A DNA stretch of 64,000 bases from a virus: the IMG/VR virus record IMGVR_UViG_3300044646_003076; one strand, 5' to 3'. The first letter of the stretch is position 1, and each line of letters opens with the position of its first letter. The position numbers and the translations under genes were made by a program. Shown in pieces: positions 1 to 64,000 of the stretch. Under the pieces are notes generated by a model. That model was given only the letters and a program-made list of their open reading frames with translations, was not told where the DNA came from and ran no database searches.

Positions 1-324
1 ATGAACAAATTTGAACAAGCTAGAGATCCCAATGCACATCCAAAAGTCCTAGAACAGCTAGCGACTGATGAGAATTATTTTGTTCGTTGTGTAGTAGCAA
101 GACATCCAAACACACCACCAAAAGCCCTAGAACTACTAGCGACCGATAAGAATTCTTCTATTCGTTGTGACACAGCAAGACAACCAAATACTCCACCAAA
201 AGCACTAGAACTACTAGCGACCGATAAGAATTCTTCTATTCGTTGTAACGTAGCACATAATCCAAACACTCCACACTACATCAAGATGTATCTTAAAATT
301 CAAAAACATCTAAAAACATTATGA
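1..324 (+). CDS. LRV (leucine-rich repeat variant, HEAT-like) repeat protein, 3 units + conserved C-tail
   Basis: 26-aa units NPNTPPKALELLATDxxxxVRxxVAx; tail NPNTPHYIKMYLKIQKHLKTL; N-cap MNKFEQARDPN like other copies. Confidence 0.85.
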   Translation: MNKFEQARDPNAHPKVLEQLATDENYFVRCVVARHPNTPPKALELLATDKNSSIRCDTARQPNTPPKALELLATDKNSSIRCNVAHNPNTPHYIKMYLKIQKHLKTL

Positions 325-806
325 AATACTTAATGCTCTCTGGTATCCCAACTAGCGGAAAATCCACCTATGTAAATAAGCTTCGGGAAATTCATTACTG
401 GCAATCTGCAGTAATCTTATCTACCGATAATTATATTGCTAGAATCGCAGAAGAGTCCGATACCACTTATGATGATGTATTTGAAGAATATATTAAAGAA
501 GCAACAAGACAGTTACACTTAGATTTACAAGAAGCAATTAAACTCAATAAACCGATCATTCACGATCAGACTAATCTAACAATCAAAACTAGAGCAAAAA
601 AACTTAGCAATATTCCTGTTCGCTATCAGAAAATTATTGTACACTTTGAAGTTCCGCTAGAAGAAGCACTGAGAAGAAATAAATGTCGTCCAGGAAAGTT
701 TATTTCTGAAGATATTATCAAAAGAATGTTTTATACTTTTGAACCACCGACTTCAGACGAAGGATTTAATCTAGTCTTGAGGTCAGATCAAGAACTGTCC
801 ATCTGA
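321..806 (+). CDS. P-loop nucleotide/polynucleotide kinase (AAA_33-like)
   Basis: Walker A GIPTSGKST, DQTN motif, lid ALRRNKCR. Confidence 0.8.
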   Translation: MKYLMLSGIPTSGKSTYVNKLREIHYWQSAVILSTDNYIARIAEESDTTYDDVFEEYIKEATRQLHLDLQEAIKLNKPIIHDQTNLTIKTRAKKLSNIPVRYQKIIVHFEVPLEEALRRNKCRPGKFISEDIIKRMFYTFEPPTSDEGFNLVLRSDQELSI

Positions 807-846
807 CAAGCATTTCCATACTATAATAGAGTAGACTTAAAATCCT

Positions 847-995
847 ATGTCCAAAACAAATCAGGTGAGTTTTTTATTAAACTATATGAAGACGAGAAGG
901 TGAAAATTATTACTAAGGGAGAAAAAGGAACAGATCCAGATCATCTTGCTTTTGCCACTGTTATACTTAAAGATACCAAAGATTCTGAAAAATGA
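847..995 (+). pseudogene. small gene split by a 1-nt indel in T6 run (870-875)
   Basis: MSKTNQVSF then -1 frame FIKLYEDEKVKIITKGEK...DSEK*, whose stop overlaps the next ATG. Confidence 0.45.
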
Positions 996-1783
996 GAATT
1001 AAACTATTATCGGATCTACATCTAGATCATGCGAAAGATCTTTCAATAATTGATTATTACACCGAAATGATTCTAACGTCCGGGAATCTTCTCATATTGG
1101 CCGGTGATATTTTATCAGTCAAACATCTTTCTTCTAATGGATTATTGAAGGATGTTTATTCTTCTTTCTTCCGAGAATGCTCTAAACGGTACGATAAGAT
1201 TATCTATGTAATGGGTAATCATGAGCATTTTGGATATAATTGTAGTCGTACAAAAAATAAGATCCAGGAATTTCTACCGAATAACTTTTATCTGCTAGAG
1301 AATCAAACTCTTCAAATTGATAATTGGAATTTTATTGGTTTTACACTATGGACCGATTTCAATAGAGCAAATCCGTTAGATATGATAAATGCATCGTCTT
1401 ATATGAATGATTATAAGGCAATTAGAATTACTGATCGTTATCGTAAATTCAGACCCGAAGACTCTCTCGCATTTCATCGAGGAAGTTTGCACTTTCTAAA
1501 AGAGCAACTCAATCTGATGAGCGATAATGTTTTTGTGATCAGTCATCATACTCCGAGTTATCGTTCGGTTCCACCCAAATTTATCGGCAATATCCATAAT
1601 TCGGCTTATTGTACTTCACTAGATGAGCTTATTATGGATTCTCCACAGATTAAGTATTGGGTGCATGGTCATACACATTGGCATCAAGATTATCATATTG
1701 AACAATGTAGAGTATTATGTAATCCTCATGGTTATTATGGAGAAACTACTGGATTCAATCCTAATTTTGAATTGGAAATCTAA
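992..1783 (+). CDS. calcineurin-like metallophosphoesterase
   Basis: SDLH, AGD, GNHE, SHH, HGHTH motifs. Confidence 0.9.
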   Translation: MRIKLLSDLHLDHAKDLSIIDYYTEMILTSGNLLILAGDILSVKHLSSNGLLKDVYSSFFRECSKRYDKIIYVMGNHEHFGYNCSRTKNKIQEFLPNNFYLLENQTLQIDNWNFIGFTLWTDFNRANPLDMINASSYMNDYKAIRITDRYRKFRPEDSLAFHRGSLHFLKEQLNLMSDNVFVISHHTPSYRSVPPKFIGNIHNSAYCTSLDELIMDSPQIKYWVHGHTHWHQDYHIEQCRVLCNPHGYYGETTGFNPNFELEI

Positions 1784-2058
1784 TGAGTCAACATTCTTTT
1801 GAATCAGAACCTATTACTGCTCAAGAGGCTAGATGTTTGAGTCAAAACTATAATAAATCCGATAGTTTTGAAAGACATATGCAAGAAATTTACGATAGAA
1901 TTAGATTTAATTCTAGTATGGGTAGACGTATTATATTCCATGAACTTTTTCTATCCCATCAAAATGTTGAACGAATTGTTCAAGAACTGTTGGCTAAAGG
2001 ATATAATGTAGAAAAAGAACTATTTCATTCTCATGGTGAATTGTTTATTAGTTGGTAA
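1783..2058 (+). CDS. hypothetical protein (TAxEAR...EIY...ELxxxGYxV...ISW family)
   Basis: operon tiling; paralogous to 16128 and 16394 genes. Confidence 0.75.
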   Translation: MSQHSFESEPITAQEARCLSQNYNKSDSFERHMQEIYDRIRFNSSMGRRIIFHELFLSHQNVERIVQELLAKGYNVEKELFHSHGELFISW

Positions 2059-2143
2059 ATTGTGCCACTCACACAACTGTCCACTAAAACCTGCTTTTTC
2101 TTTCGCTATCTGCTAAACTGAATTCACAAACAACGGAGTAATT

Positions 2144-2497
2144 ATGGGCTCTCTCACGACCTTTACTGTTTATAATGATTTTGCACATCATATCAAAAAG
2201 GATCCCAAGCAATTTGGTGAAAAAGTTTATGAACATATCCGTGAAATGGAGACTGGCGATGTTAGTCTGGAAATCGGCAATTGTTGCGCGACGGTTGCTA
2301 TTGGTCAACAATCTCGTCATGCTGATGATCTCTCAATCTATGTTCACATGGGAAATTGTGTGACCGAAGTGAATCCATATTCGCGCTCTTTTCAGGAATT
2401 AGTCAATAAAAATCCTCAGTTTGCAGATAAATTGATTGATTTTATTGAGGCAGAATTGGAGGAATTGAAAAAATTCAAACAAACAAAAAATAATTGA
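2144..2497 (+). CDS. hypothetical protein
   Basis: RBS ggag, follows class A promoter. Confidence 0.75.
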   Translation: MGSLTTFTVYNDFAHHIKKDPKQFGEKVYEHIREMETGDVSLEIGNCCATVAIGQQSRHADDLSIYVHMGNCVTEVNPYSRSFQELVNKNPQFADKLIDFIEAELEELKKFKQTKNN

Positions 2498-2506
2498 GGT
2501 ATTATC

Positions 2507-3358
2507 ATGGGCTGCTGGAACAAAACTTGTGGATTTTCGGGTCTTTCCATTATGGCGGGAGACCCTGTTTATGTTTTTGTTTTGAAGAAAAGCGATTATT
2601 ATGATCCATGTTCTTCAACTTCAGAATATACACCATTTCTTGCACCATTTGAGAGTTTTTATAATGATTGTAGAAGTGGTGAAAATTCTAGAGGAGTCTG
2701 GCTACCATATATTATGGAAGCTCTTAAGAAGAAACTCATTGAAATGGAGATCGGGGAAAATAAATGTCATGACATTGCAGTAAAACGCGATGATTTTGAT
2801 GTGGATCTCTTCTTCTCAGCAATTAATAAACAACGGTTGTTTATTAATGAACTTCAACCAAGTAATGCTATTCGTTTTACGATGATGCATAAAAGTATCA
2901 TTGATAAAATGTTAGAAGAATTTGAGTTCCGCCATTATGATTTTTTTAGGGAAATGGGGAAATGGGATTATAAATTTGCTGATATTATCACAAGAGTTGA
3001 AAATTATTGGACTAATATTAAATCATTTTATAACATCCATCAATTAATTGATTTTAATAGTAATTCAATCATTGGGTTTTATATTTTCCATTATATGTCA
3101 ACCATCAATTTTATACCGATAAGAGAAGTTATCGGCGAATGCCTACAAAATAACACCGAAGATGAAGTTGTCATTAATCTCATTAAAGAATATCTCAAAG
3201 GATTACACGTTGAGATAATGATGAATCATCTTCGCAAAGCTTGGCTACCTGGAGGATTTGAAGGTTTACAGGATTGTGATTATGAAGATGCATATAAACT
3301 ATTAGTCAATATTACACTTAATCATATCAAAGAAAAAGAAGAAGAATGGGATTATTAA
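2507..3358 (+). CDS. hypothetical protein
   Basis: 283-aa ORF, RBS gagg. Confidence 0.8.
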   Translation: MGCWNKTCGFSGLSIMAGDPVYVFVLKKSDYYDPCSSTSEYTPFLAPFESFYNDCRSGENSRGVWLPYIMEALKKKLIEMEIGENKCHDIAVKRDDFDVDLFFSAINKQRLFINELQPSNAIRFTMMHKSIIDKMLEEFEFRHYDFFREMGKWDYKFADIITRVENYWTNIKSFYNIHQLIDFNSNSIIGFYIFHYMSTINFIPIREVIGECLQNNTEDEVVINLIKEYLKGLHVEIMMNHLRKAWLPGGFEGLQDCDYEDAYKLLVNITLNHIKEKEEEWDY

Positions 3359-3583
3359 ATGTCAAGAACACACCGAAGACAACCAGAAGAAAAGACTTGG
3401 TTTAATCGCAATTATCGCCGACCGAGAACCTTTAATGAGAAAAAACAAATTGAAGATCTTATTCACGATGAAGATGTGAAACTAAGCAATCGTGAAAAAT
3501 CAAAACTCAATAATCTTCCAACCGCCTGGGATGACATTCGTAAAAGTTCCACTTATGAAAAAGATTATAACGATGAAGATTGA
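3359..3583 (+). CDS. small basic hypothetical protein
   Basis: tiles operon. Confidence 0.65.
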   Translation: MSRTHRRQPEEKTWFNRNYRRPRTFNEKKQIEDLIHDEDVKLSNREKSKLNNLPTAWDDIRKSSTYEKDYNDED

Positions 3584-3929
3584 AGAAATGGTTCAAGTTA
3601 TTGTCAGGGAAGGAATTCCAGTGACAATTAAATATAATAAAGAGACAGATGAAGTTCGTTATTATCTTCCGGGATTTTATAAGTCCGATGGATCAGTTTA
3701 TTTGGTAGAGGAAGAGGGTTGTAGAATTTTCTGCTATCAAAGATATGGAGAAAAAACAGAATTGTACGATAATAACTTTATGGACACTCTTGTTGGTGTG
3801 AATTATTATTGGTGGTCGGTAACAAAAGAAAGAAATCCAAATTCCACAATTCTTCCAGATGATTATTGGAAAGATCTTCTAATAAAATCTGGGCATATTA
3901 AAGTTGTAACTAAAACTGAATACGTGTGA
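3573..3929 (+). CDS. hypothetical protein
   Basis: ORF 3492-3929; probable start ATG 3573. Confidence 0.65.
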   Translation: MKIEEMVQVIVREGIPVTIKYNKETDEVRYYLPGFYKSDGSVYLVEEEGCRIFCYQRYGEKTELYDNNFMDTLVGVNYYWWSVTKERNPNSTILPDDYWKDLLIKSGHIKVVTKTEYV

Positions 3930-4456
3930 ATAAAGAACTTATTGATCATCTAAAATCAAGACATCTAAATTTAAAACTTCATCGTCCAATTCTTGATGAA
4001 AAACTATCAATAGCAACCTTTCTTTTCTATAATCTATCAGAACAACTTGTTGGTTATCAACAATACAATCCTAATGGTGATAAAAAGATCTTCAACTCAA
4101 AATTAGGTGGTCGTTATTATACTTATCATAAACAACCAACAATTGCTATTTGGGGCTTAGAATCATATTACATATCAGATGGACCAATTTTTATCACAGA
4201 GGGTATTTTTGACGCAGCGAGATTTACTGAAAGAAATCAAACTGCATTTGCGGTTTGTAGTAATGATCCACCGAAAGATTATAAAAATTGGTTTGACTCA
4301 TTACCAAGAAAAGTTATTGCGATTTGTGATAATGATTCTGCCGGTGAAGAACTGGCTAAGTTTGGAGATTATTATGAAATTGTTCCCGACAACAAAGATG
4401 TAGGAGAATCTTCTGAAGAATATGTTCGTTATCTTATTGAGAAATACACAAAATGA
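3926..4456 (+). CDS. Toprim-domain (primase-like) protein
   Basis: FITEGIFDA and ICDND Toprim motifs; no zinc-binding domain. Confidence 0.7.
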   Translation: MNKELIDHLKSRHLNLKLHRPILDEKLSIATFLFYNLSEQLVGYQQYNPNGDKKIFNSKLGGRYYTYHKQPTIAIWGLESYYISDGPIFITEGIFDAARFTERNQTAFAVCSNDPPKDYKNWFDSLPRKVIAICDNDSAGEELAKFGDYYEIVPDNKDVGESSEEYVRYLIEKYTK

Positions 4457-6228
4457 CTATTATTAAAAACTATCGCACTCATAATTGCGGTCAATTGACA
4501 TCTAAAAATGTTAATGAGATTGTGACGCTTTCTGGATGGATTGATCGTAGACGCGATCATGGTAAATTGATTTTTATTGATCTTCGTGATAGTAGCGGAG
4601 TGATTCAATTAGTTTTATCTAATGAAAATTCCGAACGTCTGAGAGTGGAGACTGTTATTCAGATTATCGGAACCGTTATTTCTAGACCGATTGAGAATAT
4701 CAATAATGAAATTTCAACGGGAGAGATAGAAGTAGAGGTAAGCGATTTAGTTATTCTAAACGAGGTTAAACACGTTCTACCATTTTCTGTTTCAAGAAAT
4801 GAAAGAACTGTTGTGAATGAAGAGTTACGTTTACAGAATCGTTATCTTGATCTTAGAAGTAAACGCATGAGTGATAATATACGAATGCGCCATAAAGTAA
4901 CAAGATCCATTCGTAATTTCTTAGAATCGGAAAATTTTATTGAAGTTGAAACACCTATTCTTAATCGTTCAACTCCAGAAGGTGCAAGAGAATACTTGGT
5001 ACCAAGTAGAATCTATAAAGGAGAATGGTTCTCTCTTTCTCAATCACCACAACTGTTTAAACAGATGCTGATGGTGGGTGGAATTGAAAGATATTATCAA
5101 ATTGCACGATGCTTCAGAGATGAATCTTTAAGAGTTGATCGGCAACCAGAATTTACACAAATTGATTTAGAGATGAGTTTCATGTCTCAAGATGAAATTC
5201 TTTCTCTTAGTGAGAGAATGATTTATAATATCTGGAAAGAAGCAAAAGGCGAAGAATTATCCATTCCTTTTTCTAGAATGAGTTGGAAAGAATCAATGGA
5301 GAGATATGGAACCGATCGGCCAGATATTCGTTATGGGTTAGAATTATTGGATGTATCAAAAATCTTTTCTGATTGTGGTTTTAAGGTATTTTCCAATGCG
5401 ATTAAGAGTGGTGGAGTTGTTAAATGTATTACCATCAATTCTAATAACGAAACAATTACAAAATCCCGTCTTAAAATTGGAGGAGATCTAAATGATTTGG
5501 CGATAAATTTGGGTTCCGGTGGACTCGCATACATCAAAATAAATGACGACCATGAATTTGATTGTATCAACGCCATTAAAGACAATTTAACAGAATTCCA
5601 AAAAACTGAACTGTTAGAAATAACAGAAGCTACATCTGGAAGTCTGATTATATTTTGTGCTGGTACATCTGATGTTGTCAACAAAACACTAGGCAAAATT
5701 CGTCAAGTTCTTGCAGAGGAATTGAATCTCATTACGAATGTAGATTCTTTTTTGTGGATTGTTGATTTTCCTATGTTTGAACATAATCCAATTGAGAATA
5801 AATTGTGCTCGCTTCATCATCCTTTTTGTGCTCCAATTGAAGACGATTTAGGAACAGAACCCGATTTATGGTCTGAGCGAATTGTTCGCTGCCGAGCACA
5901 ATCTTATGACTTGGTTCTCAATGGATACGAATTGGGTGGTGGCTCATTACGAATTCATGATTCCGAATTACAGAGAAAAGTTTTACAGATTCTCGGTCTT
6001 TCTGAAGAAAAGATTGATGATCAATTTGGATTTCTTTTAAATGCATTGGATTCTGGTGCTCCCCCTCATGGCGGATTGGCTTTTGGTTTAGATAGAATTG
6101 TTATGCTTCTTTTGAATGAAGAATCTATTCGTGATGTTATTGCCTTTCCGAAAAGCTCACAAACTAGATGTCTCCTAACGGGTGCTCCTTCAACTGTTTC
6201 AGATAACCAACTTCTTGAATTTGAATAG
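4453..6228 (+). CDS. aspS: aspartyl-tRNA synthetase (cyanobacterial type, probably non-discriminating)
   Basis: RTHNCG, RRDHGKLIFIDLRD OB fold, SPQLFKQ, motif 2 ARCFRDE..RQPEFTQID, GAD insert, HHPF, GGSLRIH, motif 3 GAPPHGGLAFGLDR. Confidence 0.97.
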   Translation: MTIIKNYRTHNCGQLTSKNVNEIVTLSGWIDRRRDHGKLIFIDLRDSSGVIQLVLSNENSERLRVETVIQIIGTVISRPIENINNEISTGEIEVEVSDLVILNEVKHVLPFSVSRNERTVVNEELRLQNRYLDLRSKRMSDNIRMRHKVTRSIRNFLESENFIEVETPILNRSTPEGAREYLVPSRIYKGEWFSLSQSPQLFKQMLMVGGIERYYQIARCFRDESLRVDRQPEFTQIDLEMSFMSQDEILSLSERMIYNIWKEAKGEELSIPFSRMSWKESMERYGTDRPDIRYGLELLDVSKIFSDCGFKVFSNAIKSGGVVKCITINSNNETITKSRLKIGGDLNDLAINLGSGGLAYIKINDDHEFDCINAIKDNLTEFQKTELLEITEATSGSLIIFCAGTSDVVNKTLGKIRQVLAEELNLITNVDSFLWIVDFPMFEHNPIENKLCSLHHPFCAPIEDDLGTEPDLWSERIVRCRAQSYDLVLNGYELGGGSLRIHDSELQRKVLQILGLSEEKIDDQFGFLLNALDSGAPPHGGLAFGLDRIVMLLLNEESIRDVIAFPKSSQTRCLLTGAPSTVSDNQLLEFE

Positions 6229-6370
6229 AGTTTATGGATACCAAAAAAGGACAGTCTAAAATCCGTCCACCTCCGGCTCCACACTCTCAGATCTATGCTA
6301 TGTTGATTAGGTCGGTGAGAGATCAATAATCCACCAACAAAACTTTGTCCTTTACTTTCTGAAAAATATT

Positions 6371-6478
6371 ATGGACCTTCTTAGTAACGTTCGTTCCGCT
6401 GATAACGAAAATCTCAAGTCTTTTATTGAAGAGTGTGTTGATAAAAAACTCAAAGAAATGCGAACTTCTTCCTACTAA
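6371..6478 (+). CDS. 35-aa peptide
   Basis: sole ORF between two class A promoters. Confidence 0.4.
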   Translation: MDLLSNVRSADNENLKSFIEECVDKKLKEMRTSSY

Positions 6479-6561
6479 GAGGACACTTTTTGAACTGTCC
6501 ACCAACCATCCACAACCACCTTCTTCTCCGTTAGTATTCTCGCTGTCGTACTGAACCAACC

Positions 6562-7836
6562 ATGACCAAAGAAGCAACTTTTGAAACTGCCGATCTCTTT
6601 ATTAAGCCTGATGAAGTTTCTTACTTCTCAACTCCGCGCTCCATCTCACATTATAACAACAAACGTGCAGAATATGATGCACTAGAAGCCGAAGAGCGAA
6701 ACTCCAATGGTGAAGTAGACAACAAGATCAAAAAAGCATGTGTTGTTGGTCCACTCATTATTGCTGCAGCCAAAACACTTTCTCTTCATAAAATTTGGCC
6801 AGATATTCCGACTGATTATTTCCGAAATTATCGGCATCTTCTTGAGCTACCAATTCAACTTGAACATCTCAATGATGAGAATGTCTCAAAATGGCTTCGG
6901 GATAATATGTCATATCGGACATTCTTCAATATGATTTATCGTCATGCTCTCCATTACGGAAAAGTTCTTTATCAAGAAGTACAACCACCGAAAAATCTGG
7001 ATAATGTAAACTTTGAAGAACTTCTTAAATCGGAAGAAGGTCCACTGGAAAATATTCTGGATCGGTTGGCAATTCGGGAAGAGCAGATCTATGAGAACTA
7101 TCTCAATGGTATTACCAAAGATCATCTAGAATCAAACCGCGCCATCAACATTCTTTATCATATTGCAGGTCATCCGAACACCTCTTCAGAAACATTGGCC
7201 CGATTGGGTGCCAGGGGAGATCATGTTTCATGTGTGGAGCGACAAATTGCTCTAAATCCGAATACGCCAGAAGAACTTCGTAAACTTCTTATCGTGGAAC
7301 ATGGTATTGAAGATGTAAATTCCCAACTCAAAGACACACTTGATCAGCTCCAAAAAATGCTGCTTAATGGTGCCACTATCGCACCCGAAACACGTAAAGA
7401 TGATGGTACGATTAAAAAATGGCGCTGGCGTCTTATTGATTTTCACGATAACATCAGCTATCTGTATCTGATGCAAGAGATCAAAAATGTAGAGTTCACC
7501 AATAATACAATCAAAAATCCATATCAAGAAGGTTCTTGGACTGTTTATCAACCCAAAGACAGCGTGGCACTGGCAATGTGGGCACAAAAAGTCAAGAATT
7601 GTGTTCGTGTACGTGAAGGCAATGTTCATAGTGGAAATTCCGAAATTGTGTTCATTGAACGTGATGGTCTCCCAGCATATACTGTTGAGGTTAAGCCAGG
7701 ATCACCCAAACGGCGAAATCTATCTGAACTTTCTATTGAAGAGATTCAGGCTTTTGGTGCTCGCAGTGGTGCGACACGCGATGATCAAGGAGTAATTCTG
7801 GATATGATTAAACGTGCGATGGGTGCGAATGTATGA
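6562..7836 (+). CDS. PcfJ-like domain protein with internal degenerate LRV units
   Basis: C-term WTVYQPKDSVALAMWAQKVKNCV resembles PcfJ; HPNTSSETLARL...ALNPNTP LRV-like. Confidence 0.55.
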   Translation: MTKEATFETADLFIKPDEVSYFSTPRSISHYNNKRAEYDALEAEERNSNGEVDNKIKKACVVGPLIIAAAKTLSLHKIWPDIPTDYFRNYRHLLELPIQLEHLNDENVSKWLRDNMSYRTFFNMIYRHALHYGKVLYQEVQPPKNLDNVNFEELLKSEEGPLENILDRLAIREEQIYENYLNGITKDHLESNRAINILYHIAGHPNTSSETLARLGARGDHVSCVERQIALNPNTPEELRKLLIVEHGIEDVNSQLKDTLDQLQKMLLNGATIAPETRKDDGTIKKWRWRLIDFHDNISYLYLMQEIKNVEFTNNTIKNPYQEGSWTVYQPKDSVALAMWAQKVKNCVRVREGNVHSGNSEIVFIERDGLPAYTVEVKPGSPKRRNLSELSIEEIQAFGARSGATRDDQGVILDMIKRAMGANV

Positions 7837-8039
7837 ATTACAAACTACTAATTTATTTTCTACTCTTTGAGATTGGAGAATTCACCGCATTTTGGCTGAT
7901 TGCCGATTATATTCCACTGGCATTGACACAACTACAGATCTTTATTGGTCTTATTGTTATTGATGTGATAGTAACCAAAATCGTATTTCCTGGTGCATTT
8001 ATCACTCTTTACCGAAACATCTTCAACAAACCCAATTGA
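7833..8039 (+). CDS. small membrane protein
   Basis: two hydrophobic segments. Confidence 0.65.
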   Translation: MNYKLLIYFLLFEIGEFTAFWLIADYIPLALTQLQIFIGLIVIDVIVTKIVFPGAFITLYRNIFNKPN

Positions 8040-8052
8040 GAGGAATTTTTAA

Positions 8053-8420
8053 ATGACTAAAAATGACGACTCGGTAATTGTTACTTTTTTCGCCTGGTGT
8101 GGATTGATTCTCGGCATTATCATTCTATTCTCTGCGATTCTTGGACCCTATTATGCTGTATGGCAACAGGGACTTGAGGGTAAATCGGAATTGATGAAAG
8201 CGCAAAAGCACTAGCGCAAGCTGAGGTAGAACGTGCAAAAGGTGTATCACAGGCAAATCAGATTATCGCCAGCTCATTGAAAGATAACCCCGAATATCTT
8301 TCTTATCTTTGGATCACTGGACTTCAAGAAGGAGCTGATCATGGTAACAAAACCATCTACATGATTCCATCACAGACAGCCATTCCTGCGCCAGTTTTCA
8401 ATCTAGACAAAACCACATGA
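8053..8420 (+). pseudogene. membrane-anchored SPFH/band-7-like coiled-coil phage protein, frameshifted by internal deletion
   Basis: frame 1 ...YAVWQQGLEGKSELMKA(QKH*) then second frame ALAQAEVERAKGVSQANQIIASSLKDNPEYLSYLWI...TIYMIP. Confidence 0.6.
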
Positions 8421-8428
8421 ACTAATTT

Positions 8429-8456
8429 AGGCACCTTTAAAGGTGTCCTTTTTATT
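8429..8456 (+). terminator. hairpin + T-tract directly before LRV gene
   Basis: aggcaccttt/aaaggtgtcct then ttttatt. Confidence 0.5.
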
Positions 8457-9014
8457 ATGAATAAAGTTGAATTAGCTAAAGATCCAAACACTCCACTAGA
8501 AACTTTAGAACTTCTAGCGACAGATAAGTATTCTAGTGTTCGCTCCAGAGTAGCACAAAATCCCAATACACCACCAAAAGTCTTAGAACAACTAGCGACT
8601 GATGAGGATGATTTGATTCGTTATTGGGTAGCAGAAAATCCAAACACACCACCAAAAGTTCTAGAACAACTATCAACCGAAAAGGATTCTAGTGTTCGCT
8701 CCAGAGTAGCACAAAATCCCAATACACCACCAAAAGTCTTAGAACAACTAGCGACTGATGAGGATTGGTATGTTCGTTGGGATGTAGCAAAGCATCCCAA
8801 CGCACACCCAAAAGCCCTAGAACAATTAGCGACCGATAAGGATTCTTCGGTTCGTCGTGGTGTAGCATATAATCCAAACACTCCACCAAAAGCCTTAGAA
8901 CAACTAGCGACCGATGAGGATCTTTATGTTTGTCGTAGTGTGGCACGAAATCCAAACACACCACGCTACATCAAAAAGTATATTAAAATTCAAGAACATC
9001 TAAAAACATTATGA
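8457..9014 (+). CDS. LRV repeat protein, 6 units + C-tail
   Basis: 78-nt units; tail PRYIKKYIKIQEHLKTL. Confidence 0.9.
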   Translation: MNKVELAKDPNTPLETLELLATDKYSSVRSRVAQNPNTPPKVLEQLATDEDDLIRYWVAENPNTPPKVLEQLSTEKDSSVRSRVAQNPNTPPKVLEQLATDEDWYVRWDVAKHPNAHPKALEQLATDKDSSVRRGVAYNPNTPPKALEQLATDEDLYVCRSVARNPNTPRYIKKYIKIQEHLKTL

Positions 9015-9331
9015 GAATTCTGTCTATTTCATTTAATGCCTTTATATTAGTCATTGACATTATCATTGTTTTGATTATCAATGTCTTTGAGCTTGTTATT
9101 GCATTCTTGGCTATTTTATTGTTCAATAATCCAGACTATGAACCACTTATCAGTCAAGAAAGGCGGCTTAATTTCATAGATCAAATGAATGATTCTTATC
9201 TAAAACTAAGTGATTTTAACCCTGAGAATTTTGATAATGAGAATGATGCATTAGACTTCATAAATCAACATCTGAAAGACGCTAACCGACTGTACTGGAC
9301 AATGATCCTAGGTGACCCTGAGAGGCCCTAG
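9011..9331 (+). CDS. membrane protein
   Basis: long N-terminal hydrophobic helix; ATG overlaps LRV stop. Confidence 0.65.
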   Translation: MRILSISFNAFILVIDIIIVLIINVFELVIAFLAILLFNNPDYEPLISQERRLNFIDQMNDSYLKLSDFNPENFDNENDALDFINQHLKDANRLYWTMILGDPERP

Positions 9332-9463
9332 AAGATGGCTTTAGTCCGTCTGCCGTGTTCTAGGATGGTCAGCATCACTCAAAGGACGATTTTAGAACTG
9401 TCCACCAGGACCTCTTAGCTCTCTAGAGATATGTTATTCTTTAGAAGAACTAAGAGGTATTTC

Positions 9464-9730
9464 TTGTCAAGAACACTCTATCATGCAACAACACCAAAAA
9501 AGGTACAAAAATACCATCAAACTGGTCACATTATCAAACCTGTTAGAGGATTCACAACTCTTGAAGCTGCAATGGCCTGGGCAATGAAAACTCAACGATC
9601 GGTAATTCTTGAAATCTCAGGGAATGATTGTCATAAACTTCCAGATCATCACAATAAATTCGGAGAAGCGTGGTGGTTTGATGAAAATATCTCCACTTGG
9701 AAATGTATTGTTTCACCAGGAAAGGTTTAA
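9464..9730 (+). CDS. hypothetical protein (LYHATT...G.I motif, possibly ART-like fold)
   Basis: TTG start after aagagg; track start 9431 lies within the promoter. Confidence 0.6.
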   Translation: MSRTLYHATTPKKVQKYHQTGHIIKPVRGFTTLEAAMAWAMKTQRSVILEISGNDCHKLPDHHNKFGEAWWFDENISTWKCIVSPGKV

Positions 9731-9736
9731 TTGATT

Positions 9737-10102
9737 ATGAAATACTGTTATTTTTTGTATGCTAGATCAAACAAAACTTTTACAATTAATTTTACTAAAA
9801 CATTAGACCGTGAAATTTCTGCTACGGACATTATGGAAGTGGAAAAATATCTTGAAACCAGATATCCCGAAAGCGGTAAGTGGACCACTGCTTCAATAAC
9901 TCTTCTGTCAAAAACGAATGAGAATTCAGACGAGACGAATCCTTATGTTGTTCATAATGTCTCACGCAATGAGAAAACTCATTTTCCTTTCCGAAGTGAT
10001 GCTGAAGCTTATTTTGATCTTCTTAAGGATGAATTGGGTTCTGGTTGTGAAATTGAGATGTGTATGATTATTAAGAAGCATGTCCCACCAGAAAGATTGT
10101 GA
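9737..10102 (+). CDS. hypothetical protein
   Basis: tiles operon. Confidence 0.65.
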   Translation: MKYCYFLYARSNKTFTINFTKTLDREISATDIMEVEKYLETRYPESGKWTTASITLLSKTNENSDETNPYVVHNVSRNEKTHFPFRSDAEAYFDLLKDELGSGCEIEMCMIIKKHVPPERL

Positions 10103-10181
10103 CGGTTTTTGATCTGGCACACATCTTGATCCCTGGCGCCGTTCTATCCATTATTCTTGATTAGTTATTGGAGAAAAAACC

Positions 10182-10691
10182 ATGAACATTTTTGCAACTT
10201 CATCTTGTCCCGAACAATCAGCAATCGTTCTTCCCGATAAGCACATCAATAAGATGCCAACTGAATGTTGTCAGATGTTGGCATATGTTGCATCATCTTC
10301 TTACAATAACTACGGAACAATTCCAAAAATCAACGGTGAACCATATAAGACCACAAATATCGCTCATCTTAAGCATCCATGTACTAAATGGGCAGCAGAA
10401 TCAATCCATAATGCTTCCTGGTTGATTTATCATGCGTTTATGTTGTGTGAAGAATTTGAGCGCCGATTTGGCCATAAACATGGAACTTATGATACTCTCA
10501 TGGCAGCTTATGAGATGTTTCCAGAAGGCCAATTTTCGTTGATGACTCCATTTGTTCGCTCAATGGATGAAGTTTTTAAGTTTGATAATACCATTGATAC
10601 GTTTATTGCATATAAGCGTTATCTTGCGAGTAAGCCATGGATTCAAGATAATTATGTTCGTATGCCCGAAAGGAAACCAGAATGGATTTAA
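10182..10691 (+). CDS. denV: pyrimidine-dimer DNA glycosylase/endonuclease V-like protein
   Basis: MNIF...DKHINKMPTECCQML, HPCTKW, EFERRFGHKH, TPFVRSM pattern of cyanophage Pyr_excise family. Confidence 0.75.
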   Translation: MNIFATSSCPEQSAIVLPDKHINKMPTECCQMLAYVASSSYNNYGTIPKINGEPYKTTNIAHLKHPCTKWAAESIHNASWLIYHAFMLCEEFERRFGHKHGTYDTLMAAYEMFPEGQFSLMTPFVRSMDEVFKFDNTIDTFIAYKRYLASKPWIQDNYVRMPERKPEWI

Positions 10692-11014
10692 ATTCTAAAA
10701 TAGTACAAGCTAATAGCCCAAACACCCCAACAAAAGTCCTAGAACAACTAGCGACCGATGCGGATTATCTTGTTCGTTTGGGGGTGGCACATAATCCAAA
10801 CACACCACCAAAAATATTAGAACAACTAGCGACTGATAAGAATCTTGGTGTTCGTTATTGGGTAACAAGAAATCCAAACACACCACCAAAAACCTTAGAA
10901 GTTCTAGCGACCGATAAGAGTTCTGAGGTTCGTGAATGTGTAGCAAGAAATCCAAACACACCACACTACATCAAAAAGTATCTTAAAATTCAAGAACATC
11001 TAAAAACATTATGA
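10682..11014 (+). CDS. LRV repeat protein, 3 units + C-tail
   Basis: repeat units and tail PHYIKKYLKIQEHLKTL. Confidence 0.9.
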   Translation: MDLNSKIVQANSPNTPTKVLEQLATDADYLVRLGVAHNPNTPPKILEQLATDKNLGVRYWVTRNPNTPPKTLEVLATDKSSEVRECVARNPNTPHYIKKYLKIQEHLKTL

Positions 11015-11504
11015 GCAAACTTGAACAAGCTAAACATCCAAACACATCACCAGAAGTCTTAGAAAAACTAGCGACCGATGAGCACTGTTGGGTTCGTCAA
11101 GCTGTAGCAAAAAATCCAAACACTTCGTCAAAAATTCTAGAAATTCTATCTGTTGATGGGGATCCTTGGGTTCGTTATAATGTAGCACTACATCCAAACA
11201 CACCACCAGAAATTCTAGAGCAATTAGCATCTGATAATAAATCTTATATTCGTCGGATAGTAGCAGAAAATCCAAATACACTAACAAAACACTATAACAA
11301 CTAGCTACCGATGAGTATCATTTGGTTCGTGAAGAAGTAGCAAGATATCAAAACAGTCCACCAAAAGCACTAGAACTACTAGCGACCGATGAGGATAACA
11401 ATGTTCTTATTAGGGTATTATTCAATCCAAACACACCTCACTATCTCAAAAAGTATCTTAAAATTCAAGAACATCTGAGGACACTTCTCAAACTGTCACA
11501 ATAA
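11011..11504 (+). pseudogene. LRV repeat protein (5 units + tail) broken by a 1-nt deletion and a GAA>TAA nonsense at 11287-11297
   Basis: aaaacactataacaacta versus canonical aaaacactagaacaacta; downstream frame continues to the tail. Confidence 0.75.
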
Positions 11505-11557
11505 CCACCCATTTCCACCATTCATCCGTTAAACTACAAACTGTATCTGAAGTTATC

Positions 11558-12253
11558 ATGAATTCTTCTGAAATCACAACCGCTGTTAGTGAAGCACTCC
11601 AACGACATATTCCTCTTATTGTTGAAGAGGTAACAACAAAGCTAACCAAGAAAGAAAAATGGGAAGATTATAGTGTTGAGAAACTATCTGCGATGGCTGT
11701 AAGTGAAGATTACAAACAAAGATGTTCCGCAGCAGCACATCCAAGAACACCCATGGAAATCATTTATAAGCTGCTTGAGGATCCGAATCATAATGTTCGG
11801 TTAGCAGTGGGCAGAAATCCTAATATTCCACTCATCACTCTTAGCTCACTTTCATTATATCCATCGTTGCTCAAAAAACTTAAAACTGAGGGGAATTTAA
11901 ATCAAATTATGGAGTTTTTTGATGAAGCTATTAAGTCTAAAGCCAATAAAAGCACCCGACGAAGCTTTAGAATGTTGATTGAAGAAAGAATTATGAATGG
12001 TGATTTTGATGACGAGCTTAATAACGGTATTAGTGGTTGGTATGGAGTTTTTAATTTGAATACACCAGCCAAATCACTTATTAATTGGACTGAAAAAACT
12101 TCAGATTTTTATTATGATTTTAGATTTTTATGTAAACTCATGATTAAATATCGGATCAAAAGATTCCTCCAAACTGCAACGCAAGATGAAAAAGAGTTAT
12201 TGCTTCATGTAGATTCTTTGTTGTTTCGGCGTTATTTTGATTCCACTTCTTAA
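11558..12253 (+). CDS. protein with degenerate LRV units
   Basis: AAAHPRTPMEIIYKLLEDPNHNVRLAVGRNPN. Confidence 0.75.
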   Translation: MNSSEITTAVSEALQRHIPLIVEEVTTKLTKKEKWEDYSVEKLSAMAVSEDYKQRCSAAAHPRTPMEIIYKLLEDPNHNVRLAVGRNPNIPLITLSSLSLYPSLLKKLKTEGNLNQIMEFFDEAIKSKANKSTRRSFRMLIEERIMNGDFDDELNNGISGWYGVFNLNTPAKSLINWTEKTSDFYYDFRFLCKLMIKYRIKRFLQTATQDEKELLLHVDSLLFRRYFDSTS

Positions 12254-12322
12254 ACTGTCACACTACAAACAGAAGATCAGCGTTTCCTGACTTACACTGT
12301 ATGAGTCTTCAACCAGCTTCGT

Positions 12323-12529
12323 ATGACTTTCTCAGAATTCCGCCGAAACGCAAAAAACTCCGCAATCCATAATCCTTCGCGTTCTTATGGGCAAGCGATC
12401 ATGGATTATCTTTATGGTGTTTCTCCTAGACTTTATCATCAAATTCCCGATGGTGCAAATCCCACTCATGACGATTCACGATCTGATGCCTTTTTTGAAT
12501 TTGTTCAGACCAATTGGACCAAGATCTGA
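12323..12529 (+). CDS. hypothetical protein
   Basis: follows class A promoter. Confidence 0.7.
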   Translation: MTFSEFRRNAKNSAIHNPSRSYGQAIMDYLYGVSPRLYHQIPDGANPTHDDSRSDAFFEFVQTNWTKI

Positions 12530-12566
12530 GTTAAACTAAATTCATTCAACTTCATGGTATTTAATT

Positions 12567-12782
12567 ATGTACAATGTAACTTCGCGCCAAGTAACAACCA
12601 AAGTTATTAATCTTTCTCTTGATGGTGAACTAGCAAGAAATTTGGCTAGACTTATTGAAACTCATCAAAAAATTAATAATTCACGATCTGGTTCTTTTTT
12701 TGATTTCGTTAAGATAGAGATTGATCCTAAAATATGTCTTGAACTTGAAAATCTCGCTAATTCTCTCAAGGGACATCTTTAA
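12567..12782 (+). CDS. hypothetical protein
   Basis: tiles operon. Confidence 0.65.
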   Translation: MYNVTSRQVTTKVINLSLDGELARNLARLIETHQKINNSRSGSFFDFVKIEIDPKICLELENLANSLKGHL

Positions 12783-12784
12783 TC

Positions 12785-13012
12785 ATGAGCACAACATTTT
12801 TAAAAAGTAATCAAATCACGATCGGTTCAAAATGGAAGCGTGTTGATGGTTCTAAACAAATTGTAACAATTGACAATATTAAGAATTATCCAGCTTCCGA
12901 TCACGAATTAAGCAATTGGTGTTATGTTTATTATTCCTGGGAAGAAAATGAACAGACTATGAGTGATCATAGAGATCATCTAAGTTTTCAATGTCGTTAT
13001 TGTCCATTATGA
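12785..13012 (+). CDS. hypothetical protein
   Basis: tiles operon. Confidence 0.7.
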   Translation: MSTTFLKSNQITIGSKWKRVDGSKQIVTIDNIKNYPASDHELSNWCYVYYSWEENEQTMSDHRDHLSFQCRYCPL

Positions 13013-13347
13013 CACACGTACAATATAAGCGATATCTTATTCGCAACAAAATGCTCAAATCAAAAAGAAAAGCGGAAAAAGAAGAGCCCAAAATTAAAAG
13101 AAGAATCGGGTATGAAATCTATTATTATGATCCAGAAAATAATGGAAAATTAGCTGAGAGGGATTTTAACTCTGTTATTAGAGCCCGTTCTTTTGTTAAT
13201 AATCTTCTCAAAAAGTATCATCAACAACGTATTGATTTAGAGATTGTTAAAGTCTGGTGTTATCGGAATCATCATCCGAGACACAAGACTTATTATGCCT
13301 GTTATCCCGATGAACCGAACAGATGGATCAAGTGTGACGGTTATTGA
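13009..13347 (+). CDS. basic hypothetical protein
   Basis: ATG overlaps upstream stop. Confidence 0.7.
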   Translation: MTHVQYKRYLIRNKMLKSKRKAEKEEPKIKRRIGYEIYYYDPENNGKLAERDFNSVIRARSFVNNLLKKYHQQRIDLEIVKVWCYRNHHPRHKTYYACYPDEPNRWIKCDGY

Positions 13348-13418
13348 GCTGTCCACTCGTTCTTCTGTTTTTCTCTGATTCTTATTATTCTAATTTTGCT
13401 CACAAGGAGGAATTTTTC

Positions 13419-14609
13419 TTGGCTCATTTTCACAAATCCGGCTCAGTTATTCGTGTTTCTGATTCTGGATCCGATATTCTTGATCAGCTTCCGGTCGGAA
13501 ATTATGTCCTAAAAGTTAATCATATGACTGGTTTCTATCTAGATATGGTGGAAAGCTTCAAACTCCCTGATAAGATTTATGGCGATTGTACCAGTAATGC
13601 AACTCGGGTTTTGAATACTTACAGGGATCGGGCTCGTAATACTGGAGTTCTTCTTGTTGGCCAAAAAGGTAGTGGTAAAACTCTTTTGATGAGGAAGATT
13701 AGTATTGACTCCAATCTTCCTGTAATTATTATCAACAGTAATTTTACCGGAGACACTTTCAATTCATTCTTGAGTTCTATCACACAACCTTGCATTATTC
13801 TTTTTGATGAATTTGAGAAAATTTATGATCGTAAATCTCAAGAACAAGTGCTGACTCTTTTTGATGGCACTTATCAATCAAATAAACTGTTTCTTATTAC
13901 ATCCAACAATAAGTGGACTTTAGATGATAATATGAAGAATCGTCCAGGCCGTATTTATTACCTGTTTGAATTTGGTGGTCTTGGCGAGGCGTTTATTCGG
14001 GAGTATTGTGAAGATAATCTACAAGATAAGAGTAAAATCAATAAAATTATTGTAATCTCAAAGCTCTTTCTAGAATTTAACTTTGATATGCTTCATGCCG
14101 TTGTTGAAGAGACTAATCGTTATGGAGACGAACCAAGTAAATTGCTGAATATTCTTAACACTAAACCTGAATATAGTGATGAGATGACTTACGATGTCAC
14201 CATTAATATTGGGGATCTTACTGTTCCAACTTCGGCTCTAAATTCAGGAGGAAAAGTGAGGGTTAATCCGTTTATGGGTGAATGGAGTATCAGTGTTTAT
14301 TTTTGTTGGAGTAGATTGTTAAACGAAGAGTTGGAACAAATAATCTCTAATGAAATTGATGATCGTGATACTCCCCATACAACTTATCAGGAATGGCTAA
14401 GGGAGCGTCATATTTTCTTCGGGCGTAGTAATAGTGAGATTCCTAGAGGGGAAACCTCATACGATTATCTCAATCTTGATATTTCACCTGATAAAATTGT
14501 GAGGAGTGCTGGTGGGTCTGTTACATTTCAACATGAGAATGGATTCATTGTCACTTTGTCACGCTCAAAACAACCTCAGTCCGTAGATGTGGCCTATTCT
14601 ATGCTTTAA
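13419..14609 (+). CDS. AAA+ ATPase
   Basis: GQKGSGKT, ILFDEFEK, second region of homology RPGRI; TTG start after aaggagg. Confidence 0.9.
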   Translation: MAHFHKSGSVIRVSDSGSDILDQLPVGNYVLKVNHMTGFYLDMVESFKLPDKIYGDCTSNATRVLNTYRDRARNTGVLLVGQKGSGKTLLMRKISIDSNLPVIIINSNFTGDTFNSFLSSITQPCIILFDEFEKIYDRKSQEQVLTLFDGTYQSNKLFLITSNNKWTLDDNMKNRPGRIYYLFEFGGLGEAFIREYCEDNLQDKSKINKIIVISKLFLEFNFDMLHAVVEETNRYGDEPSKLLNILNTKPEYSDEMTYDVTINIGDLTVPTSALNSGGKVRVNPFMGEWSISVYFCWSRLLNEELEQIISNEIDDRDTPHTTYQEWLRERHIFFGRSNSEIPRGETSYDYLNLDISPDKIVRSAGGSVTFQHENGFIVTLSRSKQPQSVDVAYSML

Positions 14610-14703
14610 TCTTTTTGAGTGAGTGGTCGGTTTTCTAGCTGTCCACTCATTCCACCGTTCTCTCGGATTTCCGTTATTGTATTACTAATTCCACGAAACC
14701 ACC

Positions 14704-14961
14704 ATGATCACTGGTCCTGTTTTCTCTATTGATCTCACAAAAGTTGAGTCATTTGATAATCTTCAAGAAGCGATGAATCAGCACACCGATGAGCTTCAAG
14801 AATATTTTGAAGAATTAGCAGCAGAACTTGAAGTTTCTGTTGAGTGTGCTCATGATGTTTGGTATTTGCGCACTAGATCACGGCACACTCCCGAATTGGA
14901 AGCCGAACTTATCAAATTGCATAATGCGGGAACACCTCCCAATATGTGTGAATTTGGTTGA
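14704..14961 (+). CDS. acidic hypothetical protein
   Basis: follows class A promoter. Confidence 0.7.
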   Translation: MITGPVFSIDLTKVESFDNLQEAMNQHTDELQEYFEELAAELEVSVECAHDVWYLRTRSRHTPELEAELIKLHNAGTPPNMCEFG

Positions 14962-14995
14962 ATTACACTCTTTTTCTCAAACCCACAAAACGCAA

Positions 14996-15382
14996 ATGAC
15001 TCCTAAATTTCCCACCAGTTGTTATATCTCCAACATTCATCGTGGAGAGAGCGGACATGTGTATGCGCAACTTAACGGTCCAGATGGAACACTTTTGATT
15101 TCCGCTACTTTAGATTACATCCAAGATCAACTATCTAAAGCGGAATTCGTTCAAGAAAATTTTAGAGGAGTGTACTCGGGAATTGCTAATATTTTCAATT
15201 ATTCCAATAACTCAGGAATCAATAATAGATTTATGAGAATTGGCAACGAAGGATTTTATAATTGGTACGAATGGTCAGGTGAAAGGAACATCTGGAGATG
15301 TTTCAATGACGAACTGATGTGTGATAAAAAAGATCTAGAAAAAGAACTCGAAAAAGCTTATCAATCCTGGAAACTTGTATGA
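14996..15382 (+). CDS. hypothetical protein
   Basis: probable start MTPKF. Confidence 0.65.
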   Translation: MTPKFPTSCYISNIHRGESGHVYAQLNGPDGTLLISATLDYIQDQLSKAEFVQENFRGVYSGIANIFNYSNNSGINNRFMRIGNEGFYNWYEWSGERNIWRCFNDELMCDKKDLEKELEKAYQSWKLV

Positions 15383-15651
15383 AAGAAGATCTTCAAAAAA
15401 TGAGACAAGAGCAGAATCTTCAACTTCTGCCCACGGAAATGAGTTACAAACTCCGCCAAGCTCTTGATGGTAAAGGTCCCTTCGCCGAATTGTGGAAAGA
15501 TGCACCACATCAGGTTCTTCTTATTGCATGTGAAGAAATGGAAGAATTTGCAGAATGGAGTCGGCAAATGGAAGATTCCCAGCGAGAAATTAATGGTGAT
15601 TACGAATCATTTAAAAGAACCCTAAGGACAGTTTCTAAGCTGTCCACTTGA
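15379..15651 (+). CDS. hypothetical protein
   Basis: tiles operon. Confidence 0.7.
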   Translation: MKEDLQKMRQEQNLQLLPTEMSYKLRQALDGKGPFAELWKDAPHQVLLIACEEMEEFAEWSRQMEDSQREINGDYESFKRTLRTVSKLST

Positions 15652-15704
15652 TCCTTCCGATACTCTTCTTTTTTGTTATTCTTGTTTTGTAACCGGAGAT
15701 TTCC

Positions 15705-16100
15705 ATGAGCTACACTCGTTCCAAACTTGATCTTCTTTCCGAGAATGATAGTTTCGGGCCAGATGAAGAAGGCATTTATCCTAGCTATTATCATAACGGA
15801 AAAACTCCCTTTTCGCATCGATACAGTTATGATCCTTTTTATGTGTGGCGCAATAACACAAAACCGAATAACACATATTATTCCGATCGTCTCTATTCAT
15901 GGGATTATAAAAAACACGACGAACTTTGTCAAAAACATTTTGGTAATCAAGGTCAATATTGGAGGCAAAGAAATCCAGAAAAAATTCAAGAATTCCTTCG
16001 GGATTACAGCGACAATCCCAATTTGATCTTGTGTCGTGTTATTGAATATTGTAACAAATCTAATGGATATCCCGTTTGGCGTCTTGACACTTTTCAATAA
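15705..16100 (+). CDS. hypothetical protein (Tyr/Trp-rich)
   Basis: RBS ggag; follows class A promoter. Confidence 0.75.
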   Translation: MSYTRSKLDLLSENDSFGPDEEGIYPSYYHNGKTPFSHRYSYDPFYVWRNNTKPNNTYYSDRLYSWDYKKHDELCQKHFGNQGQYWRQRNPEKIQEFLRDYSDNPNLILCRVIEYCNKSNGYPVWRLDTFQ

Positions 16101-16127
16101 CCCAACACTACCAGAAAGGAACCATCT

Positions 16128-16388
16128 ATGAAACGTTTCACCGCAGCAGAGGCCCGCGAAGCTCAAAAAGAACACTGTGCCACACTACAGGAGATCTATA
16201 GTAAAATTGAAGAACATATTTCTAAATGTGCAACTCTTTGTATTCCATACATTGAGATTAAGATTGATTCAGAGGATTATTATGGAACGGAGTCAGGTAA
16301 ATGGGATCTCATAACTAGAGAACTAGAAAAAGATGGTTATACTGTTAATTATAATGAATATACATACGAGTTTAAAATATCATGGTAA
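16128..16388 (+). CDS. hypothetical protein (ISW family)
   Basis: paralog of 1783 gene. Confidence 0.75.
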   Translation: MKRFTAAEAREAQKEHCATLQEIYSKIEEHISKCATLCIPYIEIKIDSEDYYGTESGKWDLITRELEKDGYTVNYNEYTYEFKISW

Positions 16389-16393
16389 CAAAT

Positions 16394-16681
16394 ATGCCAA
16401 TCACCACATTTAAAAAAGTCCAGAGCGATCCAAATTATTATACAATAGAAGATGTTTTTGATAATGGTGATGAGACACTAGGCGAAATTTATGATGAAAT
16501 TCGTGAATACACTAAAAATCATGATTGCATTGGTTATAATGTGTTTGTAAAATGTTTTCAAGCTAAACGGATTAAATCTGAATTAGAAAGAAATGGTTAC
16601 TATGTTAGTACATCAGAGGTACAAACAAAATGTGATGGTCTTATGACTCATTTGTATATTAGTTGGGATAAAGAAACATGA
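16394..16681 (+). CDS. hypothetical protein (ISW family)
   Basis: paralog of 16128 gene. Confidence 0.7.
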   Translation: MPITTFKKVQSDPNYYTIEDVFDNGDETLGEIYDEIREYTKNHDCIGYNVFVKCFQAKRIKSELERNGYYVSTSEVQTKCDGLMTHLYISWDKET

Positions 16682-16905
16682 AAAAACAAGATCTCATTGA
16701 AACTCTAAGCCGGCTTCCTGACGATACTGAAATTTTTATGATGAGTCCAGAACATCTAAGAAAAGGTCAGTTTCGTTTTAAATCAGTAAACGGTTGTAGT
16801 CAATCGGAAGTCGCTCCTGATTATAGTGCAGGATTTAACATTTATAAACACCTGCAACACAACGAATCCTCTAACGAACTTAAACCCGTTGCTATTCTTT
16901 ATTAA
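16678..16905 (+). CDS. hypothetical protein
   Basis: tiles operon. Confidence 0.7.
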   Translation: MKKQDLIETLSRLPDDTEIFMMSPEHLRKGQFRFKSVNGCSQSEVAPDYSAGFNIYKHLQHNESSNELKPVAILY

Positions 16906-16986
16906 GTGAACAATCCCTAACCCGTCCAATCTATTCCCCTTTCTCCGAATTTCTCTGTTACAATGGAAGCTGATCTCTGAGGTATT

Positions 16987-17679
16987 ATGACCATAAATCT
17001 TTTGGAATTTGTTGAAAAAGAAGTTAATGTATATTTTAATGAAAATCCCCCAATAAAAAATACCTATATCTCTTTCTCTGGTGGTTACTATCACGTAAAG
17101 AATACCAACCCCACTTATCTTTATTGGAATAATGGAAAATCTACTTTTTGTAGTGATCTCAACATCACCCACATTGAATTCACCAAACCAATGAACCAAA
17201 AACAACAACTGATTCAAAAAATCCAATCTCTTGAAGAACAACTGAGGACTACAAAAGAACAACTGAAGAATCTGAAAGTCAAACCAGAAGACGCTGATGT
17301 TGGTGATGTACTAGATGACGGTTCAATCGTTTTTCTACGAGGCGATGATTTTATTATCGTTATGGCTAATCCAGAATTTGACTTATTTTGTCAATATGAC
17401 GACTCAATGGCGAATTATTTTGCATCTACAGTGTTCTTGAAATCGGGCAATGATCGTTCCATCGCCGAATGGTTTCTTCCTGATGCCAATCTTATGAGGC
17501 GGGCGATGCTTGTGCTACCAAATATGTTTAAAAACGAATATTATTGGACATCAAGTAAAGGTAAAGTGGATTTTAATCGTCAAAAGATTTTATGGTGCAA
17601 TGGAGTTGTTCGGGGTTCTGAATCTACCGCTGGGGCTGATCTTTTTTATATGCGAGCCTTCAAGGTAATTCATTTTTGA
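16987..17679 (+). CDS. hypothetical protein with central coiled coil
   Basis: RBS gagg; QQLIQKIQSLEEQLRTTKEQL. Confidence 0.7.
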   Translation: MTINLLEFVEKEVNVYFNENPPIKNTYISFSGGYYHVKNTNPTYLYWNNGKSTFCSDLNITHIEFTKPMNQKQQLIQKIQSLEEQLRTTKEQLKNLKVKPEDADVGDVLDDGSIVFLRGDDFIIVMANPEFDLFCQYDDSMANYFASTVFLKSGNDRSIAEWFLPDANLMRRAMLVLPNMFKNEYYWTSSKGKVDFNRQKILWCNGVVRGSESTAGADLFYMRAFKVIHF

Positions 17680-17683
17680 TAAC

Positions 17684-18724
17684 ATGGCTAAGAGTAATCA
17701 GCTTATTCCAAAAATTCCCGAAGAAGCGTCTTCTGCGATTGATCTAGCCAAGAAAACAACAGATAGAGCTGTTCTTATTGCTCTTTCAAAACATACTAAT
17801 GATGATGTAAGATTCTTTGTTGCTGAAAATCGTTACACTCCTGTCGAAGTTCTCCGGGAACTTTCAAAGGATCCATATTTTACTGTTCGGCTTAAAGTTG
17901 CGGGAAATCCTTCAACTCCTTCAGATGTTTTAGAGAATATTATGGAAAATGATATTTCTCTTAAGGCAGAAGTGGAAAATAATCTTTCTTATAAAAGTAA
18001 AGATAAAGAAGAAGTTCAGGCTTTTCTTAAGAACATTAGTATAACTGATGCCAAAAATTTAGCGGAAAATATTAATACTCCTCCTGAGACACTTATTAAA
18101 CTTGCCAGACATAAAGATTCACTTGTTACTTATCATATATCTTGTAATCCCATGACTCCAACAGAAGCTCTTAGAATTCTTGCCACTCTTGATGATCATG
18201 TTGTAAGAAAATATGTGTTTGATCATAATAATTCGTCAGCAGAAACCTTAGCTATTATTGATGATAGAGACGGTTTTACCACAGGACATTTTAGGATTCT
18301 TTACGACAAACAGGCCAGAATTATTGAAAAATACAAAAGAGAAGAAACACAAAGAGTTGCACAACAAGAACAAGAACAGAAACGTCTAAAAGAAAAAGAA
18401 GAAAAACTTCAGAGAGAATTAGAACTGAGACAAGAATCTCAAAGAATCCTCGCAATTATTAGTAATCCTGAAACACCTATTGAAGAATTATTAAAATACA
18501 GCTATCGTGAAGAACTCATTAACAACCCAACCTATAGGAGATACCTAAATCTCAATAAGACAGACCCAACTGATTTAGAAATTCTAGATTTTCTAGATTG
18601 GGTCTATAATGCAGACACAGAAAAACTAGAAGCCTTTGCTAAACTAGATTTATCTAAGAAATTATCATTGTGGGAAAAACTAATTCTGTTCTTTAAAAAT
18701 CTCTTTAACGGAAAAACATTATGA
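17684..18724 (+). CDS. degenerate LRV/HEAT repeat + coiled-coil protein
   Basis: VRFFVAENRYTPVEVLRELSKD, VAGNPSTP units; Q/E/K-rich helix. Confidence 0.8.
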   Translation: MAKSNQLIPKIPEEASSAIDLAKKTTDRAVLIALSKHTNDDVRFFVAENRYTPVEVLRELSKDPYFTVRLKVAGNPSTPSDVLENIMENDISLKAEVENNLSYKSKDKEEVQAFLKNISITDAKNLAENINTPPETLIKLARHKDSLVTYHISCNPMTPTEALRILATLDDHVVRKYVFDHNNSSAETLAIIDDRDGFTTGHFRILYDKQARIIEKYKREETQRVAQQEQEQKRLKEKEEKLQRELELRQESQRILAIISNPETPIEELLKYSYREELINNPTYRRYLNLNKTDPTDLEILDFLDWVYNADTEKLEAFAKLDLSKKLSLWEKLILFFKNLFNGKTL

Positions 18725-19002
18725 ATCGTTTTGAAAATCTTCTACTCAGCTTAGGTATTGCTGCTTTTATCGGATTGATTATTGCGATGATCGTTCTCAA
18801 CTATAATTACGAAAAGAATTATGTTGCAACGAATGATTGCCATCTCACCGGAAATACTAAAACCGAAGAATACTCATACTGGGTCACTACTGATTCAACG
18901 ACCGGAGCTGGTTTTGTTGATTATGGCGAATACACCACTTATGAGTATTATTGTAATGTCACCGGAAGCAATAAATGGTTTATGTATCGGTTTTACGACT
19001 GA
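18721..19002 (+). CDS. membrane-anchored protein
   Basis: N-terminal TM helix. Confidence 0.7.
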   Translation: MNRFENLLLSLGIAAFIGLIIAMIVLNYNYEKNYVATNDCHLTGNTKTEEYSYWVTTDSTTGAGFVDYGEYTTYEYYCNVTGSNKWFMYRFYD

Positions 19003-19084
19003 TGCCACTTTGAAAGCTGTCCACCACTGAGTTCTCAGCCACGTTATTGGTGCTATAGTACATTCTACCAACAAGGAGTTTTTA

Positions 19085-19723
19085 ATGTCAATCACAACTG
19101 AACAACTAATAGAGATTTTCAAAAAAGTTCTTTCGGAAATAGAAAATCTAAATGTTGTAAACCTTTCTTATGATGAAAAGAGAACGCTTGCTTGCGATCC
19201 CGAAACCTCACCAAAAGCTCTAAAGTTTCTAGCGACCGATGAGGATTATTGGGTTCGTTGGAGTGTAGCAAATAGTCCAAACACTCCACCAAAAGTCCTA
19301 GAACAACTAGCGACCGATGAGGATTCTGTTGTTCGTTCCAAAGTAGCACTAAACCCAAACACTCCACCAGAAGCTCTAGAACTTTTAGTAGCAGATGATA
19401 ATGTTGATGTTCGTTGGAGTGTAGCGGAAAATCCAAACACACCACCAAAAGCCCTAGAACAATTAGCGACCGATGAGGATTATTCGGTTCGTTGTGGTGT
19501 AGCACGGAATCCAAACACTTCACCAAAAGCTCTAGAACAACTAGCGACCGATGAGGATTCTTGGGTTCGTTGTTGTGTAGCAAAAAATCCAAACTACCAA
19601 AAATCTACAGTAAAAGTTCCAGATCTATCTGTGACCGAATATGAGGCCCTAAAAGAACTACTCAAAAATACACAAAATCAAAGTCTAAAATCTCTTTCCA
19701 CTAAACTAGGAGTCATTCAATGA
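19085..19723 (+). CDS. LRV repeat protein, 5 units, alternative N- and C-caps
   Basis: canonical units; tail NPNYQKST...EYEALKELLKN. Confidence 0.9.
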   Translation: MSITTEQLIEIFKKVLSEIENLNVVNLSYDEKRTLACDPETSPKALKFLATDEDYWVRWSVANSPNTPPKVLEQLATDEDSVVRSKVALNPNTPPEALELLVADDNVDVRWSVAENPNTPPKALEQLATDEDYSVRCGVARNPNTSPKALEQLATDEDSWVRCCVAKNPNYQKSTVKVPDLSVTEYEALKELLKNTQNQSLKSLSTKLGVIQ

Positions 19724-19980
19724 TCAAACGAATTATTGCAATTTCAATCTGTGCTCTACTTCTTACTTCATGCACACAGCCCGACCGAACAACTCGTATT
19801 CTGGAAGATCAAGGTTATTCAAATATTCAGACACATGGTTTCGGATTTATGCAACTGTTTCAGTGTTCTGAAGATGACACTTTTAGAACACCCTTTACTG
19901 CTGAATCATCCACAGGCCGGCAAGTTACCGGAGTTGTCTGCTCTGGTATTTTTAAAGGTGCCACCGTTCGTTTTGATTGA
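19720..19980 (+). CDS. putative lipoprotein
   Basis: signal peptide with LLTSC lipobox. Confidence 0.7.
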   Translation: MIKRIIAISICALLLTSCTQPDRTTRILEDQGYSNIQTHGFGFMQLFQCSEDDTFRTPFTAESSTGRQVTGVVCSGIFKGATVRFD

Positions 19981-19989
19981 GGAACTATT

Positions 19990-20370
19990 ATGAACATCAC
20001 TGAACGCATTCAACAAGCAAACGAAAACTTTATCAAACAAAGAGGAGCCTATTATCAGGAGATGAGAGTTATTGCGGAAGATTACACAAAGGAAGTTATT
20101 ACTCCTTTCTGTGAGCGTTATAATTTGACTTATGATCTTTCCGATCATCCTTTCACAGCAGAACAAGGATTTTGGTATAGTGACGGTGATAAGAATTATT
20201 ATGTCAATAGAAAAGACTTCGCTCTAGAACGATATCCTAAAATCTTCTCAGGGTTTCCTGATTCATTTTGGGTTGAATTGCATCAGATTTATGATACGAT
20301 TTATTCGAGCTGTCCAGACCAAGAACACAAACCTATTTTTGAAAATTTTTGCTCTTCTGTTTCAAAATGA
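19990..20370 (+). CDS. hypothetical protein
   Basis: RBS gagg. Confidence 0.7.
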   Translation: MNITERIQQANENFIKQRGAYYQEMRVIAEDYTKEVITPFCERYNLTYDLSDHPFTAEQGFWYSDGDKNYYVNRKDFALERYPKIFSGFPDSFWVELHQIYDTIYSSCPDQEHKPIFENFCSSVSK

Positions 20371-20600
20371 TAATCCCTCTAGGATCAAACCAAAACGAAA
20401 AAATTCTATCCAACGGCAATAAGATTCTCTTTTCTTATTCAAAACCTGTTGCCGCTTTTGTTGTTGGAGAAGGTTATTTGAGAACTTATGATCCTTGTTC
20501 TTATACAACGAATTCTCACATCAATAAATGGATAGAAAACAATGCCTGTGCTCTCGTACCACAAAAACGGATTGATGAGATCCTACATGCCGGTTCATGA
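20367..20600 (+). CDS. hypothetical protein (SYxxPVA...YSxTTxxHINKW type)
   Basis: ATG overlaps upstream stop. Confidence 0.7.
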   Translation: MIIPLGSNQNEKILSNGNKILFSYSKPVAAFVVGEGYLRTYDPCSYTTNSHINKWIENNACALVPQKRIDEILHAGS

Positions 20601-20671
20601 ACTGACACATCTACCATTCAAACATAATCATTCATAATCTACAATAAAAACATCCATTCCACTCTTCGGAA

Positions 20672-21286
20672 ATGAAACCTCAATTCTTCTCCGCTCAAAT
20701 TCCATTTATGGGATTTTATGGTTCCATTCATTCTGATGTTATTGATCACGAAGAAGAACAACTGTTCACTTCTGATACAGGAAAGTTCTATGATGCACTT
20801 TATGATGACTTTTTTCTTCATGTGAATTGGGAACAAGTTTATCAGAAGTATGCAACAGCTTATTGCGATGAATTCGCTAAGACTTTTGGTATCACTCTTG
20901 ATTTTGAAGAGTTAGTTTCTCCGAGAGAATATAACTTCCAAACCGATCGGATTTTCGCAAAGATTTCAAGGAATGATCTTGCAAAGATTCTTAAAAAAGT
21001 TCGCGGGGAGAAACTGAAGAATACAACCAATAAGCTCTTTTCTTCTCGTTCAGGATTCATTTCTCATTATTCCAATAACATCAGAGATTGGGGTAAAATT
21101 TCTACATGGGATCATAATCAAATCTATGCAATTTTAGTTGCGTTCACTGAATCTTCTTTCTCGGAAGATGAAATCTTGTCTAGTATTATTGTAAACAATG
21201 ATGTTAGTGATTGGATTTATGAATCCGCAGATTATGAAGGTAAACTTGCTGTGAGATTTGCTGACATTATGAGGAGAGTTTATTGA
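20672..21286 (+). CDS. hypothetical protein
   Basis: IPFMGFYGS, SPREYNFQTDRIFAKI; follows class A promoter. Confidence 0.8.
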   Translation: MKPQFFSAQIPFMGFYGSIHSDVIDHEEEQLFTSDTGKFYDALYDDFFLHVNWEQVYQKYATAYCDEFAKTFGITLDFEELVSPREYNFQTDRIFAKISRNDLAKILKKVRGEKLKNTTNKLFSSRSGFISHYSNNIRDWGKISTWDHNQIYAILVAFTESSFSEDEILSSIIVNNDVSDWIYESADYEGKLAVRFADIMRRVY

Positions 21287-21867
21287 TGGTCTGCCTAAAA
21301 ACAACAGAATCAAGAGAATCTGCTGCAAAAAATCCAAACACACCACCAAAAGCCCTAGAACAACTAGCGACCGATGAGGATTATTGGGTTCGTTATTGGG
21401 TAGCACATAATCCAAACACACCACCAAAAGCCCTAGAACAACTAGCGACCGATGAGGATGATTTGATTCGTTATTGGGTAGCACTAAATCCAAACACTCC
21501 ACCAAAAGCCCTAGAACAACTAGCGACCGATGAGGATCTTTATGTTCGTTATTGGGTAGCAGAAAATCCAAACACACCACCAAAAGCCCTAGAACAACTA
21601 GCGACCGATGAGGATTCTAGTGTTCGTTGTTGGGTAGCAGAAAATCCAAACACTCCACCAAAAGCCCTAGAGCTTCTAGCGACCGATAAGAATTCTTCGG
21701 TTCGTCGTGGTGTAGCATATAATCTAAACACTTCTCCAAAAGTCCTAGAACAACTTGCGGCCGATCACGTTTGGGTTATTCGTTGGCGTGTGGCAAAAAA
21801 TCCAAACACACCCCGCTACATCAAAAAGTATCTTAAAATTCAAGAACATCTTATGACACTTCCATAA
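21283..21867 (+). CDS. LRV repeat protein, 6 units + C-tail
   Basis: near-perfect 78-nt units; tail PRYIKKYLKIQEHLMTLP. Confidence 0.9.
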   Translation: MMVCLKTTESRESAAKNPNTPPKALEQLATDEDYWVRYWVAHNPNTPPKALEQLATDEDDLIRYWVALNPNTPPKALEQLATDEDLYVRYWVAENPNTPPKALEQLATDEDSSVRCWVAENPNTPPKALELLATDKNSSVRRGVAYNLNTSPKVLEQLAADHVWVIRWRVAKNPNTPRYIKKYLKIQEHLMTLP

Positions 21868-21934
21868 CTGTCCACCGACCAACATCTTCTTCACTTGACT
21901 CCCGCTATTATGGTAACGCCAACGGAGATTTTCA

Positions 21935-22165
21935 ATGTCTAAACAACTTCACGGTTATTATTCAGAAAAACACGCCACCGATGCGCAAATTGGAGAATAT
22001 TTTGTTTATTTGACTCCAACTGGCGAAAAGGTCATTGTCACATTTGTTTGTGAAGAAAAAGATCCTTCTTCATATTTGTGGGACGACAAAATTTATGTTG
22101 GTATTGTAACCAAAATGGTAAAATCAAAAATAACCTCCTCACCCCGGACCCATGAATTCCTCTGA
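21935..22165 (+). CDS. hypothetical protein
   Basis: RBS ggag. Confidence 0.7.
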   Translation: MSKQLHGYYSEKHATDAQIGEYFVYLTPTGEKVIVTFVCEEKDPSSYLWDDKIYVGIVTKMVKSKITSSPRTHEFL

Positions 22166-22463
22166 ACTGATTCAAGGACAAATTGAAGCATTAATGCCTT
22201 CTTATCTGAGAGCTAAAGAAGAAGCAGATAAGGCAAATGCTACACTAACGTCTATTAAAAATCAAATGATGGAGATTATCGGAAAACCACAAACTGTTAA
22301 TACTACTTGGGGGAAAGTTATTCGCAAAAAAGGCAGTAGAACAGTGGCGGTCAAAGGTGAGGCATTGAAAGCCAAAATCAGCAAAATGAAAGAAGATGCG
22401 ATTAAAACAGGTAAAGCCGAAGAAAAAATCGGTTCGGATTCACTTAATTTTTATCTTACATGA
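22152..22463 (+). CDS. hypothetical coiled-coil protein
   Basis: tiles operon. Confidence 0.7.
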   Translation: MNSSELIQGQIEALMPSYLRAKEEADKANATLTSIKNQMMEIIGKPQTVNTTWGKVIRKKGSRTVAVKGEALKAKISKMKEDAIKTGKAEEKIGSDSLNFYLT

Positions 22464-22672
22464 ATGAAATCTTTATTCCTGGTCAAGTTTGGTTGTTCTT
22501 AGGACACATTCAAGATAAAATGATCTGCAGAGAATGTCAGATTATTGAGATTACAAATAACACTCCTAGCGTTATTCGTTTTAGAGAAACGACTGAGAAT
22601 GTAAATGGAGATTTTTATGAAGGTTGTTTTGACAAACTAATCCGGGAGCCAATTGCTGAAGTGGCACAATAG
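22460..22672 (+). CDS. hypothetical protein
   Basis: tiles operon. Confidence 0.65.
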   Translation: MNEIFIPGQVWLFLGHIQDKMICRECQIIEITNNTPSVIRFRETTENVNGDFYEGCFDKLIREPIAEVAQ

Positions 22673-22727
22673 GCTCACATCAGCTCCAAATTCGGAGTCA
22701 TAATAGATCTGTTCGCAATCATTTCTC

Positions 22728-23204
22728 ATGCACATCTTTGAATTTGGTGTCACCACCTTTATTGATTGGCGAAATGTTGAAACTGTTTATGTGAAAGCAG
22801 CATCTTCATCAGATGCAATAAAATTCATGCACACATTGACGGACGAAGATGATGAGACGAAACCTTATGCAGATTTCAGGTTTCGCACTTCGGTTTCTGA
22901 ATGTTGTCTTCCTGTAGATCCAGAAATTTTGGATGCAACAAAACCGCCATCTTTTGTTCTTGTTATTAGTGAAGAGAAACAAGAATTTGAATGGTTGGAA
23001 TGGTATTCTGTTCGTATGAATGGTAAAATTATTGGTGATATTGCTCGAAACAGAAATGTTCAAGAGAATTATTACTTTAGTGCATACGAAAGTTCTTATT
23101 GTGATCGCGCAAGACTTAATCTGGATTTTAGTGGATCCTTTGATACATTAGAAGAAGCAAAAACCAGAGCTTATGATTATGCAGAATATCTCAATCTTTC
23201 GTGA
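22728..23204 (+). CDS. hypothetical protein
   Basis: follows class A promoter. Confidence 0.7.
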   Translation: MHIFEFGVTTFIDWRNVETVYVKAASSSDAIKFMHTLTDEDDETKPYADFRFRTSVSECCLPVDPEILDATKPPSFVLVISEEKQEFEWLEWYSVRMNGKIIGDIARNRNVQENYYFSAYESSYCDRARLNLDFSGSFDTLEEAKTRAYDYAEYLNLS

Positions 23205-23245
23205 CAATCTGCGCCTCATTCCAACACTCAAAAAATTCTAAAATC

Positions 23246-23452
23246 ATGACACAACTCAATCTCACATCTGGGCAAATTCTTGATATTATGGAGGCTCTAC
23301 GTCATAAATTGATTAATGCTCTCAATAATGAAGATGAGCACTTGGCTGTTTATTATGACAACATGATTAAACAATTTGAGGATGTTTATGATAAGTTACA
23401 GGAGCTTCCTGGTGAAAAGAGAGAAGCTCATCTGATTCTGGCGATGAATTAG
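23246..23452 (+). CDS. hypothetical protein
   Basis: probable start MTQLNL. Confidence 0.7.
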   Translation: MTQLNLTSGQILDIMEALRHKLINALNNEDEHLAVYYDNMIKQFEDVYDKLQELPGEKREAHLILAMN

Positions 23453-23556
23453 GACGGTTCATAAGGTGGCACAATAACTCAGCACGACCAGCAAGAAGGC
23501 GTTATCTTATAAAAGTCAACCGACAACAACCACAACACACCGGAGGAAACTCAATC

Positions 23557-23832
23557 ATGGCTCGTAAATCTGCTACTACCGATCCCAGCATTCAGTCTTT
23601 CGCAACCACCGAAGATCTGAATGGTTATCTTCAGACTCTGGAAGATTCCACCACTAAAGCTGCCACGGAATCGGCCCAGAAAATGGAGACTACCGTAACC
23701 ATCAACGGTAAACCTCTCAAATGCACCGTCACTCCGCCCGCTAGGCCCGGTCGCAAGCCGTACACACTCTTTTATGTGGGTGAGAAGCGGCAGGCCAAAA
23801 AGACCATCCCCACGGTTCTTCTGGTGAGCTGA
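23557..23832 (+). CDS. small basic protein, monocistronic
   Basis: own class A promoter, strong RBS ggagg, own terminator, higher GC. Confidence 0.8.
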   Translation: MARKSATTDPSIQSFATTEDLNGYLQTLEDSTTKAATESAQKMETTVTINGKPLKCTVTPPARPGRKPYTLFYVGEKRQAKKTIPTVLLVS

Positions 23833-23845
23833 GGTAGCTTCAATG

Positions 23846-23880
23846 TCGGGGAGAAAACAATACTCCCCGATATTTTTTTA
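23846..23880 (+). terminator. rho-independent terminator
   Basis: tcggggag/ctccccga stem + T-tract. Confidence 0.8.
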
Positions 23881-23900
23881 TCCATCTAAAAATTCCTGAA

Positions 23901-24212
23901 ATGTCAGAACGAGAAATTCTGTTAGCAAGGCAGATTGAAATTTTGCAACATGGACTAGAAGAAGCCCGATCTGCTCTAGCTCAAATTGCATTCAGAATGG
24001 AACACAGAGCTTATGATTTTCCATATTGTTCTAAAGATTGGGCGAATGACTGTAGAGAAGCAGCAACACGCGCCGATAGTCTTGCTAAAATTCCATTGCC
24101 GAAGATTATTAACACCACTAGACACGATCTAAGTCGGTCATTTAATCATCAAAATACCGCTCCAGATTCTTCAAAAGAAAGACCTCGCCGATGGAATAAT
24201 AAGAAACCTTAG
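23901..24212 (+). CDS. hypothetical protein
   Basis: tiles region. Confidence 0.65.
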   Translation: MSEREILLARQIEILQHGLEEARSALAQIAFRMEHRAYDFPYCSKDWANDCREAATRADSLAKIPLPKIINTTRHDLSRSFNHQNTAPDSSKERPRRWNNKKP

Positions 24213-24409
24213 TATGAATTTTTTAACACGCTCAGACAAGTTCCATGAAATTCCTAATCTATTTGATGATCGCGCTAGGTGTTTATGCTGGTTTCGTTGA
24301 TTCTGGCGCCAAACAAGATGTATCTTTCAACAACGCAATATATTGGCCAATAACACTTCCTTATATGATAACCAAGGACTATCTACAACACAACAAATGA
24401 GGAAAACCC

Positions 24410-24751
24410 ATGCTTTTTTCTAACGATGTTTTCAGAGGAGTGGGAGAATATAGTGGAACATTTCTTCATCATTTCTTCTTAGACTGTGCTGCCAAACACG
24501 ACAAAACAAATCCAGGTTTTATTGAACGAATCGCAGAAAAAGAACAAACTGATATTACATTAACTATTGATGGAGAAGAAGTTGATATAACCGAAACTCT
24601 TCAATTTTACTGGTCACAAATGGATGACATGATTAAAGAGCGAGCATGTAAACTAATGCGAGACAAATTTGTTGATATTAGTGATAATTTACAGATTATT
24701 GAAGACACTGTTCTTTGTAAGATGAAGAATGAACTCGGGATTGATTATTAA
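24410..24751 (+). CDS. hypothetical protein
   Basis: RBS gagg. Confidence 0.7.
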   Translation: MLFSNDVFRGVGEYSGTFLHHFFLDCAAKHDKTNPGFIERIAEKEQTDITLTIDGEEVDITETLQFYWSQMDDMIKERACKLMRDKFVDISDNLQIIEDTVLCKMKNELGIDY

Positions 24752-25353
24752 TGATTATGATGAAGAATGAAGATATTACGAAGCTAACACGTAAAGAAAA
24801 ATGTAATCAAGCTAGAGATCCAAACACCCCATCGGAAGTTTTAGAACATTTAGCAACCGATGTGGATTATTCTGTTCGTTATTGGGTGGCACATAATCCA
24901 AATACGTCACCAAAAGCTCTAGAACAACTAGCGACCGATGTGTATTCTAATGTTCGTTGTGGAGTAGCAGAAAACCCAAACACACCACCAAAAGCCCTAG
25001 AACTTCTAGCGACCGATAAGGATCATTTTGTTCGTTGTGATGTAGCAAGAAATCCAAACACTCCACCAACAACATTGGAACTTCTAGCTACTGATAGGTG
25101 TGGTTATGTTCGTTGGGATGTAGCACAAAATCCAAACACTCAACCAAAAAGTCTAGAGCAATTAGCGACCGATAGGTATTATGATGTTCGTCGTGGTGTA
25201 GCAGAAAACCCAAACACACCACCAAAAGCCCTAGAACAACTAGCGACCGATGAGTATTATGGGGTTCGTTATTTTGTAGCACAAAATCCAAACACACCAC
25301 ACTACATCAAAAAGTATCTTAAAATTCAAGAACATCTGAGGACACTTCAATAA
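24751..25353 (+). CDS. LRV repeat protein, 6 units + C-tail
   Basis: canonical units; tail PHYIKKYLKIQEHLRTLQ. Confidence 0.9.
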   Translation: MIMMKNEDITKLTRKEKCNQARDPNTPSEVLEHLATDVDYSVRYWVAHNPNTSPKALEQLATDVYSNVRCGVAENPNTPPKALELLATDKDHFVRCDVARNPNTPPTTLELLATDRCGYVRWDVAQNPNTQPKSLEQLATDRYYDVRRGVAENPNTPPKALEQLATDEYYGVRYFVAQNPNTPHYIKKYLKIQEHLRTLQ

Positions 25354-25419
25354 CTGTCACAATAACCACTCGTTACACCATAGAAATCTGCTAGTATTCA
25401 ACTACAAACCGATCTTCTC

Positions 25420-25581
25420 ATGTCAACACGAATTCTTCCCCACTACAATCCACCACACCGCTCTTTTGGTGGATTTATTCGCTTTCTTCGTAGCGTTATT
25501 AATATTTTGTTGTTGCTAATTGGCTTTATCATCGCATTTTATCTCATAGTCGCTCTTTTGTCATTTTTGTGGTTTCAATAA
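25420..25581 (+). CDS. 53-aa membrane peptide
   Basis: follows class A promoter; C-terminal TM helix. Confidence 0.5.
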   Translation: MSTRILPHYNPPHRSFGGFIRFLRSVINILLLLIGFIIAFYLIVALLSFLWFQ

Positions 25582-25864
25582 TTAAAGGAAATGTTATTGG
25601 AATTATTGGATGCATTCTAATCACACTCATCGTAATCATAGTCACTTATCTAGTGGAAGCCTATAAAAACTACTAATTTATGATAAGTCTAGCAATTTAT
25701 GTCATTTTGTTTCTTCTACTGATCATCTTATATTGTGCAGGTTCATTAATGATTTTTTTGATTATTGAAATCCTAAATGATTAATGTGCCAGTTGAGCTA
25801 GTGTCCACTCTGGCGGCCGTTATTCCGATAAAAGTGTTATAATTAAAAAGTCTTCAAATCTTCA

Positions 25865-26080
25865 GTGAAACTCATGTTTGGCAACACACTCACAATCTAC
25901 ATGAAAAGTGGCAACAAAATTGTGCTGCCCTTTATTTCCGAATATGCCTTTAGATCAGATGGTGAATCTATCACTTATATTAAAATCACGAGAATTTGGT
26001 GGCTTGAATGGTTGTCACGTCAAAAGTTAATCGTTGAAACAATCAATCTGAGACAGATTGAAGCGGTCAGTGTAAAATAA
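25865..26080 (+). CDS. hypothetical protein
   Basis: follows class A promoter. Confidence 0.65.
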   Translation: MKLMFGNTLTIYMKSGNKIVLPFISEYAFRSDGESITYIKITRIWWLEWLSRQKLIVETINLRQIEAVSVK

Positions 26081-26120
26081 TAATTATCAAACTGATTAAA
26101 CACTCCACTCCATACCATCC

Positions 26121-27506
26121 ATGAAACTTCAAGAAATTATTGCCCGTCTGAACACCAAAGAAGAACCCTATTCCGGTGAAGATCTTCAAAAGGAGCTTGG
26201 TCACCAAAATCCAGTGGATCTTTCAATCTTTGGTTTCACTATTCGCACGATCAAGAAATATAGCACTTCCGTAAGAGCTGCCTATAAACTCATTTACCAT
26301 AGTGGTGTTCCAATTTGTATTGCTCATTATTATCAATCATTTCAATATTTTTTGGTTGATTATACGTGGATCAGTGAAGAGATCTATTGGAATATCCTGA
26401 AAATTATTAAAAATATTCACTCTCAAGATATTCGTCTTATTGATCAAAATGAAGAATGGGATCCCGTTGATATTGAACTGGAACCAATTAGTGAAATTAT
26501 TCTGTCCGAAAGACAGAAACTTGAACTGGCAAAAAATCCAAATACTTCTTCTGGATTGTTGGAGTTTCTTGCATCCGATGAGAATGAAGAGGTTCGTTCG
26601 GGAGTAGCACAAAATCCCAATACTCCACCAAAAGTCCTAGAACAACTAGCGACCGATGAGTATTCTTATGTTCGTTGTTGTGTAGCACATAATCCAAATA
26701 CTTCAACAAAAACACTAGAACAACTAGCGACCGATAAGGATTATTGGGTTCGTTGGAGAGTAGCAAAACATCCAAACACATCACCGAAAGTTCTGGAACG
26801 ACTAGCAACAGAAGAGACTGATATTAATGATTATGTTCGTCATGCTGTAGCAGAAAACCCAAATACCCCATCAGAGTTCCTAGTACGTCTAGTAACCAAA
26901 GCTACAGGAGCGTCCGATGTTGATGTTTATATTCGTCGGGGAGTAGCAGGAAATCCAAACACACCATCACCAACATTAGAAGTTCTAGTGACCGATGAAA
27001 ATGATAATGTTCGGAAACTAGCGACCGAAAATCTTAAATCAAGGAATGAAGAGGTTCGTCGGTATGTGGCAGGAAATCCAAACACACCACGTACAACATT
27101 AGAAGTTCTAGCGACCGATGATGATGATTATGTTCGTTGGTTTGTAGCACAAAATCCAAACACACCACCAGAACTTCTAGAAGTGTTGGCGAATGATGAG
27201 GCTCTTAATGTTCGTTGGTTTGTAGCAAAAAATCCAAACACACAGTCAAAAGCCTTAGAACTTCTAGCAATCAATAAGGATTTTGGTGAGCATCATTGGG
27301 GAATTCACTGTGGAGTAGCAGAGCACCCAAACACTCCATTAAAAACTTTAGAACTTTTTGTGACCCATAATAATGGTGCAGTTCGTTATTGTGTGGCAGG
27401 AAATCCAAAAACACCAACCGAAGTCTTAGAAGTGTTGGTTAATGATGAGTTTCTTAATGTTCGGGAACGAGCGACCGAAAATCTTAAATCAAGGACGGTT
27501 GCTTAA
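26121..27506 (+). CDS. fusion of N-terminal domain (paralog of 31960 gene) and about 11 LRV units
   Basis: N-term aligns with 31960-32535; LRV array from about 26515. Confidence 0.85.
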   Translation: MKLQEIIARLNTKEEPYSGEDLQKELGHQNPVDLSIFGFTIRTIKKYSTSVRAAYKLIYHSGVPICIAHYYQSFQYFLVDYTWISEEIYWNILKIIKNIHSQDIRLIDQNEEWDPVDIELEPISEIILSERQKLELAKNPNTSSGLLEFLASDENEEVRSGVAQNPNTPPKVLEQLATDEYSYVRCCVAHNPNTSTKTLEQLATDKDYWVRWRVAKHPNTSPKVLERLATEETDINDYVRHAVAENPNTPSEFLVRLVTKATGASDVDVYIRRGVAGNPNTPSPTLEVLVTDENDNVRKLATENLKSRNEEVRRYVAGNPNTPRTTLEVLATDDDDYVRWFVAQNPNTPPELLEVLANDEALNVRWFVAKNPNTQSKALELLAINKDFGEHHWGIHCGVAEHPNTPLKTLELFVTHNNGAVRYCVAGNPKTPTEVLEVLVNDEFLNVRERATENLKSRTVA

Positions 27507-27574
27507 CTGTCCACCGATGCCACCAGTGACTCGGTAACCATCTTATATTGATTCTGTTACCGAGAGATTTTCTC

Positions 27575-27949
27575 ATGCCACTCACACCAGAAGAGATGGA
27601 AACGTTGGATCTTCGTTCGCCACGATGGCTTGAAGATCCTATTTCTTTCGTTGATAAGTATCATACGGATAATGAGATTGCTGATCTTTTGATGAGTGAT
27701 AGGGAAGTTCTAAAAACTTTTCTTTCTACACTCGGTTGTAGTCTCTCTAATCGTCAAGTGAGAGAAAGTGCTAATTCCGCTACAAGATGGGTTAATGATC
27801 TTAATTCATGTGAAGAGACAGAAGGTCTAACTGATGATATGAAACTATGGCGAGTTGGTAACAAAGCTATTCTGGCATGGCTAAATTCTCACAGAGCCAA
27901 GCGATCAACCTATAGCACAACAAATCCGAATCAATATCGCAGACAATAA
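27575..27949 (+). CDS. hypothetical protein
   Basis: probable start MPLTPEE. Confidence 0.7.
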   Translation: MPLTPEEMETLDLRSPRWLEDPISFVDKYHTDNEIADLLMSDREVLKTFLSTLGCSLSNRQVRESANSATRWVNDLNSCEETEGLTDDMKLWRVGNKAILAWLNSHRAKRSTYSTTNPNQYRRQ

Positions 27950-27985
27950 TAACATCAATTTCATTCATTTATCATCAACAAAATC

Positions 27986-28312
27986 ATGATCTTTACTAAA
28001 GAGGATGTTTTCAAACTCACTAATCTTCTTAATGAAAAATTGGGAGATTTTGGGTATTTTAAAGTTTCCTACACTGCTCTAGGTGGTGCAGATCGGGCAT
28101 CACTGTTTGTTCATTCTTCAAGACAAAAAGAAAAAGAATGGATCTATGGCATTTATCATAACAGTGATTATGCGATCTTTTGTTTAGATTATCTCGGTAA
28201 AATGGAGATTACTAGCAGGCATTATCAGATGCCAAAGATGCGCAAATGTAACATCAAATCTCTTGAAGATGCCGCCGATAGAATTGCCAAATATCTTCTT
28301 GGCGTCCCATAA
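27986..28312 (+). CDS. hypothetical protein
   Basis: tiles operon. Confidence 0.75.
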   Translation: MIFTKEDVFKLTNLLNEKLGDFGYFKVSYTALGGADRASLFVHSSRQKEKEWIYGIYHNSDYAIFCLDYLGKMEITSRHYQMPKMRKCNIKSLEDAADRIAKYLLGVP

Positions 28313-28319
28313 TAACATC

Positions 28320-28550
28320 ATGTATCTTTATACAGTTGAAATTCATTACCAATATAACGACAAGATTGTACAACTTGTTTGTATTCACGATGCGTTGTCT
28401 TATCTCATATACACTTTTGATAAAACAGAAGATATTCTTGAATATACAATTAGTTGTGGCACAAATACGTTATTGACCAAAGAATTTTTTAGTTTTCGGT
28501 GCGATAAACTTGTAACGGAATTTCATTTTGAAGATCCTTATCTAGTGTGA
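28320..28550 (+). CDS. hypothetical protein
   Basis: probable start MYLYTV. Confidence 0.6.
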   Translation: MYLYTVEIHYQYNDKIVQLVCIHDALSYLIYTFDKTEDILEYTISCGTNTLLTKEFFSFRCDKLVTEFHFEDPYLV

Positions 28551-28631
28551 CACTTCAATAACTGACACACACTATATGCTTTCAGTGTCTCAGTAGTGCT
28601 ACAGTTCTTTTGTTACTAAAGGAGTTTAAAG

Positions 28632-29048
28632 ATGACATCCACAGACGAACTCAATTCAGTCATTGAATTTGCAGAAAAAGCCGAAAGGTACGATCTTTTT
28701 GATATCATTCGGGCTTGCCAGAAGATTCGCAAGCTAGGTGAAGGTTCATACTCTAAAATGATTCTCACAGGGAAATTAGATTTTTGGGACTATGGTGTAG
28801 GATTCCTTAACTTTGAAATTAGACATTATTATCATACCACAGAAAAACAACACTACTCTCGTATTTGGTTTGCTACGATTGATGATGGAGATATGGGTGC
28901 ATGGGTTCCTTTCTCAAGTAAAGAAGAAGTCATTGTGTTTAATGATAAATTCGCGGAACAATACTTGAAAGACTTATCAATTTTTCCGACTCTTGAAGAG
29001 TTGAATAAACAATTGCGACCCTTTGGGATTTACATTACACGCGAATAA
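28632..29048 (+). CDS. hypothetical protein
   Basis: RBS aaggag. Confidence 0.75.
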   Translation: MTSTDELNSVIEFAEKAERYDLFDIIRACQKIRKLGEGSYSKMILTGKLDFWDYGVGFLNFEIRHYYHTTEKQHYSRIWFATIDDGDMGAWVPFSSKEEVIVFNDKFAEQYLKDLSIFPTLEELNKQLRPFGIYITRE

Positions 29049-29074
29049 TTTAAACAAACAATCTTTAACTTATT

Positions 29075-29452
29075 ATGAACGACCAACTTCAAGCACAACT
29101 TTCTCGGGTTCTTACACAGATTATGGTATCTGTGGGAGAAGTCAAAGATTTCTCTGTTGCACAACTTCCAGATATTGTTCAACAGTATATCCAATATGGA
29201 ATCTACTCATCTATTTTCTATTCTGTAATTGCTTTTCTGGTTTTTATTGTATGTGTGATTGGTTCTCATAAAGTTTTGAAATATATTAAACAAAAAGGGC
29301 GAGATAATGGTATTTCTCTTTTTATTGCATTTTTTATTGCTATCGGACTTATCAGTATAGTTGCATTCATTGTGAACATTCACAGTTTGATTATGGTTCT
29401 CACTGCACCTAAGGTGTGGTTCATTCTTGAAATCAAAAACCTTCTTTCCTAA
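29075..29452 (+). CDS. membrane protein
   Basis: two TM segments; ends APKVWFILEIKNLL. Confidence 0.75.
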   Translation: MNDQLQAQLSRVLTQIMVSVGEVKDFSVAQLPDIVQQYIQYGIYSSIFYSVIAFLVFIVCVIGSHKVLKYIKQKGRDNGISLFIAFFIAIGLISIVAFIVNIHSLIMVLTAPKVWFILEIKNLLS

Positions 29453-29790
29453 AAGTTTTAGCGATAGATCCGAAATGGTATATTCGGTATCGTGTAGCAA
29501 AGAATCCTAAAACATCGAAAGAAACTCTAGGGATTCTGGCTGCAGATGAAGATTTTAGTATTCGTTTTACTGTGACACAACATCCACATTTAAGTCAAAA
29601 AACCCTAAAAATCCTAGCGTCAGAGGAAGAATATCGTGTTCGTGATGAGGTGGCCTTGCACCCAAACACTTCAACCGAAACACTAGAGATTCTAGCGACA
29701 GATTGTGATTACCGGGTTCGGAGAAATGCAAAGATGCACCCTAATTATAAGATTTCTCGTTGGAATTTTTTGAAGTTTCTGTTCGGGTGA
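29452..29790 (+). pseudogene. 5'-truncated LRV repeat gene (about 4 units, no start codon)
   Basis: frame open from 29431 (KVLAIDPKWYIRYRVAKNPKT...) without ATG; abuts upstream stop. Confidence 0.6.
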
Positions 29791-29873
29791 GTGTCGGTTC
29801 GGCAAGTGGCACAGTCCGAACGTAGCTGGCCCAGAAGAGCTGCTATATTGATTTTGTTCCCAAAGGAAATTCC

Positions 29874-30158
29874 ATGTCACTCTCACCAGAATGGACTAAA
29901 GTTCTTGAGGCTCATTGCAAAAGAGTTGTAGACAACATGAGTTTTGAAGAACTGAAGGCTTATGCCCGACAAATGATGAGTTCTTCGTTTTTGGGTGATG
30001 GTCGTGATTTTCTAGATACTCAGGAAGATCTTGTAGAAGATATTGTAGAACATTGTAACACACACGAAGAAAATGGAGTTTTAGCAGCTAGACAATTTAT
30101 TATTGGTTGTGGTGTTTCTGAAGAAGACGCCGATAATGCCTTGATTGATTATAATTAA
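29874..30158 (+). CDS. hypothetical protein
   Basis: follows class A promoter. Confidence 0.75.
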   Translation: MSLSPEWTKVLEAHCKRVVDNMSFEELKAYARQMMSSSFLGDGRDFLDTQEDLVEDIVEHCNTHEENGVLAARQFIIGCGVSEEDADNALIDYN

Positions 30159-30195
30159 TCTTACTTCTTAACATTCACATCGCTAATTTCTTTCC

Positions 30196-30317
30196 ATGAC
30201 CGGATACACCAAAATCACCGAAAAAAATTCTATGAACTTGGTGGTTTCTCAAATCCTCGCTGTGTGAGAGTAACGCGAGGAGGCTGCTGGGCATACTTTT
30301 ATGAAAACTCACTGTAA
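30196..30317 (+). pseudogene. small gene split by 1-nt indel in A7 run (30221-30227)
   Basis: MTGYTKITEK then -1 frame KFYELGGFSNPRCVRVTRGGCWAYFYENSL*. Confidence 0.5.
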
Positions 30318-30348
30318 CGATAATTAATCCACCACGTTTCTTAAATCC

Positions 30349-30567
30349 ATGAAAATCGCAAAAGTCGCTCACGTCACCAAAAATCAGATCTATCAAATTC
30401 CCGGAGAGATTTATGACGAAGAACATCCTGAATTTGATTGTTATATGCCGGAATACACTGGACATTTCTGGATTGTTGATTGTTTGATCTGTGATAAAAA
30501 CGGAAATCTCCATCCCGACATTCAAAAAGGAGTTCCCGTTTACACCGAACACATGAAGCGAATCTGA
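30349..30567 (+). CDS. hypothetical protein
   Basis: tiles operon. Confidence 0.7.
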   Translation: MKIAKVAHVTKNQIYQIPGEIYDEEHPEFDCYMPEYTGHFWIVDCLICDKNGNLHPDIQKGVPVYTEHMKRI

Positions 30568-30580
30568 ATTATTAAAAACA

Positions 30581-30850
30581 ATGGCAATCACTCCTATTCG
30601 CAAGTTCACAAAAGATGATGAGGTAGAACTAAACATCGCTGCCTCAAATTTTATCGCTCGCCATGAAATCCAATTTTCTCCAATAGAGCAAGAAACGATC
30701 AAAGAAGAAAGTTTGTTTCGCATCTTAGAACTACATGTTCAAGATAATCATCAACTTCGGCGCCTCTGGCAAAAATGCTTTTGTAGTGCATTGAAAGTAC
30801 CAAACTGTTATAACATAGCGATTGGATATGGTTATGTTGGATACAATTAA
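30581..30850 (+). CDS. hypothetical protein
   Basis: tiles operon. Confidence 0.7.
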   Translation: MAITPIRKFTKDDEVELNIAASNFIARHEIQFSPIEQETIKEESLFRILELHVQDNHQLRRLWQKCFCSALKVPNCYNIAIGYGYVGYN

Positions 30851-30859
30851 AGATTATTC

Positions 30860-31108
30860 ATGAGCAAAAATTACACCGATTCTCAAATGACAGATCCCTG
30901 GATAGCGGGAGAGGATCATAATTTACCTCAGCCACTGAGAACAGAAGATGGAAGACTAGAACAATTCATGTTTCGGAATTATCAGCTTTCCGGGCAGAGT
31001 TTTTATTGTGAGTGTGGATGTAATGTATTTCATAGGCCCGATCACAAGAATTTAGATTTATATCAATGTAATTGTTGTGAGCGACAATTTGAGGCTTATG
31101 ATGAATAA
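30860..31108 (+). CDS. small zinc-ribbon protein
   Basis: CECGC and CNCC motifs. Confidence 0.7.
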   Translation: MSKNYTDSQMTDPWIAGEDHNLPQPLRTEDGRLEQFMFRNYQLSGQSFYCECGCNVFHRPDHKNLDLYQCNCCERQFEAYDE

Positions 31109-31167
31109 TTCTAGCAATATTCACATTTACACCGAACACATGAAGCGAATCTGAATCATTAAAAACA

Positions 31168-31320
31168 ATGAAACTTAGTAAAGAAGAAAAACTCCAAGAG
31201 ATTAAATCGGCTTTAGAGAGCCTTTCTACTTCATTATGGGAGGATGCAAACACTTATCATAGTGAATGGCTTGATAGAATTTTGGCGGATTTGGAATCTT
31301 TTATTACAGAGGACACCTGA
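31168..31320 (+). CDS. 50-aa helical protein
   Basis: MKLSKEEKLQEIKSALESL...; stop inside class A dyad. Confidence 0.6.
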   Translation: MKLSKEEKLQEIKSALESLSTSLWEDANTYHSEWLDRILADLESFITEDT

Positions 31321-31393
31321 ACAACTGGCACATAAGCGCTACCATTCCGACATAAGAGTGGTTATTATTCTTTTATTCACTGAGGAAGTTCTT

Positions 31394-31903
31394 TTGACTA
31401 ATTCCGATTCCTGGAAAGCTCTAGGTGAGGCCCAGCGAGCGCTTCTGCTGGCCTCAGAGAGAATTCTTTCTCTAGAGGGTCGCAGTTCCGCCTGGCGCGA
31501 TGCCAGGATCGCTTCTGATCGCGCTCGTGATCTTCTGGTGAGCCGTCAACAAACGCCATCGTGCATTGTGGACAAAATTGAAAAAATCGAAAAAGAACAT
31601 GATAAACAAATGACAGAGTTAGCGGATGAATATCGCAAGGAAGTTATTATTCCATTTTGTAAAAAGTACGGACTCTTATATGGTACCGGAATGGGAACAA
31701 TGTCCTTTTTTGTAAGACATCCAGAAATTGATACTGTTGATGAAATTGATTGTGAATTGAATAAGATTCCAGATTTTGTACCCCAAAAGGCTATTCCTGA
31801 ATTGAAAGAGATATACAAGATTCTAAGAACTGATGATATGAATCCTAATCAATGTTTTGGTTATTATGTTGACGATGTGACAGAAGAAGATCTGGCACAA
31901 TAA
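31394..31903 (+). CDS. hypothetical protein
   Basis: TTG start after gagg and class A promoter at 31309; track start 31244 is upstream of the promoter. Confidence 0.65.
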   Translation: MTNSDSWKALGEAQRALLLASERILSLEGRSSAWRDARIASDRARDLLVSRQQTPSCIVDKIEKIEKEHDKQMTELADEYRKEVIIPFCKKYGLLYGTGMGTMSFFVRHPEIDTVDEIDCELNKIPDFVPQKAIPELKEIYKILRTDDMNPNQCFGYYVDDVTEEDLAQ

Positions 31904-31959
31904 GACCAACATAAGAACGGTTACTCTGTTAGACTGAATCCGATCTCAAAAGAAAAATC

Positions 31960-32535
31960 ATGCACCTTTCTGAACTTATCACAAGACTGGACTCTTTTGA
32001 GCATCCATATAACGGATATGATCTACAAGAAAATTTAGGTTATCGTCCCGATTCATTTTTGGATCTTTCCGAGCATGGTTATACTCGTAAGTCAATTTAT
32101 GAATATCTCTATCCTAAACATTATTTTCTCGTGGGCAAATATCTTGTTTTTCACGATAAAACACCAATCGCAATTTTAACATCACCATTTTTGGAAGAAA
32201 AAAGTGGCGTTAAATGGATCAATGGAAGTGTTTATGAATACACAAAGGCGCATATCAATAAACTACACTGTGCCGAACCGGAAAATCCAGAATGGATAGA
32301 TCCCGATGAAGAATGGCCTGAAACTTATGAAGTTCCTAGTATTAAAAATCTAATTGCGGGTGTTCAGACAAAAGCAATTTATCAGGGAAAAGAGTACACA
32401 ATTGATTGGCAAAATAGGAATTTCATATCTCATCGTTCTCAGGAGTTTCCAGATCAAGTAGTTCCATTGAAAGCGATTCCAGTCAATAATTGGATTCCGA
32501 TTTCACAACTTTCATTTCCTATTCAACTCAAATGA
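31960..32535 (+). CDS. hypothetical protein (paralog of the 26121 N-domain)
   Basis: L.E.I.RL...E.PY.G.DLQ..LG, IDxxEEW shared. Confidence 0.75.
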   Translation: MHLSELITRLDSFEHPYNGYDLQENLGYRPDSFLDLSEHGYTRKSIYEYLYPKHYFLVGKYLVFHDKTPIAILTSPFLEEKSGVKWINGSVYEYTKAHINKLHCAEPENPEWIDPDEEWPETYEVPSIKNLIAGVQTKAIYQGKEYTIDWQNRNFISHRSQEFPDQVVPLKAIPVNNWIPISQLSFPIQLK

Positions 32536-32750
32536 TTAACCAGATTCAACTCATGAATTTTATCATCACTAATCCCTATTGGTTTGTGGCAATTTGTACA
32601 TTTATGGCTCTAACTATTAAGTTGATGATATCTCGTAATAGATATCCGTCATGGAGTAATCTTATTGTTGGAATTGTGAATGTATTGCCAAGCCTTTTTT
32701 GGCCATATTATCTTCTTACCATGCTGATTCTCCGTCTTATTGCAAAATAG
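32532..32750 (+). CDS. small membrane protein
   Basis: two hydrophobic segments. Confidence 0.65.
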   Translation: MINQIQLMNFIITNPYWFVAICTFMALTIKLMISRNRYPSWSNLIVGIVNVLPSLFWPYYLLTMLILRLIAK

Positions 32751-32832
32751 TGGCCAAATAATCAAACTGACACAATAACATTCCATCAGACTCCCAGACT
32801 TCTTATTACGTTCTCAGTTCTCCCGACTTCCT

Positions 32833-33120
32833 ATGGCCAAGAAAATTCTTCCTTCCAGGTTCTATAAAGCAGATTTTTCCGGTAGAGTATCTGATATAAA
32901 GAAAGAAAAAAGAATATCTTGGTATATTGAAAATCAATATGGATCTGTTGAAGAAGGAAATTTCGATGTTGTAACAGAAATTAAATATAGAAATGCTAAA
33001 AAGTCCAGATCTATTGCGAGGCATTACGTTAAAAAAGGTAATATCAATAAAGTTACTCTCATCAAAGTTGTTATGAGAGGTGAATGGCAATTCTTCTTTC
33101 CTAAAGTAATTAAGAGTTAA
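32833..33120 (+). CDS. basic hypothetical protein
   Basis: follows class A promoter. Confidence 0.7.
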   Translation: MAKKILPSRFYKADFSGRVSDIKKEKRISWYIENQYGSVEEGNFDVVTEIKYRNAKKSRSIARHYVKKGNINKVTLIKVVMRGEWQFFFPKVIKS

Positions 33121-33182
33121 GAACACTTGGTAAACTGGCACAAAACTGTTTCCGCCAACATGAAAAGTGTTATGATGAATTC

Positions 33183-34361
33183 ATGTCTACAACACGGACT
33201 ACGATCTCTTCTGAATTAAAAATGTCTATTTTTCGCGGTATTGTTGACATTTTTCCTGAAATTCCAACGGACTTTCTGGCTACACCAAAAAAGGATCAAA
33301 TTGGGGTTTGATCCTACATCGGATAGCTTACATTTGGGACATTCTATTCTTTTAAGAAAGCTCTCCGAATTTCAAAATGCTGGCCATAAACCAGTTATTA
33401 TTATTGGTGACTTTACAGCAAGAATTGGTGATCCAACTGGAAAATCAAAGACGCGCAAACAACTGACAAAAGAAGAAGTTGATGATAATGTTGATACATT
33501 TTTCACCACAATTTCTAAGTTTATTGATGTAAATAATGCTGAATTCGTCTTTAATTCCACTCATCTTAATTCACTCACTTTATCTGAAATTATTAGGCTC
33601 CAGTCAACATTTACAGTAAATCAGTTACTAGCAAAACAAGACTTTAGGGACCGATTCAATAAAGAAAACCCTATCGGTCTACATGAAATGATGTACCCGT
33701 TATTGCAAGGTTTTGATAGCTTTGCTGTAAAATCTGACATTGAATTGGGTGGAGTTGATCAAAAATTTAACGTATCTATCGGTAGAGTTATTCAAAAACA
33801 ATTTGATTCCGATAACCAACAAGTGGGAATGTTAATGCCGATTCTCATTGGAACTGATGGAAAAGAAAAAATGTCCAAGAGTCTCAATAATACCATAGGA
33901 ATAGATGAACACCCGCTTAATATGTTCTCAAAACTGGAAAAATTCCAGACAACATTGTAGACGATTTTATTTTACTTTTGACAGACTTAGGCATGACAAA
34001 TCTGCCTGCCAATCCTAGAGAAAAACAAAAGTTGATGGCAGTTGAAGTAGTTTCAACAATTCATGGTGAAGAAGAAGCCAAAAATGCTCTTAAAAATTCA
34101 GAGGCGATTATCGTATCCGGTGAAACAGAAGTTATTGCCGAAGAAGTCGCTTTTGAAGAAATTAAGCTGCCGATTCTACTCGCTAATTTACTTAAAGATA
34201 TAAATTTTACAAAATCAACAAGTGACGCGAGACGTTTGATAACTTCTGGTGCTATTAAAATAGATGGAATAAAAATTACAGACGAAAAACATACTGTTAA
34301 TGAATTTGGTCAACTCTTACAAGTTTCCCGTAAAAGATTTTTCCGTCTTATTGCAAAATAG
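33183..34361 (+). pseudogene. tyrS: tyrosyl-tRNA synthetase in three frames (+1 at A6 33287-33292, -1 at A5 33938-33942); pseudogene, recoding or sequencing error
   Basis: RGIVDIFP, KLGFDPT..HLGH, IIGDFTARIGDPTGKS, YPLLQGFDS, ELGGVDQKFN, KMSKS, C-terminal S4 domain KSTSDARRLITSGAIKIDG. Confidence 0.9.
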
Positions 34362-34451
34362 TGGCCAATAATCAAACTGGCACAGTCCATTGAATAATGG
34401 GTTGCTTATGGTCTATTATTCATTTGTCAACCGTTCACCACATTACAAACC

Positions 34452-34724
34452 ATGGGTGTGTTCATGGCTGAAACTCAAGACGACAATTGTCTTACATGTC
34501 GGTTTGCACAATGGAAACGCAACACATCTGGCCACCGCTTTCATATATCCGGCGATGGCCGCTGCATTTGGGAAGGGTGGCGGGACTGGAGCATTCCGGG
34601 TTCTATGTACCACGCTGGCAGTGTGGACGAGAAGTTAGCTCCCTCGCAGCCTGGTGGGGGTTATATCAACCGCAAGAAGCCCGTCGGCGACTGCCCATGC
34701 TGGGAGGATATTAAGAATGGCTGA
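34452..34724 (+). CDS. Cys-rich hypothetical protein of foreign (high-GC) composition
   Basis: CLTCRF...C...CPCW; about 57-60% GC in lines counted versus 28% in a tyrS line; bounded by class A dyads. Confidence 0.7.
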   Translation: MGVFMAETQDDNCLTCRFAQWKRNTSGHRFHISGDGRCIWEGWRDWSIPGSMYHAGSVDEKLAPSQPGGGYINRKKPVGDCPCWEDIKNG

Positions 34725-34805
34725 TCTCGGCAACTGTTCACCATCTACGCCAGCGGGCTGATGAGCTGTTATTGTTAATTCAATTCTATCCAAAGGAGAA
34801 CTCTC

Positions 34806-35099
34806 ATGTCACTGAAACTTCGCGGTATTTCTTATACCCGTGACTGGAATTATAAGTCAGAATGGCCCACCAGTTTTGATCATGCTCTCAGAGATAGTAT
34901 TGACAAAATTGCAAAAGGAGATTCTTTCCGTGATGTAAGAATTGAGGATAAATTGGAAGCCACACAAAAAGTCATGGCAAATCTTATTGAACATCTTGTT
35001 CGGAAAGATCTTATGGATAATGAGGAATTTCAGACGATTCTTGAACAAAACGATTACCGACCTGAATTCAAACTTGTTGAGGTAGAAGATGAGGATTGA
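34806..35099 (+). CDS. hypothetical protein
   Basis: RBS aaggag. Confidence 0.75.
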   Translation: MSLKLRGISYTRDWNYKSEWPTSFDHALRDSIDKIAKGDSFRDVRIEDKLEATQKVMANLIEHLVRKDLMDNEEFQTILEQNDYRPEFKLVEVEDED

Positions 35100-35239
35100 T
35101 AAAATCACGACAAGACTTCATAAGAAGTAATGATTCTTTGTGGACACTTCAACAACTGGCACAGTCCATTGAATAATGGGTTGCTTATGGTCTATTATTC
35201 ATTTGTCAACCACAGACGCCTTTCATCACTTCGGTAACC

Positions 35240-35494
35240 ATGAAAACCAACAAACAAGAATTTCTGTTTCTGACCGATTATCAGACAGGAGAGCCGATCT
35301 TTTTGGATATATCACAAATTGCGTCTATCCAACAACTTGTGGACCCTAGGCGCACCCGCATTACCATTCTGACAAGCAACCAGCAATTTCTTGTCAGTGA
35401 AGAAGCTCTGGCCGTTGCTCTTGCCAGCGGGCGCGGCTTTTGGGGACCGAAGGATGATTCAGATGTACAAGAAACACTTAAAGAAATGACTTAA
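35240..35494 (+). CDS. small beta-rich protein (FlbD-like pattern)
   Basis: FLTDYQTGEPIFLDISQIASI...FLVSEE; paralogous to C-term of 36803 gene. Confidence 0.65.
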   Translation: MKTNKQEFLFLTDYQTGEPIFLDISQIASIQQLVDPRRTRITILTSNQQFLVSEEALAVALASGRGFWGPKDDSDVQETLKEMT

Positions 35495-35536
35495 ATTAAC
35501 TCCTATTATTGATTTAACAACCTATTCACCAAAATC

Positions 35537-35737
35537 ATGTTTTATGTTCTAGCAACACTCCAAAATCCTTCTCGTGAAGTCTTTGTTCACTGGACGTATC
35601 CCTATACTCCTTGTTTCTATGCTATTGATAATCCACCAAAATCAGTTTCAAGAGAAGAAGCGGAATGGTTGCTAAGCAAATGCCAGGAATGTCATGGATG
35701 GATGTATGACCACAACTTACGAATTGTGCCAGCCTGA
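35537..35737 (+). CDS. hypothetical protein
   Basis: tiles operon. Confidence 0.6.
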   Translation: MFYVLATLQNPSREVFVHWTYPYTPCFYAIDNPPKSVSREEAEWLLSKCQECHGWMYDHNLRIVPA

Positions 35738-35782
35738 GCATACTAATGGACCATTGATTAGTGATGCAATTTTCAATGTCAT

Positions 35783-35812
35783 CCTCCTCTAATACAGGAG
35801 GTTTTTATTGTC
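35783..35812 (+). terminator. rho-independent terminator (family with ttttattgtc tail; also 36595-36629, 37316-37347, 39648-39680, 40227-40259, 44170-44200, 45106-45133, 47911-47943, 48999-49033)
   Basis: cctcct-ctaatac-aggagg + tttttattgtc. Confidence 0.8.
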
Positions 35813-35906
35813 CAAATGTCGGAAGCCGGTTCAAGAAGTGGCACAATAGGCTTTTCATTGTTCCTAGGTTCTGGTTAAACTATTATTGTTCTCAAACAGA
35901 GAAATC

Positions 35907-36587
35907 ATGCTCACTTTCGCTTCTGCTACAGATCTTCTCGGAAACCGCCAATCAAAAAAGCTGGCCAATAATACCTATCTGAGAAAAGAAAATGATTATT
36001 TTGTAGTCCGATTGCATGAAACCGATATTATCACAATCGCTCCTGATGATTCCTGTATTCTTCACAACGAAGGATATTTCACCAAAACAACTAAAGAACG
36101 ACTGAATAGTTATTCTTCCGCGACCATCGTTCAGGAAAAGGGTATTTGGTATGTAAGGGGCATTCCATTTTATGATGGAATGATTATTGATAAAAATGGC
36201 AATCCCGTTAATACAATCAATAATACAGACGAAGTTCAGAAAAAGAAGAAAAGGCTGGATATTATGGTGAAAAAGTTTATTGAAGGTTATTGTGAATGGG
36301 CATTGGAAAATGGTATTGAACGATCTAATGGTGACTGTTGGTTGTGTTTGTTTGGACAAGATAATAACCTAGATCACATTTACAGTCATCTGGAAGAACA
36401 GTATTATTTTGGTTCATTTGTTGATGTTGTTATCAGACAAAGTAATTATAACAATCCTGATTTTATTCGTCAATATACCTCATCTCAATTAAGAACATCT
36501 AAATCTAGTTCTCATCTAAAAAGACTTCTGACAACATATTTTAAAAAAGTCAAACCAAATCTTATGGAATTTGTTACACTGGAATGA
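35907..36587 (+). CDS. hypothetical protein
   Basis: KKLANNTYL, VRLHETDII, GYFTKTTKERLN. Confidence 0.8.
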   Translation: MLTFASATDLLGNRQSKKLANNTYLRKENDYFVVRLHETDIITIAPDDSCILHNEGYFTKTTKERLNSYSSATIVQEKGIWYVRGIPFYDGMIIDKNGNPVNTINNTDEVQKKKKRLDIMVKKFIEGYCEWALENGIERSNGDCWLCLFGQDNNLDHIYSHLEEQYYFGSFVDVVIRQSNYNNPDFIRQYTSSQLRTSKSSSHLKRLLTTYFKKVKPNLMEFVTLE

Positions 36588-36802
36588 AAACCACATCCTC
36601 CTCTAATCCAGGAGGATTTTTTATTGTCCATAAAACTCAAATTTATTAAAAGACTTCCAAACGTAGTACCCATTCCCGAAAATGAAATCATGTAAATTTA
36701 TTAAAGTCTAAAGGACAGTTAAGAAACTGGCACAGTCTATTGGATAATGGATTGCTTATGGCCTATTATTGATTTGTTCATTCACAAACGAGGATTTCTC
36801 TC

Positions 36803-37276
36803 ATGTCCACGATTAAGGTTCAAATTGTTGGTGGTGGTTCTGTTAAGAGTCTTATTGAAGCCGGCCCGGAATCTTGTAATCCCGAATTCGCCAAGAATAA
36901 TCATCTCACCTTTCATGCTTATTCTGATACAATGAAAGCCCGGATTCTTGAACAAATGATTAAATCTCCTGCAAGAATCGGGATTTCGTTTACTGATGAA
37001 CCATATAGGACTGGAGAATGGCATGAACCATTGATTGTTGATGCAATTTTCAATCGTTCACAATCACTCGTTAGACAAGAATTTCTAACCCTGACCGATT
37101 ATCAGACAGGAGAGCCGATCTATTTGGATGTATCACAAATTACGTTCATCCGGCAGATTGGGAGTGGTGATACTTACCCCAGACATACCAGCGTTGGTAC
37201 GCTGTCAAACAATCAGGTATTTCTTGTCAGGGAAGAAGCGGCATGGATCGCCCGGATTATAGCGAAAAAGATGTAA
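36803..37276 (+). CDS. two-domain hypothetical protein; C-term paralog of 35240 gene
   Basis: nucleotide identity 37076-37140 with 35265-35330. Confidence 0.7.
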   Translation: MSTIKVQIVGGGSVKSLIEAGPESCNPEFAKNNHLTFHAYSDTMKARILEQMIKSPARIGISFTDEPYRTGEWHEPLIVDAIFNRSQSLVRQEFLTLTDYQTGEPIYLDVSQITFIRQIGSGDTYPRHTSVGTLSNNQVFLVREEAAWIARIIAKKM

Positions 37277-37360
37277 AAACGAACCATCGATTGCTGATAC
37301 AAATTTCAATGTCATCCTCCTCTAATCCAGGGGGTTTTTTATTGTCTAAAAATGTAAAAA

Positions 37361-37867
37361 TCACCCATTCTCCATCTGATAAAGAATCTTTCTTAGACCA
37401 CGAGTGTTAATATAATTTTCCATGGCCTCTTTTAGAAATTGATTCAAAAACTCTGTAGAAGTAGGAACAGAATAACCTTTCAGTTTAACCGCCTTGTAGA
37501 GCATTTTAAAATCTTTTATTATCTTTTTGTCCAACAATAAGATTTCGTCTTTTTTAGCTTTCTCCCATGTAACATTATTAACAGAACAATCCATTCTGTC
37601 TTTACTTTTATACTTGATTCTTTTTGAATTAGAAATGTTGGGGAGAAATGCTTTTGCAACTAAGTTACCTACAAGAATACATCTTCTACGGTGAGTTTTA
37701 TCATAAATCCAGACAGCCTTATTTGTCTTTACTCTTCCATCTTTTAGTTTAATGAGAGTGTTATTTCTTTTCATTGACCATATTTCGCCAGAGTCAGAGA
37801 CGAAATACCCCTCAAAGTCCTCGTAACCGGAAATGCTATTTATTGCCGTCAAATTGGTTGGTATCAC
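37361..37867 (-). CDS. NUMOD4/HNH-derived protein, probably nuclease-dead
   Basis: FEGYFVSDSGEIWS N-term, LVAKAFLPN, DCSVNNVTW lacking the catalytic His; late promoter upstream. Confidence 0.6.
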   Translation of the reverse strand: MIPTNLTAINSISGYEDFEGYFVSDSGEIWSMKRNNTLIKLKDGRVKTNKAVWIYDKTHRRRCILVGNLVAKAFLPNISNSKRIKYKSKDRMDCSVNNVTWEKAKKDEILLLDKKIIKDFKMLYKAVKLKGYSVPTSTEFLNQFLKEAMENYINTRGLRKILYQMENG

Positions 37868-37891
37868 TGGGCTTATTTGGACAGAGATAAT

Positions 37892-37898
37892 TATTTAA
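37892..37898 (-). promoter_or_regulatory. T4-type late promoter (TTAAATA)
   Basis: 25 nt upstream of minus-strand ORF start. Confidence 0.5.
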
Positions 37899-37944
37899 GC
37901 ATTCTGTATGAAAGTTAGTATTTTTAAGAGTTTTCTTGTCATAG

Positions 37945-38345
37945 TATAGGAATTGTGAATTGATAATGATTGTTATTGGTTAATAATTCGTATTGTTTAA
38001 TTATTGATAATATTTCGTATCGTTTATCGTTTGTTATTGTTATTCGTATTGTTTATTGTGTTTAAGACCCTTATTGATAAGAATTCGTATTGTTTATTGT
38101 TTATTATTGTAATTCGTATCATTTATTGTGTTTGATCTGGTTATTGTTGTTATTGTGTTTGAGACCCTTATTGATAATAATTCGTATCGTTTATTGTGTT
38201 TGATCTGGTTATTGTTGTTATTGTGTTTGAGACCCTTATTATTCTTAGTAATCTCGGGCTTCCTGTGATAACAACAGCAACCACCAATAACAACAGCAAC
38301 CACCAATAACAACAGCAACCACCAATAACCACAGCAAAAGAATAA
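37945..38345. repeat. strand-skewed repeat region: 6x TTCGTAT(T/C)(G/A)TTTA, 62-bp direct repeat (38111/38179), 3x 19-bp tandem ATAACAACAGCAACCACCA
   Basis: direct inspection; TG-rich left arm, AC-rich right arm. Confidence 0.9.
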
Positions 38346-38402
38346 CAAACTTATTGATAATCATTCTCAATAATACCATAAGAGATCCTAATACCCCAAC
38401 TC

Positions 38403-38431
38403 TTGACAACGATACTCCAACCGTCTATATT
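38403..38431 (+). promoter_or_regulatory. sigma70-type early promoter
   Basis: TTGACA-17-TATATT. Confidence 0.8.
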
Positions 38432-38456
38432 ACTTCTATACCCCAGAGGTTCTCCG

Positions 38457-38999
38457 ATGCCCACCACCAAAACAATCACTCTGTATAAGTTTGATGAGTT
38501 GAGCGAAGAAGCCCAGAATAATGCAATCTCCAAACTGTACAGTATAAATGTAGACCACGATTGGTGGGATCACATTTATGAAGATGCCAAAACTATCGGT
38601 CTTAAGATTGAAGAGTTTAATCTTGATCGTAAGAAAATCACCGGCACACTAAATGAATATCTGCTTGATTGTTGTCGTTCAATCCGACATAATCACGGTA
38701 AAGAATGCGAAACATTTAAGACTGCTCAACAATATCTACAAGAATATATTCAGCTATTTGTTAAATGGAAAGAAAATGATACCGAAGAAGACGTTTTTTG
38801 GAAACCCACTGATTGGTTATATGAATTCAAATATACTGACGAAGCCGATGAGATTACAAATGAATTCAGGAAAGCTCTACTCCAAGATTATCTTATCATG
38901 TTGGATAAAGAATATGAGTATTTGACTAGCGAAGAAGAAATTAAACAAGCAATAGAAGCTAATGAATATCTCTTCCATGAGGACGGAACACTGGAATAA
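38457..38999 (+). CDS. hypothetical protein (T.TLYKFDELSEEAQ...W family)
   Basis: start MPTTKT after gagg; ends NEYLFHEDG. Confidence 0.8.
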   Translation: MPTTKTITLYKFDELSEEAQNNAISKLYSINVDHDWWDHIYEDAKTIGLKIEEFNLDRKKITGTLNEYLLDCCRSIRHNHGKECETFKTAQQYLQEYIQLFVKWKENDTEEDVFWKPTDWLYEFKYTDEADEITNEFRKALLQDYLIMLDKEYEYLTSEEEIKQAIEANEYLFHEDGTLE

Positions 39000-39439
39000 C
39001 ACCTGTTACAATAACTAACATTTGCTTCGGTATTATTATATCGGAGCATTTGTTATATCTTTACATTTAGTCTTAATAACATCTTATAGTGTCCGTAAGA
39101 GTTATTATACATGATACAATGCACTAATGGTCCATGAGTGTTCCAGTTTATCAAGTGTCCACTGCTACCACCGCTCCTTCATAATATGGGTTATTGTTAT
39201 TAAGTTCTCAAGAGATCACTCAAATGGAGACTGTTTTATTGTATTGAAATCTGAATAGCAATTCATTTAATAACATCTTTCTGGAGAATCTAATGGATGT
39301 TCCTTTCCTGTTCTTTTTTATTGTCTTTACAATCATGGGTTGGGCCATTTACTATAACAACCACAACGAATAAGACACTTCATAAACCGTCTACTAATAA
39401 CATCACACCTACAATAACAACGAATCATTCAAAACAACT

Positions 39440-39628
39440 ATGGAACTACTTACCAATCAAGTGAACGTGGTATTTCTTATTATTCAAACCGCTGTAGCCT
39501 TATATTTCACCTTCTTTCTTGATAATCTCACTCATAAGGCATTTAAGGAATTGGATGTAGACAAAAGGCGTCTTATTTCATGGGGAATGTTCTTTCTGAT
39601 GATCATCTCTCTTAAAACTCTTAACTGA
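39440..39628 (+). CDS. small membrane protein
   Basis: two hydrophobic segments. Confidence 0.55.
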   Translation: MELLTNQVNVVFLIIQTAVALYFTFFLDNLTHKAFKELDVDKRRLISWGMFFLMIISLKTLN

Positions 39629-39994
39629 ACTCAAAAGTGTTTCATATAGCTAGGACTAATAATCCTAGCTTTTTATTGTCTAATAATCTAATAACATAAA
39701 TAATAACAGGTAATAACAATCCTCTTACACCTCCGGCCTCTGTAGTCACTGTCTCAAAGAGATCAAATTACACACCACTAAGGTTCTTAAAGATTAAAAA
39801 TCCTACTTCCAACCGAATAACAAAAACAGTAATAAAACTGATTATATTTTATTGCTTATAATAATTCAAGTAGAAAGCGTTAGCGCAATCTACGATTTTT
39901 TAGTATCTGCGTGTACCAGTTTATCAAGTGTCCACTGCTACCACCGCTCCTTCATAATATGGGTTATTGTTATTAAGTCCTCAGGGAAACAACA

Positions 39995-40168
39995 ATGTCC
40001 CGCAAAGTCACTGTCACATTCACAACCAAAATGGTGTTAAATGTGGATGATGATGGTATCACTGATGAATATCTAATCAGGCACCTTACACGCTTCATGA
40101 ACAATCCAGCATACACCAAACTTATTGAGGATGAAAGGTACGACTTTAAGATTGAAGAGGAAGCGTAG
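39995..40168 (+). CDS. 57-aa hypothetical protein
   Basis: follows class A promoter 39912. Confidence 0.6.
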   Translation: MSRKVTVTFTTKMVLNVDDDGITDEYLIRHLTRFMNNPAYTKLIEDERYDFKIEEEA

Positions 40169-40403
40169 GTAATAATCTACAGATACGGCCACAAAACTGA
40201 CCAGATCCTTCCATAGTGTTTCATATAGCTAGGACTAATAATCCTAGCTTTTTATTGTCCAATAATAATTCAAGTAGAAAGCGTTAGCGCAATCTACGAT
40301 TTTTTAGTATCTGCGTGTACCAGTTTATCAAGTGTCCACTCATGGTTGCTTGATCTTTTAATACCTGTTATATTGTTATTGATCTAAAAGAATTCCACTC
40401 GCC

Positions 40404-40586
40404 ATGCTAACGATTTTTATCATTTACTTATACATGGTCACTTGCACATATTGGGCTCTTGTTGCATTACGAACTCCGAGTAATTTTTCCGAACGAGGTC
40501 TTATGATATGGGCTGCATTATGGTGGCCGGTATTGATTCCAAGTGTGTTAATTGCTAAGATCCTAAAGGAATTGGATTCTTTATGA
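40404..40586 (+). CDS. small membrane protein
   Basis: hydrophobic, AALWWP motif. Confidence 0.65.
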   Translation: MLTIFIIYLYMVTCTYWALVALRTPSNFSERGLMIWAALWWPVLIPSVLIAKILKELDSL

Positions 40587-40664
40587 CACTCCATAAGCTG
40601 TCCACTCATCACCAATAATCCCAGCACTATCCGCTAACATGATTACTGTTATTGGATTTCTTCC

Positions 40665-40826
40665 ATGAAAATCAACTGGCTTAATCTTCTTCTTCTGGTA
40701 TCGGGAAGTTCCATTTCCCTGTCTATTCTTACTTTGTTGTTTGGTCCTTTTCCCTTTCTTGTTCCTCTTCTTCATGGAGCAGTTTGGGGATTGTTATCGG
40801 TTTGTTTTTTCCCCCTTACTAAGTGA
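40665..40826 (+). CDS. 53-aa 2-TM peptide (MKINWLNL family copy 1)
   Basis: read from sequence, below track cutoff. Confidence 0.7.
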   Translation: MKINWLNLLLLVSGSSISLSILTLLFGPFPFLVPLLHGAVWGLLSVCFFPLTK

Positions 40827-40830
40827 TCCA

Positions 40831-40986
40831 ATGAAAATCAACTGGCTTAATCTTCTTATTTGTTTGATAGGAATTATTAGTAATATTATTCTTTTCACTT
40901 TGCTTTTCGGACCACTTCACCCTCTTTCTGCAATGATAGTTGGTATTGTATGGGGACTGTTTTTCCCAGGTATTGATAATGATTGA
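40831..40986 (+). CDS. 51-aa 2-TM peptide (MKINWLNL family copy 2)
   Basis: same 5' end. Confidence 0.7.
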   Translation: MKINWLNLLICLIGIISNIILFTLLFGPLHPLSAMIVGIVWGLFFPGIDND

Positions 40987-40990
40987 TCCA

Positions 40991-41158
40991 ATGAAAATCA
41001 ACTGGCTTAATCTCTTTTATTGGCTCCTTGTCAATCAGGTTTCATTAACAGTGTTTACTGTGTTCTTTGGTCATGTAGACATTTTGACAGCAATAATAAC
41101 TGGTACTTTCTGGGGTGTCGTATCAAATTACACTCTTACGATTTTTTATTACGAATGA
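40991..41158 (+). CDS. 55-aa 2-TM peptide (MKINWLNL family copy 3)
   Basis: same 5' end. Confidence 0.7.
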   Translation: MKINWLNLFYWLLVNQVSLTVFTVFFGHVDILTAIITGTFWGVVSNYTLTIFYYE

Positions 41159-41397
41159 TGTCACACCACAAGTACATTGTTGAAGTTAGGAACATTGATG
41201 GTTCCTTGGCAAGTTTATCAGAAGTGGAAAAGAAAAGACAAGAACATCCACATCTGTTTTCAAAAGAAGAATTTACAATATATGAACTTTGTTATTATGC
41301 GTCATTTGGACAGGGGCGAGATGTTCCAACTGGTCCTGTAGGTTTGCCCAAATTTATGCAAGATATTGGTATTTCTTATCGGCTTAAAACATGGTAA
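41155..41397 (+). CDS. hypothetical protein
   Basis: ATG overlaps upstream stop. Confidence 0.65.
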   Translation: MMSHHKYIVEVRNIDGSLASLSEVEKKRQEHPHLFSKEEFTIYELCYYASFGQGRDVPTGPVGLPKFMQDIGISYRLKTW

Positions 41398-41600
41398 CAA
41401 TAGAACCATTCTTATCAAGTTATGAAATCCATCTTAAACGTTGTTATACCGCAATAAGTTTACACACTCCAATAAAAGATCTAATGATATTAGCAAATGA
41501 CGAGGATCATTTTATTTGGGATTTGGTAGCAGAAAATCCAAACTGCCCACGTTATCTTAAAAGATACATTGCAATTAAAAAGTATCTAATGAAACTGTGA
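41391..41600 (+). CDS. minimal LRV protein (1 unit + divergent C-tail)
   Basis: ILANDEDHFIWDLVAENPNCPRYLKRYIAIKKYL. Confidence 0.7.
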   Translation: MVTIEPFLSSYEIHLKRCYTAISLHTPIKDLMILANDEDHFIWDLVAENPNCPRYLKRYIAIKKYLMKL

Positions 41601-41678
41601 CACTTCATAAGCTGTCCATCTAATTCCGATGTTCTCAACACCATCCACTAACATAATTACTGTTATTGGATTTCTTCC

Positions 41679-41987
41679 ATGAAAATCTATCTTGATGATG
41701 AGCGGTCAACACCAACAGGATGGATTCGTTGTTATTGGCCCGATGAGGTTATAACACTTCTACAGAATAACATCGTTGATATTATCTCACTGGATCACGA
41801 TCTTGGTGATGATAATAGAGGCACAGGAAACGATGTAATCTTATGGATTGAAGAACAAGTCTTTACCAATAACTATAAGCCGCCGATTATTCAGGTGCAT
41901 TCGGCTAACAGTTCTGCGAGATTGAAGATGGAGAATGGTATTAAATCCATTCAAAGACGAGTAGCGAGACTCTGTGCCACTTCATAA
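41679..41987 (+). CDS. cyclic-phosphate-processing receiver-like domain protein
   Basis: KIYLDDER, ISLDHDLG, TGNDVILWIEE, VHSAN. Confidence 0.75.
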   Translation: MKIYLDDERSTPTGWIRCYWPDEVITLLQNNIVDIISLDHDLGDDNRGTGNDVILWIEEQVFTNNYKPPIIQVHSANSSARLKMENGIKSIQRRVARLCATS

Positions 41988-42057
41988 GCTGTCCACCGGA
42001 ACCACCGATTCCCAATAATCCGCTGTATTGTTATTAAGTCCCAGAAAAGGAATTTCA

Positions 42058-42306
42058 ATGTCTACTCTCACTCCCGAACAACTTTCCGAGCTTCTTGATG
42101 ATTATTGTGATCGTGTTATCAACAAAACCGATCCCGATACAATCGTTGGAGTTAATATCACCACAACGGTAACACATTCCGATGGTTCCATTACGGAATT
42201 TGTTGATATTCACTCCCCAAAAGAAGAGTCAAACCGGGTTATCAAGAAACCCGCTCCCCAAGAAAATAGGCCCTATCGTATCAACTGTTTTTCTGAAGAC
42301 AAATAA
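42058..42306 (+). CDS. hypothetical protein
   Basis: start MSTLTP after class A promoter. Confidence 0.6.
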   Translation: MSTLTPEQLSELLDDYCDRVINKTDPDTIVGVNITTTVTHSDGSITEFVDIHSPKEESNRVIKKPAPQENRPYRINCFSEDK

Positions 42307-42330
42307 TAACCTCAAATTTCTCCTCCTCCA

Positions 42331-42576
42331 ATGAGCACCCCAAATCAGGCAATTTTTGAGAATCATCTGAAGAATGCTTATGAGGATCTCTTTGCTAACA
42401 ATCCAGAGTATTCTTATGCTGCGAGTAGAACAACTCCGGTAGATCTTGCTCATAAAATGACAGAATCTCTCGTAACCGGACAAGGAAATAAAGATGGTGA
42501 TGGTATCAAAAGAGCATGTAAAGCGGTAGGAATTAAACACACTTATAAAGCAATCAAAGAATATCTTAACCAATAA
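42331..42576 (+). CDS. hypothetical protein
   Basis: NKDGDGIKRACKAVGIKHTYKAI. Confidence 0.75.
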   Translation: MSTPNQAIFENHLKNAYEDLFANNPEYSYAASRTTPVDLAHKMTESLVTGQGNKDGDGIKRACKAVGIKHTYKAIKEYLNQ

Positions 42577-42599
42577 CCATCCACATTTCTTCTCTTCCA

Positions 42600-42881
42600 A
42601 TGAGCACCCCAACTAAAACTGAATACATTCAGATGCCGGCTATTTCCACGCCAGCTATTGTAAATCATCTTCACGCTCTCCCTGAAGGTAAAGAAAAAAA
42701 TACACTTCGTTTGCAATATCTTATGCGCTATCTCTCAACTTATAGAGAAGCACCCGATATTAAGACATTGACGAATGATGTTCTTTATGCACTCGGGGTT
42801 GTAACCGATCCAGTTAATTTCACCGGAGCCATCGGACTTACTGAATATAAAAACTTTCTCAAAGAAAATCATCTTTCATAA
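42600..42881 (+). CDS. hypothetical protein
   Basis: 5' end similar to 42331 gene. Confidence 0.7.
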   Translation: MSTPTKTEYIQMPAISTPAIVNHLHALPEGKEKNTLRLQYLMRYLSTYREAPDIKTLTNDVLYALGVVTDPVNFTGAIGLTEYKNFLKENHLS

Positions 42882-42998
42882 CAACCATACACATTTAACA
42901 ATAAACACCAATAATATCTGCTGAGGTATAACAATACTTCAGCTTTTGTTATATTCTTATTTTTTGTCTTAAAAAATGAATAGGGTGTCCGTATCTGT

Positions 42999-43092
42999 AT
43001 TCTACTGATGGTGTTGGGATCCGTCAAGCATTCTTCCATAAGCAATTCTGATCGGTTAAGGGGTTGACCTAAGCGGTTCCAGGGTCTATATT
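42999..43092. promoter_or_regulatory. Class B divergent sigma70 promoter pair 1
   Basis: left TTGACG-17-TAGAAT; right TTGACC-17-TATATT; core ataagcaattctgatcggttaa. Confidence 0.85.
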
Positions 43093-43119
43093 ATGGAAGT
43101 TCATCAGACAAGCCTTCTT

Positions 43120-43488
43120 ATGTCCCGGAATCCCGCTCCCGAACTGAAGCACGACATTGCAGTTCATGAGGGGTTCGTAACCCTGAATAATAACGATGAT
43201 GGTTTCTATACACAATACTTCAATAATCGGGAAGAGGTTGAGCAATTCATCGCTGAGCTACGTGAGGCAATGGATAATGTATGGCCGGATGGTGTTAATC
43301 CTGAAGAACTGCAGGAAGAATGTTATCAAAAACGAGAGGAAGAGCGTCAAGAATACTTGCGCAATAATCCTCCTCGGCCACAAACACCAGAAGAGATTGA
43401 ACGTAATAAAAGGCTGATGACACTTCTTGATAAACTGGCTAATGATGATTCATATAGTGTTTGTTCTCATGTAGCGGAAAATCCCTGA
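43120..43488 (+). CDS. hypothetical protein ending in one LRV unit
   Basis: C-term LLDKLANDDSYSVCSHVAENP*. Confidence 0.7.
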   Translation: MSRNPAPELKHDIAVHEGFVTLNNNDDGFYTQYFNNREEVEQFIAELREAMDNVWPDGVNPEELQEECYQKREEERQEYLRNNPPRPQTPEEIERNKRLMTLLDKLANDDSYSVCSHVAENP

Positions 43489-43566
43489 TTCATCACACCA
43501 TAAGCACCTATCCACAACATAATACGTTAACACCCTCCTCTACCACTGCCTTTTCAGCGACATTAT

Positions 43567-43604
43567 TGTGCTCAGGGAGTCCTTTATCCTTGAGCACATT
43601 TTTG
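43567..43604 (+). terminator. rho-independent terminator
   Basis: tgtgctcaggga/tccttgagcaca + ttttt. Confidence 0.7.
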
Positions 43605-43806
43605 TAGCTGAGATCCAAGATGATCTAAATAAATCTAAAAAACCTTTTATCGGGAATTTCGGTCTGAAGGTGCTATGGGTCATTCCGTCAAATAAGATCA
43701 CCGATAATTTCATTGTTATAATAAATGTTATGTGCCAGTCCATAAGCTGTCCACCGATACTCTCATGTTCCCATAATCTGCTGTATTGTTAAGAAGTCTT
43801 CAGAGA

Positions 43807-44151
43807 ATGTCTCTCATGGCTCTCAATTGGAAAGTTCCTGTTTCTTCTCTTCTGAGCCGTCTTCAGGATAATGACTATAAGATTTTCTCAGTCAATAATG
43901 GAGGCGAGACTATTCTTATTGACCAGAATCTTTCCAATGGAACTGCAAGAGCAAAGGCAGTAGAAGAGATTGTTTCTGTAGACGCATCTGCAATTGCTCT
44001 TATCAAGAATAAACAAACATTTGCGGTTTATATTGTATTAGGTAATGATCCACATGAGATTGCAGCCGATTATACTAATGATGAAGAATTGGAAAAAGTT
44101 ATTGATGAATTTGCTGATAGTTGGCAGGATAAGAAATGTCCTAGGATGTGA
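43807..44151 (+). CDS. hypothetical protein
   Basis: follows last class A promoter. Confidence 0.75.
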   Translation: MSLMALNWKVPVSSLLSRLQDNDYKIFSVNNGGETILIDQNLSNGTARAKAVEEIVSVDASAIALIKNKQTFAVYIVLGNDPHEIAADYTNDEELEKVIDEFADSWQDKKCPRM

Positions 44152-44241
44152 AACAATGATGAAATAATAACCCTAGAGTAATTCTGGGGTTTTATTGTTT
44201 ATAATTTGAGAAGAAAAATAAGATAGTCTGTCCGTATCTCT

Positions 44242-44335
44242 ATTCTAGTCGTATTTTATCGGCTGTCAAGGTCTGAACTGATAAGCACTTCTGATCGGTT
44301 AAAGGCTTGACGTAGGCATCAATCCGGTCCATACT
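44242..44335. promoter_or_regulatory. Class B divergent promoter pair 2
   Basis: left TTGACA-16-TAGAAT; right TTGACG-17-CATACT. Confidence 0.85.
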
Positions 44336-44360
44336 ATGGAAGTCAACCGGAACCGATCCG

Positions 44361-44528
44361 ATGGCCCAAACCTTCCGCCCTGTCTGCGACATTCAGAGCA
44401 GAAATCCGTTCATGGTAGCGGTAATCAAAGATGATGAGAACCTTCTCATCGACGGGGAACCTTCAGTAATTCCAATGTGGTGGATCGCATCGGAATATGC
44501 GAAACTTTATGCTGGTGATGTGAAATGA
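44361..44528 (+). CDS. 55-aa hypothetical protein
   Basis: first ORF after promoter; stop overlaps next ATG. Confidence 0.6.
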   Translation: MAQTFRPVCDIQSRNPFMVAVIKDDENLLIDGEPSVIPMWWIASEYAKLYAGDVK

Positions 44529-44734
44529 GCAATACTAAATTCCGAATTGTTAAATATAACGATTCCTTTGAAGAACTTCACATTCTTCAAGTCTGTCACT
44601 CGTATGAGGAAGCAGACCAAAGATTCCAATACTGGGATGAGAAATACCCAAACGATTATATTGAAATTCTTACTCCAGAAGACTGGAGATATTTTCAATT
44701 AGGTTCTAATCCCTCTGTTTTTGTTACATCATGA
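44525..44734 (+). CDS. hypothetical protein
   Basis: tiles operon. Confidence 0.7.
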   Translation: MSNTKFRIVKYNDSFEELHILQVCHSYEEADQRFQYWDEKYPNDYIEILTPEDWRYFQLGSNPSVFVTS

Positions 44735-45093
44735 TTTTCCAAACAAGTTACACGATCACCGGGCATCTTCAGCGCCAATTAGCGGCAGTTGCTACTCCAA
44801 TCGTTGAGAATTGGTTCACAGATGTACTGATCCACGACACTGCTGCTACCGAAGATATGGAAATTGGCGAAGTTCGTTTATGGGCACTTCGCAAAACGGG
44901 TACATGGTTGTGTACTCTGAAGCAAGATATTTCTGAGCATAACGAATTCACTGGACTTGTTACTTCAATTATGAGGCATCCCGATGAATATAATGACGGA
45001 TATTATCATCTTTTTCTATTGCATAAGATCTCAGCAGATAAGCTGAAGATTACACCGACAACTTATGAAGAAATGTCCTATGTGAATGTGTGA
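44731..45093 (+). CDS. hypothetical protein
   Basis: WALRKTGTWL motif. Confidence 0.7.
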   Translation: MIFQTSYTITGHLQRQLAAVATPIVENWFTDVLIHDTAATEDMEIGEVRLWALRKTGTWLCTLKQDISEHNEFTGLVTSIMRHPDEYNDGYYHLFLLHKISADKLKITPTTYEEMSYVNV

Positions 45094-45175
45094 GATAACA
45101 AATGCCCCGGAGAAATCTGGGGTTTTTATTGTTTATACTTTGATAAGAAAAATAGAATAGGATCTCCGTATCTGT

Positions 45176-45270
45176 ATTCTAGTCATATTTTTATCGGTTG
45201 TCAAGGTCTGGAGTCATAACCATTTCTGATCGGTTGAAGGCTTGACGTATGCGGCTTCCGGGTCCATACT
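45176..45270. promoter_or_regulatory. Class B divergent promoter pair 3
   Basis: left TTGACA-17-TAGAAT; right TTGACG-17-CATACT. Confidence 0.85.
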
Positions 45271-45300
45271 ATGGAAGTCAACCGCAAGGAAATTGATCCC

Positions 45301-45597
45301 ATGGACCAAGCCGATTTTCTCGCTATTGCCAAAGAAACCGCATCTTACGTGATAGAGCACGAGCGGAATAATGTTCTGAGCAACAAAAATAATCTTGATC
45401 TTTCAACATTCAGTTCCTTTCTTGATGGGATCAAAGGCCACCAATACTATAATGCCTTAGTGTTGAAATGTGATGGATGTGAGACGTACATTCTCATGCA
45501 GCTTAATACAGATTATCGTGAAATCGTGTGTAGAATGTCGGGTGATGAAGCCCGCGAATTCGTAGAGCATTTTCATGATATTGTCCTGAACGAATGA
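45301..45597 (+). CDS. hypothetical protein
   Basis: start MDQADF after aagga. Confidence 0.7.
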   Translation: MDQADFLAIAKETASYVIEHERNNVLSNKNNLDLSTFSSFLDGIKGHQYYNALVLKCDGCETYILMQLNTDYREIVCRMSGDEAREFVEHFHDIVLNE

Positions 45598-45694
45598 TCT
45601 GAATACAAACACATTTGCTAGGGTATAACAATACTCTAGCATTTGTTATAGTCTTATATTTTGTGGAAAAATAAGATAGTCTGTCCGTATCTCT

Positions 45695-45789
45695 ATTCTA
45701 CTGGTAATAATCCAGTTTGTCAAGGTCTGGAGTCATAAGCACTTCTGATCGGTTAAGGGCTTGACGTATGCGGCTTCCGGGCCCATACT
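45695..45789. promoter_or_regulatory. Class B divergent promoter pair 4
   Basis: left TTGACA-17-TAGAAT; right TTGACG-17-CATACT. Confidence 0.85.
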
Positions 45790-45814
45790 AAGGAAGTCAA
45801 CCGGAACCGATCCG

Positions 45815-46012
45815 ATGAGCAACCTTTCCCCAACCGTTTATCAAGACAACGGATTCGCAGATAGGAAAGAATACCTCGATTCTTTGCGGGAAGAGTATGG
45901 CGGTTTGGTGGATGTTCTCACCAGCATTCTTCCAGCATCAGAAGATTTTGATGGCTTGGTTACGGAATTGGAAGATGCTCTGGCCAGCGGAGAATATGAC
46001 GAATTGATCTGA
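45815..46012 (+). CDS. acidic early protein (YQDNGFADRKEYLDSLREEYG...EDFDGLV)
   Basis: pattern recalled from cyanophage early genes. Confidence 0.75.
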   Translation: MSNLSPTVYQDNGFADRKEYLDSLREEYGGLVDVLTSILPASEDFDGLVTELEDALASGEYDELI

Positions 46013-46334
46013 TTTCTTACTTTTATTCCATCGCATTTCTTCCCATGGACGCTTCCAACCTTTCCGCATCACAAGCTAGAGAAAAGATCATTGAATGGGG
46101 AGAAGAATTCACATTTGAGATTGTCTGTCGTGAAATCGTGTGTAGAATGTCGGGTGATGAAGCCCGCGAATTTGTGGAGGATTTTCATGATAATGTCCTG
46201 AACAATTGAGAAGATCAAATCTTGGTACAATTGAATAACAAATACAAACACATTTGCTTCGGTATTATTATATCGGAGCATTTGTTATATTATTATACTT
46301 TCTTGTAAAAATAGAATAGTCTGTCCGTATCTCT

Positions 46335-46429
46335 ATTCTACTGGTAATAATCCAGTTTGTCAAGGTCTGGAGTCATAAGCACTTCTGATCGGTTAAGGGC
46401 TTGACGTTTGCCACGGCTGGGTCCATACT
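46335..46429. promoter_or_regulatory. Class B divergent promoter pair 5
   Basis: identical to pair 4 over about 90 bp. Confidence 0.85.
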
Positions 46430-46459
46430 AAGTAAGTCAAACAACCCGGAAGGTTTCCG

Positions 46460-46810
46460 ATGAACTCGTCTCATCCGATCTTTAAGAGTCTTCCTTCTCT
46501 TAAAAGGGAGATTCGGGAACTTCTCATCTCAATCAAAAAAGATCAGGATTGGAAACAACTTCGCGCTGATTTTTCGGATGATGAGACACCACATATTCAG
46601 GTGACCATCGGTTGCACATTTAATGAAGGTACAATCTCATGGAATTATCAAACTGGAGACAATTCCTACACTGGTGGTGCTTATGACCACCCAGAATGGT
46701 TCATTGTTTATCTAACGAGTCGTGCAAATTGTTCTAACGAAGCGAAAGATATTATCAGTGAAATTGAAGGAAGAATTTATGAGTGCTTTAGCACTCTTAA
46801 CAATAACTAA
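46460..46810 (+). CDS. hypothetical protein (YQTGDNSYTGGAY motif)
   Basis: first ORF after promoter. Confidence 0.8.
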   Translation: MNSSHPIFKSLPSLKREIRELLISIKKDQDWKQLRADFSDDETPHIQVTIGCTFNEGTISWNYQTGDNSYTGGAYDHPEWFIVYLTSRANCSNEAKDIISEIEGRIYECFSTLNNN

Positions 46811-46830
46811 TCCATTCATTCTGTGATTCC

Positions 46831-47097
46831 ATGTTCTCACTTTTCTTCTTCACTGGCAATGATCCCGAATTAGCTTTTGATATTAAAGATAGAATTGCAC
46901 GATATATTGATGAATACGTCAAAGAAGGCGAATTTGATACCTATGAAAGTGCAATTGATCGGATGAATAATATCGGATCCCGTTGGATATTTTATCCTAA
47001 TGCTTGTATTATTGAAGGCGAAAAAGTTATAGGGATTTATATGGAGGATGGAGTTAATTATACTCCGAAGAAAATTGAAGAGTTTGTGGAAGTATAA
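46831..47097 (+). CDS. hypothetical protein
   Basis: IGSRWIFYP motif. Confidence 0.7.
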   Translation: MFSLFFFTGNDPELAFDIKDRIARYIDEYVKEGEFDTYESAIDRMNNIGSRWIFYPNACIIEGEKVIGIYMEDGVNYTPKKIEEFVEV

Positions 47098-47186
47098 CAA
47101 ACAAAAGGGTTGGGTATAACAATACCTGACCCGATCTTATAGTCTTATATTTTCTTGTAAAAATAGAGTAGGCTTCCCGTATCTGT

Positions 47187-47281
47187 ATTCTATTGGTGAT
47201 AATTCAGTTTGTCAAGATCTGGACTGATAAGCACTTCTGATCGGTTAAACGGTTGACGGTGGCCGATGGTGGTTGTATATT
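47187..47281. promoter_or_regulatory. Class B divergent promoter pair 6
   Basis: left TTGACA-17-TAGAAT; right TTGACG-17-TATATT. Confidence 0.85.
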
Positions 47282-47322
47282 ATGGGTGTTCAAACATTCC
47301 TGGCAGGTTGCCGGCTCCACCG

Positions 47323-47487
47323 ATGCGATTCTCAACCCCACAGAAGATTTCCAAATTTTTCTATCTGGGATGGAATCCGAATTCTTATGATGAGATTTTC
47401 GGATTCTCTCTTTTGAATTTTTACGTCGGATTCTACTACGAATCTGGCTGGTGTGCGGGATTTCTTGACGCGAATGGGTGCCTCTGA
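47323..47487 (+). CDS. small hypothetical protein
   Basis: start MRFSTP. Confidence 0.5.
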   Translation: MRFSTPQKISKFFYLGWNPNSYDEIFGFSLLNFYVGFYYESGWCAGFLDANGCL

Positions 47488-47518
47488 AAAGTATTACAAT
47501 CCTCTCGCAGTCTTTCCC

Positions 47519-47884
47519 ATGAAATCACTCAAGATCCCCGTTGTTCTCACCACAACAAAAATAACTGAAGATCAATGGAAAGAGTTTATTTCTGATACAA
47601 TCGGTGACATTTCTGGTGAAATGGTTACAGTTGGGCCATGGCAAGTTCCGGTTAAGTTTGTGGCACTAGCAGCATCTTATACGTGGAAAAATGAAGGTTA
47701 TGGGGCTGTTATTGAATCTGTTACGCTATATGGAAAGCGCACGCTATGCAGAGTAAAAGAAAGCGACTATAAGTTGGAGGGTATCGTTAGCATTAAAGGT
47801 GTGAAGAGGAGAGCCTATACTTCTTCCATTATGTTTGAACTTCCCGATGGTCGGCTATATAATGTGGCAACAATTCAGGTATGA
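47519..47884 (+). CDS. hypothetical protein (duplicate of 48607-48972)
   Basis: high nucleotide identity to C-term of 48205 gene. Confidence 0.75.
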   Translation: MKSLKIPVVLTTTKITEDQWKEFISDTIGDISGEMVTVGPWQVPVKFVALAASYTWKNEGYGAVIESVTLYGKRTLCRVKESDYKLEGIVSIKGVKRRAYTSSIMFELPDGRLYNVATIQV

Positions 47885-48067
47885 AATAGCAAACACAATA
47901 ATTATACAATGGCCCCGATTAACCTCCGGGGTTTTTTATTGTCTTCTAATCTATTTGTTATTTTCTATAACAGTCTGTAGCATTTGTTTGTATTATTATA
48001 TGCGTCTAATTTGTTTGTTATATTATTATACTTTATGAAAAAACAGTACAGGGCTCCCGTTGATTTA

Positions 48068-48162
48068 ATTATACAGCCGAGGCTGGCCATAGTCAAGGTC
48101 TGGAGTCATAAGCATTCCTGATCGGTTAAACGGTTGACGGTGGCCGATGGTGGCTGTATATT
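48068..48162. promoter_or_regulatory. Class B divergent promoter pair 7
   Basis: left TTGACT-17-TATAAT; right TTGACG-17-TATATT. Confidence 0.85.
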
Positions 48163-48204
48163 ATGAGAGTCCAAACATTCCTGGCAGGTTGCCAGGCTCA
48201 TTCC

Positions 48205-48972
48205 ATGGAAAGGCTCAAAGGTTCTAGTCTTGCTCGCACCGTTAAATTCATGCGGGAAGCCGGAAAGACTACTAAAGAGATAGTAATATCTTGTGGATAC
48301 GGTAGAGAAGAAGAAGGTAAAATTCCACATTATACAGCATTTTACGAGGAGCTTCTTATCGTTCGTGATAACGAAAAGCGATATGAAGCGATGTCTAGTA
48401 ATGTGAACAAACGCCGCGATAATGTTTTGCATTATTTGCTTTCTGCAATTGAGTATAGAACGAAATATGAATATAGAAACGATTGGGCAGATCGTTGTGA
48501 TTATAGCGAGGAATCATACAGTGCTGATGATAACTATATTGTCCGTTATTATGGCGATAAGATTGCACTTTTCACCCAAACTGGGGTGCAATTTTTTATT
48601 CCTTCAATGAAATCTCTCACTCTTCCCGTTAATGTCACCACAGCAAAAATAACCGTTGAGCAATGGAAAGAGTTTATTTCCGAAACAATCGGGGACATTT
48701 CTGGTGAAATGGTCACAGTTGGGCCATGGAAAGTTCCGATTAAGATTGTAGCACTAGCAGCATCTTATACGTGGAAAAATGATGGTTACGGTGACTTTAT
48801 TGAATCTGTTACGCTATATGGAAAGCGGACTCTCTGCAATGTAAAAGAAAGCGGCTATGATTTGGAAGGTATCGTTAGCATTAAAGGTGTGAAGAGGAGA
48901 GCCTATACTTCATCCATTATGTTTGAACTGCCAGATGGGCGCCTATATAATGTGGCAACCATTCAGGTATGA
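48205..48972 (+). CDS. fusion: AbrB-like cyanobacterial regulator N-domain + middle module + copy of 47519 protein
   Basis: LKGSSL...KEIVISCGY...HYTAFYEELL resembles the AbrB-like CGY/FTAFYEALL motif. Confidence 0.6.
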   Translation: MERLKGSSLARTVKFMREAGKTTKEIVISCGYGREEEGKIPHYTAFYEELLIVRDNEKRYEAMSSNVNKRRDNVLHYLLSAIEYRTKYEYRNDWADRCDYSEESYSADDNYIVRYYGDKIALFTQTGVQFFIPSMKSLTLPVNVTTAKITVEQWKEFISETIGDISGEMVTVGPWKVPIKIVALAASYTWKNDGYGDFIESVTLYGKRTLCNVKESGYDLEGIVSIKGVKRRAYTSSIMFELPDGRLYNVATIQV

Positions 48973-49069
48973 AATAGCAAACACAATAAGTATACAAAGG
49001 CCCCCGGTTTAATCGCCGGGGTTTTTTATTGTCTTCTAATCTATTTGTTATTCTCTATAACAGTCTGTA

Positions 49070-49377
49070 GCATTTGATTGTATTGTTATATCGGTTGATG
49101 TGTTTGTTATTGTTATTGTGTGTTATGTGTATTTGTTTGTATTATTAACAGTGTGTAATGACAGTTGATTTGTTATTTTGTATGCTTATCGGCCCCGCCT
49201 AGCGATAATAATCCATAAGCCCCCCAATAACCCCCAATAATCCATAATAAGCCCCCAATAATAATCTGACCCTTTGAAATAATATATCAAATATCCATGG
49301 GTCCCCTATACCCCCTTAAAATATACCGATACCATTTTTTCAAAAAATTTCCGCCGGCAAAAATTTTCCCAAAAGGG
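49070..49377. other. non-coding early/late junction with TG-rich then AC-rich arms, C-runs and phased A-tracts
   Basis: ggccccgcctagcg core, ccccaataa repeats, aaaaaatttccgccggcaaaaattttccc. Confidence 0.7.
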
Positions 49378-49599
49378 TCAACTCGTTTCCATCACATAAG
49401 ACAGATTAACATTTAATCCGATCCATAAATCAACAGAAAAATATAAATCCGTCTCTGGATCCGAAAGCATCATATCAAGCCAGTATTCAAAATTTGTACC
49501 TACTTGATACCAACCCCAATATATCTTCTCAAAGAAATTACATCTCATCTTTATTCTCCTTATCAACACATAAAAATTCTTGTCCTCTGGCCTCGGCAT
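49378..49599 (-). CDS. hypothetical protein
   Basis: ORF track; start uncertain (possibly 49548). Confidence 0.5.
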   Translation of the reverse strand: MPRPEDKNFYVLIRRIKMRCNFFEKIYWGWYQVGTNFEYWLDMMLSDPETDLYFSVDLWIGLNVNLSYVMETS

Positions 49600-49780
49600 C
49601 TAATAACCGTTCAAATAAATCAAGTCCGGCTAGAATAACTTCCATTTTTGTTAATCCTGATCTATAAGCAGCGGAGGACAATTTATTCATAGCTTCGTCG
49701 TTGAAAGTGATTATGAACTGATGTTTTGTCATGATTGGTTTTGTTGATAATAATTTCTCAATAAATTCTTTAAGTTTCAT
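49538..49780 (-). CDS. ribbon-helix-helix-like DNA-binding protein
   Basis: FIITFNDEAMNKLSSAAYRSGLTKMEVILAGLDLF pattern. Confidence 0.5.
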   Translation of the reverse strand: MKLKEFIEKLLSTKPIMTKHQFIITFNDEAMNKLSSAAYRSGLTKMEVILAGLDLFERLLDAEARGQEFLCVDKENKDEM

Positions 49781-50049
49781 TTTGTGATCCCCAATTCATT
49801 ATAGCGTTCTCTATTTTCAGGTAGTTGAAACTTATGCATGTGAGATTTTTTCTCTAATTTTTCAAGACGTTGAAAGATTTCTACCATAATACCATACAAC
49901 TTATCTTCTCCATTGGGATTATTTTCCAGATCAATAAGAAATGATAACTTATTCCAATAATCTTTTTTACTCATTTTGTCTTCGTCGCCAAATACCACCC
50001 TAACACGAAAATCTCTTTCTGTCAAGTGGTCCAGTGAACGAACTGACAC
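49777..50049 (-). CDS. hypothetical protein
   Basis: tiles minus operon. Confidence 0.65.
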   Translation of the reverse strand: MSVRSLDHLTERDFRVRVVFGDEDKMSKKDYWNKLSFLIDLENNPNGEDKLYGIMVEIFQRLEKLEKKSHMHKFQLPENRERYNELGITK

Positions 50050-50096
50050 ACAGATTTTCTACATAGATTGATTCAGTAAAAATCGTCTTTAATCTT

Positions 50097-50294
50097 ATGA
50101 AGGAAACCAAATATCACATCTATCTCAATAATAAATGTGTTAATTATAATCTATCTGAAGCAGAATTTAATAAAATCTGGAATGATTATCTACACATGGC
50201 GACCATTCATAAAAATCTCAACAGAGAAGATCTATCTTATGAAGAGGTGGTGTTTGACAAATCAACCTACTCTCTTCAAGGTACTATATACTGA
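50097..50294 (+). CDS. conserved cyanophage hypothetical protein
   Basis: KYHIYLNNKC..NLSEAEF pattern. Confidence 0.7.
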   Translation: MKETKYHIYLNNKCVNYNLSEAEFNKIWNDYLHMATIHKNLNREDLSYEEVVFDKSTYSLQGTIY

Positions 50295-50319
50295 GCACTG
50301 AAGTTTATAAAGGTGAAAC

Positions 50320-51204
50320 ATGAAAGGTTTTAAAGTGAAAGCGGTAGAACCGGTTCAAGAGGATATGGATACTCTTATTGAACGAGCAAAGAATAAACTA
50401 AAAGGAAAGACCATCGTATTCTGTCTTCCCGGTAGATCGGTTTCTTATACATTCTTAAAGAATTTTGTTCAGTTATGTTTTGATCTTGCTGGTAATGGTA
50501 CCGCATTTGCCATTCAACAAGATTATTCTTCCATGGTGAATTTTGCTCGTTGTAAATGTCTTGGTTATAATGTAACCCGAGGTAAGTTTCAGATTCCTTG
50601 GGACGGTAGATTACATTATGATTATCAAATGTGGATTGATAGTGATATCGTCTTTAACAGCGCGGTTTTTTGGAAATTGATTGATACTGCCATTTTTAAC
50701 GAAGAGAAAGCCGATAACAGAAATTCAGAACAATGGCCGCTAATGAATAAAACCGAAGAGGAATTAGATTCCATCGGTCGTTGGAATGAAGCTGTTCGTA
50801 AAGAAAGAATTCAACGACTCAATCTAAAATGTAATCCTGTTACCAGTGGTTATTATGCCACCGAAGATCGCACCACCGTTCCCGTTGCACACTGGATCTA
50901 CGATGGTGAAGAATTTATTCGCAATGGTGGTATGATGAAATCAGAAACACTAGAATCCATGGCCGCTCGTAAAAAACCATTTACTTGCGATTACGTTGGT
51001 TTTGGATTCGTATTAGTGGCTCATGGTGTTTTTGAAAATATGATCTATCCGGTCTTTGGTCCTAAATTACAAGCCTACGATAATGGTATTGAAGACTTCT
51101 GTGGGGAAGACGTTGGCTTCTGTCTCGATGCAAAGGAACTCGGAGTTGAGATTGTTGTAGATCCCGCTGTACGAGTTGGTCACGAGAAAATGGTTGTACT
51201 CTGA
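50320..51204 (+). CDS. glycosyltransferase-like (GT-A) cyanophage protein
   Basis: YDYQMWIDSDIVF (DxD), GFGFVLV..GVFE, GEDVGFC, VRVGHEK. Confidence 0.8.
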   Translation: MKGFKVKAVEPVQEDMDTLIERAKNKLKGKTIVFCLPGRSVSYTFLKNFVQLCFDLAGNGTAFAIQQDYSSMVNFARCKCLGYNVTRGKFQIPWDGRLHYDYQMWIDSDIVFNSAVFWKLIDTAIFNEEKADNRNSEQWPLMNKTEEELDSIGRWNEAVRKERIQRLNLKCNPVTSGYYATEDRTTVPVAHWIYDGEEFIRNGGMMKSETLESMAARKKPFTCDYVGFGFVLVAHGVFENMIYPVFGPKLQAYDNGIEDFCGEDVGFCLDAKELGVEIVVDPAVRVGHEKMVVL

Positions 51205-51347
51205 TGTACTGGAACATTTATTACGACAATAAGCTTCTATATAAAGAAGTAACAGACGAAGAACGCAAAACGATACAGAGAGCATTAATGGAAAAAGTCA
51301 CAGATGGCGCAATGGACATTACACTTATTAAAATGGAGGTAGTATGA
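51204..51347 (+). CDS. 47-aa hypothetical protein
   Basis: start overlaps upstream stop, stop overlaps next start. Confidence 0.6.
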   Translation: MYWNIYYDNKLLYKEVTDEERKTIQRALMEKVTDGAMDITLIKMEVV

Positions 51348-51481
51348 AAAAGAATTTATCGGGCGGAAGAATTATTGAATCCCAGCCCAAAAAATCACGT
51401 CAAGGAGATGGCAAACACACCAAAAACTCTGCAACCAGTAGAAATGCAAAACGCAAACCCACTCGCGGTCAAGGCCGTTGA
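51344..51481 (+). CDS. small very basic cyanophage protein
   Basis: IESQPKKSRQGDGKHTK..ATSRN..RKPTRGQGR. Confidence 0.7.
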   Translation: MKKNLSGGRIIESQPKKSRQGDGKHTKNSATSRNAKRKPTRGQGR

Positions 51482-51884
51482 AGAATGGATTCAAAGAGTC
51501 TCTCAGTCTCGTTCAGAGCTGGGAGGCTTTTCTGTATGTCCTTATGCATCTAAAGCATCTTATAAGATCGTTGAATGTGACATTGATAAACTAGAACTCC
51601 TATCAAATTATGATATTCTAATTTACATCGTCAATGAGTCTTTACTAGAAGAAATCAATAAATGGATAGAACATTATAACGAAGAGTATTCAGATTGGAT
51701 CTTTCTAGAAGACTGTGCTACCTACGATACCTTTATTAATGGTGTTCAGACCAATAACGGAAGTCTCAATTTAATACTTGCTCAGCCCAAGAAAGATTTA
51801 CTAAAAGCCCGCGAAGCATTAAAAAAGACCAGTTACTATTCGTTCTGGTCCGATGAGTATTATAATGAAATCGTTGGAGATTAA
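51375..51884 (+). CDS. hypothetical protein (DUF1415-like CPYA motif); true start probably near 51444-51480
   Basis: WIQRVSQSRSELGGFSVCPYA. Confidence 0.65.
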   Translation: MNPSPKNHVKEMANTPKTLQPVEMQNANPLAVKAVEEWIQRVSQSRSELGGFSVCPYASKASYKIVECDIDKLELLSNYDILIYIVNESLLEEINKWIEHYNEEYSDWIFLEDCATYDTFINGVQTNNGSLNLILAQPKKDLLKAREALKKTSYYSFWSDEYYNEIVGD

Positions 51885-52252
51885 CGAAGTCTTACGTTAG
51901 CGAGATTGGTTGTTCTTTTTCTTTTCTCTTCCTGCGATGCCTGAGGCTTTTCGTTTCTAATCTTTTCTTGAGTATCGGCAAGATTTCTTAATGCAACAGT
52001 ATAACGCTGTCTTTGTTTTGGAGATACCTGCTTCATCTGCCAATCAAGAAGAATAGAATGTTTCCAATCTTCGCTCATTACACTCATAATATTTCTGGCA
52101 GCATCTTCGCTATCAACAAAGCCCTCATCAATCAGATATTCAAGAACCAGATCATAAAGCTCTACATCCTCTTTTTGAAACACTTCTGAAGAATTGGTGC
52201 TTTCATAAACACCCAAATAAGCCTCGTGAAGACTATAATACTTACCGTTCAT
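51881..52252 (-). CDS. putative virion internal protein
   Basis: LHEAYLGVY and YLIDEGF..SEDAARNIMSVMSEDW motif; late promoter 52275-52281. Confidence 0.65.
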   Translation of the reverse strand: MNGKYYSLHEAYLGVYESTNSSEVFQKEDVELYDLVLEYLIDEGFVDSEDAARNIMSVMSEDWKHSILLDWQMKQVSPKQRQRYTVALRNLADTQEKIRNEKPQASQEEKRKRTTNLANVRLR

Positions 52253-52290
52253 TATTGTTTTTTAGAATATAAGTTATTTAGAATTTATTG

Positions 52291-52929
52291 CTAAAATGGT
52301 AGTAATGCACCTAGAGTAGTCTTAACAAGAAAATCTTTAGCTTTTCTCACTGGTTTTGATCTAGCTATTCTTCTACCAGAATTTCTTGATTGTTTTGTTA
52401 GAACTCTATTTGCCTTTCTTGTGACGGATTTTATTTTGCGATCTCTTTCTCTTACTCTTTTTAGTTTGTCTCGTAATGCTTTCTTTGTGTTTTTATCAGT
52501 GGTGTTTTTAATTTGTTTCTGGATTCGTTGCACTTGCCCAAAAATCTCCATGATCAATTCTTCGCTCAATTTTGGATTTCTAATTCTACTATCCGAAACA
52601 CTAAAATCTTTATTTCTTCCGCTATTTTTGTTGAAACCAAAAGACTTATAGAATTTTTCTAACTTTCCTTTCTTTCCCTTATCGGCTTGTGGTGTTAGTG
52701 TAACTCTTTTGTTTTGTTTATCGGCATAACGAGTCAGACCTTTCATCGCTCTTGAGCCGATTCCTTGATTTCTTTTTTCTTTTGGTACTTCAATTGAATG
52801 AAGACGAATATCACCACTATTACTAAGAGTAGAATGAAACTTCATTCCAGGATGTTTTCTTCGCCAGGCAGAGCCTATTTTATCTAAGGATTCTTGTGAT
52901 TCGGCAATAAACTGGCGAAAGGTTTTCAT
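52291..52929 (-). CDS. GNAT acetyltransferase with T4-type capsid-targeting N-terminus
   Basis: MKTFRQFIAE; IEVPKEKRNQGIGS motif A; FYKSFGF motif B. Confidence 0.75.
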   Translation of the reverse strand: MKTFRQFIAESQESLDKIGSAWRRKHPGMKFHSTLSNSGDIRLHSIEVPKEKRNQGIGSRAMKGLTRYADKQNKRVTLTPQADKGKKGKLEKFYKSFGFNKNSGRNKDFSVSDSRIRNPKLSEELIMEIFGQVQRIQKQIKNTTDKNTKKALRDKLKRVRERDRKIKSVTRKANRVLTKQSRNSGRRIARSKPVRKAKDFLVKTTLGALLPF

Positions 52930-53474
52930 CTTCTTTTTGGTTGAGTTTTAGTTCTTTGTGGTTTATCTTTTGCTCTTATTGTTGGCGGCGCATTTTTGCT
53001 GATGTTCTTGTTAGCGGTATCTATGTCAACCATAATATAACTTCCCTTACCAGCTTTTGCACCCGCATTATGAGCATCTGGTACCCGAACTATTTTATGA
53101 CCTCTCTTGATGTATTCTCTAGATTGTTGTATAGGACTTACCTTCTTTGCTCTTTTCATGAGTTCTTCACCTTCATATTTTTGTAGTAGCTCCTTTTTCT
53201 TTTCTCTAGATTTTTTATGTGATATTGTATTTGTTACTTTAGGATTAACAAATTTAAGATTCACTCTAGAATAACCATAATCATTACCCACTCTAGGTGT
53301 AGGAGTTGTATATACAGTTTTATTAGTTTTTTCTGGATGATAAGTTCCCGATGACGGAGATTCTTTGAAGCCTGATTTTAAAATGGAATTTTTATTTTCT
53401 CTAGAAGTGTAATGAGCGGTTCTCAAAACTCTCATTCTTTTGGCTTCGGTAATAAACTGGCGAAAGGTTTTCAT
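52926..53474 (-). CDS. ADP-ribosyltransferase-like protein with capsid-targeting N-terminus
   Basis: MKTFRQFITE; HYT..SILKSGF..G..VYTT..Y. Confidence 0.55.
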   Translation of the reverse strand: MKTFRQFITEAKRMRVLRTAHYTSRENKNSILKSGFKESPSSGTYHPEKTNKTVYTTPTPRVGNDYGYSRVNLKFVNPKVTNTISHKKSREKKKELLQKYEGEELMKRAKKVSPIQQSREYIKRGHKIVRVPDAHNAGAKAGKGSYIMVDIDTANKNISKNAPPTIRAKDKPQRTKTQPKRR

Positions 53475-53884
53475 CTTCCAAATTTTCTAATATTACTTTT
53501 TGCATTACCAACTTCAATATATTTTTTTGTTTTTCGGTTTTCTATATCACGTTTCATCTCTCTTGATTCGGGATGACTTAAATCACCACGAACCATTCTA
53601 GAAAACATTCTTCCCTGCCTATAACCTTTTAGTTTATCAATTCTAGTCCTAACCTCTTTTTTAGTGTCGGGTAAATTACCACTGTCTGTTCTATAATCAT
53701 CCCGGGATTTTTTATCATATTTGGCGCCTCTGTTTGCAGAATGAAACATGCGCCTGATTCCAGTTTGTCGATCTCTTAATGAAGTTGATCCTGTTGCTCT
53801 TTTGTTTCTTATGTCCTCTTTTTCTAAAGGACTAAGATTTTTTTCTTGTTTGGCCTCGGCCATAAACTCTCTATAAGTCTTCAT
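53471..53884 (-). CDS. basic internal head protein
   Basis: true start MKTYREFMAE at 53884. Confidence 0.7.
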   Translation of the reverse strand: MKTYREFMAEAKQEKNLSPLEKEDIRNKRATGSTSLRDRQTGIRRMFHSANRGAKYDKKSRDDYRTDSGNLPDTKKEVRTRIDKLKGYRQGRMFSRMVRGDLSHPESREMKRDIENRKTKKYIEVGNAKSNIRKFGR

Positions 53885-53885
53885 A

Positions 53886-54260
53886 TTAATAACCGTGTTT
53901 TGGAATTTGATGTGAATATTGACGAAGTATAACAGCAGCAGTAGCATTAGCCTCATTTTCAATATCGCTACCATCACCACCATCCATCTCTTTACCACTT
54001 GCTTTTTGTTTATAATGAACCAACTCATGAGCCAGTGTGCGATAAATGTCCATAGGATGACGTTCTGCGATCTGAATTCTTATCGTATCGTCAGAAAGAT
54101 TATACATTCCAAAGGTCTTATGTTTCGCCGAAAATTCAGGATTATCAATAATAATAACATTAGGAGTTTCTTCTATTTCAAGATGGTCACAAGCAAACTT
54201 AAGAAAGTCTTTGACTTGCGATCTTTTTGATTCAGTAAGAAATTCAGTGTACTTCTTCAT
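53886..54260 (-). CDS. zincin metallopeptidase-like protein with capsid-targeting-like N-terminus
   Basis: MKKYTEFLTE; TLAHELVHYKQ (HExxH) and downstream ENEANA. Confidence 0.75.
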   Translation of the reverse strand: MKKYTEFLTESKRSQVKDFLKFACDHLEIEETPNVIIIDNPEFSAKHKTFGMYNLSDDTIRIQIAERHPMDIYRTLAHELVHYKQKASGKEMDGGDGSDIENEANATAAVILRQYSHQIPKHGY

Positions 54261-54822
54261 CTAGAATACTTTGAATCCAGTTTTCACTCATCGCTTCCAT
54301 AATATTTCTTGCAGCTTTTTCGGTTTTTGCAAAATTATTGTCCACCAAATAAGCAATAATAGTATCAACTTCCTCTTTTCTTAATCCAATTTCTTTATCT
54401 TCTCTTCTTCTAGTACCAATAACTGCATTCATTCGCCTTTTTAGCTTTTGTTTGGCCTGAGAATCTTCACCCCAATTTCGCTCATCTGGATGAGGATCTT
54501 TCCAGTCATCATGTTTTCCGATATCTCTTTCGCGGCTTTTAGGTAAAAATGTTGTTTTTACTGAGTCCCGCGACCTTAATTTGGAATCCTCTTTCACTAA
54601 TTTTCTAACAGTTTCACGTCTTTTATTGTGAAGATGTTCTACATCCTTTCTTGTGAATTTTGGATCTGCAGCTTTTTTGGCACCCTTCTCAATATTTTTC
54701 TTCACTGCTTCAATATCAACAGCTTCATTAACACGATAGCGAATTCTTTCTGCATAAGGAAAGAATTCTCTCGTGACAGTACAACCATACATGTCATAAT
54801 AAGAATCCAGTAATTCGTCCAT
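54244..54822 (-). CDS. putative virion internal protein
   Basis: YLVDNNFAKTEKAARNIMEAMSENW motif shared with 51881 gene. Confidence 0.7.
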   Translation of the reverse strand: MDELLDSYYDMYGCTVTREFFPYAERIRYRVNEAVDIEAVKKNIEKGAKKAADPKFTRKDVEHLHNKRRETVRKLVKEDSKLRSRDSVKTTFLPKSRERDIGKHDDWKDPHPDERNWGEDSQAKQKLKRRMNAVIGTRRREDKEIGLRKEEVDTIIAYLVDNNFAKTEKAARNIMEAMSENWIQSILDEEVH

Positions 54823-54845
54823 CGGGTGCGCCTAGTAGATAATCC

Positions 54846-54870
54846 TATTTAGAATTTTGACACCTAAATA
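54846..54870. promoter_or_regulatory. divergent T4-type late promoters (CTAAATA on each strand); further copy at 55131-55137
   Basis: tatttag 54846-54852 and ctaaata 54864-54870 between divergent late genes. Confidence 0.75.
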
Positions 54871-54933
54871 ACCTTGGTGATTAAGGAACCACCTTAAAAG
54901 TTTCTCTTAATCCAAATTTAGGAGAATAGACTA

Positions 54934-55134
54934 ATGCCTGCTGTAGACCGCGATGTGATGTATATGCAAGAGACATTTGGTACCACTTGTCTCGCAACTG
55001 ATTATGGTGCTCTTGAACTTCGGGAAGTAATTCACGATCGCAAAGATAAAAAAGTTAAAACCGAAGATAAAGAACTGTTTTCTCTAGAATCTTCTTGGGA
55101 TTATGGTCTTGAACCGAATGTTATTAACGGCTAA
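54934..55134 (+). CDS. conserved cyanophage hypothetical protein
   Basis: VDRDVMYMQETFGTT.L.TDY; usual position before gp25. Confidence 0.7.
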   Translation: MPAVDRDVMYMQETFGTTCLATDYGALELREVIHDRKDKKVKTEDKELFSLESSWDYGLEPNVING

Positions 55135-55156
55135 ATAACTCTTAATTTAGTATAAA

Positions 55157-55555
55157 ATGCCAGTAGAGCGGATAAGTCGTTCTTTTAAGGATATAAGTAT
55201 TTCATTTGATGTTAATCCATTAACTCGTGATCTTATCGTACTTAAAAATGAAACGGCTATTGTCCGCTCTATTCGCAATTTAATCTCAACAATAAAAGGA
55301 GAGATCCCCTATTCAGATAAAGGTAGTAATATTACTAATCTTTTATTTGAAAATATGAATTCCATAACTTCGTCGCTGATTGAAAGTGAAGTCACTGATA
55401 CCATTACTCGCTATGAGCCTAGAGTGTCTCTTATAAGCGTAGTTGTGAATCCCGATTACGATAATAACACTTATGATATTGTAATTACATATACGATCGT
55501 AGGAATAGATGTTCCACCACAACAACTAACTCTGGTTCTTAATACCGTCCGATAA
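55157..55555 (+). CDS. gp25: baseplate wedge subunit gp25
   Basis: FKDISISF..NPLT.DL..LKNETAI.RS, YEPRV. Confidence 0.9.
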   Translation: MPVERISRSFKDISISFDVNPLTRDLIVLKNETAIVRSIRNLISTIKGEIPYSDKGSNITNLLFENMNSITSSLIESEVTDTITRYEPRVSLISVVVNPDYDNNTYDIVITYTIVGIDVPPQQLTLVLNTVR

Positions 55556-57453
55556 TGGCCATAGTCAATCTCACTTCACTAGATTTCAATGAAATAAAAG
55601 CCTCTTTAAGAGATTATCTTAGAGCCAATTCAAACTTTAGTGATTATGATTTTGAGGGTTCTAACTTTTCTACTATTATTGATATTCTTGCCTATAATAC
55701 TTACATCTCCTCATACAATACCAACATGGTATCTAATGAGGTTTTTCTTGATTCGGCAACATTAAGAGAGAATGTTGTATCAAGAGCAAAAGAAATCGGT
55801 TATACTCCAAGATCCAGAACCGCTGCAAGAGCCAATATTAGTTTTACCGTTGACACCACTAATCTACCCATTAATCCAATCACACTGACTCTTAAAAAGG
55901 GAGTTGTGGTTACGAGTGATTCTTTTAATGGTGCTAGTTACACTTTTTCTATTCTTGAAGATATTATCGCACCAGTTATTAATAACATTGCAACCTTCAA
56001 TAACATTTCAGTTTATGAAGGATCTTTTATTGTTCAGAATTTTACCGTAGTTGATGATAATTCAAGATTTCGTCTTGATAACGAGGGAATTGATACTTCG
56101 CTTATTAATGTTCTTATTCGTGAAAGCAATCTAACAAACGTAACACAAAAATATAATCTTACTAAAAATCTTTTTAATGTAACGTCCACTTCTAAAGTTT
56201 TCTTTGTACAAGAAGTAGAAGACGAAAGATATGAACTTCTTTTTGGTGATGATATTTTTGGGAAGAAATTGGAGTCCAATACTCTTATTGATGTCTCTTA
56301 TATTATTACAAGTGGCGAAGATGGTAATGGCATCGGAACATTTAATTTCAATGGTAGAATTGTTGATAATAATGGTAGAATCGTAAATTCCGATATTTCT
56401 AAAATCACCACTAATACGCCGGCTTTTGGTGGTAAGGCTATTGAGTCTCTTTCTTCAATCAAAAAGTTTGCACCATTAAATTATTCTACACAACAAAGAG
56501 CCGTAACCGCCGCTGATTATGAGGCTATTATTCCTCAGATCTATCCGGAAGCAGAATCGGTATCGGCTTTTGGTGGCGAAACATTAACACCACCAAAGTA
56601 CGGAAAGGTTTATATTTCAATTAAGCCAATCAATGGACCATTCGTTTCTAATGGAGTAAAAGATAATATCAAGACACTACTTCGCAAATACTCTGTTGGT
56701 GGTATTGTTCCTGAGATTATTGATCTCAAATATCTTTACATTGAATTTGAGTCTGCTGTTTATTATAATTCCAATTTTTCAACATCACCTGAAACTCTTA
56801 AAACCACAATTACTAATAATATTGAATCTTACGCTAATTCTTCTGAATTGAATCGCTATGGTGCGAGATTCAAATATAGCAAGTTTCTTAAAATTATTGA
56901 CGAAAGCGATAGTGCAATAACATCAAATATTACAAAGATAACAATCCGCCGTGGAATGAAGGCGGAGATTAATAAATTCGCTTTCTATGAAATTTGTTTT
57001 GGTAATGCGATTCATATCAATAAGCAGACCGGTTATAATATCAAGTCTACCGCATTTAGAATCGCGGGTTCAAGTTATGATGTTTATTTTTCAGATAGAC
57101 CATCTAATGATGAAACTGGAACAATTTTCATCTTCCGTCTTGATGCATCTCAACAACCAGTTGTTATTAGAAACAACGTGGGAACGATAAATTACAAAAA
57201 AGGAGAGATTCTTCTTAACCCCATAAATATTACATCTACTCAAAAAACAGTAGGTTTTGATAATATTATTGATCTTAAAGTGACACCCAAATCAAACGAT
57301 GTTATTGGTCTACAAGATCTATATTTACAACTGATTACAAGTTCAAGTACAGTAAATATGCTTTCTGATACCATCTCTTCTGGTTATGATATTTCAGGTG
57401 TCAATTATGTTTCAACTTCTAGCTATTTTAACGGGGAATTAATCATCAAATAA
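55555..57453 (+). CDS. gp6: baseplate wedge subunit gp6
   Basis: LDFNEIKASL..YL, DYDFEGS, FLDSATLRENVVS, QQRAVTAADY, PPKYGKVYISIKP. Confidence 0.93.
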   Translation: MAIVNLTSLDFNEIKASLRDYLRANSNFSDYDFEGSNFSTIIDILAYNTYISSYNTNMVSNEVFLDSATLRENVVSRAKEIGYTPRSRTAARANISFTVDTTNLPINPITLTLKKGVVVTSDSFNGASYTFSILEDIIAPVINNIATFNNISVYEGSFIVQNFTVVDDNSRFRLDNEGIDTSLINVLIRESNLTNVTQKYNLTKNLFNVTSTSKVFFVQEVEDERYELLFGDDIFGKKLESNTLIDVSYIITSGEDGNGIGTFNFNGRIVDNNGRIVNSDISKITTNTPAFGGKAIESLSSIKKFAPLNYSTQQRAVTAADYEAIIPQIYPEAESVSAFGGETLTPPKYGKVYISIKPINGPFVSNGVKDNIKTLLRKYSVGGIVPEIIDLKYLYIEFESAVYYNSNFSTSPETLKTTITNNIESYANSSELNRYGARFKYSKFLKIIDESDSAITSNITKITIRRGMKAEINKFAFYEICFGNAIHINKQTGYNIKSTAFRIAGSSYDVYFSDRPSNDETGTIFIFRLDASQQPVVIRNNVGTINYKKGEILLNPINITSTQKTVGFDNIIDLKVTPKSNDVIGLQDLYLQLITSSSTVNMLSDTISSGYDISGVNYVSTSSYFNGELIIK

Positions 57454-57454
57454 T

Positions 57455-60400
57455 ATGAAAATTGAACTCTCATCTATTGTAGAAAATCAGTTACCTCTCT
57501 ATGTTAGAGAAGAATATCCTTTAGCTGCAGAGTTTCTTAAGCAATATTACATATCAGATAATGCTAATAAGATCGTTCAAAATATTGATGAATATTTGGA
57601 TCTTGATGTAATTTTTGATATTCCCGAAAGCACAATTCTTTTAAATTCAATTGATTTTGACGATGATGTTATTAATGTATCATCAACAAAAGGATCTCCT
57701 GAGACTTATGGTCTTCTGAAGATTGATAATGAAATAATTACATATATTTCAAAAACTGATACATCTTTTAATGGATGCATTAGAGGATTCAGTGCAGTAG
57801 AAAGAGCAGCTTCTTCGCAACTTGTTTTTACTGATTCCAACGCGGCAATTCATAATTCAGAATCAAAAGTTTATAATCTTAGTTCATTTTTTCTTAAAGA
57901 ATTCTTTTTCAAGATCAAACAGAAAATTGCTCCGGGTTTTGAGAATCGCAATCTGTATTCTTCTCTTAACCAAGCTAATTTTCTAAAGCATCTTAAAGAC
58001 TTTTATCAATCAAAAGGTACCGAAGAATCTTTTCGTCTACTCTTTGCCGCTCTTTATGGAACCGATGTAAAACTCATTCTACCACGAGATCGGCTATTTT
58101 CAGCTTCCAATGCACAATATAGAGTTACAAAGAAACTTGTTGTTGAAGCACTTCAAGGAAATCCGAAGGAATTAGTTAATGGTACTATCTACCAAGATTC
58201 CGATGGTTTTATTCCGGAAGCAAGAGGAACCATTACCTATATTGAACAGATTATTCGCAACAATAAACCATACTTCGTCATTAGTCTAGACTACGATTAC
58301 GATAAAGATATTGATGTATCAGGTTCCCTAAAGAGTGAATTCACCGTTCATCCACAAACACTAACTCTTTCCGTTTCCACCTCTAACTCATCATTTATTG
58401 ATGTAGATTCCACGGTTGGATTTCCTGATAGCGGCACTCTCATCACAAAAAACGAAGATGGGACCGATCTTGTTATTCAATACACATCAAAGAGTTTAAA
58501 TCAATTTCTCGGTTGTAGTGGAATAACTTCTGAAATTAAACAAGGATCTTCAGTTCGGTTTGATTCTTTCGCTTATGGTTATAATTCTAATCAAGAAATC
58601 GTAAAGCTAAGAGTCACTGGAGTTCTTGATGAACCTCAATTTATTGATGATACAAATTCTTATAATCCAAAAGAGGAGTTTGAAATTGAAACTCTAGGAT
58701 TTCCTTCGGTGGATCTAAGAGCCAACGATTGGAAATTCAATATTCCACTAACTTATAATATCGCTAGTATTGAATTACTTGATTTTAGTGATCTCTCTTA
58801 TAAAGTAGAGACGATTGATAATTGTGTATTTTCTGTTGGTGATAATTGTGTATTAGTTCCACCATCTTCAATTGAGAATCCTGGAACAGTTTCCAATATT
58901 CTTAATAACAACACAATCGTCGCCAGTTTTGATTCCCCTGTTAATCTGGAACAGACTCACGTACTTAAAAAGATTATCACGAAAACTAGATTTCAAGATG
59001 CACCAGAGCTTGACATTTATAATGCCAATGTTCAAAATACCTATCTTGATTCAGATAAGAATGTATATGTTCTTTCTCCGTCACTACCTTCCTATCTGTT
59101 TGCAGAACTCACAACAAATACGGGTAAAATAACATTCTCTGGAACTTTCAATAATCAAATTGATTTACCAACCGATCATCCATTTTTTACCGGTGATATT
59201 ATCGTTTATCGTCCTGATAGTTCAACAAACAAACTTCTTGATGAAGGAATTTATTTTATTAAGAAGGTGGATGAAAAAACAATTAAACTCGCACTCAGTA
59301 GAGAAAATCTTTACAATCAAACATATGTTGAATTTTCTGGAAGTGTCACTAATAGTACATTAGAATTCTTTGAATTCACTGGTTTAAATCTCGCACCGAA
59401 GAGCATCCAACCTCAAAATCTGATTAGGAAGCTAGTCACACCAAGGCTTTCTAGTCAAAGAAATGAGACAACCTTATCTGCTGTTGGTATTCTCAAAAAC
59501 GGTGTTGAGATTATGAATTATAAATCTCCACATCAGATCTTTTATGGTCCAATAACAAAAGTTGTTGCATCTGCTCCAGGTAAAGATTATGATATTATCA
59601 ATCCTCCTACCTTAACATTAACAGATCAAAGCGGATCTGGGGCATTAATTCATCCTGCAATAACTGGTTCACTAAAGCGAATTGATCTAGTATATTCTGG
59701 ATTTGATTATATTGATGAGCCTTCAATTACAATAAAAGGGGGTAATGGTAAAAATGCCTCAGCTAAGGCTAATCTTATTGACTTTGATCATATTGAATTT
59801 TTCAATGCTAATAATGTTTCATTAACTCAAGAGATTATTGGATTTTCAACTTACCATAAATTCCGCCATGGAGAAGAAGTTGTTTATAATGCTAATGGTC
59901 AGCCTCCAGTTGGTGGATTGATTTCGCGTGAAAAGTATTTTATCAATGTTAAAAATGGCATAGAAGTATCTTTACATAAAAACCAGTCTGATGCTATTTC
60001 TGGTATCAGTAGCATCAATTTAACAACCAAAAGCACTGGACTACATTCACTAAAAGCTCTTAATAAGAAAAAGAAAATTGGATCTATTTCAGTTCTAAGC
60101 GAAGGGGAAAATTATAAGTACAGAAAAAATCTGATTACTGGTATTAACACTTCTACTGGTATTATTGAAGTAAAAGATCATAAATTTGAAAGCGGAGAAT
60201 TAGTATTCTACTACACATCTTCAACTCCATCAACAGGAATAACCAATAATACTCAGTATTATGTTAATGTTATTGATGAAAATCATGTGACATTAGCCGG
60301 AATTAATACTATCAAGTCGGATGATTTTAATTACCTCAGTGGTCAATATATCGGTATCACATCTCTCAGTTCTTCTATTCAATATCTTTCATATCCTCCT

Positions 60401-63400
60401 ATTGAAGTTGAGTTAAAAGGTAGAATCGGAGTAACGACTTTTGATTCTACAACATTTAATTCAGAAATTATTCCAATTTTCAGAGGTGGAATAGTAGATG
60501 TCACTCTTGAGTCTGGTGGCAGTTCTTATGGTTCTCAAGATATTCTAGATTATTCTATTGAACCAAAAATCACAATAACAAAAGGTAGTGGAGCACAATT
60601 AAAACCTATAATTAATAACGGGAAAATTATAGGTGTTATTATTCAATATGCGGGTTCTAATTATAAATCAACACCAGATGTAATTGTTCAAGGTGACGGT
60701 TATAATGCAATTCTAACACCAATTATTCAAAATGGTATTATTGTTGATGTAAAAATTATATCTGGTGGATTTGGTTATACCACAGAAAAAACATTCATTA
60801 CAATAAATTCTTCTGGTGAAGGTGCCCAATTTAAAACAACTATTAGATCGTGGAGAATTAATAACTTTGAAAAGCTCTATAAATCAAATTACTTTAGTGA
60901 AGATGACGGTGTTATTGCTAATGCTCTTAATCCAAATAATGGATTACAATATTATCACCTGTTTGCACCAAGAAAGCTAAGATCATCCACATATTCAAAG
61001 AATGTCTTAAATGGTGTTACAGTTTTTCAAAAGGATCTTCAAGTAGATCAAAACAATAAAGAAATAGATTCCACCGTACATTCACCAATTCTGGGTTGGG
61101 CTTATGATGGAAATCCCATTTATGGTCCTTATGGATATGCCTCAAGATTTAACTCAACCAGTATAAAACAATTAACAAGTGGCTACACACTAAAAACAAA
61201 TCTGGCACTTGAAAATGAAAATAGGCCAGATCAAAACATCTATACTGTAGGATTATTTGTAGAAGATTATGAATATACAGCTTCTGGTGATCTGGATGAA
61301 CATAATGGTCGCTATTGTGTAACTCCAGAGTTCCCAAATGGTGTTTATGCATATTTTACCACTTTTGAAGATGTTGCATCAACGTCAGGTGCATTTGCAA
61401 ACTATAAAAAACCAAAATTTCCTTATGTTATTGGTAACTCTTACTATTCTAAGGCAATTGATTTTAATTTTGATCCAAAATCAAACCAATCCCAAGTCAA
61501 TTTTAGTGATTTAGGATTACTAAGAAATACTTTACCATATAATTTGAAATCTAACAACACTAATTATGAAGGACTATTGTTACCTTATGAAGTAAAAAAG
61601 GCTATTTTTACTATAAAAACAGTAAATCCATCAAATATTAATAAAATTGACGTACTTCATGGTGGAGATGGATATAAGGTCAACGATACTATTGAACTGG
61701 AGAGCAATAATTTAGCAAAAATCTCAAAAATTAGAGGAAAATCAGTAACCGGAGTTGCCTGTTCTGAGAATTTCGTAGAAAATCTAGAACTCCTGTCTAA
61801 AAATAGTGAATTAATCGCTTATTCTACCACACCTCACCCATTTAAAGATGGCGATTCCCTATTTTTCAGTTCTTATGATGGTAAAAATACAAAACAAAAG
61901 GTAAAAATTAGAGAAAATCAGCTTATTTTATCAGTTGGAGTACAATCAAGTAGTATTACCGGAATTGTTACTCATTTTAATGTCTATGGAAATCTTTCAG
62001 AAGACGATATAAAACCAAATGATATCTATAAAATCGGAAATGAAGAAATAAAAATTCTAACGGTTGATAATATTGGGTCAAGAGTCTGGATAGAAAGACA
62101 ATATAATGGAACATCGGGGATAAACTCTTTTCCTGTGGGATTTGCTTTCACTGAAAAATCAAGAAAGTTGATTTTTTCCAATAATATTGGAATTAGTAGC
62201 AATATAATCAACAAACAGTATTATTTTAAGCCTTCTGAATCTGTGGGTCTGGGTACTACCACCACTAATAGAGTTTTTATTAGTTCTCCTGGTGTTGGTG
62301 CAACATTTATTGATATTCCAGCAAGATCAATTTATCTTGAAAATCATAATTTACAAACTAATGCAAAACTATCTTATAGTGCTCATGGAAATCAACCAAT
62401 TTCAGTTTTAATTAATGGTGTAACTGGAGTACTTCTTAACACATTTTCAAGTCTTTATGTTGCAAGATATAATGATAATTTAATTGGTCTTTCAACAACT
62501 CCCATCGGAATTGGATCTACTGGATCTTTTATTGGTATTGGTACAACCACATCTCTTTTGAGTTTTACAAATTTTGGTGACGGTTCGTACCATAGTTTTA
62601 ACACACAATATACCTCATTAAAAGGTGATGTGATTAAACAGGATATTATTGTATCAGCCGCCTCAAGTCACAATTTAAGTCTTGAAGATAATATTAATCT
62701 TTCTGTAATTTCTGGAATAACAACTCATATTAGACTAAAATATTCCGATTATAATAGAAGAATTACATCAAAAGAAGTATCAATTCAAAATGTTGACATT
62801 GACAATAATATACTAAAATTCAACGAACATTCTTTTAAAACCTGTGAAAGGGTAATCTATACTACAACATCAAGTATTTCAGGACTCAATAACAACGGAA
62901 TTTATTATGTCATATCTATAAACAAATTTAAGTTAAAACTTGCAACCTCAAAATATAATGCAGAAAATCTTATTGAAGTAGATTTACAATCTGGTGGTTC
63001 GGGTTCACTTTCGTCTATCAATCCACCTTTAAGACTTGAAAGAAATTCCACTATCGTTTTTGATCTTTCTGATTCTTCTCTTGGTTATGTAAAAAATGGT
63101 TTTTCATATTCGGCATTTTCTTTTGATGTATATTATGATCCGGAATTAAATTTCTCCTATTTTAATAATGGAAAATCTCCCCAATTAAATCTAACTTTTT
63201 CTGGTAGTATTGGAGTTAATACTGATGCAAGAGCAACTCTTAAAATAGATGAATTTACTCCTTCAATTCTTTATTATGATCTAAAGCCCCTCAATAGAGA
63301 AGTGCCTACAGTCAAATATGAAAAAGTTATTGATATTATTCAAATCAATTATAACACTCTTCGGATTGAAGAATCATCACTCAGCGGGAATTATAAAATT

Positions 63401-64000
63401 AAGTCCTTCGGAGAAGATACTTTTGTTCTAGAGTCTAGAAATCTTATTGATAATAAAACATATCTTGATGATGATAATACTTTAACTTATACAACAAATT
63501 CTGAAAGTAGCTCTGGTGCTATTGTAGAAATTCAACTCACCAAAAATAATAATAACAATTATAAACTTCCGAATATCACAAAAATTAATTCGGTAAACGG
63601 TTCGGATGCGAATCTAGAAGTATCACGAGTTGGTATTGGTTCTATTAAAACGATAACACTAAATGATATTGGTTTTGATTATTCTTCAGATTATACGGTT
63701 AAACCAAAATTAAATCTTCCAAAAATTCTAAAGTCTGAACCTCTTTATACTATTGATAGAGTTGAGGTTATCAGCACACCAGTTACTTACTATGTTCCAC
63801 CAAAACTGGTTCTTATTGATAATCACAATAATAAACCTCTACTGGATGCGGTATTCAGTTATAATACACAACAAGGAACTGTTGATATTATTAAGAACAC
63901 AAAGAATATTATTGGAACAAATCCATATATTGTTCCCACCAATAATTCTTTTGGTCTTGAGATCAGCAATATTAGTTTCAATCCAACCACTAAAGATGTC
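57455..64000 (+). CDS. gp7: gp7-like baseplate wedge initiator, >2180 aa, runs off window end (absent from ORF track)
   Basis: SIVENQLPLYVREEYP..AEFLKQYY, SKGTEESFRLLF.ALY, SPILGWAYDGNPIYGPYG, GDLDEHNGR; frame spot-checked open to the end. Confidence 0.85.
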   Translation, partial: MKIELSSIVENQLPLYVREEYPLAAEFLKQYYISDNANKIVQNIDEYLDLDVIFDIPESTILLNSIDFDDDVINVSSTKGSPETYGLLKIDNEIITYISKTDTSFNGCIRGFSAVERAASSQLVFTDSNAAIHNSESKVYNLSSFFLKEFFFKIKQKIAPGFENRNLYSSLNQANFLKHLKDFYQSKGTEESFRLLFAALYGTDVKLILPRDRLFSASNAQYRVTKKLVVEALQGNPKELVNGTIYQDSDGFIPEARGTITYIEQIIRNNKPYFVISLDYDYDKDIDVSGSLKSEFTVHPQTLTLSVSTSNSSFIDVDSTVGFPDSGTLITKNEDGTDLVIQYTSKSLNQFLGCSGITSEIKQGSSVRFDSFAYGYNSNQEIVKLRVTGVLDEPQFIDDTNSYNPKEEFEIETLGFPSVDLRANDWKFNIPLTYNIASIELLDFSDLSYKVETIDNCVFSVGDNCVLVPPSSIENPGTVSNILNNNTIVASFDSPVNLEQTHVLKKIITKTRFQDAPELDIYNANVQNTYLDSDKNVYVLSPSLPSYLFAELTTNTGKITFSGTFNNQIDLPTDHPFFTGDIIVYRPDSSTNKLLDEGIYFIKKVDEKTIKLALSRENLYNQTYVEFSGSVTNSTLEFFEFTGLNLAPKSIQPQNLIRKLVTPRLSSQRNETTLSAVGILKNGVEIMNYKSPHQIFYGPITKVVASAPGKDYDIINPPTLTLTDQSGSGALIHPAITGSLKRIDLVYSGFDYIDEPSITIKGGNGKNASAKANLIDFDHIEFFNANNVSLTQEIIGFSTYHKFRHGEEVVYNANGQPPVGGLISREKYFINVKNGIEVSLHKNQSDAISGISSINLTTKSTGLHSLKALNKKKKIGSISVLSEGENYKYRKNLITGINTSTGIIEVKDHKFESGELVFYYTSSTPSTGITNNTQYYVNVIDENHVTLAGINTIKSDDFNYLSGQYIGITSLSSSIQYLSYPPIEVELKGRIGVTTFDSTTFNSEIIPIFRGGIVDVTLESGGSSYGSQDILDYSIEPKITITKGSGAQLKPIINNGKIIGVIIQYAGSNYKSTPDVIVQGDGYNAILTPIIQNGIIVDVKIISGGFGYTTEKTFITINSSGEGAQFKTTIRSWRINNFEKLYKSNYFSEDDGVIANALNPNNGLQYYHLFAPRKLRSSTYSKNVLNGVTVFQKDLQVDQNNKEIDSTVHSPILGWAYDGNPIYGPYGYASRFNSTSIKQLTSGYTLKTNLALENENRPDQNIYTVGLFVEDYEYTASGDLDEHNGRYCVTPEFPNGVYAYFTTFEDVASTSGAFANYKKPKFPYVIGNSYYSKAIDFNFDPKSNQSQVNFSDLGLLRNTLPYNLKSNNTNYEGLLLPYEVKKAIFTIKTVNPSNINKIDVLHGGDGYKVNDTIELESNNLAKISKIRGKSVTGVACSENFVENLELLSKNSELIAYSTTPHPFKDGDSLFFSSYDGKNTKQKVKIRENQLILSVGVQSSSITGIVTHFNVYGNLSEDDIKPNDIYKIGNEEIKILTVDNIGSRVWIERQYNGTSGINSFPVGFAFTEKSRKLIFSNNIGISSNIINKQYYFKPSESVGLGTTTTNRVFISSPGVGATFIDIPARSIYLENHNLQTNAKLSYSAHGNQPISVLINGVTGVLLNTFSSLYVARYNDNLIGLSTTPIGIGSTGSFIGIGTTTSLLSFTNFGDGSYHSFNTQYTSLKGDVIKQDIIVSAASSHNLSLEDNINLSVISGITTHIRLKYSDYNRRITSKEVSIQNVDIDNNILKFNEHSFKTCERVIYTTTSSISGLNNNGIYYVISINKFKLKLATSKYNAENLIEVDLQSGGSGSLSSINPPLRLERNSTIVFDLSDSSLGYVKNGFSYSAFSFDVYYDPELNFSYFNNGKSPQLNLTFSGSIGVNTDARATLKIDEFTPSILYYDLKPLNREVPTVKYEKVIDIIQINYNTLRIEESSLSGNYKIKSFGEDTFVLESRNLIDNKTYLDDDNTLTYTTNSESSSGAIVEIQLTKNNNNNYKLPNITKINSVNGSDANLEVSRVGIGSIKTITLNDIGFDYSSDYTVKPKLNLPKILKSEPLYTIDRVEVISTPVTYYVPPKLVLIDNHNNKPLLDAVFSYNTQQGTVDIIKNTKNIIGTNPYIVPTNNSFGLEISNISFNPTTKDV

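Follow-up and report, generated by a model that had tools for sequence, protein, structure and literature searches.

The early-gene region of an uncultured phage carries seven copies of an element that behaves like the PeSL cassette junctions of T4-type phages and like a recombination seam, a point missed in an earlier sequence-only reading of this DNA. New in comparison with the known PeSL cassettes is a backward-facing promoter without a gene. We consider it about an even chance (probability roughly 0.5) that these junctions are PeSL-like with a bidirectional promoter, whose leftward arm is under selection and acts in cis at the cassette boundary.

Phage region and anatomy of the junction element

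By its gene content the virus is T4-like and cyanophage-related: the gp6 baseplate protein is 64% identical to that of the Synechococcus phages B3/B23, and the baseplate genes form a T4-like set. The seven copies lie within 5.3 kb of what appears from sequence to be the hyperplastic early-gene region of the phage. Ten ORFs downstream of them were compared with Pfam, where none belongs to a family, and with PHROGs, where a single one matches a group of unknown function; the cargo genes can be classed as ORFans. They are coding on the + strand; the substitutions between six ORFs of the window (the whole 64-kb stretch analysed) and their counterparts in the related contig G001 are distributed 48/27/84 over codon positions 1/2/3.

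The anchor sequence TCTGATCGGTTRANNGNTTGAC occurs seven times in the window, always on the + strand, as compared to 0.03 occurrences in shuffles, and a repeat finder recovered a 64-nt core in seven copies and a repeat of 100-173 nt in five to six. This number is far above chance and all copies are genuine, which confirms the seven back-to-back sigma70 promoter pairs claimed before, with one anchor at the place of each. The -35 to -35 distance of 36-37 bp was likewise verified (36 bp in copy 1, 37 bp in the other copies). The element size of ~95 bp, in contrast, was too small, as the repeat extends over ~170-200 nt and also takes in the upstream terminator hairpin along with the 5' leader of the rightward transcript.

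Each junction consists of the terminator hairpin of the upstream gene, an AT-rich stretch and a dyad-symmetric bidirectional promoter, in this order. Terminator-like hairpins with T-tails were found by a scan 5' of copies 1-5, while those of copies 6 and 7, unflagged by the scan, were read directly from the sequence. The leftward arm has the form TTGAC(A/G/T)-16/17-TA(G/T)AAT and the rightward arm TTGAC(C/G)-17-(C/T)ATA(C/T)T; the rightward TTGAC-17-TAnnnT promoters are located 25-45 nt upstream of ATGs. Both promoters are mirror-symmetric around the dyad ATAAG-N5-CTGAT, whose centre is exactly midway between the -35 boxes. The palindrome originally described, TCATAAG-CA-CTTCTGA, has to be revised to this midway register, which reads ATAAGCA-N-TGCTTAT-like and is a perfect palindrome in other phages. 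The predicted leftward and rightward starts are ~108 bp apart, each ~54 bp from the dyad. In 596 Gb of cellular genomes the composite of core and -35 boxes was not detected beyond chance level. In the following list the starts of the predicted leftward RNAs were placed from the -10 position, and their 3' ends are likewise predictions.

42999..43027, - strand: copy 1 leftward promoter TTGACG-17-TAGAAT (consensus scan)
42908..42992, - strand: copy 1 predicted leftward non-coding RNA; ACGG start 42992, complement of terminator hairpin 42920-42943
43028..43063, no strand: copy 1 core, 36 bp between the -35 boxes, dyad ATAAG-N5-CTGAT
43064..43092, + strand: copy 1 rightward promoter TTGACC-17-TATATT, precedes ORF 43093-43488
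44242..44269, - strand: copy 2 leftward promoter TTGACA-16-TAGAAT (consensus scan)
44158..44235, - strand: copy 2 predicted leftward RNA; start 44235, hairpin complement 44169-44191
44270..44306, no strand: copy 2 core, 37 bp
44307..44335, + strand: copy 2 rightward promoter TTGACG-17-CATACT, precedes ORFs 44361-45093
45176..45204, - strand: copy 3 leftward promoter TTGACA-17-TAGAAT (consensus scan)
45093..45169, - strand: copy 3 predicted leftward RNA; start 45169, hairpin complement 45104-45123
45205..45241, no strand: copy 3 core, 37 bp, ATAAC variant
45242..45270, + strand: copy 3 rightward promoter TTGACG-17-CATACT, precedes ORF 45271-45597
45695..45723, - strand: copy 4 leftward promoter TTGACA-17-TAGAAT (consensus scan)
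45605..45688, - strand: copy 4 predicted leftward RNA; start 45688, hairpin complement 45616-45641
45724..45760, no strand: copy 4 core, read directly as 11 nt, ATAAGCA, C, TTCTGAT, 11 nt; dyad centre 45742 exactly midway
45761..45789, + strand: copy 4 rightward promoter TTGACG-17-CATACT (consensus scan)
46335..46363, - strand: copy 5 leftward promoter TTGACA-17-TAGAAT (consensus scan)
46244..46328, - strand: copy 5 predicted leftward RNA; start 46328, hairpin complement 46255-46280
46364..46400, no strand: copy 5 core, 37 bp
46401..46429, + strand: copy 5 rightward promoter TTGACG-17-CATACT, precedes ORF 46460-46810
47187..47215, - strand: copy 6 leftward promoter TTGACA-17-TAGAAT (consensus scan)
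47097..47180, - strand: copy 6 predicted leftward RNA; start 47180, hairpin complement ~47108-47133, best leftward U-tail UUUUGUUUGUU
47216..47252, no strand: copy 6 core, 37 bp
47253..47281, + strand: copy 6 rightward promoter TTGACG-17-TATATT (consensus scan)
48068..48096, - strand: copy 7 leftward promoter TTGACT-17-TATAAT; spacer and flanks unrelated to copies 1-6
47904..48060, - strand: copy 7 predicted leftward RNA, ~155 nt; start 48060, first strong hairpin the complement of terminator 47914-47932
48097..48133, no strand: copy 7 core, 37 bp
48134..48162, + strand: copy 7 rightward promoter TTGACG-17-TATATT, precedes ORF 48163-48972
39013..39109, - strand: eighth ("half") module; TATAAT -10 39104-39109, ACGG start 39096, complement of hairpin 39024-39047

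The eighth module is an addition to the seven leftward starts counted before, all of which stand. Located at ~39096-39109, it lacks both the TTGACA -35 box and the core and adjoins a different upstream motif (39138-39160).

Cassette exchange at the junctions

Comparison of the window with G001 revealed a homology block ending at position 45246, in the right -35 box of copy 3, and another one starting at 47211, in the left -35 box of copy 6. The paired elements of both genomes are mosaic; cassettes have been replaced and the breakpoints are situated inside the element. PeSL cassettes are known from the T4-type phage pairs RB49/phi1, PST/T4 and nt-1/KVP40 (Arbiol et al., 2010, PMC2839356; Comeau et al., 2014, PMC4122927), and recombination between neighbouring copies yields mini-circles (PMC2839356). 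Like these, the junctions described here combine a stem-loop terminator with a sigma-70-like early promoter, a leader and a start codon, and they are repeated as many near-identical copies among small ORFans in a hyperplastic region (PMC2839356, PMC4122927). The kind of exchange is shared as well, since close relatives differ by insertion, deletion or replacement of cassettes with crossovers inside the element (PMC2839356, PMC4122927); between the window and G001 it is replacement. Three features distinguish our element: the unit is longer (~170-200 nt), a palindromic core is centred between two back-to-back -35 boxes, and a second promoter, near-consensus and facing outward, has a conserved start of its transcribed sequence but no gene. 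Antisense, bidirectional or opposite-strand promoters are not mentioned in the PeSL papers (PMC2839356, PMC4122927).

Conservation of the gene-less leftward promoter

Promoters were scored as matches to the sigma-70 consensus out of 12. The leftward sites rank first in a consensus scan of 40-52 kb, with 11/12 in six copies (five times TTGACA-16/17-TAGAAT and TTGACT-17-TATAAT in copy 7) and 10/12 in copy 1 (TTGACG), compared with 9-10/12 for the rightward sites. Leftward arms make up six of the ten sites with at least 11/12 in the window, as compared to ~3 such sites per 64 kb in approximate shuffles. On paper, the leftward arm would thus be stronger than the rightward arm which drives the genes.

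For the analysis of conservation 21 distinct elements were collected from the window and four related contigs (G001, G002, L042 and L050), which amount to fewer than 21 independent observations, as recombination can make the copies of a genome more alike. Both promoters are kept in 21/21 elements, and retention of the right promoter with loss of the left one, the outcome that would speak against the sequence-only reading, does not occur within this family. Per position the leftward -35 box holds 1.91 bits, the -10 box 1.83 and the spacer 0.62; the corresponding values of the gene-driving rightward promoter are 1.77, 1.39 and 0.52. The leftward spacer exists in 19 sequence variants with a length of always 16-17 nt, and the -10 box appears as TAGAAT, TATAAT, TAGTAT or TAGACT with T1, A2 and T6 invariant. 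Hexamers are kept while the spacer sequence is free, a pattern of the sigma-70 type. The same holds for copy 7 and the copies of G002, in which spacers and flanks are unrelated and yet hexamers and spacing are retained. As had been claimed, the leftward promoter is preserved despite sequence turnover in copy 7, and this extends to the relatives; it faces no conserved ORF.

Variants of this layout extend beyond the complete elements. Among seven "half" modules without -35 box five have a perfect TATAAT, and in G002 and L050 the promoter with its ACGG module flanks a single core twice, in mirror image, and again faces no ORF. In the more distant contigs L032, L038, L040, L041 and L043 actual ORFs are driven by the leftward arm of this symmetric arrangement. 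L022, of another lineage, has a leftward TTGACA-17-TATACT promoter facing the upstream terminator, with unrelated transcribed sequence. Further phage contigs have a tRNA gene immediately followed by the core and the right promoter, without leftward promoter, so that the leftward arm is not obligatory for the core to work.

Back-to-back promoters sharing a central operator are familiar from lambda PR/PRM and from LysR-type divergent promoters. In common with these, two outward promoters depart from a shared, putatively protein-binding region, and in the distant contigs with the same core both arms drive ORFs; unlike there, one arm is gene-less here, and the unit, present at least seven times in tandem, forms a cassette seam. 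Another kind of bidirectional promoter owes its two directions to symmetry of the -10 element; such promoters are over-represented in DNA that moves horizontally, and each of their two starts stimulates the other (Warman et al., bioRxiv 10.1101/2020.01.31.928960). Our element would share with them divergent transcription from a single compact region. Their -10 elements overlap and their starts are 7-25 bp apart (bioRxiv 10.1101/2020.01.31.928960), whereas here the -35 boxes stand back to back with the dyad between them and the predicted starts are far more distant.

Predicted leftward RNAs and their possible role

The predicted leftward RNAs contain no ORF and are uniformly ~75-85 nt long in seven of eight copies (copy 7 ~155 nt). 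As proposed before, the transcript would begin with ACGG...CUAUUCUAUUUUU and enter the complement of the upstream terminator. Its first ~22 bases (ACGG...CTAYYCTATTTTT) are conserved with 1.2-1.4 bits per position. The 5' 45 nt are AT-rich and unstructured, and the complement of the terminator hairpin is the sole significant structure; the AU-rich hairpin postulated previously showed no significant fold (z -1.8 to +1.1), and alignment of the leftward RNAs gave no consensus structure. Except for copy 6, the leftward terminators are weak on paper, being A-rich directly after the hairpin followed by a U/G-rich tail, so that transcription may continue into the upstream gene.

According to the favoured reading both promoters would belong to the sigma-70 (group 1 sigma) class of the host, with a palindromic site at their centre to which presumably a dimeric factor binds at equal distance from both starts. 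The rightward arm would express the next cassette. The leftward arm, kept by selection, would fire toward the preceding gene and produce a short non-coding transcript complementary to the terminator and the 3' untranslated end of the upstream mRNA; this transcript would end at the same hairpin, read in reverse. Candidate modes of action in cis are antisense cover of the 3' end of the upstream mRNA, a block to read-through by convergent transcription, and/or a coupling by negative supercoils which would aid opening of the weaker gene promoter. Since L022 keeps the geometry with unrelated transcribed sequence, firing or antisense cover seems to matter rather than a seed. The conservation of the first ~22 bases exceeds the need of a pure act of transcription and leaves room for a function at the RNA level or in pausing.

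Cis-antisense RNAs are known from cyanophage infection, i.e., CfrI of S-PM2 and the asRNAs which shield mRNAs from RNase E in Prochlorococcus, and in this group of hosts duplex formation is a documented route to altered mRNA stability (PMC2984593; Stazic et al., 2011, PMC3113571). The transcripts predicted here would similarly overlap a gene end. The published examples are single loci or kilobase-long (PMC2984593, PMC3113571), whereas ours would be a family of short RNAs predicted at every cassette junction.

Promoters, turnover, absence of an ORF and the predicted ACGG start of the earlier interpretation are supported, but its seed-bearing sRNA is not. A family of trans-acting ~80-nt RNAs, in which a single-stranded 5' ACGG-N6-CUAYYCUAUUUUU pairs with host or phage mRNAs and the terminator complement serves as 3' stem, is unlikely, and less likely than a role in cis. 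It would agree with the uniform length, with the moderate conservation of the 5' segment at 1.2-1.4 bits per position over ~30 nt and its persistence in "half" modules and in the gene-less mirrored copy, and with the resemblance of an unstructured AU-rich 5' part before a 3' hairpin to enterobacterial sRNAs. The candidate seed, however, varies at most positions (e.g., CCTATTCATTTTTT, GACTATCTTATTTTT, CCCTGTACTGTTTTTT, ACCTGTCTAATTTTT), and the only structure, without covariation outside it, is explained as the + strand terminator. Pairing of the 5' part with the phage's own 5' leaders was not in excess (mean -9.9 vs -9.5 kcal/mol in shuffles), an Rfam match was not found, and in L022 the promoter is retained and not the RNA sequence.

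Similarly improbable is that the leftward hexamers are a by-product, kept through the palindromic operator and its flanks and through homogenisation between copies, with firing absent, useless or mere noise. The layout is exactly mirror-symmetric, the -35 boxes of L022 even lie within a perfect 14-bp inverted repeat, the elements clearly recombine, and accidental bidirectional promoters are common in horizontally moving DNA (bioRxiv 10.1101/2020.01.31.928960). But the symmetry of the core stops short of the -10 box, which lies 17 bp beyond across an unconserved spacer, is still the second most conserved block and varies according to a TAnnnT rule. Neither the spacing and hexamers kept amid unrelated sequence in copy 7 and G002 nor the "half" modules, which keep -10 box and ACGG start without palindrome or -35 box, fit this explanation.

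T4-type origins consist of a promoter followed by an AT-rich unwinding element which holds a persistent R-loop, and reportedly the work of the Kreuzer laboratory on oriF/oriG offers a precedent for promoter plus DNA-unwinding element. The leftward promoter, strong and followed by an AT-rich, unstructured stretch of ~45 bp, resembles this arrangement, and an R-loop could prime the leading strand. Such a function is very improbable: eight sites within 9 kb point in the same direction, head-on to early transcription, a stable hairpin directly after each site would end the transcript, the GC skew has no sharp turn at the array, and T4 origins use middle-mode promoters rather than sigma-70 early ones as present here. 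Scarcely credible is finally a sink for RNA polymerase, in which eight near-consensus promoters, the best matches in the region, titrate the enzyme from host genes, as they would be few against thousands of host promoters, would compete with the phage's own early promoters for the same enzyme, and would leave the conserved transcribed sequence and the position after a terminator unexplained.

Anatomy of the repeated element and conservation of its leftward arm

Between 42900 and 48162 the window carries seven copies of a repeated junction, in which an upstream terminator hairpin, a leftward promoter, a palindromic core and a rightward promoter follow one another. The seven back-to-back promoter pairs proposed in the sequence-only reading were recovered with the anchor TCTGATCGGTTRANNGNTTGAC, which occurs seven times in the window, always on the + strand, versus 0.03 occurrences in shuffles, and both promoters are present in each copy. 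The proposed element size of about 95 bp had to be revised: in the alignment the element measures ~170-200 nt, beginning at the upstream terminator hairpin and taking in the rightward -10 and leader. The A of ACGG, located 6-7 nt past the leftward -10, was taken as the leftward start.

Anchor positions (+ strand) and predicted leftward starts (- strand, ACGG after -10) in the window
Copy 1: anchor 43047, +; leftward start 42992, -
Copy 2: anchor 44290, +; leftward start 44235, -
Copy 3: anchor 45225, +; leftward start 45169, -
Copy 4: anchor 45744, +; leftward start 45688, -
Copy 5: anchor 46384, +; leftward start 46328, -
Copy 6: anchor 47236, +; leftward start 47180, -
Copy 7: anchor 48117, +; leftward start 48060, -
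Half module: leftward start 39096, -

In a consensus scan of 40-52 kb the leftward sites ranked at the top, with 11 of 12 matching positions for TTGACA-16/17-TAGAAT (five copies) and TTGACT-17-TATAAT (one copy) and 10 of 12 for TTGACG-17-TAGAAT of copy 1; the rightward, gene-driving promoters reached 9-10 of 12. Ten sites with at least 11/12 were detected across the whole 64 kb, six of them inside the 5-kb array, compared with ~3 per 64 kb in approximate shuffles. The two -35 boxes are 36 bp apart in copy 1 and 37 bp in the others. Copy 4 shows the order TGTCAA, 11 nt, ATAAGCA, C, TTCTGAT, 11 nt, TTGACG, and owing to this symmetric layout the dyad centre lies exactly midway between the -35 boxes. 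It is ~54 bp away from either predicted start, the starts themselves being ~108 bp apart. The terminator hairpins are part of the repeat (42920-42943, 45616-45641 and ~47108-47133 in the window, and also in relatives) and combine a conserved AT-rich top (GGTATAACAATACC) with covarying lower stems (CTGAGG/CTTCAG, CTAGGG/CTCTAG and others). Two further candidates were discarded: the inverted repeat TAGAATAG-N13-CTATTCTA as RNA hairpin or operator, because it is not kept in the more distant relative, G002, and a rightward late-promoter-like TAAAAATA within an A-tract, because it is found in only two of the seven copies.

Relatives were obtained from IMG/VR, namely the close relative G001 (IMGVR_UViG_3300044591_002420, 125 kb) and G002 (IMGVR_UViG_3300042556_001633, an 18-kb fragment); contigs found later were retrieved with a pattern of core and rightward -35 only, so that the leftward promoter was unconstrained. 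Together with contigs L042 and L050, the window and these two relatives form a family with 21 distinct elements. Within the leftward arm the information per position amounts to 1.91 bits for the -35, 1.83 for the -10 and 0.62 for the spacer, which is 16-17 nt long throughout and has 19 different sequences among the 21 elements. The -10 reads TAGAAT (17 elements), TATAAT (2), TAGTAT (1) or TAGACT (1); changes are confined to positions 3-5, and T1, A2 and T6 are never altered. For the rightward promoter the corresponding values are 1.77 (-35), 1.39 (-10) and 0.52 bits (spacer). Judged by sequence, the leftward arm shows the pattern typical of a functional -10/-35 pair, at least as strongly as the gene-driving arm does. 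The earlier statement that the leftward promoter is preserved under sequence change thus holds for all 21 elements across the 19 spacers, and loss of the leftward promoter in relatives retaining the rightward one, named beforehand as the refuting outcome, was not seen in them. At this level both the anatomy of the element and the selective pattern acting on it are established.

Cultured phages searched at the DNA level did not contain the element. The closest isolate, Synechococcus phage B3, gave no full-length match to a whole-element HMM or to an HMM of the ACGG module, and a promoter scan of B3 found none arranged back to back; what B3 does have are scattered palindromes resembling the core and an intergenic repeat of another kind. 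Scanning IMG/VR with the ACGG module for further family members returned G001 and otherwise chance matches.

Predicted leftward RNAs

The first ~22 nt of the predicted leftward RNAs are conserved and consist of ACGG, 6-7 nt and CTAYYCTATTTTT. Next come an AT-rich stretch complementary to the upstream terminator's T-tail and, at +45 to +75, the complement of the terminator hairpin itself, in agreement with the expectation that the RNAs begin with an ACGG-like head and then meet the upstream terminator. The postulated AU-rich hairpin is unsupported, since the 5' 45 nt lack significant structure (z from -1.8 to +1.1). RNAalifold detected no consensus structure in 19 leftward RNAs of the family, partly because the terminator types differ and do not align. 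A comparison with Rfam on either strand yielded nothing relevant, and the leftward 5' parts were not predicted to pair better than shuffled RNAs with 5' leaders of the same phage.

Leftward termination at the hairpin is plausible and not assured, as a good U-tail follows it in copy 6 only; elsewhere an A-rich triplet precedes a U/G-rich tail. If the hairpin ends the transcript, the predicted length is ~75-85 nt, and ~155 nt for copy 7.

The leftward promoter had been described as facing no ORF, and indeed no leftward ORF is common to the copies. An ATG inside the hairpin opens antisense frames of 61 and 70 codons in copies 4 and 5; copy 1 has no AUG within the first ~90 nt of its leftward RNA and, by reading, copy 6 has none at the equivalent position. 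As the frames are not shared between copies and the coding signal lies on the + strand (48/27/84 substitutions versus G001 at codon positions 1/2/3 in six + strand ORFs), they were rejected as genes.

Virus origin, related layouts and cassette exchange

Among the genes of the window are one for a gp6-type baseplate wedge protein, 64% identical to its counterpart in Synechococcus phages B3 and B23, and others for T4-like baseplate parts. Based on this gene set and the gp6 identity, its source is assigned to the uncultured T4-like myoviruses of the cyanophage (Kyanoviridae-like) group. A freshwater picocyanobacterium is the probable host, judging from the relatives and the lake origin of related contigs. 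Other genes of the window are:

4453-6228: full-length class II aspartyl-tRNA synthetase (Pfam tRNA-synt_2, E 3.5e-118, with anticodon-binding and GAD domains)
17684-18724: LRV/HEAT-repeat protein (Pfam LRV)
26121-27506: LRV/HEAT-repeat protein (Pfam LRV)

The core palindrome, TGATAAGCA-N-TGCTTATCA-like, is widespread in other uncultured phage contigs, where it precedes -35 boxes and often has GGTCAA-N4-TTGAC after it. A composite of core and -35 had five matches in 596 Gb of prokaryote genomes, all in unrelated coding sequence and at about chance level, and a host transcription-factor site was therefore rejected; the core looks like a putative phage-group-specific operator. Its surroundings outside the family are:

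L021, L024, L025, L030, L035, L047: core and right promoter directly after a tRNA gene, no leftward promoter
L022: perfect 14-bp inverted repeat around the core, holding both -35 boxes; leftward TTGACA-17-TATACT faces an upstream terminator, transcribed sequence unrelated to that of the family
L032, L038, L040, L041, L043 (distant, GC-richer): symmetric layout, leftward TTGAC(A/T)-17-(C/T)AT(A/T)CT upstream of ORFs of ~60-100 codons starting ~20-30 nt downstream
L057 (phage B3): core palindrome at 6512-6628 and 10868-10890

Because the leftward side drives ORFs, faces a terminator or lacks a promoter in different contigs, the bidirectional core promoter is best read as an older module, whose left-hand content differs by lineage. 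Within the family, half modules, of which G002 has four, G001 two and the window one (39096-39109), retain -10, ACGG start and subsequent T-run but neither the TTGACA -35 nor the core; five of these seven have a perfect TATAAT. In G002 (8673-8860) and L050 the early cassette array closes with a mirror element, in which promoter and ACGG/T-run module flank one core on both sides; behind the right-hand module come ~190 nt without ORF and then an unrelated, UvrD-like helicase gene. Mirror elements, half modules and distant layouts support a real leftward promoter. One family copy in G002 (7841-8029) has a ~31-nt insertion between core and right -35, which displaces the right promoter and leaves the leftward promoter and its spacing intact.

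Window and G001 are collinear in this region, with whole cassettes replaced. Their homology breaks off within the repeated elements: at 45246 a block stops in the right -35 of copy 3, and at 47211 another one begins in the left -35 of copy 6. When aligned in pairs, the elements are mosaics, with left halves of one type joined to cores or right halves of another. With crossovers located in the core or next to it, what is exchanged comprises right promoter, gene(s), terminator, ACGG module and left promoter, and each cassette is thereby bracketed by predicted convergent promoters. Neighbouring cassette genes also share near-identical segments (45516-45597 and 46128-46209, two 3' ends, 93% over 82 nt; 47519-47818 and 48607-48906, 88% over 300 nt), which suggests crossovers within coding sequence and chimeric genes.

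The promoter-early stem-loop (PeSL) cassettes of T4-type phages, the best-described mechanism by which these phages shuffle small host-adaptation genes, consist of terminator and early promoter, lie in hyperplastic regions, carry ORFan cargo and recombine within the element (PMC2839356, PMC4122927). The array shares with them terminator and early promoter, cargo genes that are ORFans, and crossovers inside the element. Unlike PeSLs as published, which have so far been described as one-way units, its seam is a dyad-symmetric two-way promoter with a conserved gene-less arm. Neither of the two articles mentions an opposite-strand promoter, and our literature search brought up neither PeSLs with a divergent or antisense promoter nor a dyad in cyanophage early promoters. 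The element thus appears to be a PeSL-like cassette seam, with the conserved gene-less arm, which would give a short convergent RNA family, as the new feature.

Possible roles of the leftward arm and further motifs

We infer that the leftward promoter is active at the same time as the early genes, giving a short transcript complementary to the 3' tail of the upstream mRNA, and favour a role in cis at the cassette boundary over one in trans. The leftward RNA could form a duplex with the mRNA 3' end, convergent transcription could block read-through, or negative-supercoil coupling between promoters, an established concept, could ease opening of the weaker gene promoter, whose spacer is GC-rich. 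Divergent starts are reported to stimulate each other reciprocally by a different mechanism (10.1101/2020.01.31.928960), and in infected picocyanobacteria the formation of a duplex is documented to alter how sensitive an RNA is to RNase E (PMC3113571). A bolder reading, to which we assign a probability of roughly 0.2, is that each mobile early-gene cassette of this phage group carries an inward-pointing 3' promoter for an ~80-nt RNA with a shared ACGG...CUAUUCUAUUUUU head. This would be a portable, self-contained post-transcriptional control module travelling with each swapped gene, acting either as a regulatory RNA family on host or phage messages or as an antisense 'cap' that pairs with the cassette mRNA at its 3' end and sets its lifetime, in a host whose RNA turnover is governed mainly by RNase E and antisense RNAs. 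If the promoter fires, each bracketed cassette would have its 3' end covered by a short antisense RNA. Modular gene exchange would thereby gain a further level of regulation, through insulation, mRNA stability or supercoil coupling, and a compact, testable bidirectional promoter part would become available for use in cyanobacterial hosts. Should it stay silent, the element is still a clear case of promoter-like sequence maintained for another reason.

The seed-bearing, trans-acting small RNAs proposed earlier would account for the conserved first 22 nt, but the candidate seed varies between copies and L022 keeps the promoter with an unrelated RNA, so that we consider them doubtful. Equally improbable is an origin of the leftward hexamers as a by-product of palindromy and homogenisation between copies, because the leftward -10 lies outside the symmetric core and obeys a TAnnnT rule across unrelated spacers. 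R-loop priming of replication and titration of RNAP by the leftward promoters are both given low probability.

A second promoter class of the window has no -35 box; instead, its CATAAT and TATTGT boxes are preceded, at ~19 and 31 nt, by a ~21-bp motif, GTGCCAGT-N-(A/C)(A/G)(G/C)TGTCC:

39138-39160: motif, the only copy in the window with a backward TATAAT/ACGG partner
39913-39933: motif
40317-40337: motif
41974-41994: motif
43732-43752: motif
25786-25806: motif
2062-2082: motif

A related motif (…AAGTGTCC…) recurs in the intergenic repeats of B3. G001 possesses a second core type (GATAAAATGTTCTTATC; L019 9390, 11886 and 13748) missing from the window, which is paired with a different right promoter, TTGACA-17-TATTGT, in two of its three copies and may represent a separate regulatory subclass.
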